From: Oscillospiraceae bacterium
GTDB taxonomy: Bacteria; Bacillota; Clostridia; Oscillospirales; Ruminococcaceae
Assembly (NCBI GenBank): GCA_015067125.1
Contig: SVNB01000001.1
Span: 1-58,982, forward strand
Length of the DNA stretch: 58,982 nt
Reading direction: 5' to 3'
The notes below the pieces were generated by a model. The model worked only from the letters and a program-made list of their open reading frames with translations, ran no database searches and was not told the DNA's origin. The position numbers and the translations under genes are program-made. Below are positions 1 through 58,982 of this stretch, piece after piece. Each line of letters starts with the position of its first letter. Within the stretch, counting starts at the first letter, position 1.

Positions 1-471
1 TTCTCCGTTTCCGGTAATGCGCACAATGTTTGTATGGCTGTGGCGCACTTCCACCTCTGCGGATTTTATTCCTTTTTCAAGGGTTATAATAAAATGCAAA
101 GGAATAGGCGATTCCAGATATTCTACCACGCAGCCGCCGTTTTGAATAAACTCCACGGCTTTTTCAAGGCCCTGCGGAGTAACCGCCTCCAGAACTTCCA
201 TCTCTCTTGCCGCATCTCCGCAAAGGGCGCCAAGCACGCAGGCTGCTTCTATACCGGTCATTCCTCCGGAATTGGGAATACTTACGCATCTTACGTTTTT
301 AATAATATTTCCGCTGCATTTTGCGGTAATTTTATCCGGCTCTTCGCCAAGAACTTCTCTCGCTTTTGCGCAGGCATAGGCAAGGGCAATGGGTTCCGTA
401 CAGCCCATGGCAGGAATAAGCTCTTCTTCCAGAATAGCAATAAAATCTCTTTTGATTTTTTCGTCGAGCAT
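1..471 (-). CDS. UPF0597 / L-cysteine desulfidase-family protein (serine dehydratase alpha-like), N-terminal part; 3' end lies beyond the left window edge
   Basis: Minus-strand reading frame absent from the ORF track because it runs off the window. ATG at 471-469 with GGAGG about 9 nt upstream. My translation MLDEKIKRDFIAILEEELIPAMGCTEPIALAYACAKAREVLG... carries the GCTEPIA motif typical of this family. The + ORF 34..549 is its antisense shadow. Confidence 0.75.
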   Translation of the reverse strand, partial: MLDEKIKRDFIAILEEELIPAMGCTEPIALAYACAKAREVLGEEPDKITAKCSGNIIKNVRCVSIPNSGGMTGIEAACVLGALCGDAAREMEVLEAVTPQGLEKAVEFIQNGGCVVEYLESPIPLHFIITLEKGIKSAEVEVRHSHTNIVRITGNGE

Positions 472-585
472 CAAAAGCGCCTCCGTTCCTTTTTTCGATC
501 CTTTTCGTCATATCTATATCATATCCCCAAAACCGCAAAAAAGCAATAAAAAAGCCGCTGTTCTGCACAGAACCGCGGCCATTTT

Positions 586-1572
586 TTAAAAAATTCCAAT
601 AGCTTTAAAAATAAACGAAGCTATAAAAACAGTTATTCCCGAAGCCACCGTTGTCCATACCACAAGCTGCCCTGCCAAAGCGGCATCGCCGCCCATTTCC
701 TGTGCCATCGGCACGCTGGAAACCGCCACCGGAGTGGTAAAAAGCGCCGTAAGCGCCGCAAACTGCGCGCCGGAAAACTCATCTCCAAAAATAAAATACG
801 CCGTGCCAAGGGCCAAAACCGGCACTGCAAGACTTCTCATAACCGTGCCGAAGATGATCTCTTTTTTCATTTCCGCAATGGCAGAAAATTCAAATTCTGC
901 CCCAAGTACAATAAGCGCCACCGGCGTTGCTGCGGAAGAAAGATATTCCAGCACCTTCATCACCGGCGCTATATCCGCAAGCCGAAAAGCAATTCCCGCT
1001 CCGGAAAAAATTTCGCGTACGGCAAGTACCGCAAAACCCGCCGCAACTCCAAGAATCAGCGGATTCTTTATAATATCCGCGGCAATTTTTGCTGGTTTTA
1101 TTTTTTCTTTTCTGCTGCCGAAAACAGAAAGAACTATCACCGCAAGTACGTTAAAAAACGGAATCGCAAAAGCAGAAAGCACCGCCGCCGTAATAGTTCC
1201 TTCTTCTCCAAAAAGACTTCCCGCCAGCGGAATTCCGATCAGCGCATAGTTGGAACGGAATATCCCCTGAATAAGCGCACCGCGCTTTGCGCCGTCTTTT
1301 GTAACAAATCCGCTTAAAATAAGTGCCGCCAAAAAAATTATAAAAGTCGTTCCAAGGGCATAAAAAACGTAACCCATATCAACGCTTTTTATATTTTCTA
1401 TTTTATATACGTTCAAAAAAAGCATTGCCGGCAAAAACACCTTAAAAACCACTTTGTTTGCAGCCTTTGCAAAGTTTTTGTCCACCATTCCCGCTTTTTT
1501 AATAAAATATCCAATGGCCGCCATAGCCACAATCGGTGCCACGGCTCCAAACGCAAAAACAAGCGATTCCAT
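586..1572 (-). CDS. AEC-family (auxin efflux carrier / malate permease-like) membrane transporter
   Basis: ORF 586..1605. I prefer the ATG at 1572 (MESLVFAFGAV...) because AAGGAG lies 6 nt upstream. Polytopic hydrophobic protein with AEC-like N-terminus (IGYFIKKAGMVDKNF...VFKVFLPAMLF). Confidence 0.75.
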   Translation of the reverse strand: MESLVFAFGAVAPIVAMAAIGYFIKKAGMVDKNFAKAANKVVFKVFLPAMLFLNVYKIENIKSVDMGYVFYALGTTFIIFLAALILSGFVTKDGAKRGALIQGIFRSNYALIGIPLAGSLFGEEGTITAAVLSAFAIPFFNVLAVIVLSVFGSRKEKIKPAKIAADIIKNPLILGVAAGFAVLAVREIFSGAGIAFRLADIAPVMKVLEYLSSAATPVALIVLGAEFEFSAIAEMKKEIIFGTVMRSLAVPVLALGTAYFIFGDEFSGAQFAALTALFTTPVAVSSVPMAQEMGGDAALAGQLVVWTTVASGITVFIASFIFKAIGIF

Positions 1573-1642
1573 AAAACGCTCCTTAAAATTTTTTCTGTAA
1601 AACATTATATCAGCTTTTTCTTCTGTTGTTTATAGTTTTTTC

Positions 1643-1674
1643 AAAAAAATAAGCACGCATGCCGCGTGCTTATT
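1643..1674 (-). terminator. Intrinsic terminator after the acidic mini-protein gene
   Basis: Minus strand reads AATAAGCACGCGGCATGCGTGCTTATTTTTTT: a GC-rich hairpin followed by a T-run. Confidence 0.7.
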
Positions 1675-1693
1675 CAAAATATTTATTTGTTAT

Positions 1694-1930
1694 TCAATAG
1701 TCCTCATCACAGTCGTCAAATTCATCATCGTCATAATCTTCCTCTTCATCTTCAAACTCGCCGTCCTCATCTTCGTCATAATCCATATCATCTTCGTCGT
1801 TTTCCGGGCAAAACCCAAAAAGGTTTGTACCCATAATGGAATCATAAGCATAGTCTGCCTCTGCCCTTTCATTAAAATCGACGTAACCGTCACCGTTTCT
1901 GTCATCTCTGTCCGAATAACCAAAAAACAT
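1694..1930 (-). CDS. Highly acidic 78-aa protein with one canonical EF-hand-type Ca-binding loop
   Basis: AGGGAG RBS 8 nt before the ATG. Has its own promoter and terminator. By my count about 36 of 78 residues are D/E. DRNGDGYVDFNE fits the 12-residue EF-hand/dockerin loop pattern D-x-N-x-D-G-x-V-D-x-x-E. No signal peptide. Confidence 0.6.
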   Translation of the reverse strand: MFFGYSDRDDRNGDGYVDFNERAEADYAYDSIMGTNLFGFCPENDEDDMDYDEDEDGEFEDEEEDYDDDEFDDCDEDY

Positions 1931-1990
1931 AATTTTTCTCCCTTCAAATCAAGCCGTTTGCGGCCGTTTATCAGAATTTCCTGTAATTAA

Positions 1991-2020
1991 ATTATATATT
2001 TTTCCATAAAGCAATTTCAA
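1991..2020 (-). promoter_or_regulatory. Sigma-70-like promoter for the acidic mini-protein gene
   Basis: Minus strand reads TTGAAA (2020-2015), 18-nt spacer, TATAAT (1996-1991), about 60 nt upstream of the ATG at 1930. Confidence 0.45.
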
Positions 2021-2141
2021 CCGCTCAATCCGGTGTCGGTGCGTTTTCGGTACAATGCTCTGCCTTATGTTGGTGCGTTTTTGCACCTGCGAAGCCAAAA
2101 GTTGCCGTAAACGCAACTTTCCTTTGCAATAACTCCGCAAA

Positions 2142-2175
2142 CAACAAACTCCCCGAAAGATCGGGGAGTTTGTTG
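2142..2175 (-). terminator. Hairpin downstream of the S8 peptidase gene (weak T-tract)
   Basis: CAACAAACTCCCCGA-loop-TCGGGGAGTTTGTTG perfect stem just after the stop at 2187. Only a short T-rich tail follows on the minus strand. Confidence 0.5.
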
Positions 2176-2186
2176 CTTTATACTTT

Positions 2187-3008
2187 TTATTCGTTCGTTA
2201 TATTATAATATATTTCTGATTGTTTTATCTCTTCGATGGTTTTTTCTTTCAGTTTCTCAAGCTCAATTTCCGGGTTTTGGCTAATAATATTTGCCGCAAA
2301 GGCTGCAACTTTTGCAGCGGAATAAGAACTTCCGCTGCTTGTTCTTGTGTTTCCGCTCAATGTTCCTATGGTAACCTCTTCGCCGACAGCGAATACATCA
2401 ACCCATTCGCCCCTTTGGGAAAAATAAGCGATTTCGCTTCCCTCTTTATTAAGAGCACCCACCGCAAGAACGGTTTCATATCCCGCAGGATAATACATCA
2501 CTTTTCCGTTTACGTCATAATCGTTTCCTACAGAAGCAACAACAATAACCCCGTTTTCTTCCGCATAAGCACAGGCCTTCCGCACTTCTTCTTTATCAAG
2601 TATAAGGCCGGCGCTTATGTTGATAATATCGCAGTCATAGATATCCACAGCGTCTGTAATCATCTGCGCAAAAACCTCATTATCCACCTGGCGGATTTTG
2701 TTGTCCTCAAAAACGTTGCTTACCAAAGGCACAAGAAACGCCTTGGGCGAATAACGCAGAATTATCGAAGCAACAGCCGTTCCGTGACCGTAAGTATCTT
2801 CTGTGGAAAGTTCCGGATAATAATAATTCTTTCCCGAAAGAATATTTTCCGCGGGAATCGCCTTCGAAGAAAATCCCGTATCAATAACCGCAATACGAAC
2901 GGTTTTCGGTGCTTCTTCGGGCATTTCGATATTTGGATTTTCAGAATTGCAGGCAACAAAAAGCACCGCAAAAGAAAGTACAATAAATAAAACAATAACC
3001 TTTTTCAT
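2187..3008 (-). CDS. S8 (subtilisin-like) serine peptidase, predicted lipoprotein, no obvious long propeptide
   Basis: Lipobox MKKVIVLFIVLSFAVLFVAC. Catalytic-type motifs are VRIAVIDTGF (Asp), YGHGTAVASI (His), IINISAG (oxyanion Asn) and SGSSYSAAKVAA (Ser). Confidence 0.8.
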   Translation of the reverse strand: MKKVIVLFIVLSFAVLFVACNSENPNIEMPEEAPKTVRIAVIDTGFSSKAIPAENILSGKNYYYPELSTEDTYGHGTAVASIILRYSPKAFLVPLVSNVFEDNKIRQVDNEVFAQMITDAVDIYDCDIINISAGLILDKEEVRKACAYAEENGVIVVASVGNDYDVNGKVMYYPAGYETVLAVGALNKEGSEIAYFSQRGEWVDVFAVGEEVTIGTLSGNTRTSSGSSYSAAKVAAFAANIISQNPEIELEKLKEKTIEEIKQSEIYYNITNE

Positions 3009-3025
3009 GTAATCAATTATAGCAC

Positions 3026-3056
3026 AAAAAAGGCGCCTTTAAAAGGCGCCTTTTTT
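3026..3056. terminator. Symmetric A6-GGCGCC-loop-GGCGCC-T6 hairpin between the giant gene and the S8 gene
   Basis: AAAAAAGGCGCCTTTAAAAGGCGCCTTTTTT. It lies 8 nt after the giant-gene stop and 17 nt before the S8 start codon. Confidence 0.6.
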
Positions 3057-3063
3057 AAAGGAA

Positions 3064-6000
3064 TCAGTTGTGGTTTCCAATAATGTCGTAAACGGTCGCG
3101 GTTACGGGTTTTGTATTTACAAGAGCATTGTTCATATCGGGGGTGATTTCAAAATCTTCGGAAACGCGTGCCATAAATACAAGAGCGTTGGAACCTGCTC
3201 CTTGAATGTACATCGCCTGTTCAAGATTAAGTCCCTCAATATCTCCGAGAGCGACGGAAGGAACATCAATAAAGTTGATGACTTCGTCATAGTTTACGGT
3301 GATAAAGACGGTATCGCCTTTATGGTAAGTACCGAATGCCATCGGGGCAACGCCGACCTGCTGAGGTCCGACCGTATCCGCTACTTTATAATATGCAGCG
3401 AAGTTTGTGAAATACCAGTCGTCTTCCAAAGAACCGGATGCGTCAAACTCAACATAAATCTCACGGGTCGGATCCACAAGAGCATAATGAACGGCAGAAC
3501 CGTTTATGGTTTCGCTTCCAATGGTCCACCTGTTGGTGCAGGGGTGATCACTGTTCGCGGGGAATTTAACAACTCCGCCGAACTGAGAGGAACCTGTTGT
3601 CGGAAGATGCATGCCGTTTCTCCATGTATCATCCGGATCGCCGGGATCGGTTTCCCAGGAATATTCCGCAAGGGTACCGCCGCCATTTTGTACGAAGCGT
3701 GCCCACTGATAACCGTCATTTTCTTCATAAATATCCATGGTGGTATACATTGCAAGACCGCCGGCAGTCTTGTTTATATAACCAAGAAGATATTCATTTG
3801 CACCGAACTTATCTGTAAAATGACTGTTGACATCAATAAATACTATCGGGTTTTCATCATAACCGTCATCGGTAACAGTATTTTCCCAATCATCGATGAC
3901 GCCTCCGAACCACTGATAAGGATCCGTATTAAGAATGCTCTTTCCATTGGGAAGAAGCTCTACGGACATCTGGATTCTTTTGTTTTCCTCATCAATGCCG
4001 CCTTCGCATCCGCCAACAGTATCGATTACGTCATAAAGTTCAACAAAATAGCAACGTTTTTCGCCAAGTCCGTTTGCAAATGCAGCAGCCATATCTGCGG
4101 TTGTTTCAATACCCCATTCTTTAACTTTAAAAGTCATTTCGGTATCGCCGGGATTAAATACAAGGAACACATCCGGGCCGCCCGCATGAAGGAAATGATA
4201 TTTATCGTTCTGTCCGCCCTGCTCAACATCAACGGTGCTGCCGTATGCGGTGTAGTTAAGGGTGCGGTAATAAACAGTCTGGGGGTTTGCCGTTGCAACA
4301 GCGCCTTCGGGAATAGTTCTTGTTACAGTAAAGATTCTGTTGGTTGCATCTTCGGTTTCTTCATCGCCGGTATATTTTACAGAGAAGAATCCGCCGTGCG
4401 CCCATTTTGCGGTAAGGGCAAAATCCTTTTGTGTGCCTTTAACAATTTCGTTTACCAAAGCATCGCCTTCATACCAGCCAAGGAACTGGAATCCTTCTTT
4501 TGCGGAAGGGGCTTTAAGAACAATATCGTCATCCTCAAAATCATAAACTTCGGGGTTAGCGTGATTTGTTCCGCCTACGCCCAGGTCATAGCTGATATTA
4601 AAGCTGTTAATCTGCCATACCGCATAAAGATTAAATCCACCGGAAACCGCAAGATTTTTAACTGTTGCACCGTCGGCGTAAACAACTTCTCCGCCTTTGG
4701 TCGTTGCCCAACCCATAAAGGTATAACCGGGGTTATTAAAGTTGAGCATTTCGCTGATAAGGGTAAGGTTTGCCGGCTGATTATAAGTCATAAGCATGGT
4801 CTCTTTGGGTACCTCGTTGCCAAGTCCGCTGTCAAATGTAATCACATACCTGTTCGGGCTCCATTTTGCATAGAAGATCCAGTCATGAGAAGCTTCAAGA
4901 GTGATGCTTCCGTAAACTTTGTTTTCAAAGTCCGCATCGGTAAACCAGCCTTCAAATGTATAGCCTTCTTTACTCGGATCATAAAGGGTTATAACGTTGT
5001 TTTCCGCATCAAAGGTTGCAGGGTTATCGTTTGCGTTTTCAGCACCTTCAAGGTTTACGTAAGTAATGTTATACTTCTGAATCGACCATACGGCATAAAG
5101 ATGGACTTCGTCGTTTGCTTTTCCGGAAAGCCTGCCTACAATCTGTTCATCAGTATAGTCAGCCTTTGTTGCCGCTTTGTTTTTTGCCCAGCCAAGGAAT
5201 ACATATCCTTCGCGCACAAAGGTGTTTTTATCCAAAGCTTTTTCTTCGGTATAGGTAAATTCTTCCATAGCAGTGGTTTCTCCTGTTCCGTTGTTGGAAT
5301 GGAAGATTACCTTATAGCTGTTTTCAGCCCATTTTGCAAAAAGAACAAGGTCTTCGCCTCTGTTTGCAGCAATGGTTTTAATAGCTTCGCCATCAAAATC
5401 TTCGGCAGTGTACCAACCTTCAAAAGTATATCCGTCCCTGGAAGGAGCTTTGAGGGTGATGTTGCCGGTTTCAACGCTGTAAGCTGCCGGGTTCTCGTTT
5501 GCAGCGTCTTCAATACCGTTATAGGTTATGGAATATGTTACAGCAGAAAAACGTGCATAAACGGTGTGGTTGGAACCGGTGGAAACAACAGTTTCTGCGG
5601 TAATTTCTTTTCCGCCTTCTTTTGCGGTGAACCAACCTTCAAAATTATATCCCTGTTTTGCAGGAACGGGAAGTTCCCCGTATGCGGAATCAAAAGTTAC
5701 TTCCCTTGTTCCGGCAGAACCGGAAACAACGCTGCCTCCGTTAAGGTCGAATACAACGGAATATTTATTCGGGGTCCAGATTGCGGTGTATTCAAGGTCG
5801 TTTGCGGGCATTACGGATTCGGGAACCGCGTTCCATTTATAGGAATAACCGGTTTTTGCCGGAACAGGAGCAACAATTGCCGCGCCATAATAAACTTTTC
5901 CGGCAGTATAACCTTCTGCATTTCCTCCGTTAAGATTCCATGTAAGGTCATACTGATTTCTCGTGTAGTAATAATCAACAATATTTTCCGCTTCGTTATA

Positions 6001-9000
6001 GCTGATGACAATGGTTTCCACATCGGCCGGAGAAGCAAATCCGGTATAGCTGTTGATTGCCGCCGTTATTTCAGAATCCATTGCTGCGGTTCCGGTAACG
6101 GATTCAACGGAAGTATATCCGTTTCCATCAACATTCTGGAGGTAATGGTTTATTGTATAACCAAACTGTCCTTCCGTATATTCTGCGGTAAGAGTGATGT
6201 TTTCTGTGGGCATCACATTTCCGCTGAATGCCGCGCCGCCATAATACCAGCCGTCAAAGCCATATCCTTCTTTTACAGGTGTGGGCAGAACGATTGCCGT
6301 TCCGTGTTTTGCGGTAATGGTGCTTTCCGCTCCTTCAGGCAGCGCACCAATTCCCGCATCAAGGGTGATGGTGTAATAGTGTCTGGTGTATTCATAGCGA
6401 ACAACCGTGGTTCCGTCAATGGAAAGATAAACTTCCTCGGCAAAAGGAGCATCATAATGCTCATAGGATTTTACTGCGGGATAAATTGCAGTATCAATGG
6501 AACCGGTAAGATTTTCGGTATCCGAAAGAGTCCATTCACCCTCCGCAGTTTCAAGATAATGTTCTACGCGGTAAGGAATATCCGTTCTGGGTTCCCATTT
6601 TGCGTAAAGATCAAGTTTTCCTGTGGTGCCCTTTTCAACAGCAGTAACGGCATCACCTGCAAAGCTTGCGTTTTTATACCAGCCGCCAAAAATATAGCCT
6701 GCTTTTGCCGGTTCAGAAAGAACAAAGGTTTCTGTTTCAATATTATAAGTTTCAGGGTTCGGGTTTTCGGCATCTTCGCATCCGTTATAGACAATTTCAA
6801 ATTCTTTGGGTTTCCAGTGAGCATAAAGCGTAATTACCGCGCCGTTTTCCGCGGTAAGATTAATAACTTTATCTCCGTCGGAATAATCAGTCGCACCATC
6901 AGAATGAATTCCCCAGCCGGCAAATTCATAGTTTTCAAGTTCAAACGCGTTTTCTGCAAGAACCTGTTCCTTGTCATAAATAAGATCAATATCTTCCATG
7001 GTTCCGGCTGCGACTTCACTGTTCTTATCAAATCTTACGGTATAGGTATGTGCTTCCCATACTGCTTTATAAGTAAGATCTTCAAGACCGACTTTTTCTT
7101 CAGGAATAACGGGGTTTTCTCCGTCAATACTCCAGCCTTTAAAATCATAGCCGGTGCGTTCGGCTGCCGGAACATGGATTGCGCCTTCGTAGCAGATTTC
7201 GTTGAGAACTGTTTTTTCGTCAAATCCGTAATCAAATGTTACCGTATGAGAAACACGTTTATAGTTGATTTTGATAACGGTTTTGCCGTTTCCTGCAATT
7301 TCCGCAGTTTCGCATTTCATGCCCTTAACGGTCATCTTATCAAATTCAAATGCGTTTTCAGAAACAAATTTTTCGTCCGCAGTAAGTCCGTTTTCAACAT
7401 CAATAACTGCGTTGCGAAGTTCTTCGGAAGAGATCGTATCACCCGTAAATCCGGTTTTCTCCTCCAAATGCTGAAGAACGTATCTTCCGTCAACCTGCTG
7501 AACATAATATTCAATACGGTATTCCGTATCGGGATTTTTGGTCCACTGTGCGGTATAAACAACGTCTTCTGTACCCATGGCAGGAACAACTTCTTTATCC
7601 CATCCTGCAAAGGTATAGCCGCTTTCTGCCATAACGGGAGCAGAAATTTTTGCGCCATATTTAAGTTCGTAAACAACAGATTCTCCTCCGATTTCACCCG
7701 GATTGAAAGTTACTGTTGCCTTTTTAAGGTCGTAATAATAGCGAAGAACCGCAGAACCGTCCGCAAGAACTTTAAGCTCCTGTTTTGCAGGAGAATTATA
7801 TCCCAAGTAGTTTTTGGTTTCGGGAGTTACATAGGTATTGGTGGTTCCGGTAAATTCTTCGGTTTCAAAAAGTTCATAATTTCCGGAAGCAAGCTGTTGC
7901 TGATAATGCTCAACACGATAGGGAATATCGGTTCTTGCCTGCCATTTTGCATAGATGTTTGCGTCAGAAGCGGGCATGGATTCCGGGAAAACGTAAACAG
8001 TGGTATATTCCTCGTCGCTGTACCAGCCTGCAAAGGTATAACCCAGTTTTTCGGGGTCTGCAGGTGCTTCAACTTTTTCTTCAAATTTTGCTTCAATTAT
8101 CGGAATATATGTACCGCCGGCGGTATAGGGAACAATCACATATCCGTCGCGGACGTTATCCCAATAAAGAGAAATCGTTCTCTGGATCGGTTTGGAGCTG
8201 AACGCAAGGGGATAATGATTCCATGTGATTACCATTTCACCCTCAAGTTTTTCGTCACCTTCCGCAGGGGTTACCAAAATCTTGTTGGTCTGCGGATCAT
8301 AAGAGAATTTGTCGTTTGTAAAAGTAAAAGTAAAGTTGTTGCGGTTCTTGTCACTTTCCGGCTTGGAAGGATCGAAATAATCTTCATAAACCGCATCTTT
8401 TTCTTCCCCTTCCTGAAGATCAAGATAATGGAGAAGGAAAGTGCTGTCCGGAATTATTGTGGAACGAATATACTGTTTAAGCTTGATTTCGGGCATATCT
8501 TCCTGCGGGTTAGTAAAATCAAGAACATTATCCGCGTTGCCTACGTGGTAAAGCGGCCATTCCATATCAAGGATTTCCCATTCTTTTGCCAGGGCGCCTT
8601 CAAGAACCTGTGCGTTTATTCCCATTTCGAGGAACGCACCCACTTCTATCAGCAACGCACCGTTATAACTTTGGTTCTTTCCTTCCGACTCACTGTAAGT
8701 AAGTTCGTAATAGAAGTATCCCCAAAGTTTTGTATAAGCACCGGCACCGGCCTGGAGTCCTATGGAGTTTGTGGAGGTGTCAAAAAGTCCTATCTTAAAC
8801 GACAGCTCGATACCCGCTCTTACGCCAAGACGACCCATTGCATAGAAGCAGAATTCATAGGTTTCTTCCACAAGGGTAATGGTATCGGAATATGCCATCA
8901 TATCAAAAACATCAATGGTGAAAACATAGCGTTTTCCGGTTTTATATTCAAAATCAAAACCGATGGAAACGCAGGCTTCCATTTCGATAATAAAGTCAGC

Positions 9001-11463
9001 CTGGAATTCAATACAGATAATCGGAACTTCGGGAGAGCAATAGACTTTTTTCTCAAACATCTGAGCATCGACGATTTTGAGGAAGTCTGCTTCTTCTTCA
9101 AGCATTTCGGAATAATGCTTTATAAGGTTGCTTTCGTTTTCGTTTTCATCTTCATCTTCTTCGCCTTCTGCGGTTATTTTCTCAAGAAGGTCTTTGATAA
9201 ATCCTGCGATATCGTCGCCTTCCTCATCATCGCCGCTATTATCGTCTTCGTCATCGCCTTCTTCGTCGGCTTCTTTAGTAACCATGGTTGCGTTTACGCC
9301 AAGGCTTGTAAAGTTACGAAGGTCAACGTTTGCATTAACGCGGTATTCAGAGATATAAGGGAACGGACCCCAGTTATCCCAGATTGCTTTATGGGAAGCA
9401 CCTATATCAATGCTGAGTTCTTCAAGGAATTCACCGCTGATTGTAATTTCAATGGTATTGTCGCTTCCCTGCTTGGAAAGGGTAAGAGTTCCCTCCATTT
9501 CAAGTCCGACTACAAGACCTTTTCCATTATATTTATCAAGGTGAGAAGGACGAATACCAACGGTGGGTTTGATTTTCTCAAGCTCAAATTCAGCTTTTAC
9601 GGAGGAATCCATAAGCTGAAGTTCTTCCGGAGAAATCGGAGTTCCGTCAGAAAGCTCAACTTTATAATCCTCAAGATTCATATTTTCGCTGAGCTTGGTG
9701 AAGTTTTCGGTTGCAAGAGCAAGAGAAGCAAGATATTCGGCAGCTTCTTCGGCAAAGCCGCTGTCGATTGCCTGCTGTTCAATTTCTGCTTCAAGAGCCT
9801 CAACGTCAACACCCTCAAGGAGGAAATCTCCGGAAAGAGTGTCGGTGGTGTAAACGTCCATTGCAGAAACAACATTATCCCAATCGGTTTTGGAATATGT
9901 AATGGTGGTTGTGCCGTCGCCGTTATCTTTAACTTTGATAACTTTACCGTAAACTCCGGTAAGTTTTGCTACATTTTCTCCGGATTCAATTCCAAAGGTT
10001 CCGGTATAGAAAACAAGGAAGTCACCGGCATCAACGGTGGTCTGGCTGTCCAGTTCGATATTTGCGTAAGCGTCTGCGGAATAGTCAAGATATTTATTTT
10101 CAACGGTTACGGAGTTTTCATCCTCATCGGTATCTGCATCAACGGGCATAGGAAGCATATCCGGTTCAAAAATGATATCTTCTGCTTCTGCTTTCTGATA
10201 AGAATATTTATCTCCGTTCCTACCGGTGATTTCTATGTATGCAACTTCTCCGCATTCTTCATAGGGAGTATCAAGAGTACGAAGGTCGGGGCGAACGCCT
10301 TTATAAACGGTTACGATTTCGCCGATTTCAAGTTTGCCTTTGCTATACTTGAAAGTACCTTTATCAAGTTTTGCAAGGTCGGTTTCACCTTCGGTGCTCA
10401 TGGTATAAAGCGGAATATTAAGATTTTCAACACCCTCACCGTTTATAGTGATTTCGCTGAGATCGGAAGCAGGAATATAAGTGATATCATCATTATATTT
10501 AAGGTTGGAAACCTCTTCTTTATACGTGGTAAAGTTATATTCACGAACGCTTTCCGGTTCATCTTTAAAGCTGAGTCTTCCGTCTTTAAGGACAATGCGG
10601 AAGGAAGCCCCTTCTTCAAATCCGGGTTTGGAAAGATGTGTACCGGAAATAAAGAAAGTTCCGTTTCCTCCGGTAACTCTGATAAAATCTTTCTGGTCCG
10701 GGCTGGAAAGGTTTTTAGCCTCGATTCCCGCAAGAACGGTTTTAGCATCGATATCTTTATCTTCAGTTACAACTGTGATTCTGAAATTGCTTTCAACATC
10801 GGTTGCGCTTGCAAACTTTTTGCTTTCGATTGCTTCAAGCGGTTCCATTTCAATATAAGAAGCATAAAGAGAAATATCTTTTTCAACAACATCCGTGCTT
10901 GTTACGGGCATGGTTGCACCTTCGTCATAATACCAGCCTTTAAAAATACTGTTTGCCCTGTAAGGGGTCGAAAAACTGTTTATGGCCGTTCCGGGTGCCA
11001 CTTTCTTTGTTTCAAAAGAAGTTCCGCCGTTTGTAAAGAATTTTACGTTAAAAGTTTTTTCCGGCTTACCGGAACCCGAACCGCTTCCGCTTCCTCCGGG
11101 GATAATAACTTCAACGTCTGCGTCATCTTTATTATCCGGTTTGTTGTTTCCGGTGATTGAATCAACTATTTTATCCCAAAAACTTTTTTTATCGTCTTTT
11201 TCCTCATCAGGTTCTTCTTCCGGTTCCTCCTCCGAACCCTGCGGTTCTTTAGGTTCCTCCGGTTTTTCGTTTTCTTCCTGAGTATTGCCCGGATTTTCCT
11301 CGGGTTCGTCTGTGGGTTGTTCCACTCCCGGATTTACAACCGGAATATCTTCCTGGCCGGTTATAAGCGGAACAAAAATTACCGCAAGAACAATGATTGC
11401 AATTACAGAAAAAACTGCAATCACCTTTTTTGCGGAAAATTTAGAAGCAAAATCTTTCCACAT
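3064..11463 (-). CDS. Giant (2,799 aa) N-terminally membrane-anchored surface protein with many Listeria-Bacteroides (Flg_new-type) repeats and MucBP-like modules
   Basis: GGAGGAG RBS. N-terminal TM segment (VIAVFSVIAIIVLAVIFVPLI), then a P/E-rich acidic linker. At least 14 repeats end in G(Y/F)xFxGW (e.g. GYTFAGWY, GYNFEGWF, GYTFEGWY). Four or more interleaved IPYRVEHY / YRIEYY / YTINHY modules. Central region of about 1,000 aa and C-terminal region of about 460 aa are unassigned; the latter starts with a Calx-beta-like segment. No LPXTG motif. Confidence 0.85.
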   Translation of the reverse strand: MWKDFASKFSAKKVIAVFSVIAIIVLAVIFVPLITGQEDIPVVNPGVEQPTDEPEENPGNTQEENEKPEEPKEPQGSEEEPEEEPDEEKDDKKSFWDKIVDSITGNNKPDNKDDADVEVIIPGGSGSGSGSGKPEKTFNVKFFTNGGTSFETKKVAPGTAINSFSTPYRANSIFKGWYYDEGATMPVTSTDVVEKDISLYASYIEMEPLEAIESKKFASATDVESNFRITVVTEDKDIDAKTVLAGIEAKNLSSPDQKDFIRVTGGNGTFFISGTHLSKPGFEEGASFRIVLKDGRLSFKDEPESVREYNFTTYKEEVSNLKYNDDITYIPASDLSEITINGEGVENLNIPLYTMSTEGETDLAKLDKGTFKYSKGKLEIGEIVTVYKGVRPDLRTLDTPYEECGEVAYIEITGRNGDKYSYQKAEAEDIIFEPDMLPMPVDADTDEDENSVTVENKYLDYSADAYANIELDSQTTVDAGDFLVFYTGTFGIESGENVAKLTGVYGKVIKVKDNGDGTTTITYSKTDWDNVVSAMDVYTTDTLSGDFLLEGVDVEALEAEIEQQAIDSGFAEEAAEYLASLALATENFTKLSENMNLEDYKVELSDGTPISPEELQLMDSSVKAEFELEKIKPTVGIRPSHLDKYNGKGLVVGLEMEGTLTLSKQGSDNTIEITISGEFLEELSIDIGASHKAIWDNWGPFPYISEYRVNANVDLRNFTSLGVNATMVTKEADEEGDDEDDNSGDDEEGDDIAGFIKDLLEKITAEGEEDEDENENESNLIKHYSEMLEEEADFLKIVDAQMFEKKVYCSPEVPIICIEFQADFIIEMEACVSIGFDFEYKTGKRYVFTIDVFDMMAYSDTITLVEETYEFCFYAMGRLGVRAGIELSFKIGLFDTSTNSIGLQAGAGAYTKLWGYFYYELTYSESEGKNQSYNGALLIEVGAFLEMGINAQVLEGALAKEWEILDMEWPLYHVGNADNVLDFTNPQEDMPEIKLKQYIRSTIIPDSTFLLHYLDLQEGEEKDAVYEDYFDPSKPESDKNRNNFTFTFTNDKFSYDPQTNKILVTPAEGDEKLEGEMVITWNHYPLAFSSKPIQRTISLYWDNVRDGYVIVPYTAGGTYIPIIEAKFEEKVEAPADPEKLGYTFAGWYSDEEYTTVYVFPESMPASDANIYAKWQARTDIPYRVEHYQQQLASGNYELFETEEFTGTTNTYVTPETKNYLGYNSPAKQELKVLADGSAVLRYYYDLKKATVTFNPGEIGGESVVYELKYGAKISAPVMAESGYTFAGWDKEVVPAMGTEDVVYTAQWTKNPDTEYRIEYYVQQVDGRYVLQHLEEKTGFTGDTISSEELRNAVIDVENGLTADEKFVSENAFEFDKMTVKGMKCETAEIAGNGKTVIKINYKRVSHTVTFDYGFDEKTVLNEICYEGAIHVPAAERTGYDFKGWSIDGENPVIPEEKVGLEDLTYKAVWEAHTYTVRFDKNSEVAAGTMEDIDLIYDKEQVLAENAFELENYEFAGWGIHSDGATDYSDGDKVINLTAENGAVITLYAHWKPKEFEIVYNGCEDAENPNPETYNIETETFVLSEPAKAGYIFGGWYKNASFAGDAVTAVEKGTTGKLDLYAKWEPRTDIPYRVEHYLETAEGEWTLSDTENLTGSIDTAIYPAVKSYEHYDAPFAEEVYLSIDGTTVVRYEYTRHYYTITLDAGIGALPEGAESTITAKHGTAIVLPTPVKEGYGFDGWYYGGAAFSGNVMPTENITLTAEYTEGQFGYTINHYLQNVDGNGYTSVESVTGTAAMDSEITAAINSYTGFASPADVETIVISYNEAENIVDYYYTRNQYDLTWNLNGGNAEGYTAGKVYYGAAIVAPVPAKTGYSYKWNAVPESVMPANDLEYTAIWTPNKYSVVFDLNGGSVVSGSAGTREVTFDSAYGELPVPAKQGYNFEGWFTAKEGGKEITAETVVSTGSNHTVYARFSAVTYSITYNGIEDAANENPAAYSVETGNITLKAPSRDGYTFEGWYTAEDFDGEAIKTIAANRGEDLVLFAKWAENSYKVIFHSNNGTGETTAMEEFTYTEEKALDKNTFVREGYVFLGWAKNKAATKADYTDEQIVGRLSGKANDEVHLYAVWSIQKYNITYVNLEGAENANDNPATFDAENNVITLYDPSKEGYTFEGWFTDADFENKVYGSITLEASHDWIFYAKWSPNRYVITFDSGLGNEVPKETMLMTYNQPANLTLISEMLNFNNPGYTFMGWATTKGGEVVYADGATVKNLAVSGGFNLYAVWQINSFNISYDLGVGGTNHANPEVYDFEDDDIVLKAPSAKEGFQFLGWYEGDALVNEIVKGTQKDFALTAKWAHGGFFSVKYTGDEETEDATNRIFTVTRTIPEGAVATANPQTVYYRTLNYTAYGSTVDVEQGGQNDKYHFLHAGGPDVFLVFNPGDTEMTFKVKEWGIETTADMAAAFANGLGEKRCYFVELYDVIDTVGGCEGGIDEENKRIQMSVELLPNGKSILNTDPYQWFGGVIDDWENTVTDDGYDENPIVFIDVNSHFTDKFGANEYLLGYINKTAGGLAMYTTMDIYEENDGYQWARFVQNGGGTLAEYSWETDPGDPDDTWRNGMHLPTTGSSQFGGVVKFPANSDHPCTNRWTIGSETINGSAVHYALVDPTREIYVEFDASGSLEDDWYFTNFAAYYKVADTVGPQQVGVAPMAFGTYHKGDTVFITVNYDEVINFIDVPSVALGDIEGLNLEQAMYIQGAGSNALVFMARVSEDFEITPDMNNALVNTKPVTATVYDIIGNHN

Positions 11464-11615
11464 ATCTTTCTCCTCCTGTCAAAATACCGGGTGTGCGCCT
11501 TTCCAAAATCCGCACACTATCGGTGTATTCTTTTACATTATAATATTTATTCTGTTAAAATAATTTGAAAGGAGTGAAATGCGGTTTTATTTGCGCGAAC
11601 GGTCAAAAGGATAGA

Positions 11616-11644
11616 TTGAATCCGTTCGATACCGGTGGTATAAT
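11616..11644 (+). promoter_or_regulatory. Sigma-70-like promoter of the two-component operon
   Basis: TTGAAT (11616-11621), 17-nt spacer, TATAAT (11639-11644) with TGG immediately upstream. About 45 nt before the ATG at 11687. Confidence 0.55.
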
Positions 11645-11686
11645 TTAATTTGAAAAATTATATAACTATTTAAAGAAGGTGAAAAA

Positions 11687-12412
11687 ATGCTGCGGATCGC
11701 TGTGTGTGATGATAATTCTGAATTTATAAAGCAAATTACAGATATAATCAGCCACTGGGAACACAAACCGGAAAACACCGTATGCGAAACCTTTGAAAAC
11801 GGCGATGAACTTATCGATACGCACCAAACTGCGCCTTTTGATATCATCTTTCTTGATGTTGTTATGCCAATGCTCAACGGCATCGAAACCGCAAAAGAAA
11901 TCCGTCAAAAAGATAAAAACGTAAAAATCGTTTTTCTTACTTCATCTTCAGAATTCGCGGTCGAATCATATACCGTAAAAGCAAACAACTATCTTCTTAA
12001 ACCCGTTTCCGAAAAAAATCTGCTTGATTGTCTTGATGAACTTTCCGAAGAATCGAACAAAAACCTTCGCACCATAACCGTAAAAGGTATTCATACAATG
12101 CAAAAACTTGCCATGGCAGATATAATTTATATCGAAGCACAGAACAAGCACATTGTTTTTACAATGTTCGACGGAACAAAAATCGAAACGACAGAACCTT
12201 TGCATATCTGGGAAGAAAAACTGACCCTTGATAACGGCTTTTTCAAATGCCATCGCAGCTATATTGTAAACATAAACCATATCGATACATATATGTCAAA
12301 AGAAATTAAAATGCATTCCGGTGATATCATTCCAATTGCCCGCAGCTACCAAAAGTCTTTTGATTCGGCTTATTTTGCCGTTTTTTTCGGAAGGGCCGGT
12401 GAGGACGGATGA
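11687..12412 (+). CDS. LytTR-family (LytR/AlgR/AgrA-type) response regulator
   Basis: GAAGGTGA RBS. Receiver domain (LRIAVCDDN..., IIFLDVVMP) plus a C-terminal LytTR-type DNA-binding domain (FFKCHRSYIVNINHI). Confidence 0.85.
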   Translation: MLRIAVCDDNSEFIKQITDIISHWEHKPENTVCETFENGDELIDTHQTAPFDIIFLDVVMPMLNGIETAKEIRQKDKNVKIVFLTSSSEFAVESYTVKANNYLLKPVSEKNLLDCLDELSEESNKNLRTITVKGIHTMQKLAMADIIYIEAQNKHIVFTMFDGTKIETTEPLHIWEEKLTLDNGFFKCHRSYIVNINHIDTYMSKEIKMHSGDIIPIARSYQKSFDSAYFAVFFGRAGEDG

Positions 12413-13674
12413 CGGATAATATTCTTATTGTAATTCATGCCGGTTTTCTTTTGCTTTTCGGCGTTTTTCTTTCTGCGGCATTTGCCGGAATAAAAATCAG
12501 CAAAAAAAATTTCGCTGTTCTTTTTTCATTCTGCCTTGCAAGCGGAGCGATTCAGGCCATGCTGTATGTGCTTCTTTCCGAGGAAGTTGTTTGGAAAATG
12601 TATCCTTTTGTTTCACATTTTCCGCTTTTTCTGCTCCTCATAATCGGATACCGCAAAAGGATTTCAACAGCAGTCGTTTCAATCTGCACCGCATATTTAT
12701 GCTGCCAACCGGCAAAATGGATTGGACTTTCGTCAAAAGCTGTTTTCGAAAATTCTACAGCAGAATATATCGCAAGAATTCTTACACTTACGCTCGTTTT
12801 TGTTTTTATTTTCTTCCGGCTTTCGGACTATATGGCCGAAATTTTTGACAAAGAAGAAAAAGCGGTATATATTTTCGGAATAACGCCGATATTGTATTAC
12901 GTTTTTGATTACATCTCCGCAATCTATACCGATTTCTGGACTTCGCACATTCACGAAGCGGCAGAATTTCTTTCCCTTTTCCTTTGCATAGTTTTTCTTG
13001 TCTTCTGCTTTGTGTATCACCGGGAATATGAAGAAAAGGCAGATGCTCAGCGTAAGGAACAGATTATTCGCATTACCGTCGAAGAGCAGAAAAAAGAACT
13101 TGATGCCGTAAAACGCAGCGAAGGAGCAATCAGAATTATACGGCATGATTTAAGACATTTTCTTGCAAATCTTTCAACCTGTATTGATAATAATGATAAG
13201 ATCACCGCAAAGAAGATGATTTCATCCTACGTTGATAACATTGATTCAACCGTTGTTAAAAAATACTGCGGAAACACAACAATAAATTATATCCTTTCAA
13301 GTTTTCATGAAAAATGCAAAGAAGAGCAGATAAATTTTGTATGCAGTGCAGAAATTTCGGATGTATCCTGTGACGAAACAATGCTTTCAACCATCATTTC
13401 AAATGCGCTGGATAATGCCATAAACGCTCAAAAACAGCTTCCGGAAGAACAGCGAAAAATTAAAATCATGATTAAAAATCATAACGAAAAGCTGCTTCTT
13501 TCAGTAAAAAATCCTTTTGCAAAAGCTCCGGTTTTTATAAACAGAATACCGGTTTCCAACCAGAAAGGACATGGATTCGGAACCCAGAGCATTATATATC
13601 TTACAGAACGCATGGGAGGAAACTGCCGGTTTGAAATTGAAAACGGTGAATTTGTCTTAATGGTTGTTATTTAA
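12409..13674 (+). CDS. AgrC/ComD-like GHKL sensor histidine kinase with polytopic N-terminal sensor
   Basis: ATGA overlap with the regulator gene. About 6 hydrophobic segments. H-box-like IRHDLRHFL, N-box ISNALDNAINA, G-box KGHGFGTQS. Confidence 0.8.
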   Translation: MTDNILIVIHAGFLLLFGVFLSAAFAGIKISKKNFAVLFSFCLASGAIQAMLYVLLSEEVVWKMYPFVSHFPLFLLLIIGYRKRISTAVVSICTAYLCCQPAKWIGLSSKAVFENSTAEYIARILTLTLVFVFIFFRLSDYMAEIFDKEEKAVYIFGITPILYYVFDYISAIYTDFWTSHIHEAAEFLSLFLCIVFLVFCFVYHREYEEKADAQRKEQIIRITVEEQKKELDAVKRSEGAIRIIRHDLRHFLANLSTCIDNNDKITAKKMISSYVDNIDSTVVKKYCGNTTINYILSSFHEKCKEEQINFVCSAEISDVSCDETMLSTIISNALDNAINAQKQLPEEQRKIKIMIKNHNEKLLLSVKNPFAKAPVFINRIPVSNQKGHGFGTQSIIYLTERMGGNCRFEIENGEFVLMVVI

Positions 13675-13704
13675 CCTTTTTCCTAAAATATTTATGTACT
13701 AAAA

Positions 13705-13745
13705 AGCACCGCCTTGCTTTCGCAAGACGGTGCTTCTGTTTTGCA
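13705..13745 (+). terminator. Intrinsic terminator after the kinase gene
   Basis: AGCACCGCCTTGC-TTTC-GCAAGACGGTGCT (one mismatch) followed by a T-rich tail. Confidence 0.6.
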
Positions 13746-13747
13746 TA

Positions 13748-13936
13748 TCAGATCCTCACCTTTGCGGCAAAGCCGCCGCAGAAAAAGAAGGTGTTCATCC
13801 AATACTTTTCCGGCAGAGGCAACCCACCATTACAAAGTATTACGAAAAAATCCATATGAATATCGTGCTCAAAATGAGCACGGCACCCGGAATAGCGACT
13901 ACAGCACTTGAGCACCATAATCACTTTACCCGTCAT
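13748..13936 (-). pseudogene. Possible degenerate or truncated DUF523-like fragment (62-aa ORF)
   Basis: CSRYSG and CNGGLPLPE resemble the CRYDG and GGLPTPRVPAE motifs of the intact DUF523 gene at 49693..50124, with similar spacing. The 14-mer TGCTCAAAAAGGAG occurs upstream of both. The ORF is far shorter than the 143-aa paralog and has a poor RBS. Confidence 0.25.
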
Positions 13937-13991
13937 TCCCCTGCGAAAAAGATGCTCGGTTCTTGCTCCTTTTTGAGCAATTCTGTCTTAC

Positions 13992-14022
13992 AAAAAAATC
14001 CGGCAAATTACGCCGGATTTTT
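13992..14022 (-). terminator. Terminator of the pilus operon
   Basis: ATCCGGC-loop-GCCGGAT hairpin flanked by an A-run and a T-run. On the minus strand it is followed by TTTTTTT, about 60 nt after the sortase stop. Confidence 0.7.
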
Positions 14023-14082
14023 GATTTTCTGTATTTTGTTTGTGAACAACGGTCTGAATATCAGCTTTTTGCGTTTACATTG

Positions 14083-14700
14083 TTATTGATTGCGGTCGCA
14101 TCTTATTGCAACGCGAAAAGTTCCTGCCGGATTACAGGTAAAAAGGGTAAGATCCCATCCGCTTGTCATTTCTTCGATCGCCTCCGGCGGAAGCACTTCT
14201 GCTGCGGCAACGGAATAACAGAACCTGTTTCCGTCCATATCCGTAAAAATAACCTCATCCCCGGCGGAAAGATTTTCAATCTCCCGGAAATGGGATTTAT
14301 AGTTGTGCGCCGCAATTACCATATTATCAAGATAGACAGAGCCAAAATACCGGCATGGAGCAATTTTAAGGTTCGGATAACTCCATTCGCTTATAACCGG
14401 CAGCTTGATTCCGATCATGGGAATTTCCAAAGTTCCGATATATCCTATTCCGTCGATTTCCGTTTCCGGCATCTCCATTTCCGGATTAAGAATATAATCC
14501 GGAATCTCCTCTTCCGCGGCGTTTTCGAATATTTCAAAATCTTCTTCAATAACTATCTTCTGTTCAAGAATTCCGACTGCTTCTTCCGAAAAAATCTTCG
14601 CGTTTTTTTCTTCGGTTATGTTATAAACCGAAAGAACCGCGGCAGAAAGGATTAAAATCAATCCTACTATAATAAGTCCGGTTCCTCTTTTATTTTTCAT
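14083..14700 (-). CDS. Sortase (small, about 205 aa; housekeeping/class D-like), last gene of the pilus operon
   Basis: Start placed at MKNKRGTGLIIVGLILIL (signal anchor), overlapping the upstream gene by 11 nt. Catalytic-type residues AAHNY (His), TLFTC (Cys) and RVAIRC (Arg). Confidence 0.8.
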   Translation of the reverse strand: MKNKRGTGLIIVGLILILSAAVLSVYNITEEKNAKIFSEEAVGILEQKIVIEEDFEIFENAAEEEIPDYILNPEMEMPETEIDGIGYIGTLEIPMIGIKLPVISEWSYPNLKIAPCRYFGSVYLDNMVIAAHNYKSHFREIENLSAGDEVIFTDMDGNRFCYSVAAAEVLPPEAIEEMTSGWDLTLFTCNPAGTFRVAIRCDRNQ

Positions 14701-15658
14701 AGCCGCCTCTTCTTCTGAAAATTCCCACAGCAACAAAAAGAAGTCCCATTCCGAAAAGCACAGGAACAGGCCACCAAAGCTGACCGGTCTGTGGAAGTTT
14801 CGGTTCATCCGGGTCCTTCGGCGGTTCCGGTTTTTCCGGCGGTTTTGGTTTTTCAATACTGTTTTCGATTACAAATGTTATTCCTTCCTTTGTAATTCGA
14901 ACGGTATATCCTTCCGGATTGTTTTCCGAAACAAGCCATTGATGTCCTTCCTCAAGCTTTTCCCAGGTATATCGCCAGCTGTTATCTTCATTAAGAATCA
15001 CAGTATCGTAAATTTTTCCGTCGCAGAAAAGATAAACGGTAATCTCCTTCGGGCGGATGGCTTCATAGCCTTTGTCATTCCAGATTTTAAGAACTTTTCT
15101 TGTTATAAAGCTGTCCGGCTCCAAATCCGGAACGGAACTGTACTTCGGTTTTATGGAAACGTCATAATTCCAAACTTTTTTCTCATTATCCAAAACCGGA
15201 ATCTGTATTATCGCGGTTTCCGCAAAATAAGTGTACCCGTCAACCGAAACAGGATTTCCGATAACAAGATAAAGTCCCGGTTTTAAACCCCCAAGCACTA
15301 AAATTCCCTCGGAATCCGTTTTCCCCTTTGCCGCAGGAACAAAACCGTTTTGATAAACAAAACCTTCAAGGGCAGAAGCAAGCTCTCTCCATGCTTCGTC
15401 GTTTTTTCCGATTATGTTTACATTAAAATCACTGAATTCTTCTGTAACAACAAATTCCCCGTTTTCGGTTATGTTCGCAACAAGATAAACCGAAAATTCC
15501 GCGTCGGAAAGATTTTTTTCTCCCTCACGAAAAATTATTTCAAGGCTTGATTCCCTCTCCGGATCGATTTTTTCCGAAACCGCAAAAACCTTTGCGGAAG
15601 CGCAGAAAAGGATTATGAGCATAAGCAACAAAGCCAAAAATTTTTTAGCTTTCGCCAT
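14690..15658 (-). CDS. LPXTG-anchored Cna-B-domain pilin (minor/basal pilin candidate)
   Basis: GGAGG lies 8 nt before the ATG at 15658 (MAKAKKFLALLL..., signal peptide). Cna-B-like segment VLKIWNDKGYEAIRPKEITVYLF...WLVSENNPEGYTV. Proline-rich stalk, then LPQTG, a hydrophobic segment and an RRRG tail. Confidence 0.8.
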   Translation of the reverse strand: MAKAKKFLALLLMLIILFCASAKVFAVSEKIDPERESSLEIIFREGEKNLSDAEFSVYLVANITENGEFVVTEEFSDFNVNIIGKNDEAWRELASALEGFVYQNGFVPAAKGKTDSEGILVLGGLKPGLYLVIGNPVSVDGYTYFAETAIIQIPVLDNEKKVWNYDVSIKPKYSSVPDLEPDSFITRKVLKIWNDKGYEAIRPKEITVYLFCDGKIYDTVILNEDNSWRYTWEKLEEGHQWLVSENNPEGYTVRITKEGITFVIENSIEKPKPPEKPEPPKDPDEPKLPQTGQLWWPVPVLFGMGLLFVAVGIFRRRGGYEK

Positions 15659-16481
15659 AATCATCACCTCCGCTTTTTTTCTTCGGAATCATTATCTTAA
15701 CAAACAAAACAAAAAGAATCGGTGCCGCAACAATCGGCGCAATTATAAGGGGTTCGATCTGTACCGCTTCAGAAACGACCCGGATATTTTTTGCTTCTTC
15801 CGGATTTTCAACTCTTTCACCCCGAACAAGAATTCTGTGCGTATTTATCGCATAGGGAGTGCAGGTTATAAGGGTGCAGTAATCCTTTTCTTTTTCGATT
15901 AAAAGGCTTTCCGTTTCGTGGGGTTCAACAATCATAATGCTGTCAACCTCATAGGTAAAAACTTCGTCAAGAACACGAAGAATAAAAATATCCCCGACAA
16001 TAACTTTATCAAGATCGGTAAAAAGCTTTGCGGAAGGAAGTCCCCTGTGTCCGGAAAGAACGCAGTGGGTGCTTTTTCCGCCGACAGGAAGGCTTGACCA
16101 TTCAAGATGCCCAACCGCAATCTGCAAAACGGAATCTTCCGTTCCGTGATAAATCGGAAGGGTGCAGTTTATCGACGGGATTTCTATATATCCCATAATT
16201 CCGATTCCGGAAACATCAAGAAGCTTTTCATATTCCGCTTCCTGTTCTTCGCTTAAAACATAGTGGTTTGTTCTTCCGACAAGCTTTTCGTTATATGCTC
16301 TTGCTTCTGAAAGAATCCTGTCATATTTTTCCTCATCAAGGTTTTCTATCTGCTTTGTATAGTCAACAATAACCTCGGTCTGGGTAAAAGAGTTCCAATA
16401 GTTGCTGAAAGAAGGATAGAGAAGCAAGGACAAGCCTGCAACAAGAATCAATATTAACAATATGTTCGTTTTGTTCTTCAT
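15645..16481 (-). CDS. Class C (pilin-polymerising) sortase
   Basis: N-terminal signal anchor, VLSGHRG (His), TLITCTPYAINTHRILVRGERV (Cys/Arg), plus a C-terminal hydrophobic anchor typical of class C enzymes. Confidence 0.85.
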   Translation of the reverse strand: MKNKTNILLILILVAGLSLLLYPSFSNYWNSFTQTEVIVDYTKQIENLDEEKYDRILSEARAYNEKLVGRTNHYVLSEEQEAEYEKLLDVSGIGIMGYIEIPSINCTLPIYHGTEDSVLQIAVGHLEWSSLPVGGKSTHCVLSGHRGLPSAKLFTDLDKVIVGDIFILRVLDEVFTYEVDSIMIVEPHETESLLIEKEKDYCTLITCTPYAINTHRILVRGERVENPEEAKNIRVVSEAVQIEPLIIAPIVAAPILFVLFVKIMIPKKKSGGDDYGES

Positions 16482-16565
16482 TGCAGCCCTCTCCTTGCCG
16501 CACAGCCGCCTATTTCAGGCGGCTGTGCGGTTCTTTTAAATGTGTAATAATATTACTGAATAATT

Positions 16566-18026
16566 TTACTGGTTACCCATACGTTTTTTTGTTACGAGGA
16601 AAACGAGGGATCCTGCAACAAGAACGCCGCCGATAACGTAGAACATGGTGGTACCGATGCCGCCGGTTTCGGGAAGCATGGTGCCGGTTTTGTTAACAAC
16701 GTGAACGCCGGAACCGGTGGAGAAGATTCCGTCGTTAAAAGTTGCATCAAGGTTTCCATCGGAAATAATGAAAGCCTGGCGTGCGGCAAGCTGGTTATAA
16801 CCCGCAGGAGTTGTGGTTTCTTCAAGATAATAGTTGCCGTTATCAAAACCTACAACTCTTACCTGGCCATCTTTAACAATGATTTCAACTCCGGTTTTGT
16901 CCTCTTCTGCTCTTCTGTATGTTACGCCGTCATCCATAAGAACAACCGCAACTTCATTGCCACCTTCTGCTGCATCATAAATTTTGAATCCTGCGCCGTC
17001 GATAAGTTTGTTCTGGCTGTCGGTTTTAACAATATCAATACCGAAAGTTTTGGTTATAGTCTGGGATTCTTCGGTTTTATGGTCTTTGGTACCAAAGGTA
17101 AGCCATGCGGTGTTGGGGTTTCCTTCTCCTGCAATAACGGCATCTCTGTTAAGCATCGCGGTATAGGTTACGATTATTTTATCGTTGGATTTAAGGCTGT
17201 TGCAGAATTTTTCGGAAAATTTAACTTCAAAGGTGCAGCCATCTCCAAGTTCTGCGGTAGTAACAGTATAGTTTTCGGTGCTTTCATCATGTTCGGTGCT
17301 GCCGACAATATGTTTTACTCCGGTTACTTCTCCAAAAGTAAATCCGGCGGACATTTTATCGTGAAGAACATAATTCTGTGCGCCCTGATGTACGTTAATG
17401 GTAACCTGGAAAGTAACAAGCTGGCCGATGTCAGCGGTATTTTCTTTGCCGTAGTTTCCGGTGGAATCTTCCATTACCTGTTTGTTGATAGTGGGTGCGC
17501 CGTTTTTTGCGTTTACGGAAGCATTCGGGTTTGTTGTGGTAAGACCGCAAAGAGCGCCCATGGTGGTATCTACAAGATAGTAGCCGAGTTCGAGATTTTC
17601 GAATTTACCGGTAGTTCCGGTTACATCAAATTCGCCGGTGTTATCAGAAGATTTTACGGAAGCAATTCCGTTTGCCTCTGCATAGGCAAGAGCGAGTTTT
17701 GCAAAAGCCGCAACGGTTGCGTCGTCTTCGGCAGCAGTCCATGTTGCATAATTCTGGGAATCAACAGCAAAATATGCTTTTGCTTCGGTAGTTGCAAAGA
17801 ATTCGGTCCAAGCGGAGTTTACTTTGTAGGAATAAGCGCCGGAATCCGTATCATAGCTTTCGAGGTCAAGAAGTTTGTAAATTGCATAAGTTGCAACGGG
17901 TTTTCCGCCGTCAACGGTTACGCCGTTGATGGTGATGGAGCCAAGTTCTTCCGCAAAAGCGGTGATTCCAAGGGAGAAAATAAGTGCGATTGCAAGGATA
18001 AGACTTGCGATTTTTGTGAGTTTCAT
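16566..18026 (-). CDS. LPXTG-anchored major pilin (isopeptide-forming fimbrial subunit)
   Basis: Signal peptide, E-box-like YYLEETTTPAGYN, candidate pilin-motif lysine (GAPTINKQV), LPETGG followed by a TM segment and a KKR tail. Confidence 0.8.
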   Translation of the reverse strand: MKLTKIASLILAIALIFSLGITAFAEELGSITINGVTVDGGKPVATYAIYKLLDLESYDTDSGAYSYKVNSAWTEFFATTEAKAYFAVDSQNYATWTAAEDDATVAAFAKLALAYAEANGIASVKSSDNTGEFDVTGTTGKFENLELGYYLVDTTMGALCGLTTTNPNASVNAKNGAPTINKQVMEDSTGNYGKENTADIGQLVTFQVTINVHQGAQNYVLHDKMSAGFTFGEVTGVKHIVGSTEHDESTENYTVTTAELGDGCTFEVKFSEKFCNSLKSNDKIIVTYTAMLNRDAVIAGEGNPNTAWLTFGTKDHKTEESQTITKTFGIDIVKTDSQNKLIDGAGFKIYDAAEGGNEVAVVLMDDGVTYRRAEEDKTGVEIIVKDGQVRVVGFDNGNYYLEETTTPAGYNQLAARQAFIISDGNLDATFNDGIFSTGSGVHVVNKTGTMLPETGGIGTTMFYVIGGVLVAGSLVFLVTKKRMGNQ

Positions 18027-18091
18027 TTTTACACTTTCCTTTCTTTTGATTGAATTTATTTCCGAAATTTTTAAAACTGTTTTGTTGCGCT

Positions 18092-21000
18092 TCAGGAGGT
18101 ATCCTCCTTTCTTCGCTTTTTGTTTATTCTGTATATCAAAGCGGCGCTTGCTCCAATGGCAAAGATTCCGCCGATGATACCGGGAATAATTCCTCCTCCG
18201 CCGGTTCGCGGAAGTTCGTAATGAAGCCGATATACGTTTGTAACGGTTACCTCGTATTGATTTCCGGTAAGAGTTTTTTCGCCGTATTCGGTTTTCCAGT
18301 CTTCGGAGAAGAAAACCTCTTCAACGGAATAATCTATTTCTTCCCCTCCACTGTCCGTTTTAGGAAGATCGGTAAATGTATATGTCCAGCCATTTTTAAG
18401 GTTCAGCTGGGCGCTCATTCCGGAATCCTTTCCGTTTTCAAGAAGCTTCATTGTTACAACAAACTGTTCATAAACCTTTTCGGTTGCAAAGCCCTGGGTA
18501 TCCCAAGCTTTGTTCACCTTAAAGGAAACGCTGTTATCAACGGTAATCGGTTCGTTTGTAATAAGGAAGCCTTTTCCGTCAAGTTCGATTGTTTCATTGG
18601 TGGTCGTCCGCACTTCTTCATAAAGATCGAAACTCAAAGCGTTTTTGGAATTGTTGTTCGTTGTTCCGTTTCCATCAGAAATTCCGGCGAAGTAATAACC
18701 GCTGTGGCTAAGCCTTTCGTTTGAAAAAGCAAGAGCGGTATTGCTTCCGGGATCGTCGTCCGCCCGGAACTGTCTTGTGGTGTTCCACCAGTTGGAAGAA
18801 TAAGTATAATAATAAAGCTTCTGTCCAAGTTCGTTGGTAAAAGAATAGTTTGAACCGTTTTCTTTGGTTATTACCCACCTTGTTCCGGCAGAACTTTTTG
18901 CCGCGGCTTCGTCTGTTTCCCAAGAAAGCTCGTCGTTTTCGGCTTTAAGATACCCGCTTTCGGTTTTGAGGAGATAGGTTTTCTCGCTTGTTATGGAAGT
19001 TGTCTTTTCCCAGGTAATTTCCGTTTTTTCGATGGTGGATTCGGTAATTTCTGTTATCGTTCCGAAATATCCGGAAACCGTTCCTTCCTCAACGGTATAA
19101 ACAACCTCTTTTTCGCTTTCGCCTTTAAGCGGAAGGTTCTTCCATGTATGAGTCCAATCGTTGGCTTCGTTGAGAACCGCTTCCTGGATTCGGAAACCGT
19201 TTGCAAGGATATAGACCGTTACGGAATCTTTTGAATGGTCAATGTTGTCGTCCCATTGTTTCTTTACCAGAACGGAAGTGACTTCGTCGCCGTAATCCTG
19301 TTTTGCGTTTGTTGCAACAAGGTTTACTTCGTGGTTTTCAACGTCTATTTTATATCCGTGAACAGTGAAACCGCCGGAAAGATCGCTTCCTTCCGCATTT
19401 TCATCCGGAATAACGTCAAAGGTTGCCGTTCCCTGGCTGTTGATCTTCATAACGATAATTCCGTTTGCAACGCCGTAACCGCCGTTTGTGGGATACTTTG
19501 TTTCTTTTATATAGTAAGTGTTGCCTGCCGCAAGACCCCAGAAAGACGTATATCCGTTTTCAACAACAAATTCGCTTTGCGAAGGATTTCCTGCTTCATA
19601 ATCTGCGTGGCTTTTCCAAAGGTTTACTTTATTTGTACAAGCTTTGTCGCTGAAAACCGTAAATTCCGCTCCGTTAAGAAGATCCCTTGTAAGAACGTCT
19701 TCTTTCTGGAGTTTAAGTCCGTACCGGGTGCTTATGTTGAATTTTACCTTGCAGTTTGAAGCGGATGCGCCTCGCTCAAGATAATACATTGTAAGAGTAT
19801 GCTCGCCTGCTCCAATAGATTTTGGAAGAGCGGACGTACTGCCGTTTACCGTAACAACTCCGGTGGAAAAGTTTATGGAACCTTTAAGCGCATCATGGAT
19901 GCCGCCGATATCGAGAACAAGAATATCGTCAACATATACCCAGACGTCATCGTCACCGGTAAAATCGAAAACAAGCTCTTCTCCGTTTACTCCTCTGTTC
20001 ACCGTGTTTCCGTCGGAATCCTTTTCTCCCGGATTGTTCGGAAGATAGAACCTGATATCTGTCTGGATTCCGAACCAATATTCCGCATTTACCCCGGAAC
20101 CTCCGAGATACTGATAATGGGTTGTCCCGTTATATTCTCCGTACTGACCGTTGTTGCTATATGTTCCGACCGGTCTTCCGTTTGTGTTTACATAAGGAGA
20201 GTTCAGCGGAAGGAAGTCAGCCGTGCTTGAATCCACCGCGCGTTCAAGGTAATCATAAACATAGAATCTTTGTGCGCTTTGATTATAGGAAGCGGCATGA
20301 TAGAGCGAATCGTAATAATAGTATCCGTAATATTCGGTGTTAGCCGGGTCATCGCAATACTGGAACAGGTGGTCGCCGGTTCCAAGATAGGTTTTTCCGA
20401 TAATTCCGGTTCCGGTTGCCGGATTAAAGGAATTTCCTGTTCCGAAAAGGCGGTCAATGATTTCATCATCGAGAAGATTTGCGTTTGTATTGCCGCCGGT
20501 ATATTTATTATCGCCGTTATCCGAATTGCTCGGATAAGAAAGTTTTCCGCCGCTCCAGTCGCGGAAAATAAGGTTTCCGGCACCTTTGTCCGTCGAAATA
20601 ATCGACCAGGTTTCGCTGTGACCGGAAGCGTTTACCGTAACGTTTGCTTTCGCATAAGGTATATTGAAGAACGGACTGTAATCAAAAACTTTTGTGGTAA
20701 TAAAATCGTTGGTGCTTACCGTTTGGGAAACGGCAGCGTTAAACTGACCGATATCATAAGTTGCCGGAACCCAGTCCGCATAAAAGACCATGCTTGCTTC
20801 CGGATTTATTTCTTCGCCTGCAGGATAATATTTTCCGCTTACCACGTCATACCAGCCCTGCACCCTGTAATTATATCTGTCCGGAGTTTTCCAGCTTTCC
20901 GGAAGGATGAATTTTTCGCCTTTCAAAATAGCATATCCGGTGTTGTCGGAACCGGAAAGGTAATCCATTCCGCCGTTTGTTCCGTCAACCCAGATATAAA

Positions 21001-23287
21001 TTTCATCCGATGTATCGTAAATTCCAAAGTTATAAACAGCCGCCTGGTTCTGGTCCTGGGTAACCTTAAAAATTTCGTTCTCCTTATCAAGATAGGCATA
21101 TTCGCTGTTGCTTCGGATTTTTATTCCTCCGTTTGCGTCAACGATAACGCTTGTATAGGCACCGCTTGTGGTAACGCCGCTTCCGTTATTCGGATACGCG
21201 TGCATATATCTTCCGGAAGAGGCATTTTTTATAATATATGTATTCGTATCTCTTTTTGTAAAGCTCCAGAGAAGTTCGTTTCTGCTGCCCACATCCGCGG
21301 TTATTGTTCCGTCCGATGAAATATTTATCGGAACGGCATTTCCGGAACCATCAAATGCATAATAACCGTTCTGACCTTTTGTATATACAACAAAAAGCGC
21401 TGTATCCGTAAACATATTCTGGTTATAGGAAACGGTTTTTCCGATTTCCGTTTCAACAAGAACTGCCATAGACCAGATATATTCAAGTTCCATCAGCTTT
21501 TCGCTGTTGGTAACAAATTTTCTGTGGTTTTCCGGAAGATCCGTATAGTATTTGTAAGCCATTCCAACCTGCTGATAAATTTCCGTAAGCCAGGCTTCTT
21601 CGCCTTCATAATCTTCCGCTTCTTCAAATTCCATGATTTTTGCGTCGATTTCGTCCGCCGTCGGAAGGGCATCTATCATGAAAATAACGGTTTCGATTCT
21701 TAATCTTTCTTCCTCCGGAAGATCTTCAAATCCAAGCTTGCATTCTTCGGTATGAGCATGTTCTTCTATTCCGCAAATCGCTTCGCCGTTTTCATTGAAG
21801 CATTCATCTGTATGTGCGTGCTCATCTATTCCGCAGAAATATTCCGGTTCGGTTTTTTCGTTAAGACATTCTTCGGTATGAGCATGTTCTTCGGCTTCGC
21901 AGATTAAGTTTCCGCCTTCGTCATAGCATTCTTCGATATGCGCATGCTCAGTCATTCCGCAGAAATATTCCGGTTCTGTTTTTTCGTTAAGACATTCTTC
22001 AGTATGAGCATGTTCCTCGGCTTCGCAGATTAAGTTTCCGCCTTCGTCATAGCATTCTTCGGCGTGTGCGTGCTCATCAATTCCGCAGAAATATTCCGGC
22101 GCGGTTTCTTCAGTTTTTTCTTCAAGGCAGCTTTCGCTGTGTATATGTTCTTCAAAGCCGCAGATAAGATTTCCGTTTTCATCAAAGCAGTTATCGTGGA
22201 TATGTTCTTCCAATCCGCAGTGATATGGCGACGGAATCGCTATTGCCGCAAAACCAAAAATCGTTTCGTCCGCTTTTCCATAAGGAACAGCCTGTACGCT
22301 TTCACCGTAATCGCCTATTACCGTTTTATAACTGTCCTCGGTAATTTCGATTATGATTCCCGCTCTGTCCGGTTTTCCGTTTCTGTCTTCATCAAAGAAA
22401 ATCAAATCTCCGGCAAGAGCTTCGTGCTCACCAAAATGTTTGTAAATATCGGTTCCCGGTGATGAAAGAAGCTCGATCCATTTTTCAACATCCGCATCAA
22501 ACGGAATTTCCGCCTTTGCGTATTCAAGACAGAAACCGGCGAAAAGAATGTTCCAGTCCGCATAGGGTTCTTCGAACCATTCGCCGTAACGGGTGCGGCC
22601 TTTTATTGTTTCTCCGTCCTCAAGGACTATATAGTTTTTTGTGCTTTCGTGATAGCCAAGCTGGCTTTTTGCTATCGTTATAAGATTTTCGGAAACAACC
22701 TCGCCTAAATCTGCGGAAGCGAAGCTTGCGCTCCACTGTTCTTCGGTTTCAATATCCGCGTTATTATCAGAATAACATGCAAGGCTGTGGCTGTGTTCCA
22801 AAAGTTCGCAGGAAACGGTTTTTATTTCATAACATTCATCGCCGTGGCTGTGGCCTTCTGTTTCCAAAATTTCGCAGATGAGTGAGGTTTCATAGCATTC
22901 CTCGGAATGGATATGCTCTTCTTCTTTTTCGCAGATAAGCTGCTCCTCGGAATAGCACTCTTCGGAATGAAGGTGGTTTTCTTCTGTTTCGCAGATAAGA
23001 ACTTTTTCAAAACACTGTTCGGAATGGAAATGCGCTTCCTCTTCCGGAAGTTCACAAAGAAGAACCTTTTCTTCTGCCGCAAGGCAGCTTTCGGAATGGG
23101 TATGTTCTTCTGTTCCGCAGAAAGTTTCCCTTTCCTGTGTGATTGCAGGAAGGATGAGCGCATAGGTTGTGCAGAAAACCACCGCAGCGGAAAGTACCGA
23201 AAGAATTTTTAGCCAGATTTTTTTGCGGCTGTTCTTCTTCGCATATTTTTTCATTCTTTGTTCAAGATTGCTTTCCAAAACGCGCAC
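18092..23287 (-). CDS. 1,731-aa LPXTG-type pilus tip adhesin candidate
   Basis: 14 Cys-His modules, a CHAP/NlpC-P60-like segment, a fibro-slime/PA14-like domain (FDFTGDDDVWVYVDDILVLDIGGIHD) and SpaA/Cna-B domains (YYIKETKYPTNGGY; VLVKKQWDD...VYTVEEGTVSGY). Ends in LPRTGGG, a TM segment and KKRRK. The track start is a GTG abutting GGAGG; the in-frame TTG at 23278 (9-nt spacing) is a likelier start. Confidence 0.8.
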   Translation of the reverse strand: MRVLESNLEQRMKKYAKKNSRKKIWLKILSVLSAAVVFCTTYALILPAITQERETFCGTEEHTHSESCLAAEEKVLLCELPEEEAHFHSEQCFEKVLICETEENHLHSEECYSEEQLICEKEEEHIHSEECYETSLICEILETEGHSHGDECYEIKTVSCELLEHSHSLACYSDNNADIETEEQWSASFASADLGEVVSENLITIAKSQLGYHESTKNYIVLEDGETIKGRTRYGEWFEEPYADWNILFAGFCLEYAKAEIPFDADVEKWIELLSSPGTDIYKHFGEHEALAGDLIFFDEDRNGKPDRAGIIIEITEDSYKTVIGDYGESVQAVPYGKADETIFGFAAIAIPSPYHCGLEEHIHDNCFDENGNLICGFEEHIHSESCLEEKTEETAPEYFCGIDEHAHAEECYDEGGNLICEAEEHAHTEECLNEKTEPEYFCGMTEHAHIEECYDEGGNLICEAEEHAHTEECLNEKTEPEYFCGIDEHAHTDECFNENGEAICGIEEHAHTEECKLGFEDLPEEERLRIETVIFMIDALPTADEIDAKIMEFEEAEDYEGEEAWLTEIYQQVGMAYKYYTDLPENHRKFVTNSEKLMELEYIWSMAVLVETEIGKTVSYNQNMFTDTALFVVYTKGQNGYYAFDGSGNAVPINISSDGTITADVGSRNELLWSFTKRDTNTYIIKNASSGRYMHAYPNNGSGVTTSGAYTSVIVDANGGIKIRSNSEYAYLDKENEIFKVTQDQNQAAVYNFGIYDTSDEIYIWVDGTNGGMDYLSGSDNTGYAILKGEKFILPESWKTPDRYNYRVQGWYDVVSGKYYPAGEEINPEASMVFYADWVPATYDIGQFNAAVSQTVSTNDFITTKVFDYSPFFNIPYAKANVTVNASGHSETWSIISTDKGAGNLIFRDWSGGKLSYPSNSDNGDNKYTGGNTNANLLDDEIIDRLFGTGNSFNPATGTGIIGKTYLGTGDHLFQYCDDPANTEYYGYYYYDSLYHAASYNQSAQRFYVYDYLERAVDSSTADFLPLNSPYVNTNGRPVGTYSNNGQYGEYNGTTHYQYLGGSGVNAEYWFGIQTDIRFYLPNNPGEKDSDGNTVNRGVNGEELVFDFTGDDDVWVYVDDILVLDIGGIHDALKGSINFSTGVVTVNGSTSALPKSIGAGEHTLTMYYLERGASASNCKVKFNISTRYGLKLQKEDVLTRDLLNGAEFTVFSDKACTNKVNLWKSHADYEAGNPSQSEFVVENGYTSFWGLAAGNTYYIKETKYPTNGGYGVANGIIVMKINSQGTATFDVIPDENAEGSDLSGGFTVHGYKIDVENHEVNLVATNAKQDYGDEVTSVLVKKQWDDNIDHSKDSVTVYILANGFRIQEAVLNEANDWTHTWKNLPLKGESEKEVVYTVEEGTVSGYFGTITEITESTIEKTEITWEKTTSITSEKTYLLKTESGYLKAENDELSWETDEAAAKSSAGTRWVITKENGSNYSFTNELGQKLYYYTYSSNWWNTTRQFRADDDPGSNTALAFSNERLSHSGYYFAGISDGNGTTNNNSKNALSFDLYEEVRTTTNETIELDGKGFLITNEPITVDNSVSFKVNKAWDTQGFATEKVYEQFVVTMKLLENGKDSGMSAQLNLKNGWTYTFTDLPKTDSGGEEIDYSVEEVFFSEDWKTEYGEKTLTGNQYEVTVTNVYRLHYELPRTGGGGIIPGIIGGIFAIGASAALIYRINKKRRKEDTS
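21831..22082 (-). repeat. Two near-identical 126-nt (42-codon) tandem units inside the tip adhesin gene
   Basis: Units start at 21831 and 21957. By eye there are 3 differences in the first 100 nt or so and about 11 overall. More diverged copies flank them (next unit starts at 22083). Each unit encodes two C-x-x-x-EH-x-H-x-E-E-C modules. Confidence 0.85.
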
Positions 23288-23319
23288 CCTCCTTCCTTTT
23301 TTATTTTAATTTTTTGCCG

Positions 23320-23904
23320 TTATTCAATAATTCCAAAATCAGAAACCGGCCAGACCCGGAAAACAATTTTTCCGACAATCTGCTCTTCCGGAATACAGCC
23401 CACAACGGAAACACGGCTGTCAACCGAAGTTTCCCGATGGTCGCCCATCAAAAAATATTTCGAATCCGGAACCTGGTAAGGATATTCAATATCACATTCC
23501 CCAAAAGATTTTTCGCTTACATAAGGTTCATAAAGTTCCGTTCCATTTACAAAAACCGTTCCGTTTTCGTCAATAAGAACATAATCCGACGGGCAGGCTA
23601 TTATTCTTTTTACAAGAAGTTTGTTGCCGATATAAAACGCAACAAGATCTCCCTGTTCAAAATTTTTTCCTTTTACCGAAACAACGATCTGTCCTTCATC
23701 AATAGTGGGCGTCATGGACGAACCGTAAATCTGAAGAACCGGCATCCATAAAGTTGCCACAAGAACAGCAAAAGCCGCAACTACAACAAGAGTATAAACT
23801 GTACTTTTGAAAACATTTATATATCTTCGTTTGTACTTTACTCTGTTAAGTTCGGCTTTCAGTTCATCAATTTCGGGCATTTGTTTTTTTGCCTTTATTC
23901 TCAT
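23320..23904 (-). CDS. Signal peptidase I (S26) encoded immediately upstream of the tip adhesin
   Basis: TM anchor, GSSMTPTI (Ser box), LVKRIIACPSD (Lys box), GDHRETSVDSR. The catalytic dyad appears intact. Confidence 0.85.
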   Translation of the reverse strand: MRIKAKKQMPEIDELKAELNRVKYKRRYINVFKSTVYTLVVVAAFAVLVATLWMPVLQIYGSSMTPTIDEGQIVVSVKGKNFEQGDLVAFYIGNKLLVKRIIACPSDYVLIDENGTVFVNGTELYEPYVSEKSFGECDIEYPYQVPDSKYFLMGDHRETSVDSRVSVVGCIPEEQIVGKIVFRVWPVSDFGIIE

Positions 23905-24407
23905 TTTTCGTCCTGATCCTTTTTGAGGTAAGCCATTGACAGAAGTTCGCGAAGACCGGCATGTTCGCTATAAAATTTATCAAGTCGTTTGGAAACATCG
24001 TCCCAATATGCTTTGGATTCTTTTTCCGCTTTGGAAACAATCAAATCCGCTTTTGCTCTGGCTTCCGCTTCAATTGCGGCGCTGCGGCTTTGAGCTTCTG
24101 CAACCTGGCGTTCGCATTTTTCCCGGGTTTCTCTTTCTTTTATCCTGGCAAGAGCATCCTGTCTTTCGCTCAGTTTTTTTACGCTTTCAACATATTGAAT
24201 GCTTGCAGCCTGGGCCGCTTCAAAAACACCGTTTATCGCAAGGGCGGCTTCGGCAATTGAACCCGCTTCCGAAAGGATTATTTCTCTTTCTTTAAGTTCT
24301 GCCTTTGCTTTTTCAAGTTCGGCTTTAAGCTTTTCCATTTCTTCGCTCTGTTCGATAAGCATCTGGAGCAAATCGGTTCTTGAAAGCTTTTTCATTTCTT
24401 TTTCAGT
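23901..24407 (-). CDS. Coiled-coil protein of unknown function, translationally coupled (ATGA) to the signal peptidase gene
   Basis: ORF 23901..24467. AAGGAG lies 9 nt before the in-frame TTG at 24407; an ATG (MKKLSRTDLL) follows at 24395. Heptad-rich, A/E/K-rich sequence. Confidence 0.6.
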   Translation of the reverse strand, partial: TEKEMKKLSRTDLLQMLIEQSEEMEKLKAELEKAKAELKEREIILSEAGSIAEAALAINGVFEAAQAASIQYVESVKKLSERQDALARIKERETREKCERQVAEAQSRSAAIEAEARAKADLIVSKAEKESKAYWDDVSKRLDKFYSEHAGLRELLSMAYLKKDQDEK

Positions 24408-24487
24408 CAAGCGGCTCAACTCCTTATAATAAAAAAACACCATTAACTGAAAATAGCGCAAGAGCACTACATAAAGATAATAGTATT

Positions 24488-24552
24488 ACTATTAGTTAGT
24501 ATAATACTTATACATTGTGTTTGTCAATCCTGCTTTTAGTTAAACTAATAGT
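24488..24552. promoter_or_regulatory. AT-rich divergent control region with a 9-bp perfect inverted repeat
   Basis: ACTATTAGT (24488-24496) and ACTAATAGT (24544-24552) are reverse complements. TATAAT at 24500-24505. Lies between the XRE gene and the pilus operon. Confidence 0.3.
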
Positions 24553-24906
24553 ATGGACGGTGATAAGATGCGTGAAAAGAAAGAAATAAACATAAAAATA
24601 GGCGAACACGTAAAAAAGGCAAGAGAAAGGGCCGGAATTACCCAGGAACAGCTTGCGGAAAAAATAGATGTTTCGCCCCAGTATATTTCGGATCTGGAAC
24701 GCGGCGTGGTCGGAATTTCAGTTGAAAAATTAAAAAATCTCTGCGTTGTTCTTGGAGTAAGCAGCGACGAAATTCTTTTCGGAAACATTCATGCCGAAAG
24801 TTCGGCAGCTTTTTTCGAGAAAATCAGCATCCTTTCCGAAAGCCAGGTTCTTATTCTTTCGGACATCATAAACAAATACATAGAAGCGGTTTCTTTGGAT
24901 AAATAA
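24553..24906 (+). CDS. XRE-family helix-turn-helix transcriptional regulator
   Basis: IGEHVKKARERAGITQEQLAEKIDVSPQYISDLERG is a classic Cro/C1-type HTH. An alternative ATG lies at 24568. Confidence 0.8.
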   Translation: MDGDKMREKKEINIKIGEHVKKARERAGITQEQLAEKIDVSPQYISDLERGVVGISVEKLKNLCVVLGVSSDEILFGNIHAESSAAFFEKISILSESQVLILSDIINKYIEAVSLDK

Positions 24907-25006
24907 TATCTGCCTGTTGCTTCGCTGCCGGAAAGCGCAAAAAAATCGGCATTTTACAAAAATCCGAAAACTTGTTCTGCCAAGACAATCGAAGGCATCC
25001 CAAACA

Positions 25007-25048
25007 AATAAGCCACCTAACCTCCAAATGTTGGTCAGGTGGCTTATT
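25007..25048. terminator. Bidirectional terminator shared by the XRE gene and ssrA
   Basis: AATAAGCCACCT...AGGTGGCTTATT 12-bp stem with A/T-rich flanks. Confidence 0.7.
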
Positions 25049-25078
25049 CTGTAATTTTTCACACTATGTGAAACTGAT

Positions 25079-25428
25079 TGGTGGAGGCGAGGGGAGTCGA
25101 ACCCCTGTCCGAAAGTCCGTCCACACAAACTTCTCCGGGTGCAGAATGTTGTTTAAGCTTCCCGAATAAACCAGACAGCAGTCAAACCGGTCTGTTCGGT
25201 ATTTTCCTGTTACGGCGGCGGTACGGAAAAAGCTCCCGCCTGTCGTTCACCGCTGATCGACGCCCTTACCAAAGCCGCGGTACTCTTTGGCAGAACGGCT
25301 GCTTAATTAAGCAGCAAAAGCAAATCTGTTAGATTTAGCGTTTATTGTTTTTACCCGTTTTATAGATGGCCGGGCGCATCTACCCGCTATTCATGCTTCA
25401 AAACCCCCGTCGAAACCTTTACGCCCCC
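25079..25428 (-). ncRNA. ssrA: tmRNA
   Basis: Minus strand starts GGGGGCGTAAAGGTTTCGACGGGGGTT and ends GGACAGGGGTTCGACTCCCCTCGCCTCCACCA, a tRNA-Ala-like acceptor/T-arm with CCA. The internal tag frame ends ...AAA TCT AAC AGA TTT GCT TTT GCT GCT TAA (…KSNRFAFAA). It lies next to smpB. Confidence 0.95.
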
Positions 25429-25468
25429 ATATATAAGAAAGCTTCGGTCCCAAAAAAGGAATAAAAAG

Positions 25469-25936
25469 TTATTTTCTCTGTTCTTTCAAATGCCGCTCAA
25501 TATCCCTCTGCATATCGCGCTTTGCGGCATCATCACGCTTATCATAAAGCTTTTTTCCCCGGCAAAGGCCAACAGCAACCTTAACTCTTGAACCGCTGAA
25601 ATAAAGTTCCAGCGGAACAAGCGTCATTCCCTGCTGCTGTATCGCCGCGTTAAGCTTCATAATTTCGCGCTTGTGCATCAAAAGCCGGCGAACCCGAAGA
25701 GGATCACGGTTAAAAATATTGCCTTTTTCATAGGGACTGATGTGCATTCCGTTTACAAAAATCTCGCCGTTTTTAATATCGCACCAGCTGTCCTTAAGGT
25801 TAACCTGCCCTGCACGAATACTTTTTACTTCCGTACCGAAAAGTTCTATTCCGGCTTCATATTTATCGTCCACAAAATAATCATGAAAAGCCTTTTTGTT
25901 GTTCGCAATGCTTTTTCTCGATTCTTTTTTATCCAT
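25469..25936 (-). CDS. smpB: SsrA-binding protein SmpB
   Basis: AAGGAGG RBS before the ATG at 25936. [10 protein letters not shown]..., [18 protein letters not shown] are hallmark SmpB segments. Confidence 0.95.
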
Positions 25937-25961
25937 CTTCCGTTTCGCCTCCTTTCCAATA

Positions 25962-26215
25962 AAAGCTCCCCAGAGTAGGAGCTGTCTGCGCAGCAGACTG
26001 AAGAGGGATATCCCTGACAAAATCAGATAAGCCCTCCGTGTTCTTTGTTATCCCTCATCCGTCTTTTCGGCCTTTGGCCGAAAATCCACCTGTACTCTTG
26101 CGGTGCCCAAAATATTCTGCGGCATATGCCTTGAATATTTTGACCGCGGCGCCAAACCCTGCTCGCTGTTTCGCCCACTGGGCGCGCTTCGCAGGCTTTG
26201 CTCTCTGGGAAGGCT
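25962..26215 (-). other. Unassigned, highly structured intergenic region (candidate ncRNA or leader) ending in a terminator-like hairpin just before the smpB RBS
   Basis: No credible ORF. Several strong local hairpins on the minus strand: CAAAATATTC..GGCATATGCC..GAATATTTTG, TTTCGGCC-AAA-GGCCGAAA, the AGGGATATCCCT palindrome and GTCTGC-TGC-GCAGAC. The 5' TTCCCAGAG can pair with the 3' CTCTGGGGA. The final hairpin AGCTCC-TACTCTG-GGAGCT is followed by TTTT. Confidence 0.3.
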
Positions 26216-26218
26216 GTT

Positions 26219-26818
26219 TTACATTCTGCTGCGTCCTTCAATGGCTCTGTAAAGGGTCACTTCGTCCGCGTATTCAAGGTTTCCGCCAACGGGAATTCCA
26301 TACGCAAGGCGCGAAACTATAACGCCCAGCGGTTTAAGAAGGCGCGAAATATACATCGCGGTGGCTTCGCCTTCCACCGTCGGGTTTGTGGCCATAATAA
26401 CCTCTTTAACCTCGCCGTCTTCAAGCCGTGCCAAAAGTTCCTTAATAAAAAGACTTTCCGGTCCCACTCCGTCCATAGGAGAAATCAGTCCGCCCAGAAC
26501 GTGATAAAGCCCGTCGTATTCCTTGGTGCGCTCGATGGCAATAACGTCCCTTGGGTCCTCAACAACACAGATGGTGCTTCTGTCCCTGGTTTCATCGCAG
26601 CAGATTGCGCATCTGGGTGCGTCGGTTATGTTTTTGCAAACTTCGCAGTAACCGATTTTTTCCCTTGCTTCAAGAATCGAAGCCGCAAATTCCCTTGCTT
26701 CTTCCTCCGGCATGCGAAGAATATGAAAAGCAAGCCGCTGCGCGCTTTTTTTACCGATTCCCGGAAGACGGGCAAAATGCTCGGTCAGTTTTGTAAGCGG
26801 AAGTACCCGATAGTTCAT
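26219..26818 (-). CDS. recR: Recombination protein RecR
   Basis: [17 protein letters not shown] (HhH), Cys4 finger [16 protein letters not shown], Toprim [14 protein letters not shown]. Confidence 0.95.
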
Positions 26819-26835
26819 TATAAACCTCTAAAAAA

Positions 26836-27183
26836 TCAGAACATTCCGGGAATATTAAGGCTTCCGGTAATGGCGTTCATTGCTTCTGCGTTGGTTTTTT
26901 CGATGGTGGAAACAGCTTCGTTAACGCCGGCAACAATAAGGTCCTGCAGCATTTCTATATCGTCCGGATCAACAACTTCCGGTTTGATTTCGATTCCGGT
27001 CATTTCTTTTTTGCCGTTCATGTGAATGGTAAGCATTCCGCCGCCAACGGTAAAATCATATTCCTTTGCGTCAAGCTCTTCCTGAAGAGAAGCCATCTGC
27101 TCCTGCATTTTCTGTGCCTGTTTAATCATGCCCTGCATGTTGGAAGGGCCGCCGCCGTATCCCTGGGGAAGTCTTGCTTTCAT
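26836..27183 (-). CDS. ybaB: YbaB/EbfC-family nucleoid-associated protein
   Basis: GGAGGA RBS before the ATG at 27183. MQGMIKQAQKMQEQMASLQEEL... is typical of the family. Canonical position between dnaX and recR. Confidence 0.9.
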   Translation of the reverse strand: MKARLPQGYGGGPSNMQGMIKQAQKMQEQMASLQEELDAKEYDFTVGGGMLTIHMNGKKEMTGIEIKPEVVDPDDIEMLQDLIVAGVNEAVSTIEKTNAEAMNAITGSLNIPGMF

Positions 27184-27223
27184 ATTATATTCCTCCGATT
27201 CTGGAAAATTTTGTCTTTTTATA

Positions 27224-28807
27224 TCAAAGCTCGCCAATGCCAAGATCCTGCGCCTTTTTCATAAGTGCCGCAAGAGGGTCATCTTCGGGCTTTTTTTCTG
27301 TTTTTTTATAAGGTCCGATTCCATAGCGCGTTCCGCAGACTTCGGTAATTGCGTTTTTGATTACTTCTCTGGAATCATCGTTTTTCTGCATATAGTCAAT
27401 AAAAAAGCTGTTGGGAGAATCTATCAGCACCCTTTTGCCGCAAAGATAAGCTTTGGAACCGCTAAGCAGAGAAAAAAGCATTCCGTTCTTTTTGCGGATT
27501 ATCTCGATAACATCTTCCCATTGAGAAAATTCGCTCTCTCCGGCCGGTACTTCCGGTACAAAAGCCGCTTTTGCCGGTTCTTCGTAAACGGCTTTTTGTT
27601 CCGTAGCTTCCGCTTCGGTTTCTTCCGGCATTACCTGCGCCGGCGCAAAGCCTTTGGCCTTTAAAAAAGCCAGTTCCCTTTCAAGCTTTTCTATTCTTGC
27701 AAGCAAAGCTTCCGTTCCGTCAGAAAGTTCCGGAGAACAAAGCTTTACCAGCGCAAGCTCAAATTCCAGCCGTTTGGAAGCGCTTTTGGACATCTTTACA
27801 AGGGTATCCTGCAAAACAGAAACGGCATAAAAAATTTCTGATGCAGAAAAGGTTTTTGCCTGTTTTTCTATGCGGAGCATCTCTCCCGGCAAAACTTTAA
27901 GAATTGCGGAAGCTTCCTTTGTGCAGGCGGATATCATCAGATTGCGGAAGTGGTTTATAAGTTCATCGCAAATGCGCGAAACGTCCGCAGAACCTTCATA
28001 AAGCTTATCCACCGCCGCAAGCACCGCCGCAACGTCTTTTTCCGAGATTTTTTCGGTAAGCTCGAAAAGATATTCCCTGCCCGCAAGTCCCGCGCAGCGG
28101 CTTACCGTATCCGCGGTTATAACCTCGTCGGAAGAACGGCAGATATCCAGAAGAGAAAGAGCATCGCGCATACCGCCGTCCGCAAGCTTGCCTATAAGCA
28201 AAGCTCCCTCGTCTTCAATTTCAATGTGCTCCATTTTACAGACAAATTTAACCCGCTCGGCAATAACCTCCGGCGGCATTCTTCTGTAATCAAAACGCAT
28301 ACAGCGGGAAAGTATCGTCGCTGGCAGCCGGTGAACTTCCGTAGTCGCAAGAATAAATATAACGTGCTCCGGTGGTTCTTCCATAATTTTAAGCAAAGCG
28401 TTTGCCGCCTCTTTGGTCAGCATATGCGCTTCGTCAATAATATAAACGCGGTATTTTGCCACGGCCGGGGTAAAATTTGCTTCAGAACGCAAATCGCGGA
28501 TATCATCTATGTTTCTGTTGGAAGCGGCGTCCATTTCCGTAATATCCAGAAGAGAACCGTCATCAATGCCTTTGCAGATTTCGCATTCTCCGCAGGGTTC
28601 GCCGTCTTTTTCATTGGGGCAGTTTACTGCCTTTGCAAGGATCTTTGCGCAGGTGGTTTTACCTATGCCTCTGCTTCCGGTAAAAAGATATGCATGACCA
28701 AAGGTACCCTCGGCCACTTCTTTTGCAAGAACGGAGGTTATATGTTCCTGGCCTGCAACGTCCCTGAAAAATCTTGGACGATATTTGCGGTAAAGCGCCT
28801 GATACAT
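27224..28807 (-). CDS. dnaX: DNA polymerase III subunit gamma/tau
   Basis: MYQALYRKYRPRFFRDVAGQEHI, Walker A GSRGIGKTT, Zn module CGECEIC, IIDEAHML. Confidence 0.95.
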   Translation of the reverse strand: MYQALYRKYRPRFFRDVAGQEHITSVLAKEVAEGTFGHAYLFTGSRGIGKTTCAKILAKAVNCPNEKDGEPCGECEICKGIDDGSLLDITEMDAASNRNIDDIRDLRSEANFTPAVAKYRVYIIDEAHMLTKEAANALLKIMEEPPEHVIFILATTEVHRLPATILSRCMRFDYRRMPPEVIAERVKFVCKMEHIEIEDEGALLIGKLADGGMRDALSLLDICRSSDEVITADTVSRCAGLAGREYLFELTEKISEKDVAAVLAAVDKLYEGSADVSRICDELINHFRNLMISACTKEASAILKVLPGEMLRIEKQAKTFSASEIFYAVSVLQDTLVKMSKSASKRLEFELALVKLCSPELSDGTEALLARIEKLERELAFLKAKGFAPAQVMPEETEAEATEQKAVYEEPAKAAFVPEVPAGESEFSQWEDVIEIIRKKNGMLFSLLSGSKAYLCGKRVLIDSPNSFFIDYMQKNDDSREVIKNAITEVCGTRYGIGPYKKTEKKPEDDPLAALMKKAQDLGIGEL

Positions 28808-28860
28808 AATAATTTCCTCCTTTCAAAACGCCTTTTTTACTAAACGGCACAAATAAAAAA

Positions 28861-29010
28861 CGCGGATGTGCACTTTATCATACGGCATACAGATTTGTCT
28901 GCGGCACCCAAAAAGACCGCTTAATGCTGCTCGGTTCCCCGCCTGACATGGTTCACAGTTTTTTGTCGCACAGGACCCGTATACCGCATGGCAAAGCGCA
29001 TATCCGCGCC
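28861..29010 (-). ncRNA. ffs: Signal recognition particle RNA (short form, about 150 nt)
   Basis: Minus strand contains CTGTGAACCATGTCAGGCGGGGAACCGAGCAGCATTAAGCGG, a domain IV GUCAGG...AGCAGC core. The ends form a 13-bp closing helix (CGCGGATATGCGC with GTGCACATCCGCG, one mismatch) followed by TTTTTT. It sits directly upstream of dnaX, as ffs does in other Bacillota. Confidence 0.85.
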
Positions 29011-29040
29011 GTCATCTTGTTTTTTTACCTGCTGAATAAA

Positions 29041-29253
29041 TTATTCCGCAATTTCCTCTGCGGGAACTTCTTCGCATTCGCAATCGCAGCAGCATTCCTC
29101 TTCCGGGAACTCATCAAAAACATCATCGCAGCAATCGCAGCAGCAATCATCACAGCAGCAATTTTTCTTCATAACAAAATACATTGCAGCAGCACCTGCG
29201 GCAAGAAGAGCAAGACCGCCAACAACAATTCCGATAATAGTACCGAATTTCAT
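29041..29253 (-). CDS. 70-aa single-pass membrane protein with an extremely Cys/Asp/Glu-rich tail
   Basis: AAAGGTGG RBS before ATG 29253 (MKFGTIIGIVVGGLALLAAGAAAMYFVMKK). Tail is NCCCDDCCCDCCDDVFDEFPEEECCCDCECEEVPAEEIAE (13 Cys). The ORF track extends it to 29373 (110 aa) through a K-rich segment. Confidence 0.55.
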   Translation of the reverse strand: MKFGTIIGIVVGGLALLAAGAAAMYFVMKKNCCCDDCCCDCCDDVFDEFPEEECCCDCECEEVPAEEIAE

Positions 29254-29455
29254 AGATTTACCACCTTTCAATATTGCTTTTGTTTTCTTTTTTATTTTAA
29301 GCTTTTTTGCTTCAAATTTATCATAAGCATCAACGATGGTCCTCATTGCGTTTATAACTTCAACAGCTTTCATCGAAGGCGCCTTCTTTCACATATTAAA
29401 CAGTATAATAAATAATAACATAAATTTTCCTTTTCGGCAAGTGCCTTATCAATAA

Positions 29456-31048
29456 TTAATTATAATTTAACAAATCTATTCCGCTGCAGATATCCCTGAA
29501 AATCGGTGCGGCAAAATCTCCGCCGGAATCCATTCCCTCCGCAAACACAGCAATGGCATATTTGGGTTCCTCTGCCGGGTAAAAACCCACAAACCACGCA
29601 TGAATAATTTCTTCTCCCTCGCTGTTATATTGTCCCGTCTGGGCAGAAGCGGTTTTTCCTCCGGCAGAACCGTTTTTTGGTTTCGCGTTTTCTCCGCTGC
29701 CGTTTTCCACAACGTTTATCATCATATTTTTAATAGTTTCTGCCGTTTTTTCGCTCATCGCCGGGTTTTTCGCATAATCCGGCGTTTCTTCAAAAACGCC
29801 TTTTTTATCATAAGTTCCAAGCACAAGCTTTGGCACCACGGCTTTTCCTCCGTTTGCTATGGCAGAAGCCAAAGCCGCCATCTGCACCGGCGTTGCCAAA
29901 AGACTTCCCTGTCCGAACGCAAAACTTGCCAGTACCGTTTTTGCATAAAGTTCCCCGGAAGAAGGCAGATTGCCCGCTCCGGAAAAAAAAACTTCTCCAA
30001 AATCCGCCGGAACCCCAAACCCAAGGTTCTTTGCCATTTCCAAAATCCGTTCTCCGCCAACTTCCAGCGCAAGGTCAATAAAATACGGATTGCACGAAAT
30101 TTCAAGCGCTTTTTCCATATTTATCTCTCCGTGACCCGGTTCCCAGTGGCATTTATAAACTCTTTCGTCCACAGCTATGCTGCCGCTGCATTCAAAAGTT
30201 CTTTCCGGAGATATGCCCGCTTCCAAAGCTGCCGCCGCCACAACCAGCTTCCAGGTGGAACCCACGCTGTAAGCGGTAAACGCCCTGTTGATAAACGGCG
30301 AATTTTCATCTTCAAGATATGCCGCAATATCCGCCGGTTCAAAATCCGGTGCGGAAACCGAAGCCAGGATCTCTCCGCTTTCAATATCCATAACCACCGC
30401 CGCGCCTTTTTCCGTTCCGGCCGCAAGGGAATTTTCCGTAATTTTCTGAATATCGTAATCAAGCGTCAGCACCACTCCGCAGTTTTCAGAAACCTCTTCC
30501 TCTTCAAGCAAAATCTCTTCTCCCAAAAGAAGCCTTCCTGTTCCGTCAGTGTAATAGCTGGCTTTAACGGATTTCGTGTTTTCCTCAAAAAAATCGTTAT
30601 AGGCCTTTTCAATTCCGGCCGCGCCCTTTTGGCCGTTCATATATCCCACTATATGCGGTGCGGCAACGCTTTCGCCGTATCTTCCGGCAAAAGAAAAATT
30701 ATAAATCCCCTCGCCTTCAATTATTTTTCCGCCAAGATCCATAACCGTCGGCTCAAGCTTTAAAAAAGCCTCCGCAAGCTCGTCCCTTCCGCTGAACTTT
30801 GCTATAACAGAAGTTTCAAGCATATCCGGAAAAATCAAAATCCGTCTTTCCCTGCTTTTATTAACAAACGGATAAAGGTTTCTGTCAAAAATTCCGGCAC
30901 GGCTTTCTGCAAGGGTAATAACCCTTCTGCTTTGCATGGCGGCGGCTTCTTTTGCTATGCCGCCGGTGCTGATATACATTATTCTTAAAGTCACCGCACC
31001 CATAAAACAAAGCATAACACAGAAAAAACTTATTATTCTTTTTGCCAC
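29456..31048 (-). CDS. Class B penicillin-binding protein (FtsI/SpoVD-like transpeptidase)
   Basis: GTG start with AAAGGGG RBS. Signal anchor, SxxK (STWK), SxN (SCN), KTG-like (GKTAS). Confidence 0.85.
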   Translation of the reverse strand: MAKRIISFFCVMLCFMGAVTLRIMYISTGGIAKEAAAMQSRRVITLAESRAGIFDRNLYPFVNKSRERRILIFPDMLETSVIAKFSGRDELAEAFLKLEPTVMDLGGKIIEGEGIYNFSFAGRYGESVAAPHIVGYMNGQKGAAGIEKAYNDFFEENTKSVKASYYTDGTGRLLLGEEILLEEEEVSENCGVVLTLDYDIQKITENSLAAGTEKGAAVVMDIESGEILASVSAPDFEPADIAAYLEDENSPFINRAFTAYSVGSTWKLVVAAAALEAGISPERTFECSGSIAVDERVYKCHWEPGHGEINMEKALEISCNPYFIDLALEVGGERILEMAKNLGFGVPADFGEVFFSGAGNLPSSGELYAKTVLASFAFGQGSLLATPVQMAALASAIANGGKAVVPKLVLGTYDKKGVFEETPDYAKNPAMSEKTAETIKNMMINVVENGSGENAKPKNGSAGGKTASAQTGQYNSEGEEIIHAWFVGFYPAEEPKYAIAVFAEGMDSGGDFAAPIFRDICSGIDLLNYN

Positions 31049-31127
31049 AGCACCGCCCCTTTTTGTTTTTTATAAAAAGTCTTCCCAAAAACAAAAATAA
31101 ATAATCAAAAAAATTTTAAAAAAGTTC

Positions 31128-31156
31128 TTGACATTGCCCAAACGTTCTGATATAAT
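31128..31156 (+). promoter_or_regulatory. Consensus sigma-70 promoter of tRNA-Leu
   Basis: TTGACA (31128-31133), 17-nt spacer, TATAAT (31151-31156), about 20 nt before the tRNA 5' end. Confidence 0.75.
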
Positions 31157-31176
31157 AACTCTTGCATTTGAGAAAT

Positions 31177-31260
31177 GCGGTAGTGCTGGAATAGGCAGAC
31201 AGGCACGTTTGAGGGGCGTGTGTCTTTGACGTATGGGTTCAAGTCCCATTTACCGCACCA
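31177..31260 (+). tRNA. tRNA-Leu (anticodon GAG), class II with long variable arm, encoded CCA
   Basis: Acceptor GCGGTAG/TTACCGC. Anticodon stem CACGT/GCGTG with loop TTGAGGG (GAG at positions 34-36). Long variable arm. T-arm GGGTTCAAGTCCC. 3' ACCA. Confidence 0.85.
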
Positions 31261-31261
31261 A
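31238..31261 (+). repeat. attL core (tRNA-Leu 3' end)
   Basis: Identical 24-mer to 37123-37146. Confidence 0.85.
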
Positions 31262-31262
31262 G

Positions 31263-31316
31263 ATTAAGGACTGATAAGCGGCTTAAATAAGCCGTTTGTT
31301 AGTCCTTAATTTTTTA
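31263..31316 (+). terminator. Long hairpin terminator supplied by the island for tRNA-Leu
   Basis: ATTAAGGACT...AGTCCTTAAT outer stem with inner AAGCGGCTTA/TAAGCCGTTT pairing, followed by TTTTTT. Confidence 0.65.
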
Positions 31317-31329
31317 TATAATTTTGTTT

Positions 31330-31356
31330 TTGCTAACAAATTGCTAACAAATATCT
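31330..31356 (+). repeat. Two tandem TTGCTAACAAA motifs (candidate integrase arm-type sites, attL side)
   Basis: TTGCTAACAAATTGCTAACAAATATCT. The same GCTAACAA...GCTAACAAATATCT block recurs at 36985-37027 in the same orientation. Confidence 0.5.
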
Positions 31357-31525
31357 TAGATGGTGCATTTTCGTTTTCATTTTTATAAGATTTTTATAAT
31401 TTTTTAACAAAAACACTTGACAAGTATGATATAATTAAGGTGCTAAAAAATTAATTGTTGCGTATAATAAAATAGGTGTGTTAATTAAAGGGTTGTGGAA
31501 ATACATTGAAAAGGAGTGTTTTATT

Positions 31526-31696
31526 ATGGCAACAAGTAGCATCACAAAGCAAATCGTTATTTCCAAAAAACACAAAGCACAAAAATTTGTTGACGCTCTG
31601 ACAAAGGCTCAATATCGCAAAGTAAAAGAAGTTACATTAAAAAAACCTTGTAATGATATTAAAGCTGAAGATATTGAAAAGTTTTTTGGAGCATAA
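31526..31696 (+). CDS. 56-aa lysine-rich protein, candidate antitoxin/partner of the downstream GNAT-like protein
   Basis: AAGGAG RBS 8 nt before ATG 31526. The stop lies 2 nt before the next start codon. MATSSITKQIVISKKHKAQKFVDALTKAQYRKVKEV... I do not recognise a family. Confidence 0.55.
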   Translation: MATSSITKQIVISKKHKAQKFVDALTKAQYRKVKEVTLKKPCNDIKAEDIEKFFGA

Positions 31697-31698
31697 TT

Positions 31699-32304
31699 AT
31701 GACAGAATATAGCCAAATTAAATTAATCGATCTATTAGAAAAGAAGGGAGAACCTTTTGTAAAGGAAATGCTCTCTTCTTTTTCTTGTCCTCTAAATCAA
31801 GATATAGAAGATTATTTACGTAGAAAAGCAGTTATTATGGCGCAAAAAAATATTTCTCCTACATATCTTATCTTTACAACGCAGTTAGGAAAACCAGTAT
31901 TAATAGGATACTACACCATTGCCTTAAAAACATTAACTATCCGCTGTGGAAAAATCACAAGGCGGCAAAGAGATAAAATAAAACGTTTCGGATCATATGA
32001 TGAAAATCAAAACGCTTATCAAATCCCTGCTTACCTTATCGCACAACTTGGTAAAAATTTTTCAAATGGCTATAACAAACTCATTACTGGTGATGAACTT
32101 TTAAAAATGGCCTGTGATAGGGTTAAAGAGAGCCAAAATCTTGTCGGTGGAAAAGTTGTTTACCTTGAATGTGAGGACAAGCCCCGACTTATTACTTTTT
32201 ATAGACGCAACGGATTTACCGAATTTGATAAAAGAGAAATAGAAGAAAAAGAAAAACGTATTTTCAAATCTGATTATCTTATACAAATGTTGAAACTTTT
32301 GTAA
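31699..32304 (+). CDS. GNAT-fold protein resembling TacT/AtaT/KacT-type acetyltransferase toxins
   Basis: N-terminal F-x-C-x...DIEDYLRRKA, TYLIF...VLIGYYTIAL, IPAYLIAQLGKN and C-terminal VYLECEDKPRLITFYRRNGFTEF match, by eye, the layout of GNAT toxins (F-x-C-G..L..FL...A; TYV; GyytLs; PA.LLgRLAVd; FY...GF). Confidence 0.55.
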   Translation: MTEYSQIKLIDLLEKKGEPFVKEMLSSFSCPLNQDIEDYLRRKAVIMAQKNISPTYLIFTTQLGKPVLIGYYTIALKTLTIRCGKITRRQRDKIKRFGSYDENQNAYQIPAYLIAQLGKNFSNGYNKLITGDELLKMACDRVKESQNLVGGKVVYLECEDKPRLITFYRRNGFTEFDKREIEEKEKRIFKSDYLIQMLKLL

Positions 32305-32321
32305 TTCTATATTATATAAAA

Positions 32322-32342
32322 AGCGCCGGGTTTTCCGGCGCT
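32322..32342. terminator. Bidirectional terminator between the GNAT-like gene and the integrase gene
   Basis: AGCGCCGG-GTTTT-CCGGCGCT with an A-run before and a T-run after. Confidence 0.7.
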
Positions 32343-32347
32343 CTTTT

Positions 32348-33568
32348 TTATGCCCTTTTTGCGGTTGCAATATCAATTCCTATAACGTCAGAAAGCGCCT
32401 GAGCGGCTCTTGCTTGCTGTTCTGCTATGGAATGGGCGTATATATCCATTGTGGTGTTTATGTTGCTGTGTCCGAGGGAAGAAGAAACGGTTTTTATATC
32501 CGTACCGTTTGCAATAAGCTGTGTAGCGTTAAAATGTCTGAAGCTGTGGAATTTTATATACCTAAATCCAGTACGTTTGCAGAAACGAATCCACCAGTTT
32601 TCTATATTATTGGGGTTTTCCGGGAATCCCTCTTTATTTATAAAAAGCCTGTCCCCTGCTTGCCAATGCGCACCCATCATAAAACGTGTTTCAATTAGCC
32701 AACGGTGATAATCTTTTAAAACTTGCATAACGTTATCAGCTACTTTTATGCAACGTTTTGATTTTTCGGTTTTCGGTTCGTCCGTGTATGTACCCCTCTT
32801 AGCCGTGTGTAGGCTCGTTCTGCTTATTGTTATAGTGTTGTTACGAAAATCTATGTCCGGCCACTCAAGCCCGTATATCTCGCCTCTGCGCATACCGCAG
32901 TATATCGCAAGTATAAAAACCATTCTACGGTTAAAGGGTTCATCCTGCAAAAGATCCAAAAGTTTTTGAACTTCCGCAAGGGAATAAACTTCAACTTCTT
33001 TGTTTTTCTTCGAGGGAAGTACAACGCCTTTACACGGGTTTGTATAAACAATCCCTTGCATTACTGCATATTTAAAAACAGAGCTGACATACGCAAAATA
33101 ATTATAAACGGTCTTTGCACTCAAATTTTTATGTTTTTTCTTTCCCGTTTTCGGGTCAATTTCTTTGCGTTTTGACATTCCGTCCTCGCAAAGATTATTT
33201 ATAAAACTTTGTATGTCCGTTGTTCTAATATCGCAAATCGGTTTATATCCAAAGGCTTTATTTGCTACCGGTTCATAACTTTTATATGTGTTAATAGTCC
33301 AGCTTTTAAGTCTTTTCGGCGCATAGTCAATAAAGTATTTTGCCGCAACCTCTTGAAACTTTGCACTGCTTGTGGCTGCGGTTCCGTTTATGCAGGCATC
33401 TTCAAACTTACGGGCGAACTCTTCTGCGGCTTTGTTATTCTGTTTTTCCGTCTTTGTGGGGTCATACTTAAAGCTTTTACTTTTCATTATTTGTTTACCC
33501 TCAAGGGTGCGACCTACGCACACCTGGATTCTATAACTCCCGCTCTTGTTCCTTGTTATAGATGCCAT
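32348..33568 (-). CDS. Tyrosine-type site-specific integrase
   Basis: N-terminal SAM-like/arm-binding region (SGSYRIQVCVGR...). C-terminal catalytic signature RRGEIYGLEW..., HSFRHFNAT, LGHSNINTTMDIYAH. Confidence 0.9.
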   Translation of the reverse strand: MASITRNKSGSYRIQVCVGRTLEGKQIMKSKSFKYDPTKTEKQNNKAAEEFARKFEDACINGTAATSSAKFQEVAAKYFIDYAPKRLKSWTINTYKSYEPVANKAFGYKPICDIRTTDIQSFINNLCEDGMSKRKEIDPKTGKKKHKNLSAKTVYNYFAYVSSVFKYAVMQGIVYTNPCKGVVLPSKKNKEVEVYSLAEVQKLLDLLQDEPFNRRMVFILAIYCGMRRGEIYGLEWPDIDFRNNTITISRTSLHTAKRGTYTDEPKTEKSKRCIKVADNVMQVLKDYHRWLIETRFMMGAHWQAGDRLFINKEGFPENPNNIENWWIRFCKRTGFRYIKFHSFRHFNATQLIANGTDIKTVSSSLGHSNINTTMDIYAHSIAEQQARAAQALSDVIGIDIATAKRA

Positions 33569-33580
33569 TTAAAAGCCTCC

Positions 33581-34243
33581 TTATTTTTTCGCTTTTCCCA
33601 TAAGCTCCTCAGCTATATGTGTTGTTAAACGTTGAGTTTCAAAAAATAACAACTCTTTTTCAAAAATTTCCGAATCCTCAGAAATCTTTTTATTTTTATC
33701 GCAATACATACAACGGTTTAATATATTTAACAATTTATAAAACTCATTTGATTCGATCAAAGCGTTTAAAGCTGTTTTGTCGAGGTAATCTCCCCAACTT
33801 TCAAAATCGGGTTGCATTTCTATTTCTTTATTGCTTTGATAGTCGTTTTCGTCGAACGCATCCCACTCTTTACCCAGTTTTTCATATTCAGCTATTTTTT
33901 CAGCTCTTGCCACATCGGCGGAGCTTCTTTTTTTTATAATTTTTTCAACTGCATTTTCAGAAAGCCCGGTATTTTCGCATATGTCCGCTGTTACGTGATG
34001 CTTTGTATCGTATTCGCAAAGCAAATAACCAATATCGCAATTAAAAATGATGCAAAGTTTAAACAAAAAATTCAAATCAAAACCGCTTATATCCGCTTTA
34101 CCGTTCTCTATTGCTGATAATTTATTTCTGCCAATATAAACGCCTTCTTTTTTCAGTCGCTCCATTAAATCATCTTGTGACATTTTTTGTTCCTTGCGTT
34201 CTTTTTGTAAACGCTTGCCGATTTTATCAAAATCGTATTTCAT
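33581..34243 (-). CDS. cI-like XRE-family repressor with extended C-terminal domain
   Basis: Start placed at MKYDFDKIGKRLQKERKEQKMSQDDLMERL (HTH). Directly upstream of, and co-directional with, the integrase. Divergent from the xis-side genes. Confidence 0.75.
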   Translation of the reverse strand: MKYDFDKIGKRLQKERKEQKMSQDDLMERLKKEGVYIGRNKLSAIENGKADISGFDLNFLFKLCIIFNCDIGYLLCEYDTKHHVTADICENTGLSENAVEKIIKKRSSADVARAEKIAEYEKLGKEWDAFDENDYQSNKEIEMQPDFESWGDYLDKTALNALIESNEFYKLLNILNRCMYCDKNKKISEDSEIFEKELLFFETQRLTTHIAEELMGKAKK

Positions 34244-34516
34244 TTTAAGCAACTTCTTTCCTTGTAATTTTACACTGTGTAAATACTGGTTATTTTCAAG
34301 ATACATTTTATCGTAATATAATGTAAATGTCAATAAAATTAAATGTCCGAAAAATCATTTGACACACGGTTTTTAATAATGTTTAAAGAAGATATTTTTA
34401 ACTTTAAGTATATTTAAACTCAACAGAAATTAACCTAACATAAAAATTTTTTACGGTTAATTTTTGCCGATTTATTTTATACCTATTTTCGAGCAAACAA
34501 AAAGGAGGTGCAACAA

Positions 34517-34666
34517 ATGGAACTTTCCAAGGAAGAAAAAGCCGCAAGAGCGGAATATTACCGCAAATGGAGAGTGAAAAATCCGGAAAAAGTTCAGGCC
34601 GCTTTTAAAAAATACTGGCTCAAAAAAGCGGACGAGATGAAAGCGGAAGAAAGAAAGGAGGAATAA
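34517..34666 (+). CDS. 49-aa basic protein (MELSKEEKAAREYYRKWRVKNPEKV...), first gene of the rightward island operon
   Basis: Not in the ORF track (under 60 aa). AAAGGAGG RBS 8 nt before ATG 34517. The stop lies 3 nt before the next start codon. Confidence 0.55.
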   Translation: MELSKEEKAARAEYYRKWRVKNPEKVQAAFKKYWLKKADEMKAEERKEE

Positions 34667-34669
34667 CAA

Positions 34670-34903
34670 ATGGGACGTTTCAGATATTGCCGTGATGTTG
34701 TTGCGGAGGTCAGACGCATTGATCCTAATTCAAAACTAACCGAGCGGGCTTTGAGGGAATGGATTGCAAGCGGAATATTACCCGCTCTTGGAAGCGGTAA
34801 CCGCAGGCTAATTGATCTTGATGTGGTACTTGATATTTTGAAAGAACCACACATTATTTCGCAGGAAAAAGATCAATTCCCCAAAATCCGACAAATTGGA
34901 TAA
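34670..34903 (+). CDS. Excisionase-like (MerR-type HTH) DNA-binding protein
   Basis: AGGAGGA RBS. LTERALREWIASGILPALGSGNRRLIDLDVV resembles Xis/AlpA-type HTH proteins. Confidence 0.55.
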   Translation: MGRFRYCRDVVAEVRRIDPNSKLTERALREWIASGILPALGSGNRRLIDLDVVLDILKEPHIISQEKDQFPKIRQIG

Positions 34904-34920
34904 TAAACGAAGGAGTACAA

Positions 34921-35286
34921 GTGAGTAAAAAGAAATATAAAGCAGCTCCACACTGCAAAATTAATTCGTGGCTTTCCGCAAATGACAACTGCGTAGAGGT
35001 AAGTTTTATACAAGTTGGCGGTTCTTTGCTCAAAAGCCCTATATTTAACAGTCTTGCATACTCTACACGCTATATTTATCTTTGCTGTGCTTCTGAAGCT
35101 GCAGGTAAAACAACTTTTAATTTTCCTGCTTCTTTTTTCAAAATATATGGATTTTCAGAATCTACCGGGCAAAGAGCGTTGTTTGAGTTAGCCCAAAACG
35201 GTTTTATAAAGCTTACTTTTTCGGGGAAGGTTAACCGTTTGCCGAATGAATATCAGTTTAACTATGAATGGAAAGGACGTGCCTAA
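34921..35286 (+). CDS. Hypothetical winged-helix-like protein (possible replication/initiation factor)
   Basis: GTG start with GAAGGAG RBS. FSESTGQRALFELAQNGFIKL looks like a winged-helix recognition segment. No confident family assignment. Confidence 0.45.
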   Translation: MSKKKYKAAPHCKINSWLSANDNCVEVSFIQVGGSLLKSPIFNSLAYSTRYIYLCCASEAAGKTTFNFPASFFKIYGFSESTGQRALFELAQNGFIKLTFSGKVNRLPNEYQFNYEWKGRA

Positions 35287-35317
35287 ACGAACTTTTAAAG
35301 AGAATAGGGGTGAAGTA

Positions 35318-35533
35318 ATGGCTTTTAAACTTATCAACCATATTGCCGAACTTAGTCACGGCGTAACTTATACACTCAACCTTTCAATGGTTGAAATGGA
35401 CGGCAAAGGTCCATATATAAATATTGGAAAATGGCACGAAAACACACATAAACGTTTTTCCGGCAATCTCACACTTGACGAGGCCAAAGCCCTTTACAAA
35501 GCTCTTGGTGATATGCTAAACGAAAATAAATAA
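35318..35533 (+). CDS. YdbC/PC4-like small DNA-binding protein
   Basis: ATG at 35318 (MAFKLINHIAELSHG...LNLSMVEMDGKGPYINIGKWHE...LTLDEAKALYKALGDML). The pattern resembles B. subtilis YdbC-type PC4-fold proteins. Confidence 0.45.
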   Translation: MAFKLINHIAELSHGVTYTLNLSMVEMDGKGPYINIGKWHENTHKRFSGNLTLDEAKALYKALGDMLNENK

Positions 35534-35539
35534 CAAAAA

Positions 35540-35571
35540 CCGTCGGGGGGGATTTTCCTCCGGCGGTTTTT
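35540..35571 (+). terminator. Terminator of the rightward island operon
   Basis: CCGTCGGGGG-GGATTTT-CCTCCGGCGG (two G-T wobbles) followed by TTTTT. Confidence 0.7.
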
Positions 35572-36169
35572 CTATCAGAAAGGTTTATAAAACGAAATGC
35601 GGCTTAACCCTATATTTTATTTTTTTGGTTTATTTCGTTTTTTATATTACACCACTTTCTGACGCTTTCATCAAACAGCCGTGCTCAAAATCGCTTTCTT
35701 GTTTTGCGCCGTGCTCACGTTTAAAGGCTCTGTGACAAGCCTTTTGTTTCATCCTATAATTTACCACTTTTACCATAAAAATACTTCATAAGCTTTTTAA
35801 AACCCTTTGGAGCGTATTTACATTGAACAACGCCCGCTCAACAACTCTTTTAGCGTAATCTTTTCTAAGGTTTTACGGTTATTTATTACTTTCGCAAAAA
35901 ATACGCACGCAAGAGAGTTTGTTTTTATTTTTGCTAACTTCCCGGAAATATTTTCGTTATTTTAAACTCCCCCACCTGGTATAAATATATAGTGTTATTC
36001 AATTTGATATAGTACCCACGAACGAAAACAAGCCATTTTTCGAACTTTGCTTACTTCAAAATGAAGTAGTGTACCCTGTTTTTTACCATTATTTGGTAGC
36101 GTAGCATTCAAAAAGAAGTAAGTACGTGTATCAAAATGAAGTAGCCATTTTATTTTTTAAATAGGAATA

Positions 36170-36328
36170 TCAAATCGTATGTTTTGCTTCTTTGCGTTTT
36201 TTCAAGTAAGCAATAAACTCTCTTTTGGATTCATCAGAAAGGGAATCGTATATTTCAAAAAAATCCTCATAAAACTTTTCTTTGTTGTTTTTGTATTCGT
36301 CCATAAGTATCTCGGTTGTAAAATTCAT
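36170..36328 (-). CDS. 52-aa acidic hypothetical protein, the only RBS-supported ORF in the ORF-poor segment
   Basis: Not in the ORF track. AGGAGG lies 8 nt before ATG 36328. Translation: MNFTTEILMDEYKNNKEKFYEDFFEIYDSLSDESKREFIAYLKKRKEAKHTI. Confidence 0.45.
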   Translation of the reverse strand: MNFTTEILMDEYKNNKEKFYEDFFEIYDSLSDESKREFIAYLKKRKEAKHTI

Positions 36329-36984
36329 TTTTCTTTTCCTCCTGGTGTTGATATATTTTTATTTAGAAATTAGGCGGAGCCTAACATCTGACTTTTTGGA
36401 AGAGCTGTATGCCCTTTGGTTTTACTTTTTTGCTTTTCTATCTGCAAAGTACGGGGGTATGTTTATCAATATAATGCTGATCCCGTTCCTTACTGTTTAC
36501 CATACGTTTAAAAACAATAGATATTTACCAATTGTTAATTACTTTCCCGCATAATTTAAATAACTGTTGAACGTCACCAACGGTTATATACACTTATATG
36601 GAGCGGGGTTTGCTCATAAACTGGTTAAGCTCGTTTGGTTCTTGTCTTTGCCTTTGGCCGTGCTTCGCTTATGTTAATACCTATATACCTTTATCGTTTG
36701 CATATGGTTATGTTTGTATCTTTATCTTTATTAGTGTTATACCCTTGCTGTTCTTGTATAGGTATGTTGCTATTGCTATCTTATGTTATGGCCTCTGCCG
36801 TGGTCGTACTTGCCTGTAAGCTGCGCCGGTGCTATAATATATATGGGTGCAATAGTTACCCGCTCACCTTTTGGTGTCTGCTCCTGGCCTTGTATTGTGC
36901 CTGTGGGCTGCGCCGTGTCACGTCATATATAATGATGTTCCCTCTTCATTATCATTGTTAAAAGTTTGTTTATCGTTCGGAAAA

Positions 36985-37027
36985 TTAGCTAACAACTTGC
37001 TAACAAATATCTCATTTGCTAACAAAC
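36985..37027 (+). repeat. Three GCTAACAA motifs (candidate arm-type sites, attR side)
   Basis: TTAGCTAACAACTTGCTAACAAATATCTCATTTGCTAACAAAC. Same orientation as the pair at 31330-31356. Confidence 0.5.
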
Positions 37028-37122
37028 AATATAGCACGATAACGATTTTTAATCAACGGAAAATGGCTTAATAATCGCATAAAATGCCCTCGGCAAAACT
37101 ACCAAATTTTCTAAAAATGCAA

Positions 37123-37146
37123 TTCAAGTCCCATTTACCGCACCAA
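37123..37146 (+). repeat. attR core (displaced copy of the tRNA-Leu 3' end)
   Basis: Identical 24-mer to 31238-31261. Confidence 0.85.
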
Positions 37147-37149
37147 AAA

Positions 37150-37182
37150 AGCAGGGAGCAAATTTTGTTCCCTGCTTTTTTT
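37150..37182 (+). terminator. Hairpin terminator immediately after attR
   Basis: AGCAGGGA-loop-TCCCTGCT followed by TTTTTTT. Confidence 0.6.
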
Positions 37183-37327
37183 GATTTTATAATATGCGGA
37201 GTTGCGACCCATCAAAAACGGGGTCCCCAAAAAATCCAAAAGATTTTTTGGGGAGAGGAGCGGCAGCAAAGCGTCTTCGAAATTTTATTTTTAATAAAAC
37301 TCCGATCAGCGAAGCTTGCCGCGACGA

Positions 37328-37349
37328 AAGTCCCATTTACCGCACCAAG
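37328..37349 (+). repeat. Third, shorter copy of the tRNA-Leu 3' end
   Basis: AAGTCCCATTTACCGCACCAAG (22 nt) matches the tRNA end including the first flanking G of copy 1. It is followed by its own hairpin, CGTTAAC-TTTT-GTTAACG, plus a T-run. Confidence 0.75.
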
Positions 37350-37412
37350 GTCGTTAACTTTTGTTAACGGCCTTTTTTCTTTATCAAAACAAAAATCAGG
37401 GAGGCAACACTT

Positions 37413-37724
37413 ATGGAAAAATTTATCCCTTACGAAAAACTTTCCAAAAAACAAAAGCGCGAACTTAACGCAAAAAAGCGCCGCGGCTGGAACGGCCTTA
37501 ACCCCGTAACCAGAAAACCCCAGAACCCGAAAGCATATAACAGAAAAAAGGCACAGCATCAAAACGATTTTGATACTGTGCCTTTGTTTTTTTCAGATAT
37601 TATCTCTGGCCGTAGCTGTTGCGAACAAAATCCTGCATATAGGCAATTTTGTCGTCATCAATGGTTTTCGGGGTGCCGATGCATCTTGCCATGTAATAGA
37701 TCTGAGAAGTCATTTCCAGAATAG
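37413..37724 (+). CDS. Small basic protein (MEKFIPYEKLSKKQKRELNAKKRRGWNGLNPVTRKP...) with an apparent C-terminal extension
   Basis: GGGAGG RBS. From memory, the N-terminal 55 aa or so resemble a short conserved hypothetical protein common in Clostridia. The reading frame continues 125 nt into the convergent aldolase gene. Confidence 0.5.
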   Translation: MEKFIPYEKLSKKQKRELNAKKRRGWNGLNPVTRKPQNPKAYNRKKAQHQNDFDTVPLFFSDIISGRSCCEQNPAYRQFCRHQWFSGCRCILPCNRSEKSFPE

Positions 37725-38238
37725 TGCATACTTTAAAAGCGGTATCCATATCTTTGCCAACAGCTACCGCGCCGTGGTTTGCCAAAAGGCAGGCGGCTCC
37801 TTCTTTGCCGATGGCCGCAATGGCGTTTTCCGCCATCTCTTTGGAACCTGGAAGAGCATATTCCGTTACGGGAACATTGCCAAGAGTCTGTGCCGCTTCG
37901 TCAATTACCGGAGGAATATTTTCGTGCAAAAGAGCAAAAATCTGGGAATACACCGGGTGGGTATGAACAACCGCGTTTACGTCCGGGCGGTTTTTCATAA
38001 TGCCAAGGTGCATTGCATATTCAATGGTGGGTTTTCTTTCTCCTTCAATGCGGTTGCCGTCAATATCCATAACAACAATGTCGTCGTCAACAAGGGTATC
38101 ATAGGGCATACCGGAAGGAGTAAGATAAACGTATCCGGTTTCCGGATCACGCACGCTGATGTTTCCCCAGGTTTCAACGGTAAGTCCGGATTTTACCATA
38201 CGAAGGCAGGCATCAATCAAAAATCTTTTATAGTTCAT
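37600..38238 (-). CDS. Class II aldolase/adducin-family protein (fuculose-phosphate aldolase / ribulose-5-P 4-epimerase-like)
   Basis: GNISVRDPETGYVYLTPSGMPYD, VHTHPVYS, LLANHGAVAVGKDMDTAF. Confidence 0.85.
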   Translation of the reverse strand: MNYKRFLIDACLRMVKSGLTVETWGNISVRDPETGYVYLTPSGMPYDTLVDDDIVVMDIDGNRIEGERKPTIEYAMHLGIMKNRPDVNAVVHTHPVYSQIFALLHENIPPVIDEAAQTLGNVPVTEYALPGSKEMAENAIAAIGKEGAACLLANHGAVAVGKDMDTAFKVCTILEMTSQIYYMARCIGTPKTIDDDKIAYMQDFVRNSYGQR

Positions 38239-38254
38239 TTTTATACCTCCAAAA

Positions 38255-39385
38255 TCATTCTCCCACTTTAACAGAAACGCCGTTTATTTCAACGCCTTCG
38301 TCAGCGGGTACCATAATGTATTTTCTTCCGTCAACAATTTTTGTTTCCACAAGATAGCTGTATTCCGGCGCAACGGAAATTTTTACCTGCGGAGTTACCA
38401 CCTCGAACTTTTTGCTGTCGATGATGTTTGCGGGTTTAAGGGGCTTATCCTCTCCAAACTGTTTTTTTACCTTTTCTTTAAAAATTTCGACTTTTTCTTT
38501 CGCAACGCCGGAATTTTCAAGAATATCGCCCACTTCCCTGCTGCTCAAATCCAGCGGAGCGGGATTTTTGCTTTCTTTGTGTTCCACAATGCGTTCGCAT
38601 ATCTGTTCGTGAACGGACTGTATAACGTCAAAGCTGCAGTCCTCTTCAAGGGTTTCCGTAAGCACCTCCTGAAAAGTCATCTTCTGTTCTCCTGCGGACA
38701 TGGGAATTTCCGTTTTAAAAACAGATTCGATAAATTCCTGCTGCATCATATCCGTATCTTTAGTATAGAAAAGGGCGTTATATATATTCGTTGCCCTGTC
38801 ATCAAAACAGGGGAACAAAAATCCCATTTCCGGTGCGGCAACCGTTTGCGGAAAAGTGCAGTTATGAAAAGCGCTTTCATCAATAACGTATCCAAGTTCC
38901 GTTTTGCTTTCATTCACCGGGCAGACGGAACAGACAAAATAGCTGAATACCGTATCCGAAGCATCTTCCACAGAAAGTTCGTCCGTGCCTTTAAACGGAA
39001 CGTCATATTTATCCGCACCCAAAAGAATAATATAGTTGCAGTCCAGGTTCACCGCCGGAATTATCTTTTTATAAAGCTCTTCCCGCAGCTCTGCGTTGCC
39101 GATATCCTTTCGGATATCCATCAGAAGCCTGTGTTCTTCGCCTTCCATAACCTGCTGCGTGGAAAATTCAATATCAATAAGGTTTTTTCCAAGCGAACCG
39201 GAAAGTGCCTTTTTAAAAAGCGCCATATATCTTTCGCCTTCGGATTGCGGCATCACGGCAACCGGTTCTTCAATATATGCAATAATTTCTTTCATCTGGT
39301 TTACAAAACAGCCGTAAACCTTGCTTATGCAGTTTTTATCAAGCGCAAGCCTGCGGCGGATTTCGTTAAGTTCCTTTTGATTCAT
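38255..39385 (-). CDS. DUF4317-like protein
   Basis: GGGAGGG RBS before ATG 39385. From memory, MNQKELNEIRRRLALDKNCISKVYGCFVN... resembles the DUF4317 family of Clostridia. Confidence 0.6.
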   Translation of the reverse strand: MNQKELNEIRRRLALDKNCISKVYGCFVNQMKEIIAYIEEPVAVMPQSEGERYMALFKKALSGSLGKNLIDIEFSTQQVMEGEEHRLLMDIRKDIGNAELREELYKKIIPAVNLDCNYIILLGADKYDVPFKGTDELSVEDASDTVFSYFVCSVCPVNESKTELGYVIDESAFHNCTFPQTVAAPEMGFLFPCFDDRATNIYNALFYTKDTDMMQQEFIESVFKTEIPMSAGEQKMTFQEVLTETLEEDCSFDVIQSVHEQICERIVEHKESKNPAPLDLSSREVGDILENSGVAKEKVEIFKEKVKKQFGEDKPLKPANIIDSKKFEVVTPQVKISVAPEYSYLVETKIVDGRKYIMVPADEGVEINGVSVKVGE

Positions 39386-39519
39386 AAAACCCTCCCTATA
39401 CAAAATTTTGCCGAATACATTGTATCATATTTTTTTGCTTTGTGCCACATTTTTCTTGACCCTCTTTTGCCGGCGTGATAATATTTTTATATACATTATT
39501 ATAAAGGAGGTTTTCCGCC

Positions 39520-40851
39520 GTGTACCTTCCGAACGAAGTTAAAAAAGCCATATCCATGCTCGAAAAATCCGGTTACGAAGCTTACGCCGTGGGCGGCTGC
39601 GTGCGCGATAGTCTTCTTGGAAAAATTCCGACGGATTATGACGTAACAACCTCCGCATTTCCGGAAGAAACCAAATCCGTTTTTAAAAACGAGCACGTTA
39701 TAGAAACCGGCATAAAGCACGGCACCGTAACGGTGCTCATAAACAATTATCCAATAGAAATAACCACCTTCCGGATAGATAAAAACTATTCCGATAACCG
39801 CCATCCGGATAGCGTGGAATTCACCCGTTCGTTAAAAGAAGATCTTTCCCGGCGTGATTTTACCGTAAACGCCCTTGCCTACAGCGAAAAAACAGGCCTT
39901 GTGGATATGTTCGGCGGCCTTTCGGATATCGAGCACAAAATCATCCGCTGCGTCGGAAGTCCCGATGCTCGTTTTGAGGAAGATGCCCTGCGCATTATGC
40001 GCGGCCTGCGTTTTGCTTCCTGCCTTGGGTTTGATTTGGAAGAAAAAACCGCCGCTTCCATTTACAAAAACCGCGAACTTTTAAAAAACGTAAGCGCAGA
40101 AAGGCTTTTTTCGGAACTTAAAAAACTCATCTGCGGCAAAGATGCCGCAAAAATCCTTGTTGAGCACGCAGAAACTCTTTCCGTGCTCATTCCGGAGCTT
40201 TTGCCGCTTAAAAGCTTTGAACAGCACCACTTCCGCCACGATAAAGACGTTCTTGGCCACACGGCGGCGGTGCTTCAAAACGTTTCGCCTGTGCCCGCCT
40301 TGCGCCTTGCGGCGCTTTTGCACGATATTGCAAAACCCCTTTGCCAGAGTTTTGATGAAAACGGTACTGCTCATTATTTCGGTCACGCACCCCTCAGTGC
40401 TCAGATTGCGGAAGAAATTCTTCTGCGCTTAAAATCCGATAACGAAACCAAAAACGCCGTCTGCCTTCTTATCCGGCATCACGGAGACCGTTTTCCGGCC
40501 GAACCAAAGGCCATAAAGCGTATGCTTTCCAAAATCGGGCCAAAAAGCTTTGATGACCTTATTACGCTTATGCGCGCCGATGACCTTGGCAAACGGCCGG
40601 AATATTACCCCGGCGAAGAATTTTTTCAGAATTACAAAAATATCGCCGCAAAAATAATAGCGGACGAAGAATGTTTTTCTCTTAAAAACCTTGCGCTTAA
40701 CGGCAGGGATTTGATATCCGCCGGCTTTGCCCCGGGACCGGAAATGGGCAGAATCCTTTCCGCCCTGCTCGAAGCCGTTCTGGAAGAAGATCTGCCCAAC
40801 CAAAAAGAAAAACTGCTCGATTACGCCATAAAAAACTTTTTACAAAGATAA
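39520..40851 (+). CDS. cca: CCA-adding tRNA nucleotidyltransferase with HD domain
   Basis: GTG start with AAAGGAGG RBS. GGCVRDSLLGKIPTDYDVTT, RRDFTVNALAY, HD region HHFRHDKDVLGHT...LLHDIAKP. Confidence 0.9.
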   Translation: MYLPNEVKKAISMLEKSGYEAYAVGGCVRDSLLGKIPTDYDVTTSAFPEETKSVFKNEHVIETGIKHGTVTVLINNYPIEITTFRIDKNYSDNRHPDSVEFTRSLKEDLSRRDFTVNALAYSEKTGLVDMFGGLSDIEHKIIRCVGSPDARFEEDALRIMRGLRFASCLGFDLEEKTAASIYKNRELLKNVSAERLFSELKKLICGKDAAKILVEHAETLSVLIPELLPLKSFEQHHFRHDKDVLGHTAAVLQNVSPVPALRLAALLHDIAKPLCQSFDENGTAHYFGHAPLSAQIAEEILLRLKSDNETKNAVCLLIRHHGDRFPAEPKAIKRMLSKIGPKSFDDLITLMRADDLGKRPEYYPGEEFFQNYKNIAAKIIADEECFSLKNLALNGRDLISAGFAPGPEMGRILSALLEAVLEEDLPNQKEKLLDYAIKNFLQR

Positions 40852-40929
40852 AACCTTAAATGTAAAACACTTTTGACAGCGCTTTTTCCGCCCCTGTGAT
40901 AAAATTACAGCCAAGGAGGAATGCCCTTT

Positions 40930-41514
40930 ATGGAAATAGGAAAACAAATAAAAAAATACCGTTCGGAACTTTCACTTTCTCAGGAAGAATTTGCGGATAA
41001 AATCTTTGTTACCCGCCAGACTGTTTCCAACTGGGAAAACGATAAAAGCTATCCGGATATAAACAGCCTTGTGCTGATGAGCAATGTTTTCGGCGTTTCT
41101 CTTGATAATCTTATCAAAGGGGACGTTGATGAAATGAACGAAAAAATCAAAACAGAGGATATCGAATCTCTTAACAAAGAAAACAACTGGCTTACCGCCG
41201 CTTTTATCTGGGATTTTTTTATGCTTGTGCCCATGCTTAAACTTTTCGGCATCTGGGGCGCAGTAATTTTCGGCGTGGTTTTTCTTCTCGGCTTTATCAA
41301 AGCAGTAAAAGTGGAAAAACAAAAAAAGAAGCTGGATATCCAGACCTACAAAGAAATAAACGCCTTTATGGAGGGTAAACGCCTTGACGAAATCGAAAAA
41401 CAGCGCGAAATCGCAAAGCGGCCCTATCAAAAAATCCTTCTTGCCATCGGCTGTGCCGTTGCCGCATTTGTCATCACCTATCTTATGGCCGTGATTTTTA
41501 AACTGGAAATATAA
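40930..41514 (+). CDS. Membrane-anchored XRE-family HTH protein
   Basis: AAGGAGGA lies 9 nt before ATG 40930. HTH LSQEEFADKIFVTRQTVSNWENDKSYPD. Two to three C-terminal TM segments. Confidence 0.75.
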   Translation: MEIGKQIKKYRSELSLSQEEFADKIFVTRQTVSNWENDKSYPDINSLVLMSNVFGVSLDNLIKGDVDEMNEKIKTEDIESLNKENNWLTAAFIWDFFMLVPMLKLFGIWGAVIFGVVFLLGFIKAVKVEKQKKKLDIQTYKEINAFMEGKRLDEIEKQREIAKRPYQKILLAIGCAVAAFVITYLMAVIFKLEI

Positions 41515-41549
41515 CAAAAAAGCACCGCTTTTTTAAGGCGGTGCTTTTA
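41515..41549. terminator. Bidirectional terminator
   Basis: AAAAAAGCACCGC-loop-GCGGTGCTTTT. Confidence 0.7.
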
Positions 41550-41768
41550 TTCTTTTGATCTTGGATAAGGTTTCTTTTCGTCGGTAAGTCCCGCAAGATA
41601 ATCCATGCTTGTATCAAGTGCCTTTGCAATTTTTACACACTGTTCAAAAGTATAATACCTTGTTCCTCGTTCTATTTTTGAATAGTCGCTTTGATCTATT
41701 CCCGTAAGCATCTGCATTTTCACCTGCGTAAACCCACGCTCTTTTCTTAAATCCCTAAGTCTGCTCAT
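41547..41768 (-). CDS. Small XRE-family HTH regulator (73 aa)
   Basis: Start placed at MSRLRDLRKERGFTQVKMQMLTGIDQSDYSKIERG. Confidence 0.7.
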   Translation of the reverse strand: MSRLRDLRKERGFTQVKMQMLTGIDQSDYSKIERGTRYYTFEQCVKIAKALDTSMDYLAGLTDEKKPYPRSKE

Positions 41769-41798
41769 AATAACAACTCTTTTGTTATTATTATGGCA

Positions 41799-41835
41799 AA
41801 TTGACCTATTGACATTAGGGTTTAATTGACCTATT
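41799..41835. promoter_or_regulatory. Two 12-nt direct repeats AATTGACCTATT, 25-nt period (candidate operator/promoter)
   Basis: Copies at 41799-41810 and 41824-41835, 30-65 nt upstream of the small XRE gene. Confidence 0.35.
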
Positions 41836-41885
41836 ATGTAAATGATTGCCGGACTTAAAATAAAAAACACCGCACAGCGGTGCTT

Positions 41886-42089
41886 TTATTTATAAAGTTC
41901 TTCTTCGTTTATAACAATTTCTCCGTTTTCGGATTCATACCTTTTTATGCAATCTTTCGCAAGAAATTCCAGCTGTGCGTTAAGAGATCGCACATTCTGT
42001 TTTGCAATATAAGTAATTTTGTATAAAACTTCCGGTTCAAAACGAATTCCCGTTTGTATTTTGTTGGTTGCCACGATAACACCTCGCAT
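41886..42089 (-). CDS. Arc/CopG-type ribbon-helix-helix protein
   Basis: IRFEPEVLYKITYIAKQNVRSLNAQLEFLAKDCI fits a beta-strand plus two helices and the RSLN motif. A GTG at 42074 with a GAGGTG RBS is a likelier start than the ATG at 42089. A terminator hairpin (CACCGC-ACAG-CGGTG) follows. Confidence 0.6.
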   Translation of the reverse strand: MRGVIVATNKIQTGIRFEPEVLYKITYIAKQNVRSLNAQLEFLAKDCIKRYESENGEIVINEEELYK

Positions 42090-42171
42090 ATATTATGTTA
42101 TCAGTATATCCAAAAAATTATTGATTTTATACCAACAAAGTGTTATCATTTTTACAAAAGAAGGTGTTTTT

Positions 42172-42390
42172 TTGCACGGCTTTGATGATTATGTTACTTT
42201 TTGCGATGGCTCACAGCTTGAAGATAAAGAAATAACCCTTTTGCTTTCTCCGGATATCTCTTTTCGGCTGGAAATCCTTGCAAAACAAAAAGGTCTTTCG
42301 CTTTCCCAATATATCCTTTGCATTCTTTCAGAACACGCCCAAAAACATATTCCAAATAACAAGGATTGCTTAAAAAAATATTTCAAATAA
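42172..42390 (+). CDS. Second small RHH-like protein (about 72 aa), divergent from the first
   Basis: TTG start 5 nt after GAAGGTG. Candidate promoter TTGATT-17-TATCAT at 42121-42149. ITLLLSPDISFRLEILAKQKGLSLSQYILCILSEH. Confidence 0.45.
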   Translation: MHGFDDYVTFCDGSQLEDKEITLLLSPDISFRLEILAKQKGLSLSQYILCILSEHAQKHIPNNKDCLKKYFK

Positions 42391-42438
42391 AAAACAGAGA
42401 AGCTTTTAAAAGCTCCTCTGTTTTTATTTATGTTGATT

Positions 42439-43083
42439 TTATTTTTTTGCGGTGTTTTTCTCGTTCATGCGGAAGGAAAGGGTAAGCAGGCTGTCGCTTA
42501 AATGCACGTTGTGCACTTCCACCTCTTCGGTAGAGCGAAGGTCCACAGGGGCAAAGTTCCATACGCCCTTTACTCCGCCTTTTATGGATTTTTCAAGAAT
42601 TTCTTCCGCAACTCCTGCCGGGGTGGTTATTACAACAATATCCACTTTGTTCGTTTCAAGGTATTCTTCAAGCGAAGTTACGTTAAGAATCGGAATACCG
42701 CAAATCTGCATGCCATCAAACATAAGGTTGTTGTCAAAAACAGCATCAATAAAAAATCCGTCGGTATTAAAATCTTTAAAACTGATTATCGCCCTGCCCA
42801 GGTTTCCTGCGCCGATAACGATCATATGATGTTTTTCTTTAATTCCCAAAAGACCGGAAAGCCAGTCTTTAAGAGTATCCAGATGATAGTTTTCAACACC
42901 GCCGCAGGTAAAAAAGTCCTGACGGACCTGTGCGCTTGTGTTGCCGATTTTTTTAGCAAGCTCGCTGGAAGTTACAGTTTGTTTGCCCTCTGCAAGCATA
43001 ATGCAAACGTGGCGGTAATATGCCGGAAGACGTCTTGCAAGAGCATCGGAAAACTGTTTTTTATCAAGAGCTTTATTTCCCAT
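42439..43083 (-). CDS. rex: Redox-sensing transcriptional repressor Rex
   Basis: RLPAYYRHVCIMLAEGKQTVTSSELAKKIGNTSAQVRQDF (winged helix) plus the Rossmann motif MIVIGAGNLGRAI. Confidence 0.85.
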   Translation of the reverse strand: MGNKALDKKQFSDALARRLPAYYRHVCIMLAEGKQTVTSSELAKKIGNTSAQVRQDFFTCGGVENYHLDTLKDWLSGLLGIKEKHHMIVIGAGNLGRAIISFKDFNTDGFFIDAVFDNNLMFDGMQICGIPILNVTSLEEYLETNKVDIVVITTPAGVAEEILEKSIKGGVKGVWNFAPVDLRSTEEVEVHNVHLSDSLLTLSFRMNEKNTAKK

Positions 43084-43515
43084 GATGATCCTCCTTGGCG
43101 GGAACGCCGCTCAGAATAGTGCGTAATTATATGGATATATTATATATTTAAAATTCTTCTTTTGCAATAACCAAAATGTCAAAAATGTATCATTTTTGAC
43201 GATTTTTTAATCATTTTATGGCATTTTTTACAGAAAACCGGCAAAATACCTGCTTATGTTTCAGTCAGAAACAATTGTTTTTCGCCCTTGTTATTTTGGC
43301 AGCAGCATCTTCTTTGCCCGGATATTCCGAATAAAATCAAAATTTGTGTATTTATACATTTTATTCTGCATATTCAAAAACAGCCGAAGCAAAGCTCTAT
43401 TATATGTATTTATTATAATATCCGGCAAATATCCGTCATGTTGCACAAAACACACGGCAAAGTGTTAAGCGTTATGGTCAAAAGGTAAAAACGCATAAAT
43501 ATTCACAAAAAGGGG

Positions 43516-43544
43516 TTGACAATGAATATTTATGCGTGTATAAT
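43516..43544 (+). promoter_or_regulatory. Consensus sigma-70 promoter of the amino-acid ABC operon
   Basis: TTGACA (43516-43521), 17-nt spacer, TATAAT (43539-43544). Confidence 0.75.
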
Positions 43545-43607
43545 GCAAACATAGCCAATGATCAATGACTTCAAAATTTAAATTTCTAAATTAGTGAGGT
43601 AATTAAA

Positions 43608-44456
43608 ATGAAAAAGATCGTATCCCTTATCCTTGTACTTTGCATGATGTTCGCATTTGCCGGCTGCGGCGCTTCCGAAAAAGAAGTTCTTAAAGTTGCT
43701 CTTTCTCCGGACTTCGCTCCGATGGAATTTGTTGACGTTTCCAAATCCGGCCAGGATTCCTATGTTGGCTTTGACGTAACCCTTGCAAAATTTATTGCAG
43801 AAGAACTTGGCAAAGAACTCGAAATCGTTCCTATGAGCTTTAACGCCTGCCAGGTTGCGGTAGAAACCAAATCCGTAGATATGTCCATTTCCGGTTTCAG
43901 CTGGACCGAACAGCGCGCAGAAAACTACAACCTTTCCGATTATTACTACGCAGGTGATAACGAAACCGAACAGGTTATCGTAACCACCAAAGAAAACGAA
44001 GGCAAATTTACTTCCGCAGCAGATTTTTCCGGACTTAAAGTTGCAGCACAGACCGCTTCTCTTCAGCTTGACCTTTGCAAATCCCAGCTTCCCGAAGACT
44101 GCGAAATCGTTGAAGTAGGCGACCTTACCACCGCATTCCTTCAGCTTAAAAACGGCGACTTTGATGCACTTGCACTTGCAACCGGCAACGCAGAAGTATT
44201 CATCGCAAACAACCCCGATGACGTTGCAATGTCCGGCTTCATCTTCGAAGTTGACCCCAAATACACCGCAAACGTAATCCTCCTCAACAAAGATTCCGAT
44301 GAACTTCTTGCACAGGTAAACGAAATCCTTGCAAAAGCTTATGATGCAGGCTACTACGACGTATGGTACGAAGAAGCTCTTGCTCTTGCAGAGGGCGAAA
44401 ACGCAGCAGATATTTCTTACGATGACGAAGGTAACGTCGCAACCGATGAAGGCTGA
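43608..44456 (+). CDS. Amino-acid ABC transporter substrate-binding lipoprotein (family 3 SBP)
   Basis: Lipobox LCMMFAFAGC. LKVALSPDFAPMEFVD and DMSISGFSWTEQR are typical of polar amino-acid binding proteins. Confidence 0.85.
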   Translation: MKKIVSLILVLCMMFAFAGCGASEKEVLKVALSPDFAPMEFVDVSKSGQDSYVGFDVTLAKFIAEELGKELEIVPMSFNACQVAVETKSVDMSISGFSWTEQRAENYNLSDYYYAGDNETEQVIVTTKENEGKFTSAADFSGLKVAAQTASLQLDLCKSQLPEDCEIVEVGDLTTAFLQLKNGDFDALALATGNAEVFIANNPDDVAMSGFIFEVDPKYTANVILLNKDSDELLAQVNEILAKAYDAGYYDVWYEEALALAEGENAADISYDDEGNVATDEG

Positions 44457-44547
44457 TTAACGTAAATCATTGATCAAACAGCAGGGCGAGAAAAAAACTT
44501 CCCGCCCTGCTTTTCCGCTTGATTAACCCATGGAGGTACATAAATAA

Positions 44548-45276
44548 ATGATAGAAAATATAATTAGACTTATCCGGGATTACTGGCAGATCTTTATTTT
44601 CGAAGGTCTTCGCTATACCCTTATTCTTTCCGCCATAGCGGTATTCTTCGGCGTTATTTTCGGCGCGTTTATCGCTTTGGGAAGAATGTCCAACATTAAA
44701 CCTTTTAAAAAACTCAACAAAAACAAAAAGAAAAAAGGCTTTATCCACTGGCTTGCGGAATGGAACCCCATCAGCTGGATCTGCATGATTTATATAGAAG
44801 TTATCCGCGGAACTCCTCTTCTTCTTCAGCTTTATCTTTTCGTTTTCGGTCTTCCCAAAATCATTCCGGTTGATGCCGGAAACTTCTTCTGGGTATCTGT
44901 TGCGCTTGCCTGCAATAGTGCCGCATACGTTTCCGAACTTTTCCGCAGCGGTATCCAGGCAGTGGATAAAGGCCAGACCGAAGCCGCCCGTTCCCTTGGT
45001 ATGAACAAAACCCAGACCATGATAAAAGTCATAATGCCCCAGGCTATCAAAAACATTCTTCCGGCAATCGGTAACGAATTTATCGCAATCACCAAAGAAA
45101 CTTCCATGGCTTCCACCTTCTTTATCGGCGACCTTATGACCTCTTATCTTAAAGTTAACGGCCAGACCTATCTTGCATTGGAAATTCTTATTATCGTCGG
45201 CGCAATTTACCTTGCTGTAACTTTCGTCCTCAGCAAACTTGTTCTTGCCTATGAAAGGAGACTTAACAGCAAATGA
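44548..45276 (+). CDS. Amino-acid ABC transporter permease (His/Glu/Gln/Arg/opine family)
   Basis: [50 protein letters not shown] (EAA loop). Confidence 0.9.
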
Positions 45277-45998
45277 TCCAGACTATTGATCTTTATAAAA
45301 GCTTTGGCGACCTTCAGGTCCTTAAAGGTATAAACGAACACGTCGCACCCCAGGAGGTTATCTCCATCATCGGACCTTCCGGCGGCGGCAAATCCACATT
45401 TCTTCGCTGCCTCAACATGCTCGAAACTCCCGATTCCGGAAGCATCATCTTCGAGGGTGTTGATATCACCAGCGAAAAAGTCGATATCGATCTTCACAGA
45501 CAAAAAATGGGAATGGTTTTCCAGCATTTCAACGTTTTTCCGCACCTTTCCGTTCTTGAAAACGTAACTCTTGCCCCCACCGTTGTAAAGAAAATCGCGA
45601 AAAACGAAGCCAACGAACAGGCAATGGAGCTTCTTAACCGAGTAGGTCTTGCAGACAAAGCGATGGAAAGCGCCACCAGCCTTTCCGGCGGTCAGAAACA
45701 GCGTCTTGCAATCGTTCGTGCTCTTGCAATGGAACCGGACGTTATGCTTTTTGACGAACCCACCTCTGCCCTTGACCCCGAAATGGTCGGGGAGGTTCTG
45801 GACGTTATCAAAGGCCTTGTTAAAAACGGCATGACTTCCGTCATCGTAACCCACGAAATGGGCTTTGCAAAAGAAGTAAGCGACCGCGTTGTTTTTATCG
45901 ACGGCGGCATCGTTGCGGAAGAAGGAACTCCGGACGAGGTTTTCAATCATCCCCAGAACCCCAGAACAAAAGACTTCCTCAGCAAAGTTTTGTATTGA
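45273..45998 (+). CDS. Amino-acid ABC transporter ATP-binding protein (GlnQ-like)
   Basis: Walker [10 protein letters not shown], signature LSGGQKQR, Walker [16 protein letters not shown] overlap with the permease gene. Confidence 0.95.
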
Positions 45999-46009
45999 TT
46001 TTTCCCGTA

Positions 46010-46046
46010 ACGGGCGACCATTGCGGTCGCCCGTTTTTCTTTTTTG
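46010..46046 (+). terminator. Terminator after the ABC operon
   Basis: ACGGGCGACC-ATTGC-GGTCGCCCGT followed by a T-run. Confidence 0.75.
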
Positions 46047-46062
46047 AAAGGAGCGCCTTTTC

Positions 46063-47511
46063 ATGGATAAAAAAGAACTTTATGCGTATATAGAAGAAAA
46101 CAAAGGGATTTTCGAGGAACTTTCCGATACCATCTGGGAATGTGCCGAAATCTCTCTTAAAGAACATAAATCCGCCGAGGCTTATAAGGCCCTTCTTGCA
46201 AAGCTCGGCTTTAAAGTAGAAACCGGCCTTGCCGGAGTTGAAACCGCTTTTTCCGGAACTTACGGAAGCGGAAGACCCATTATCGGTATTCTTGGTGAAT
46301 TTGATGCCCTTTCCGGACTTTCTCAAAAAGCCGGAAAAACCGTTCACGATGAACTCATTGTCGGCGGAAGCGGTCACGGATGCGGCCACAACCTTCTTGG
46401 CGCAGGTTCGCTTGCGGCAGCCTACGGCGTAAAAAAATACCTTGAAGAAAAAGGCGAAGGCAGCGGTACCGTTATTTTCTATGGCTGTCCCGGTGAAGAA
46501 GGCGGCGCAGGCAAAGCCTTTATGGCAAAACAGGGCCTTTTCTATAATCTTGATGCCGCCCTTACCTGGCACCCGGACGATTCCAACCAGGTAACCAGCG
46601 GTTCCTACCTTGCCTGCGTGCAGGTGGAATATAAATTTGAAGGTATCGCCGCCCACGCGGCCGGCTGTCCTCATATGGGCAGAAGCGCCCTTGACGCTGT
46701 GGAACTTATGAACATCGGCGTGCAGTTCCTGCGCGAACACATGCCCGTAAGCGACCGTATCCACTATTCCATCACCGATGCCGGCGGCATTTCTCCAAAC
46801 GTTGTTCAGCCCACAGCCCAGGTGCTTTATATGGTCCGTTCCGATACCGTCGCAAAGGTAAAAAATCTTCTTGCAAGGGTCGAAGATATTGCAAAAGGCG
46901 CCGCTCTTATGACCGGCACAAAGCTTAAACGCCGCTTTATCGATGGCACCGCCGACATTGTGCCCAACTCCGTTCTTGAAAAAGCCATGTTCAAAAACTT
47001 CGAAGCAATCGAACTTCCGGAATATACCGAAGAAGAACTTGCCTTTGCCGCGGAACTTAAAAACACCTACGAAACCGAAAATCTTCCCGGTTTCGCCTCT
47101 ATGTTCGATGCCGGCATCGCCGCCTTTGTTGACGAAAAAACAAGCGGCGGAACAAAAGCGCAAAACGATTTTCTTATGCCCCTTTTCCACAGCGAAGTTA
47201 CCCTTCCCGGTTCCACCGATGTAGGCGACGTAAGCTGGCAGACTCCCACAGCGCAGATAAACACCGCCACCTGGACCAGCGGAATTCCCGGTCACAGCTG
47301 GCAGGTGGTTTCCATGGGCAAATCCTCCATTGCCAAAAAAGGTATGAACCTTGCGGCAAAAGTAATTGCCGCAACCGCGGTGGATCTTTTCGAAAATCCG
47401 GAGCTTCTTGCAGCGGCAAAAGCGGAATTTGCCGAAAAAACCAAATCCGGTTTCGTAAGTCCCATCGAAGACGGCGCGGTTCCCGCCATAGCAGGCGAAA
47501 AAATTCTTTGA
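46063..47511 (+). CDS. M20-family amidohydrolase (AbgB/aminobenzoyl-glutamate utilisation-like)
   Basis: GILGEFDALSGLSQ, GHGCGHNLLG, YGCPGEEGGAGKAFM. Confidence 0.8.
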   Translation: MDKKELYAYIEENKGIFEELSDTIWECAEISLKEHKSAEAYKALLAKLGFKVETGLAGVETAFSGTYGSGRPIIGILGEFDALSGLSQKAGKTVHDELIVGGSGHGCGHNLLGAGSLAAAYGVKKYLEEKGEGSGTVIFYGCPGEEGGAGKAFMAKQGLFYNLDAALTWHPDDSNQVTSGSYLACVQVEYKFEGIAAHAAGCPHMGRSALDAVELMNIGVQFLREHMPVSDRIHYSITDAGGISPNVVQPTAQVLYMVRSDTVAKVKNLLARVEDIAKGAALMTGTKLKRRFIDGTADIVPNSVLEKAMFKNFEAIELPEYTEEELAFAAELKNTYETENLPGFASMFDAGIAAFVDEKTSGGTKAQNDFLMPLFHSEVTLPGSTDVGDVSWQTPTAQINTATWTSGIPGHSWQVVSMGKSSIAKKGMNLAAKVIAATAVDLFENPELLAAAKAEFAEKTKSGFVSPIEDGAVPAIAGEKIL

Positions 47512-47529
47512 TATAAAAAACAGCCAAAG

Positions 47530-47558
47530 GCGGTGCAGCAAAAACTGCACCGCTTTTT
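47530..47558 (+). terminator. Terminator after the M20 gene
   Basis: GCGGTGCAG-CAAAAA-CTGCACCGC followed by TTTTT. Confidence 0.75.
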
Positions 47559-47653
47559 CTCTTGAAAATTTCCAAAAATATGTTAATATGATAACAGATA
47601 GTAAAATCTTCAAAAACTCTAAACCAGGTATAGAGTTTTGGAAAGGCGGTATT

Positions 47654-48493
47654 ATGAAAAATGAACTTTTAAGCATCGGAGAAATGGCTAAAATAAACAA
47701 TATTTCCATTTCCACCCTGCGGCTTTATGATAAAATAGGTCTTATCAAACCCTGCCATATTGATGCGGAAAGCCGCTATCGCTACTATAATATCCGCCAG
47801 AACGCCCGCCTTGATATGATCCAGTATATGAAGGCCCTTGGCATGGAACTTAAAGAAATAAAAGAAGTTCTTGAAAGCGGAGATACCAAACTTATCGAAT
47901 CCATTCTTATCCGCCGCAAAAAGCAGGTAAAGGAGCAAATGGCAAATCTTAACCTTCAGCTTGCGGCTATTTCCCGCACTATCGAAAGTCTGGAACGCTA
48001 CCGCAAATCCCCGACCATAGGCACCATCACCATCGAATATATTCCTCACAGAAGAATATATTCTTTGCCCACAACCCTTAATTTTTATGATTACGGCATA
48101 GAAGTTTACGAAGACGAGCTTAAAAAGCTTAAAAACAGCCTTATAAAGCACAATCTTCCGCAAATTTATTACTGTAATGCCGGTTCTACCATAAAAAAAG
48201 ACTGCTTTTTAAACGGCAAGCTTGTTTCTGATGAGATATTTGTTCTTGTGGATGACGATTTTCCTCAGACCGAAGCCGTAAAACGCATAGAAAGCGGAAT
48301 GTACGTCTGCATTTATCTGGATAGTTTTGATGACGAAGCGGAATACGCAAAACGCCTTTTGGAATACTGCGAAGAGAATAATTATAAAATTGCCGGAGAT
48401 TATATATGCGAAGTCCTTACGGAATTCAGCGTTTTTGATAACGAAAAAAGAGGAATGTTTCTGCGCTTGCAGGTCCCGGTCAGTTTTAGATAA
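47654..48493 (+). CDS. MerR-family regulator with GyrI-like effector domain (BmrR-like)
   Basis: Start at [33 protein letters not shown], then a coiled-coil and a C-terminal region of about 150 aa. Confidence 0.8.
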
Positions 48494-48575
48494 AAATTTA
48501 ACAAAAAAGCTTGACTCTCACCCTGCATTAGAGATTATAATAGTGTTAACAAATAAACATAAAGGGGTATTTATT

Positions 48576-49601
48576 ATGGAAAAAGTAAAAGTAGTACAGT
48601 ATGGCTGCGGCAAAATGGCAAAATACATTATCCGCTATCTTTATGAAAAAGGCGCACAGATCGTCGGCGCAATCGACGTTGACCCTGCTGTTGTAGGCAT
48701 GGATATCGGCGATTTTGCAGAACTTGGCGTAAAAACCGGCGTTACCATCAAATCCAACGCAGACGAAGTTCTTGATAACTGCGATGCAGATATTGCTGTT
48801 GTAACCCTTTTCAGCCTTGTAAGCGATTGCTACGAGCATTTTGAAAAATGCCTTTCCCGCGGCATCAACGTAATCACCACCTGCGAAGAATCCACCGGCA
48901 GCTGGACCACCAGCCCCGATCTTACCAACAAACTTGACGTTCTCGCAAAAGAAAACAACTGCACTTTCGTTGGTTCCGGTATGGAAGATATCTTCTGGGT
49001 AAACATGGTTGGCATGGTAGCAGGCGGCTGCGATCAGATCACCAAAATCGAAGGCGCTGTTTCCTATAACGTAGAAGATTACGGCCTTGCACTTGCAAAA
49101 GCACACGGCGTAGGCCTTACTCCCGAAGAATTTGAAGAACAGATCGCTCATCCCGAAGTTCTTGAACCTTCCTATGTATGGAGCTCCAACGAATCCCTTG
49201 CAAGCAAAATGGGCTGGACCGTAAAATCCAACACCCAGAAGTGCGTTCCCTATTTCTATGATTCCGACCTTTATTCCGAAACCATGGGCGAAACCATTCC
49301 CAAAGGCAACTGCATCGGTATGGCAGCAGTAGTCACCACCGAAACCTTCCAGGGACCGGTTATCGAAACCCAGTGCATCGGCAAAGTTTACGGTCCCGAT
49401 GACGGCGATATGTGCGACTGGAAAATCACCGGCGAACCCAACGTTGAATATCACGTTGTAAAACCCGCAACCGTTGAACACACCTGCGCAACCATCGTAA
49501 ACCGCATTCCCGATGTTCTCAACGCTCCGGCCGGTGTTGTAACCGTCGATCAGCTTGACGAAATCAAATATCTTACCTATCCCATGGAAAATTACTGCTG
49601 A
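48576..49601 (+). CDS. NAD(P)-dependent DapB-like oxidoreductase / amine dehydrogenase-family protein
   Basis: AAAGGGG RBS before ATG 48576. [34 protein letters not shown] is a Rossmann N-terminus resembling 2,4-diaminopentanoate dehydrogenase-type enzymes. Confidence 0.6.
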
Positions 49602-49644
49602 TAAAAAGCATAAAAGAAAGGGCGCTTCTCCCAAACCGCCCGAT

Positions 49645-49678
49645 AAAAAAGCACCGCTTTTAAAAAGCGGTGCTTTTT
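49645..49678. terminator. Bidirectional terminator
   Basis: AAAAAAGCACCGC-loop-GCGGTGCTTTTT between convergent genes. Confidence 0.75.
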
Positions 49679-49692
49679 GTTTAAAATTTATA

Positions 49693-50124
49693 TTACATCA
49701 GATTTTCGATCTGTGTTTCTCCAAAAACTTCTATACCGTTTTGCAAAAGAAGCTCCGCTGTTTTTCCAAAACCCGGAACAAGTCCTCCGTCAAATCTGCC
49801 GTTATGTATAATTCCGCTTCCGCAGGAAGGACTTTTTTCTTTAAGCAAGGCTTTTTTGCAGCCAAAAAGCTTTGCCATTTGCAAAACCTCCTCTGCGCCC
49901 CGTGTATATTCCTCTGTAACGTCCCTGCCGTCCCGGGTGATAATTTTATCATCTGCCCTTTCTGCCGGCACTCTGGGCGTTGGCAGGCCGCCCATAATCT
50001 CCGCGCAAACCGGAACAAGATTATACCTTTCCATAAGTTTATCTATGTTTTCTATGGGCTTGCTTTTGCCGTCATAGCGGCACCGCATTCCCAAAAGGCA
50101 GGCGCTTATCAAAAGATTTTCCAT
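49693..50124 (-). CDS. DUF523-family protein (YbbK-like)
   Basis: AAAGGAG RBS before ATG 50124. ISACLLGMRCRYDG, GGLPTPRVPAE, KEKSPSCG. Confidence 0.8.
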   Translation of the reverse strand: MENLLISACLLGMRCRYDGKSKPIENIDKLMERYNLVPVCAEIMGGLPTPRVPAERADDKIITRDGRDVTEEYTRGAEEVLQMAKLFGCKKALLKEKSPSCGSGIIHNGRFDGGLVPGFGKTAELLLQNGIEVFGETQIENLM

Positions 50125-50208
50125 ATTTTCTCCTTTTTGAGCACGAGAATTTTCAGGTTTGAGCACGCCGTGCTCAAACTTCTTTTATCACTATGATACA
50201 TCAAAAAA

Positions 50209-50228
50209 GCCGCCGGGTCAACGGCGGC
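50209..50228 (-). terminator. Terminator of the long minus-strand transport operon
   Basis: GCCGCCG-loop-CGGCGGC. On the minus strand it is followed by TTTTTT. Confidence 0.65.
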
Positions 50229-50234
50229 AATTTT

Positions 50235-50531
50235 TTATTTTTTCTTTATTTTGCAGATAAGCCAGCCGGCTCCTATGGCGGCGGCGCATATTGCCGCTGC
50301 AACAAATTCGATAAATGCCGCCAGCGGACGCAAATCAACAAAACCTCCGGAGCTTCCCGTAAGAGTAAACGGAATAACCGCCAAAAAAGCCGCCGGCACC
50401 ACAAACAAAATATATTTTACAAAATTTCGTTTTGCCTTTGCGCAGATAAAATATTCCGCCGTCGCAAGCAAAACAACCGCCAGAACTGTAATAACAACAA
50501 GGGTATAATCTGTTCCGTTATAGCTTAACAT
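50235..50531 (-). CDS. 98-aa three-TM membrane protein, last gene of the operon
   Basis: Three hydrophobic segments. Starts 2 nt after the upstream gene's stop. Confidence 0.55.
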   Translation of the reverse strand: MLSYNGTDYTLVVITVLAVVLLATAEYFICAKAKRNFVKYILFVVPAAFLAVIPFTLTGSSGGFVDLRPLAAFIEFVAAAICAAAIGAGWLICKIKKK

Positions 50532-50533
50532 TC

Positions 50534-51601
50534 TTATTTCTCCCCGTTTTTCAGTTTCTGCTCTCTTTCGTAAAGTTTGTTGTTATATGTATCATAAAGT
50601 TTTTCGGCCTTTTGCTTTGCAAAAATTCCAAGCTTTTTCGCGTAAATCCTTGCGTTTTTATAAGCAAGCACCGCTCCGAATCCAACCGGAACTATAGCAA
50701 ACGCCGCGCCGAAAATCAAAAACGCCGCGCAATAATCTTCCGTAAGCCGGGCGGCGTTTTCCCATTCCGGAAAAACAATTCCGTCGGAACGCATAGAGCG
50801 TTTTCCAAAAGAAGCTATTACTTTTGCGATGTTTTTTATGCTGTATCTTTCGCTTACTTCCACAACCTCGTGGTTCTGCGCCGGAAAACTTTCTTTTGCA
50901 ATGTTTATCGCAAAATTCTTTACCGGGTTCGGGATAACCGCTTCGTAACATTCAATGCCCGCTCCGGTCAGCTCCTCCAGCTTTTCATAAGACATATAAA
51001 GGCCGCCGTTTGCGGTTTTTGCCGCCTTGCTGGCAAAATCAGTTTCCGGTTCTATAACGCCCGCAACAATATATCTTCCGCCGCCGATAAGCACTTCCAT
51101 ACCGGCAACTTCCGTTGCGCCAAAAAGGGTCCAGGCAAGATCTTTATCTATAACCACCCTGTCCTTCATAAGGTCGCTTCCGCTGATGTAGCTTCCGTCC
51201 CGAAGATACGGCCTGTGGAAAAAGAAAAAATCCCCGCCGATTCCGGTAGCGTTAACGCTTGCGGAACCTCTGTTTGTGGAAACGTTTATCATTCCCGTAC
51301 CGCTGTATGCAAAATTCCAAAGGCTTGCTCCCTCTTTTGCTTCAAGAGAAGCCTCCACCATTTTTCCGTCAACGGTATCTTTAAAGGAATATACGGCGTT
51401 TTCGTCAATTTTTTCATTCACCGGCATAAAGCAGGAAATATAGGAGTAAAAAAGCTCTCCCTCTCCTGCCCAGTTTTTTGCGGAATCTATATGGTGCAAA
51501 GTTCCGGCAATAATTCCGTAACCCGCAAAACAGGCCGCCGCCAGAAGCACCAGTATTAAATTCAGCAGAACCGGTGTTCTGTGTTTTTCAAGCCAGTTCA
51601 T
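50534..51601 (-). CDS. Two-TM protein with a MacB-type periplasmic core domain but without the FtsX four-helix permease bundle
   Basis: N-terminal TM segment. Extracytoplasmic segment with DRVVIDKDLAWTLFGATEVAGMEVLIGGGRYIVAGVIE (MacB_PCD-like). Only one further TM segment (AAFLIFGAAFAIVPVGFGAVLAY), then a basic coiled tail. Confidence 0.6.
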   Translation of the reverse strand: MNWLEKHRTPVLLNLILVLLAAACFAGYGIIAGTLHHIDSAKNWAGEGELFYSYISCFMPVNEKIDENAVYSFKDTVDGKMVEASLEAKEGASLWNFAYSGTGMINVSTNRGSASVNATGIGGDFFFFHRPYLRDGSYISGSDLMKDRVVIDKDLAWTLFGATEVAGMEVLIGGGRYIVAGVIEPETDFASKAAKTANGGLYMSYEKLEELTGAGIECYEAVIPNPVKNFAINIAKESFPAQNHEVVEVSERYSIKNIAKVIASFGKRSMRSDGIVFPEWENAARLTEDYCAAFLIFGAAFAIVPVGFGAVLAYKNARIYAKKLGIFAKQKAEKLYDTYNNKLYEREQKLKNGEK

Positions 51602-51612
51602 AAAAAACCACC

Positions 51613-53277
51613 TTAACCCTCTGCCATACGCACAAGCATTCCGGATTCTATGGGTGCGCTTGCGGTGGTAATAACGTATTCTCCGTTGCCGATGCCGGAA
51701 ACCGCGGAGTTGACGTCATCCGAAGCCAGCACCTGAACATCAATTCTTGTAGCGGAATATCTGTTGCCAAGAGGACTGCTTTTTGTAACAAGCGCAAGCA
51801 CAAAGCTGCCGTTGCTGTCGCTTCTTACCGCGCTGTTTGGAACAATAGCCGCATAATTCTGGCTGCGCTGACCGATGGAAATATCCACATTCATTCCGGG
51901 TTCCACGTCGCCGGAAACCTCGAAAATCAAAATCTTGTTTCTTCCGCCGCTCTGAGCATCATTCTTTATCTCTTTGAGCACGGCGCTTATCTGGCTGCCC
52001 CACCAATAGGTGCTAACTTCCGCGGTATCTCCGACAGAAACTTTTTTTGCCTGTTCCGAAGTTACCGAAACGTTTACGGTGTATCCTCTGTCGCTAAGTT
52101 CTATCAAAGCAAGGCGGCTTCCGGCCTGGGCGGTTTCTCCGGCTTTTACGTCAAGTTCCGCAACGGTGCCGCCAACCTTTGCAACAATTTCGTTTCCGGT
52201 TTCTCCGCCGGAAAGTTCCGCGACTTTTTCGCGCAGACGGTCAAGGTTCTTCTTTTCGTATTCAAGGTTAAGTTCTTCCAGCTTTTCGTCAATTTCGCCG
52301 TTGGCAATGGCGTTGCTCAAAGCTTCTCTGGCATCATCATAGCGTTTTTCCGCAGCTTCTATGGATTCCAAAGCAGAATCATAATCCATTCCGGCATATT
52401 TTCCGTACTGTTTTTCTGCCTTATCAAGCTTTTGCTGTGCTTCGGTCATGGCCGCTTCTGCAACAACGTATTGATTATAAAGTTCGTTATATTCGTTGGG
52501 GTCCGGACTTCCGGGAACGTTAAGTTCCGCAAGCTTTGCCCTGTAATCATCAACCGCCTTCTGCCACGAAATTATGCTGTTGCTTGCCATTTTATATTCG
52601 TCGCTTTCGGTATCGATCATTTTATCTCTTTCGGCAGTCCACGCATCAAGTTTTTCCTGAGCATCCGCCAAAAGAACCTTAAGCTGTTTTATCTCTTCGG
52701 TTTCTCCTTCGGAGCTTTCCAGCTTTTCCAGATGAGTTTTAAGATCGTTATATTTTGCGGTTTTTTCATCAAGCTCGGTTTTTGCAGAAGAAATCGCCGC
52801 TTCGGCTTTTTTTATGTTTTCGGCAGTTTCTTTTGCGTCAAGATAATCCTCCCGGGCATCATAAACCGCTTCGCTTTCCGCGGTATATTTTTCTCTGCTT
52901 GCTTCGATAAGGGCTCTTTCATACTCTATTTCTGCGGTTTCAAGGGCAAGCTTCGCGTCGTCAAGTTCTGTGCTGTCGCCTTCGCCAAGCACAAAAAGAA
53001 CGTCCCCGGCTTTAACGCTTTGGCCCACCTGAACAAGAACAGCTTCGATCTTTCTGCTTTGTTCTGTTTCCACAATATATTCTTCGTTCGCGGTAACGCT
53101 GCCGCTTCCGCGGATCTTTGCGCTGATGCTTCCGCTTGTGACGTATTGGGTAGAAACTTCCGGCAGGGAATAGTTCATAAAAGTATTTGAAAAAAAGGTC
53201 AGCACAAGCATAATGCTTAAAAAGATTATCGCCGCATTTTTAACCCATTCTCTTTTTTTGACTTTTTCTTCTGTCAT
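51613..53277 (-). CDS. HlyD/membrane-fusion-protein-family periplasmic adaptor with long coiled-coil hairpin
   Basis: Signal anchor, lipoyl-like VKAGDVLFVL and VAELDVKAGETAQAGSRLALIE halves, about 250 aa of coiled coil, and beta-barrel/MP domains. Confidence 0.8.
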   Translation of the reverse strand: MTEEKVKKREWVKNAAIIFLSIMLVLTFFSNTFMNYSLPEVSTQYVTSGSISAKIRGSGSVTANEEYIVETEQSRKIEAVLVQVGQSVKAGDVLFVLGEGDSTELDDAKLALETAEIEYERALIEASREKYTAESEAVYDAREDYLDAKETAENIKKAEAAISSAKTELDEKTAKYNDLKTHLEKLESSEGETEEIKQLKVLLADAQEKLDAWTAERDKMIDTESDEYKMASNSIISWQKAVDDYRAKLAELNVPGSPDPNEYNELYNQYVVAEAAMTEAQQKLDKAEKQYGKYAGMDYDSALESIEAAEKRYDDAREALSNAIANGEIDEKLEELNLEYEKKNLDRLREKVAELSGGETGNEIVAKVGGTVAELDVKAGETAQAGSRLALIELSDRGYTVNVSVTSEQAKKVSVGDTAEVSTYWWGSQISAVLKEIKNDAQSGGRNKILIFEVSGDVEPGMNVDISIGQRSQNYAAIVPNSAVRSDSNGSFVLALVTKSSPLGNRYSATRIDVQVLASDDVNSAVSGIGNGEYVITTASAPIESGMLVRMAEG

Positions 53278-53282
53278 AATGA

Positions 53283-54167
53283 TTATCCTTTCACCGAACC
53301 CTGGTGCGCAATTCCTTCAACAAGATATTCTTCTCCGTGAAGGAAGAGCAGCAGCGTCGGAATCATATATATTGTTGCAACGGCAAATGCAATGCCAACT
53401 TCGCCTGCGTTGATTTGAGAAAGATATACCGAAAGCGGCTGCTGCGCCGCATCCGGAAGAAGGATTATCGGCTGTTCAACCATGTTCCAGTAATCTATAA
53501 ATACAAGAATCGCTATGGAATAAAGGGCGCTTCTGCACTGCGGAAGGCATATTCTTGTAAAAATCTGCCATTCGCCCGCTCCGTCCAGTTTTGCCGCCTC
53601 TATAAGGGATTTGGGAATCCTCCTCATAAACTTTGTCAGCAAAAAAACAGAAAACGGAGCAAACATTCCCGGAAAAATTATTGCCCACCGCGTATTAAGA
53701 ATCCCCAGCCATTCGCTTACAAGATAGTTTGGAACCAGCGTTACCTGGTACGGCATAAGCATCAGTATAACGTAGAAAAAGAACATAAAGCTTCGGAACT
53801 TTCCTCTCCATCTTGTAAAGCCGTATGCCGCCAGCGCCGCTGTTGCCACCTGTAAAACAACTATCGGAACCACAAGAATAACGGAGTTCCAGAATTTAAA
53901 AAGATAATCCGGGCTTTTTATCAGCGCCGTTATGTACTGCGAAATGCTTACTTTATCCGGAATAAATTTAAGCGTAACAGAATCGGAAATATAGGTTTTG
54001 TTATCGCTTGTTATGTTGGAAAAAATCATGCCATAGTTTGCGTTTATCTCGCTTTGCTCCATAAACGAATTTGTTATGGTAAGCACCGTCGGCATAAGAA
54101 ACAAAAACGCAAAAACGGCGGAAATAATAAACATGGCGCCCCGGCCGAAGTATTTTTTCTTCTTCAT
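53283..54167 (-). CDS. Carbohydrate ABC transporter permease (MalG-type)
   Basis: Six TM segments. EAA loop LIEAAKLDGAGEWQIFTRICLPQ. Confidence 0.9.
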   Translation of the reverse strand: MKKKKYFGRGAMFIISAVFAFLFLMPTVLTITNSFMEQSEINANYGMIFSNITSDNKTYISDSVTLKFIPDKVSISQYITALIKSPDYLFKFWNSVILVVPIVVLQVATAALAAYGFTRWRGKFRSFMFFFYVILMLMPYQVTLVPNYLVSEWLGILNTRWAIIFPGMFAPFSVFLLTKFMRRIPKSLIEAAKLDGAGEWQIFTRICLPQCRSALYSIAILVFIDYWNMVEQPIILLPDAAQQPLSVYLSQINAGEVGIAFAVATIYMIPTLLLFLHGEEYLVEGIAHQGSVKG

Positions 54168-55102
54168 CAGCCTTCCACGTCCTTTCCAAAGGCGTCCTCT
54201 ATTTTAAAGAGCAGCGCAATTATTACCACCATAACAATCGCCATCAAAACCGCCGCGGCAGAAAGCTTCTGATAATCCAGCGAAGCGAACGTGTTGTTCA
54301 TAAAATGCTGTAACATATAAAGTCTTTCCACCGGGTATTCGCCGGTAAGAAGATAAATTTCTCTGAATACTTTAAAAGAGTTTATCATGGAAAGTATGGT
54401 AACAAAAAGCACCGTAGGAGAAAGATATCTTAATTTTATGGCAAAAAATTTATAAAATGCAGAAGAACCTTCCACGTCCGCCGCTTCCAGAAGTTCCTTT
54501 GGAATATTCGCCAGCGAAGACATAAAAAGTATCATGTTATACCCAAGGTTCTTCCAAAGATAAAGCACCACAATAACCCCAAGTGCCCATTCGGATTTAA
54601 GCCAGTCTATTTTTTCCATTTCGAAAAAAAGCAGAATTTCGTTAAGAACGCCGTTGTTGTGAAAAAGCACCTGCCATATAAGCACAACCGAAGCAACCGG
54701 CACCATCATGGGGCTTAAAAAGAAAGTGCGGAACTGGCTTTTAAGCGGAATTTTCGCTTCCAGCATAAGTGCAAGCCCCAAAGAAAGCACCACCGCCAGC
54801 GGCACCGCAACAATGGAAAAATCCACTGTGTTTTTTACGGCGATTTTAAACGCGCTGTTGCCCATAACGTTCTGAAAATTTTCCAGAAAAACAAATTCCG
54901 GGTTAAGCGGGCTTTTTATAACGGAATAATATACCACTACCAAAAACGGCAGTATAAAAAATACCGAAACGCCGAAAACGCTCGGCCCAAGAAACATCCA
55001 GCTGTGGATAATATCTCTTGTTTTTGCGTTAAGGCCGAGCGCCCGTTCTTTTATGCTTTTTTTGGTTTTTTCTTTTGTTTTTTTATCTCTGTTCGTTGAC
55101 AT
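54167..55102 (-). CDS. Carbohydrate ABC transporter permease (MalF/LplB-type)
   Basis: EAA loop LLEAADVEGSSAFYKFFAIKLRYLSP. Overlaps neighbouring genes at both ends. Confidence 0.9.
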   Translation of the reverse strand: MSTNRDKKTKEKTKKSIKERALGLNAKTRDIIHSWMFLGPSVFGVSVFFILPFLVVVYYSVIKSPLNPEFVFLENFQNVMGNSAFKIAVKNTVDFSIVAVPLAVVLSLGLALMLEAKIPLKSQFRTFFLSPMMVPVASVVLIWQVLFHNNGVLNEILLFFEMEKIDWLKSEWALGVIVVLYLWKNLGYNMILFMSSLANIPKELLEAADVEGSSAFYKFFAIKLRYLSPTVLFVTILSMINSFKVFREIYLLTGEYPVERLYMLQHFMNNTFASLDYQKLSAAAVLMAIVMVVIIALLFKIEDAFGKDVEG

Positions 55103-57635
55103 AAAGGTTTACCCTGCTTTGGATATATTCCGCAGTCTGCTGTGCGGTTCTGTCGCCGTTAAAGAAGTATTCGATCTCCTCGTTTACTATATTCATAACG
55201 CTTTCATCATAGCGGGAAATTTTTGTGGTGCTGTTTATAAGTTCCATAATGGCATCATATTCTGCCTGGGTCATGGCGTAAACCGGGAACTCAAAATACT
55301 GTCCGCCGTTTTCTGCCCAGCCATAGGTTTTGGGAAGTTCGTGCCAGCCTTTTTCGTTCACCTGGCCCTTTACAAATTCCGGAAGAGTAAAGGAAGAAAC
55401 CTCTTCGTTTACTTCGCCGCCGGGCATTGCCGGGGTTTCCGCTACGGGAATATCATAACCTATGGCAGGATTTGTTTCCACTGCGGGCATATCCACCGCG
55501 TATTCCGGATAAAGGCTTTCTTCCGGATTATAGAACTCGTCAAATTCCGGAGTCATCTCTTTTTCCATCATCTCATCAAAAATTGCCTTGTTGGTAGGAA
55601 GCTGATAATAATGCTCTTTTTTCTGATGTTCCTCCGTAAGGATTCTGCTGATGAATTCCCAGACCGCGTCTTTATATTCGCAGGTGGAAGACATGGCAAA
55701 TCCTGCATTAAGATAAAACGCGTTGCCGCTGCCCTCGTTGGTAGGAAGTCCCACAAAAGAGGTCTGGTCGCCCAGAATATAGAAGTTCTGGGCACGCATA
55801 TTCTGTATATTATAAACACTTGCCGCAGAAAGAAGCATTTCTCCCTTTGCAACCTTTATAATCGGCTGTACGTAATAGTTATAAAATTCATCGGTATATT
55901 CAAATTCCAGCGGGAAGTTTTCTGTAAATTCAAGAATATCAATAAATTCTTCGCCGGTAAAGTTGCATTCACCTTTTTCCCAATCCACAAAGCTTGCCAC
56001 GTTATTGGAAAAAAGCAGACTGAATGCTCCGGCTTTGGTCATATCCTCGCCGAAAACGCTTGCCCCTTCCGGAAGCTTTGCAAAGGCTTCTTTAAGGTCG
56101 TCAAAAGTCCAGCTGCTGCCGTCGCCAACCACGTTTTTAAGGCCGACGTAGCTTCTTATACCAAAGCTTTCGTGAATTTCGTAAAGCTTGCCTTCATCGT
56201 TCATCAAAGCTTCAAACGGTGCCTGCACAAGGCTATCCCAGCCTATGGTTTTTTCGATATACGGCATAAGGTCTTCAAAAATACCCTTGCCGGCATATTT
56301 ATCCATGGGCATATTGCTTGTAATAAATATATCCGGAACGTTGCCGCTTATAATTTCTGTATTAAGCTTGGTAAGGCCGTAATAATCTTCTCCGCTGGCA
56401 TATTCGGAATAATCAGTCACGCGGATTCTGTATTCTCCGTTGGTTTTGTTAAATTCCAGAACGTCCTGGCGGATATTATAATCCATATAAATACAGCCAA
56501 GGGTAATTATCTTCTTTTCCGGAACTTCGGAAGAAGGGGTCTTTTTAAGGTCTATAATATTATAAACCGTTCCTTCGTCATTCCAGGTTTCCTCAAAAGC
56601 GATAAGGTTTTCTTCATCTTTAACAAAAACTCTTTCCGGATAAACTCCGTTGGAATCCACGTCGGAATCCAGCCAGTAAAGCAGGGTTTCGCCCTCGCCC
56701 TTTGCGGTATCAAAAGCGCCAAGGCCGCTGCCGTTGCCGGAAGCATAGATAAAGTCGTAAACTCCGTTTCCTTCCGCAAAGCTATATACGTTCTGCGGCA
56801 GATCATAGCTTTCTCCAAAATCTTTTTTGCTGTCATCAATAACTTTAAGCTGAATGCCGTTTTCCGTCCACATGGCGCAGCCAACAGAACCGTCTTTAAG
56901 GGTGATCATTCCGTTAACTCCGTTTACGGAACAGTCTATGCTGTAAAGCTGGTTAAAATCCTTATCATAAACCCGGATCTCTTCCCAGGAGCCGATATAC
57001 CAGTTTCCGTTTCCGCCGATGAGAAAATAGTTGGGATAAAAATAATCTTCCTGGCTGCTTTCGTTAACAAAAAGAACCTTTCCTTCGCCGGCGGCGCCGT
57101 CTTCGCCGATGGGATAAATAAGATATTCGCTTTTGTTTTTTTCATATTCCCATCTGTTGCCGGTTTCCGGGTTGAACCCTGCCGGAAGATCATAGCTGGT
57201 GGTGTTTCTGGAAGTAAGCACCGCAAGGCCTTCGGGCGTTTTTATAATTCCGTTTATGTATTCGTTCATGCCGCCGTTTTCGTCCCAATGGTTATCCATT
57301 CCAAAGGCGCCCACTTCGGCAAAGTTTTTTCCGTCCTCGTCAAAAGAAAGAAGCTTCTGAACATATAATGATTCCGTATATGTTTCGCCGGTTTCTTCGT
57401 TTACGGTTTCTTTTTCCCTATAAGAATCCGCCACCGCGTAAAATTTTCCGTCAACGTATTTTACGGAACCAAGCCATTCCACCCCTTCCGGAAGGGATAA
57501 TTTGTTATAGGTCGGAACATAGATAAATTCCGGCATATCGGATTTGCCTGCTTCCGTTTTTCCGCAGCCGGAAAAACCGGTTATCAAAAGTGCCGCCGCA
57601 AGAATAAAAGCCGCCAGTTTTTTAATTTTTTTCAT
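55083..57635 (-). CDS. 850-aa extracellular solute-binding lipoprotein with an N-terminal extension of about 380 aa
   Basis: Lipobox LITGFSGC. The N-terminal region has repeated YxxDG/GxW strand-like motifs (beta-propeller-like, by eye). The C-terminal 470 aa or so look like a family 1 SBP (LplA-like). Confidence 0.75.
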   Translation of the reverse strand: MKKIKKLAAFILAAALLITGFSGCGKTEAGKSDMPEFIYVPTYNKLSLPEGVEWLGSVKYVDGKFYAVADSYREKETVNEETGETYTESLYVQKLLSFDEDGKNFAEVGAFGMDNHWDENGGMNEYINGIIKTPEGLAVLTSRNTTSYDLPAGFNPETGNRWEYEKNKSEYLIYPIGEDGAAGEGKVLFVNESSQEDYFYPNYFLIGGNGNWYIGSWEEIRVYDKDFNQLYSIDCSVNGVNGMITLKDGSVGCAMWTENGIQLKVIDDSKKDFGESYDLPQNVYSFAEGNGVYDFIYASGNGSGLGAFDTAKGEGETLLYWLDSDVDSNGVYPERVFVKDEENLIAFEETWNDEGTVYNIIDLKKTPSSEVPEKKIITLGCIYMDYNIRQDVLEFNKTNGEYRIRVTDYSEYASGEDYYGLTKLNTEIISGNVPDIFITSNMPMDKYAGKGIFEDLMPYIEKTIGWDSLVQAPFEALMNDEGKLYEIHESFGIRSYVGLKNVVGDGSSWTFDDLKEAFAKLPEGASVFGEDMTKAGAFSLLFSNNVASFVDWEKGECNFTGEEFIDILEFTENFPLEFEYTDEFYNYYVQPIIKVAKGEMLLSAASVYNIQNMRAQNFYILGDQTSFVGLPTNEGSGNAFYLNAGFAMSSTCEYKDAVWEFISRILTEEHQKKEHYYQLPTNKAIFDEMMEKEMTPEFDEFYNPEESLYPEYAVDMPAVETNPAIGYDIPVAETPAMPGGEVNEEVSSFTLPEFVKGQVNEKGWHELPKTYGWAENGGQYFEFPVYAMTQAEYDAIMELINSTTKISRYDESVMNIVNEEIEYFFNGDRTAQQTAEYIQSRVNLYVNEQR

Positions 57636-57745
57636 AAAATCCCCTCGCTTTTTTGTCAGATTTTTCTTTACATTATATAAGTAAACTAAAAGGGCAAATT
57701 TGTTGCAGAAAAAACGAGGTTTTTTAAAAAATTTTAAAAAATTTT

Positions 57746-58982
57746 TTATCTCTGCTCGTTAACATAAAGATTTACCCTGCTCTGGATGAATTTTGCGGTA
57801 TCTTCCGCGCTTTGTTCGCCGGCAAAAAACTGCTGGGTTTCTTCAAGTATAATTTCTATAATATCCATATCGTAACGGTTGATTTTTTCCGCGCTTTCAA
57901 TCAGTTCCATTATAGCACTATATTCCTCATTAGTCATTGCATAAATGGAAATATCATAATAATTTTCTCCGGCAGAAACTCCTCTTATCATCTTCGGAGA
58001 TTCTTCCTCTCCCTGTTCGTTAACAAGGGGTTTTCTGTATGCCGGAAGTTCAAAATCAATATTTGCGGAACCGCCGGAATTTCCGCCCACAACCACAGAA
58101 GAAGAACTGCCGTATCCGCCGAATTCCGGAGTCATGGCTTCTTTTGCCTGTGCTTCAAATCTTGCTCTGTTGGTAGGAAAACTTCCCCAGCCAAATTCCT
58201 TCTGGAATTCTTCCGTAAGAAAAGTTCTTATAAATTCCCATGCGGCTTCTTTTTCCTCGCATTTGGAAGACATCGCCAGTCCCGTTCCGCCGGTACTGAA
58301 ATAGGTTTCTCCGCCGTTTTCAGAAGGATATCCGGCAAAGCATACGTTATCTCCAAGAATATAGAAGGTGGAACCTATAAAATCTTCAAAACTGCTGATA
58401 TACGGCATACAAAGAAGCTGTCTGCCAACGGCAACAGAAATGCTGTCATCAATATAAACGCTGTTTTGCCAGTCGTATTCCGCCGGGAAAGTGTCTGCAA
58501 ATTCAAGAATTTTTACAAATTCTTCGTTATCAAAGCTGCATTCGCCGGTTTCCCAGTTTACAAAATCTTCCGAACGAATTCCCGCAAGCATAAGCACCGC
58601 TTCGGATTTTGTAAAGCTTTCTCCCATAACGCTTGCCCCTTCCGGAAGGGTTTGCGCAAGTTCTTTAAGTTTATCAACAGTCCAGTTTTCCGTTTCGCCG
58701 ATAACGTCTTTTCTTCCCATAAGGGTGTTTATGCCAAAGCTGGAATAAACCTCGTAAAGCGCGCCGCTATCGGTGCGCAAAGCATCAAAAAACGGTGTGA
58801 CAAGGGCATCGTAACCCATATCGTTTTCAATATAGGGCATAAGGTCTTCCAAAAGACCCTTTGCGGCATATCTGTTTGTATTCAGTTCGCTTGTGCAGAT
58901 AATATCCGGCACGTTTCCGCTGATAATTTCCGTATTAAGCCTTGTAAGACCAAGGGTATAGTCTTCTTCCGTATTGAATTCG
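57746..58982 (-). CDS. Paralogous extracellular solute-binding protein, 5' end beyond the right window edge
   Basis: The reading frame stays open to the window edge. ...LNTEIISGNVPDII aligns with LNTEIISGNVPDIF of the 850-aa paralog, so the track's start at 58912 is an internal GTG (Val). The C-termini are near-identical (FIQSRVNLYVNEQR). Confidence 0.8.
   Translation of the reverse strand, partial: EFNTEEDYTLGLTRLNTEIISGNVPDIICTSELNTNRYAAKGLLEDLMPYIENDMGYDALVTPFFDALRTDSGALYEVYSSFGINTLMGRKDVIGETENWTVDKLKELAQTLPEGASVMGESFTKSEAVLMLAGIRSEDFVNWETGECSFDNEEFVKILEFADTFPAEYDWQNSVYIDDSISVAVGRQLLCMPYISSFEDFIGSTFYILGDNVCFAGYPSENGGETYFSTGGTGLAMSSKCEEKEAAWEFIRTFLTEEFQKEFGWGSFPTNRARFEAQAKEAMTPEFGGYGSSSSVVVGGNSGGSANIDFELPAYRKPLVNEQGEEESPKMIRGVSAGENYYDISIYAMTNEEYSAIMELIESAEKINRYDMDIIEIILEETQQFFAGEQSAEDTAKFIQSRVNLYVNEQR

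Follow-up and report, generated by a model that had tools for sequence, protein, structure and literature searches.

Among the small mobile elements that exploit bacteriophages, PICMIs are satellites that measure ~6 kb, include extensive non-coding regions and lack packaging genes; they are packaged as concatemers (PMC10803314). The island described here, located in an uncultured ruminant-gut bacterium of the Oscillospiraceae (contig SVNB01000001.1, positions 1 to 58,982, hereafter the window), resembles them in size and in its missing packaging genes. It also shares with PICI-type phage satellites the layout of their left half (integrase and repressor, then Xis-like and DNA-binding genes), as a preliminary description of this DNA had proposed, but it has no small terminase. 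Indeed, no capsid, terminase, relaxase or primase gene was found in the island by Pfam, PHROG and NCBIfam searches, in agreement with that description; its suggestion of a CIME-type element was rejected, because an intact integrase is encoded on the island itself. Five island proteins match phage protein families at E <1e-9 (PHROG), and a related island (L024/L025), with a homologous repressor (39%), a Xis-like protein (33%) and a DUF6291 protein, carries a Terminase_2 small terminase. We give a probability of roughly one half to the reading that this is a minimal, active, replicative and helper-dependent integrative island, phage-satellite-like without a small terminase, for which phage capsids are the likeliest vehicle.

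The island was correctly placed at the outset in the 3′ end of a tRNA-Leu(GAG) gene, as both the tRNA calls and the flanking repeats attest (Table 1). The 24-nt core TTCAAGTCCCATTTACCGCACCAA occurs exactly twice, once at each end, where shuffled sequences lead one to expect no occurrence, and bounds an AT-rich unit of 5,885 bp (GC 0.27-0.42, versus 0.45-0.50 in the flanks). A perfect sigma-70-type promoter lies upstream of the tRNA (31128-31156), the tRNA 3′ end is rebuilt from island sequence, and the terminator said to be supplied by the island does lie inside it and is kept in L004, L032, L072 and L082. The 10-mer TTGCTAACAA has four exact copies in the 59-kb window, all at the two island ends and in one orientation. 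A partial third att copy (21/24), with its own terminator, is found at 37325-37348; genomes with an empty site carry it too, which marks it as an older relic that does not belong to the island. Adjoining attR is a 178-bp remnant left by an earlier insertion.

Table 1. Features of the island and its insertion site (positions in the window)
Feature	Position	Strand	Evidence or remark
tRNA-Leu(GAG), integration target	31177..31260	+	ARAGORN; Rfam tRNA 42 bits
attL core, 24 nt	31238..31261	+	exact repeat; identical in every occupied copy
Intrinsic terminator for the tRNA, island-supplied	31263..31310	+	20-bp stem and T-run
Left attP arm, two arm-type repeats TTGCTAACAA(A)	31329..31351	+	putative integrase arm-binding sites
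Cargo gene 1, 56-aa protein	31526..31696	+	phrog_3291 6.6e-13
Cargo gene 2, 201-aa N-acetyltransferase-like protein	31699..32304	+	phrog_1758 'acetyltransferase' 1.6e-45
GC-rich hairpin terminator between convergent cargo and int	32322..32342	+	hairpin and position
Tyrosine integrase, 406 aa	32348..33568	-	Pfam Phage_integrase 2.1e-28; phrog_1 9.5e-75
XRE/cI-type repressor candidate, 250-aa ORF	33581..34333	-	HTH_3 1.2e-7; phrog_8, phrog_3
Divergent promoter/operator region	34334..34507	.	31-nt inverted repeat 34405-34435 / 34455-34485
49-aa basic protein (alternative start: 52 aa, 34508), first rightward gene	34517..34666	+	phrog_14214 5.6e-11
77-aa HTH_17 (Xis/AlpA-like) protein	34670..34903	+	PF12728 21.4 bits, below the cut-off of 27 bits; TIGR01764
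121-aa winged-helix protein, putative origin-binding/replication-initiator domain	34921..35286	+	AF2 pLDDT 91
Deletion scar, ~530 bp missing	35291..35316	.	versus L004, L022, L082
71-aa PC4/YdbC-like protein, putative ssDNA binder	35318..35533	+	PDB 3pm7 E 0.34, full-length but weak match
Iteron-like cluster, 3 copies of TCAAAATGAAGTAG, putative origin	36056..36144	+	repeat search
52-aa acidic protein	36170..36328	-	AGGAGG ribosome-binding site upstream of ATG
Highly constrained non-coding block, candidate cis-acting site	36329..36660	.	97.9-99.1% identical, all variants
Three arm-type repeats, T[TA]GCTAACAA, right attP arm	36986-37025		putative arm sites
Right attP arm	36987..37122	+	99.3-100% identical across all variants
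attR core, 24 nt	37123..37146	+	exact repeat of attL core

The search for an empty tRNA-Leu site was successful. In at least four related contigs (L001, L002, L003 and L005) base-by-base alignment shows an intact tRNA joined to the sequence from window position 37147 onward, and five further contigs have the same empty-site gene order, so that the island is not a fixed segment. Its backbone (integrase, XRE repressor and right-hand non-coding end) is 95-100% identical in L032 (the MAG Oscillospiraceae bacterium RGIG8954), L072 and L023/L085, at the same tRNA. In their flanks, these three additional host backgrounds share only 73-93% identity with the window. With the backbone far closer than the flanks, the island has been transferred recently between species. 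The junction expected of an excised form (attP) was also found, on a 6,544-bp metagenome contig (L082) with an exact 141-nt terminal overlap, whose single att site joins the right end of the island to its left end; two further contigs of this kind, of 5-10 kb, were reported in the search. L082 is an excised circle or a head-to-tail concatemer, and an attP-bearing form exists, while a tandem chromosomal array could equally be the source of its circular look. All relatives found are as small as the island and without structural genes (copies of 5.4-7.6 kb with the same ends; 5.9-9 kb in distant relatives, each bounded by its own tRNA repeats), as the early view of a discrete mobile island, rather than the decayed end of a larger prophage, implied. 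The island genes are under purifying selection, with dN/dS of 0.02-0.3 over all nine of them, well below 1.

The integrase, the co-directional cI-like repressor, the divergent operon and the attL-side cargo are all present as first described. The integrase gene is intact (its R...HxxR...H...Y residues are readable in the sequence) and has a dN/dS of 0.02-0.09 between variants. For the repressor, translation probably begins at the ATG at 34243, for a product of 220 aa, and the first part of the 250-aa ORF contains a TTGACA-17-TAAAAT promoter (34333-34305). Neither an S24 peptidase domain in this protein nor an ImmA partner gene in the island was found, and in L022 its position is taken by a different HTH protein of 181 aa. 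The divergent region is 96-100% identical between variants. The 49-aa gene that follows occupies a cro-like position and has a dN/dS of 0.06-0.15; in L029, an island of 5.9 kb, a homolog is found in the corresponding place. The Xis-like protein matches the TIGR01764 excisionase domain at E 0.043 and is 42-47% identical to 70-aa proteins of relatives with recorded HTH_17 matches, which always stand before the winged-helix gene.

The 121-aa winged helix appears, from its predicted structure, to resemble the part of phage replication initiators that binds the origin, their N-terminal domain. Specifically, its matches in BFVD (E 1e-4 to 1e-3) are to the N-terminal parts of phage proteins named 'replication initiator', 'replisome organizer' and 'lambda GpO N-terminal', the best full-length coverage among PDB structures is by 5kbj, a RepA_N N-terminal domain (TMq 0.55), and a profile search of the PDB returned RepA_N and DnaD at E 0.04-0.7. 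The family comprises 407 representative clusters among 1.84 billion proteins, with an HTH_36 match in 18/82 members. The structure search also matched CodY and MarR, which exemplify the many winged-helix proteins that act simply as transcription factors. In other variants the slot is filled by different genes, namely a DUF6291 protein and a DnaC-like loader (phrog_50, 1.2e-32) in L072, and a primase-helicase (DnaG-zinc-ribbon and AAA_25) in L011. Downstream, a 185-aa gene that the fuller copies L004, L022 and L082 keep has been deleted from the window copy; the deletion is common to L032 and L073, and L032 has the same junction because its alignment to the window runs continuously across it. 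Either this gene is dispensable or the window and L032 copies are crippled for replication. A separate deletion of ~1 kb occurred in L023/L085. The PC4-like gene is present, but it is the 71-aa gene and not the 95-aa ORF overlapping the winged-helix gene that had been taken for it; it matches phrog_26484 'DNA binding protein' at E 0.1, has a dN/dS of ~0.04 and is directly followed by a terminator hairpin (35535-35571).

With up to 2 mismatches, TCAAAATGAAGTAG has only its three matches of the cluster in the 59-kb window, irregularly spaced by 52 and 23 bp. The cluster is conserved in L004, and in the distant relatives L029 and L031 iterons lie immediately beside winged-helix genes; the surrounding segment (35933-36147) is missing from L072, which also lacks the winged-helix gene and is the single variant on which this link is based. 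The assertion that the element depends entirely on a helper was therefore too strong for replication, given the winged helix, the swapped replication slot and the iterons, while for intercellular transfer it is a reasonable inference. The right side, initially taken as a non-coding segment, does contain such a block, but it also holds the iteron-like cluster and the 52-aa gene, which is under purifying selection (dN/dS 0-0.3) and whose product has no family match in Pfam, PHROG, PADLOC and NCBIfam searches. The most conserved DNA of the island is non-coding, namely this 332-bp block and the attR arm, and the block stays near-invariant while dS reaches 0.53 in the adjoining gene. From its sequence the block may be a cis site, with pac/cos, oriT or a regulatory function as candidates. 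It contains hairpins (36371-36385 and 36560-36587), its RNA fold z-scores are only -1.3 to -1.6 and a search of Rfam gave no match.

Under the favoured reading of a helper-dependent satellite-like island, the integrase would recombine the 24-nt core shared with the tRNA, presumably guided by the arm sites (TTGCTAACAA) of the two attP arms and aided by the Xis-like HTH_17 protein. The XRE-type repressor, without a self-cleavage domain, would silence the divergent operon until derepression leads to excision, after which the winged helix would bind the iteron-type origin for replication with host or helper replication proteins, assisted by the PC4-like ssDNA binder. Circles or concatemers would exit the cell in borrowed particles, because the element has no packaging or conjugation genes; the likeliest are helper-phage capsids, as with terS-less cos-type SaPIs and PICMIs, and the cis site would then be the invariant block close to attR. 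No helper phage, virion-derived reads or cos/pac homology were found in searches of GenBank phages and IMG/VR. Neither the attP junction nor two 26-27-mers of the conserved block had an exact match in IMG/VR, and the only parts of the island that blastn matched to GenBank phages were the acetyltransferase gene and the tRNA.

This lack of pac/cos similarity to any phage would also suit a replicative element without a dedicated helper, whose units or concatemers are carried by generalized transducing phages, gene transfer agents, vesicles or natural transformation; excision and replication would raise its copy number, and the integrase would insert the DNA in a new host. Such a mechanism has been proposed for tycheposon-like elements. 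A circular or concatemeric form exists, 5.9-6.4 kb would fit small particles, and Oscillospiraceae have been described as prominent contributors of VLP-carried bacterial DNA and as GTA producers (bioRxiv 10.64898/2026.07.08.737213). We consider this possible though unlikely, as it leaves the near-invariance of the block beside diverging genes unexplained; moreover, specific packaging in the lineage is indicated because relatives carry terS, and an external, specific inducer is suggested because the repressor has no self-cleavage domain.

The same block with its hairpins could instead hide an oriT, nicked after excision by the relaxase of a co-resident ICE or plasmid for ssDNA transfer, as in mobilizable islands of the MGI or oriT-only IME type; once in the recipient, the strand would be re-synthesized with the help of the PC4-like protein and the replication module. 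Possession of int and xis without transfer genes suits this route, one backbone across several host species fits the broad reach of conjugation, and bioRxiv 10.64898/2026.07.08.737213 reports that ICEs turn up in VLP fractions as well as in at least two Oscillospiraceae genera. However, neither a relaxase nor a coupling protein nor a known oriT was found, the 59-kb window contains no ICE, blastn against the 72,556 plasmids of PLSDB matched only the cargo (acetyltransferase) gene and the tRNA, and the gene pool is phage-like (PHROG matches, DnaC-like loader, replisome-organizer-like winged helix, relatives with terS or primase-helicase), which makes this route somewhat improbable. An immobile, decayed prophage or ICE remnant retained only for its cargo, as the gene-poor right half, the independent deletions and the neighbouring relic might suggest, is very improbable and already largely refuted by the absence of any larger relative with structural or transfer genes among those found, the equally small distant relatives, the attP junction contig, the low dN/dS of every gene, the 99-100% conserved att arms and the movement of the deleted form between species, deduced from its 98% identity in L032 against 73-90% in the flanks.

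Under the favoured satellite-like reading, exchangeable cargo in the int-attL slot would benefit the host, by means of the acetyltransferase-like pair here and of SoFic in a sister copy. The 56-aa gene is tightly coupled to the acetyltransferase-like gene downstream and has a dN/dS well below 1; the 201-aa protein has no Pfam, PADLOC or NCBIfam match, and its >2,200 homologs in Clostridia (~202 aa) bear the NCBI name 'N-acetyltransferase'. The pair also occurs in C. difficile phages, as ORF74/ORF75 of phiCD119, and the 201-aa protein may have a toxin-antitoxin or phage-exclusion role. The slot holds a SoFic defence gene in L032 (PADLOC 2.7e-127) and is empty in L072; its cargo is swappable and, from gene content, appears to be of an anti-virus type. 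At 5.9 kb here and 6.4 kb when undeleted, the island is one of the widespread, unnamed small tRNA-targeting islands of gut Clostridia.

The island is a genuine insertion, polymorphic among relatives, in the 3′ end of tRNA-Leu(GAG). The repeat that flanks it occurs exactly twice, as the preliminary description had it, with no occurrence expected in shuffled sequence, and the spacing of the two copies gives a unit length of 5,885 bp; GC content is 0.45-0.50 in the flanks versus 0.27-0.42 in the island interior. A long hairpin with a T-run lies directly 3′ of the tRNA and inside the insert, and the island therefore supplies the terminator of the tRNA, also as first described. A lookup of the flanking aldolase protein in public assemblies returned nine contigs with the gene order of an empty site, in which ~670 bp separate the aldolase gene from that of the penicillin-binding protein, together with a single occupied contig. 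Base-by-base alignment of four of the nine (L001, L002, L003 and L005) revealed an intact tRNA joined directly to the window sequence 3′ of attR, that is, the empty tRNA-Leu site that the preliminary description had proposed to look for in relatives. Target-duplicating direct repeats, vacancy of the site in relatives and an attP junction (see below) are the generic marks of a site-specific integrative element, and the island has all three. Since the same four empty-site genomes likewise contain a 178-bp segment and the third, partial att copy that follows it, and since attR of the island directly adjoins the flank of this third copy in L032 and L072 (contigs from other host species), we read positions 37147-37348 as the scar left by an earlier integration into this tRNA, fixed in the species of the window.

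Features of the island and its surroundings in the window
Feature	Position	Remarks
LytTR two-component system	11687-13674	
Sortase-dependent pilus locus	within 11687-24467 and 25079-25428	Cna_B/SpaA proteins of 325, 486 and 1,731 aa; sortase; signal peptidase
tmRNA gene (tag AKSNRFAFAA)		beside the LytTR system and pilus locus
SRP RNA	28884-28982	
tRNA-Leu(GAG)	31177-31260	ARAGORN; Rfam concurs
attL	31238-31261	TTCAAGTCCCATTTACCGCACCAA
Hairpin and T-run	31263-31310	tRNA terminator
Winged-helix gene	34921-35286 (+)	121 aa
PC4-like gene	35318-35533	71 aa
Repeat GCCGTGCTCA	35678; 35708	both copies retained in L072
Repeat TCAAAATGAAGTAG	36056-36144	3 copies
Conserved non-coding block	36329-36660	
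18-nt direct repeat TGCCTGTRRGCTGCGCCG	36811-36828; 36898-36915	87-bp spacing; in the non-coding region where conservation is lower; an AT-rich, TATAAT-like box comes after each copy
attR	37123-37146	TTCAAGTCCCATTTACCGCACCAA
Terminator of 178-bp segment	37145-37181	
Third, partial att copy (21/24)	37325-37348	preceded by the 178-bp segment
Ancestral tRNA terminator	37347-37374	3′ of the partial att copy
Small, very basic ORF	37413-37600	good ribosome-binding site (MEKFIPYEKLSKKQKRELNAKKRRGWNGLNPVTRKPQNPKAYNRKKAQ...); kept in empty-site contigs; no family; mechanical ORF continues through the terminator below
Bidirectional terminator	37547-37585	

The same island is found in several host backgrounds, always in the same tRNA. 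A scan of one genome per species located it in the MAG Oscillospiraceae bacterium RGIG8954 from water deer rectum (L032), a second species in which the flanks are 73-90% identical to those of the window, whereas segment 32343-37148 is 98.3% identical (backbone 95-100%). A third background (L072) has flanks of 75-93% and a backbone of 95-98% identity, a fourth (L023/L085) has flanks of 78-85%, and a JGI contig (L073, 3300031555) matches the window at 100% across 16 kb. All variants found measure 5.4-7.6 kb. These sequences show that the island has moved between species recently.

An additional state is represented by a 6,544-bp contig (L082), which was reached through a 97% homolog of the cargo acetyltransferase and whose ends overlap exactly over 141 nt, the k-mer size of the assembler. 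It contains a single att site, in which the 24-nt core links the right end of the island to its left end, and this attP junction differs from the expected one by a single base just 3′ of the core. The junction by which the preliminary description had proposed to recognise excision is thus present, and an excised or concatemeric form exists, a tandem chromosomal array being equally compatible with the L082 contig alone. Two further contigs, of 5-10 kb, are reported to be similar to it. The exact junction pattern, from which L082 itself deviates by that one base, gave 0 matches in IMG/VR and 0 in metagenome_contigs; negatives from the latter collection say nothing about the island, as it also returned 0 for a 22-mer known to be present in both the window and L073.

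With respect to gene content, the earlier inventory stands as listed, with the PC4-like gene now set at 71 aa and the third, partial att copy added. The integrase is matched by PF00589 (2.1e-28) and phrog_1 (9.5e-75) and displays the R...HxxR...H...Y residues. The 10-mer TTGCTAACAA has four exact copies in the 59-kb window, one pair immediately inside attL and the other immediately inside attR, all in the same orientation and accompanied by one copy with a single mismatch at the attR side; these are putative integrase arm sites. The 136 bp preceding attR are 99.3-100% identical across all variants. The repressor candidate is an XRE-type protein with an N-terminal HTH only (HTH_3, 1.2e-7), for which neither an S24 domain nor an ImmA-like partner was found with Pfam; its true start is probably the ATG at 34243, because a strong promoter lies within the annotated 5′ end. 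Another HTH protein, of 181 aa, takes the repressor position in L022. The operon encodes, in order, a 49-aa protein (phrog_14214), a 77-aa HTH_17 protein (MerR-superfamily, Xis/AlpA-like), the 121-aa winged helix and the 71-aa PC4/YdbC-like protein. The HTH_17 match of the 77-aa protein (PF12728, E 3e-4) scores 21.4 bits against a cut-off of 27 bits, and homologs in relatives have recorded HTH_17 matches; the 71-aa protein has a weak, full-length match to PDB 3pm7.

Fuller copies of the island (L004, L022 and L082) carry a 185-aa gene between the 121-aa and 71-aa genes (L004 10090-10647, corresponding to window 35291-35316). A ~530-bp deletion with the same ends is shared by the window, L032, L073 and several other contigs, and a separate ~1-kb deletion affects the same region in L023/L085; L072 has a 213-aa version of the gene, and L031 a 171-aa homolog. 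Because two species carry the deleted form at 98% identity, the gene appears to be dispensable for transfer. No Pfam, PADLOC or NCBIfam family matches it, and the PHROG collection yields three weak matches only (E 0.02-0.07). The idea that it forms part of a split replisome organizer is unsupported, as it does not resemble the longer proteins of the winged-helix family. Comparison of the variants gives dN/dS values of 0.02-0.09 (integrase), 0-0.2 (repressor, 49-aa and Xis-like genes), ~0.02 (winged helix), ~0.04 (PC4-like and acetyltransferase genes) and 0-0.3 (a 52-aa gene), which mark the island genes as maintained.

Among 5.8 billion proteins, the winged helix has no more than three close homologs, and a full HMMER pass delineates a family of 407 representative clusters, mainly of ~120 aa. 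No relatives were found in IMG/VR, and alignments of the family are too variable for pattern-based locus searches. From an 82-sequence alignment AlphaFold confidently predicts a winged helix (pLDDT 91). Among viral models it best matches (E 1e-4 to 1e-3) the N-terminal portions of 190-350-aa phage proteins with names such as replication initiator, replisome organizer, lambda GpO N-terminal, RepA-like and RepL; in the PDB, RepA_N N-terminal domains give the best coverage (5kbj, TMq 0.55) and generic winged-helix regulators match too, and profile and Pfam scans point weakly to RepA_N, DnaD and HTH_36. The replication slot holds a DUF6291 protein with a DnaC-like helicase loader (phrog_50, 1.2e-32) in L072, and a DnaG-zinc-ribbon plus AAA_25 primase-helicase in L011, a 9-kb island in tRNA-Pro whose integrase and Xis-like protein are 41% and 38% identical to those of the island. 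Iterons follow the winged-helix gene in two related loci (four repeats of 22 nt, 33-45 bp apart, in L029; three of 15 nt, 42-45 bp apart, in L031). The TCAAAATGAAGTAG repeats of the island occur nowhere else in the window and are kept in L004; the segment that holds them (35933-36147) is absent from L072, itself without the winged-helix gene. Taken in silico, the swappable slot, the iterons of relatives and the window repeats that track the gene suggest a replication role for the winged helix.

Iteron replicons, such as RepA_N plasmids and phages with lambda O-type or DnaD-like replisome organizers, are among the closest parallels for this module. The winged-helix fold best matches, over its full length, the N-terminal domains of their initiators; short direct repeats lie nearby in the island; and some family members (P0004, P0005 and P0007-P0009, ~220-280 aa) are tandem duplications of the 120-aa domain, i.e. 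tandem winged helices. Unlike those initiators, however, the ~120-aa island protein is a DNA-binding domain only and lacks a C-terminal domain through which a helicase loader could be recruited, and the window copy is also without the neighbouring 185-aa gene.

The non-coding right end contains the conserved block, which is 97.9-99.1% identical in all variants, in contrast with the adjacent 52-aa gene (dS up to 0.53) and the winged-helix gene (identity down to 79%). The block contains no ORF, shows no significant RNA fold and has no match in Rfam or elsewhere, and two of its 26-27-mers gave 0 matches in IMG/VR. Blastn and tblastx comparisons of non-coding 35534-37122 with all unrelated loci retrieved returned nothing, and no hidden pseudogene was detected. 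A structured RNA was considered for this end and rejected: Rfam at E up to 1 gave nothing credible in the island, and fold z-scores for 36329-37000 on both strands were only -1.0 to -1.6. We read the block as a candidate cis-acting DNA site.

The slot between the integrase gene and attL houses variable cargo. A pair of 56-aa and 201-aa proteins occupies it in the window, L004, L073, L082 and L085, L072 has no cargo, and L032 carries a 413-aa protein without an assigned family next to a 388-aa SoFic protein (PADLOC 2.7e-127; Fic_N and Fic), SoFic being a published anti-phage system. PADLOC recognised no known defence system in the cargo of the window itself. The 201-aa protein has no Pfam match; it belongs to phrog_1758 and also to a family with over 2,200 members, for which NCBI uses the name N-acetyltransferase; ORF74/ORF75 of phage phiCD119 are the same pair of small gene and acetyltransferase. 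The pair may have a toxin-antitoxin or exclusion role. When the whole island was compared with GenBank phages and PLSDB plasmids (blastn, 'distant' mode), there were no matches other than to the tRNA and, at 68% in C. difficile phages, to the acetyltransferase gene.

The island also has more distant relatives. Homologs of the winged-helix gene are always preceded by a ~70-aa HTH_17 gene, with an integrase and an XRE or DUF6076 gene adjoining. Such small tRNA islands include a 5.9-kb element in tRNA-Cys (L029; 25-nt repeat, ParE-type toxin-antitoxin) and an 8.7-kb element in tRNA-Val (L031; 34-nt repeat, HicAB and Ltp). An adjacent island on L024/L025 shares a homologous repressor, an Xis-like protein and a DUF6291 protein and also encodes a Terminase_2 small terminase, a gene content that links the lineage to PICI-type satellites. 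In L024/L025 (1-8600) and L026-L028, two small islands lie in tandem beside tRNA-Thr and rpsF-ssb-rpsR, one of them reading Int-XRE, then HTH_17-DUF6291-...-Terminase_2-sigma70_r2 with Uma2/RHH cargo, and the other Int-DUF6076, then HTH_17-winged helix; in this arrangement the integrase of the second is truncated (306 aa vs 478 aa). In an IMG/VR contig (L012 6704-6788) and a Clostridia MAG (L039 2104-2188), tRNA-Leu(GAG) is adjoined by integrases ~40% identical to that of the island, and because no att repeat was found within the DNA examined, these elements may be larger or cut off.

Overall, the island is best regarded as a minimal integrative element that is active, probably replicates and depends on outside help to pass between cells. 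Among the routes of transfer, that of a phage satellite is the best supported, with a probability of roughly 0.5, conjugative mobilization and non-specific carriers being less probable alternatives. The likeness to phage-inducible chromosomal islands (PICIs) noted in the preliminary description holds: as in SaPI-type PICIs, there is a site-specific tyrosine integrase, a repressor co-directional with it and not subject to SOS self-cleavage, a divergent operon that opens with a small regulator and xis and continues with a replication module and origin (putative in the island), accessory or defence genes at an end, and no structural or lysis genes. The PICI core consists of integrase, regulator, primase-replicase, capsid morphogenesis and terS, at a median size of 9.5 kb (PMC10085698). 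Two of these five components, arguably three functionally, are found in the island, namely the integrase and a regulation module (an alpA, merR or stl homolog) represented, by domain type, by the XRE-type candidate and the sub-cut-off HTH_17 protein. No island ORF has a primase or helicase domain or a capsid-morphogenesis match (Pfam, PHROGs, NCBIfam), the 121-aa winged helix standing in the primase-replicase slot, and there is no Terminase_2 or other terS match, the sole signal being that the 77-aa protein matches phrog_57 at HTH level (E 0.004). The SatelliteFinder PICI model would therefore not call the island, with at most 2-3 of 5 core components. Unlike SaPI-type PICIs, moreover, the island is about half their size, its replication seems to rest on a stand-alone, origin-binding-like winged helix, and its induction by, and packaging through, a helper are predictions. 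The likeness extends especially to SaPIs of the cos type without terS, such as SaPIbov5, reportedly treated by Quiles-Puchalt et al. in 2014.

The resemblance in life style to the PICMIs of Vibrionaceae is close. These satellites of ~6 kb carry int, alpA and a primase next to fis, have large non-coding regions and are packaged as concatemers (PMC10803314). The island is likewise ~6 kb with few genes, has an integrase, one (putative) replication gene and a candidate HTH_17-type protein (AlpA being PF05930 or PF12728 in the PICMI model of SatelliteFinder; PMC10803314), and encodes neither packaging nor capsid proteins; its non-coding regions are large and contain small ORFs, a circular or concatemeric form is known, and its host may likewise be protected from other phages. 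Yet two defining features of PICMIs, the DUF3987/DUF5906 primase and integration next to fis (PMC10803314), are lacking in the island, which sits in the 3′ end of tRNA-Leu(GAG), adds a cI-type repressor and resides in a Gram-positive gut anaerobe rather than a marine Vibrio.

Tycheposons and the virion-encapsidated integrative mobile elements of marine bacteria are small tRNA-targeting islands with a tyrosine recombinase, replication genes and variable cargo that travel in outside vehicles; the island shares this outline, while hosts and gene families differ. Transfer by a conjugative helper, as in oriT-only IMEs and mobilizable genomic islands, would agree with its own int and xis, att-site integration, cargo and lack of conjugation machinery, but no relaxase or oriT was recognised and the regulatory and replication genes are phage-type; by the relaxase criterion an IME is rejected, as Pfam and NCBIfam gave no relaxase family match. 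The CIME-type reading of the preliminary description was not borne out, because the island has an integrase, intact and under purifying selection. A prophage or defective prophage is rejected, since virion structural, terminase and lysis genes are missing and every variant found is 5.4-7.6 kb. A helper inside the window was likewise rejected, its left part encoding a two-component system and a sortase-pilus locus, and no prophage or ICE is present in the window.

A large share of bacterial genomic islands, so far poorly explained, consists of integrase islands that lack transfer genes. Here, one such island has been observed in four states: its target is vacant in some relatives, it is integrated in several species, it occurs excised or as a concatemer, and its cargo and replication modules have been exchanged. 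It therefore offers a concrete, testable model for the movement of defence genes among uncultured rumen and gut Oscillospiraceae. Experiments are worthwhile because the vacant, integrated and excised states are all available, together with a candidate cis site, namely the 332-bp non-coding block, which is invariant and could serve as a hijacking site. The family would be missed by current satellite finders, because it has at most three of the five PICI core components and no primase. It is possible, though the odds are somewhat against it, that these islands are the first minimal phage satellites (~6 kb, no terS, no primase) to be described in Gram-positive gut and rumen anaerobes: a widespread family (407 clusters for the winged helix alone) with a lambda-O-N-terminal-like stand-alone origin binder and packaging via an invariant non-coding site, carrying SoFic-type defence genes across Oscillospiraceae species. 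If the helper is a phage, minimalist satellites would reach from marine Vibrio to Gram-positive anaerobes, and a new satellite replication module would be defined.
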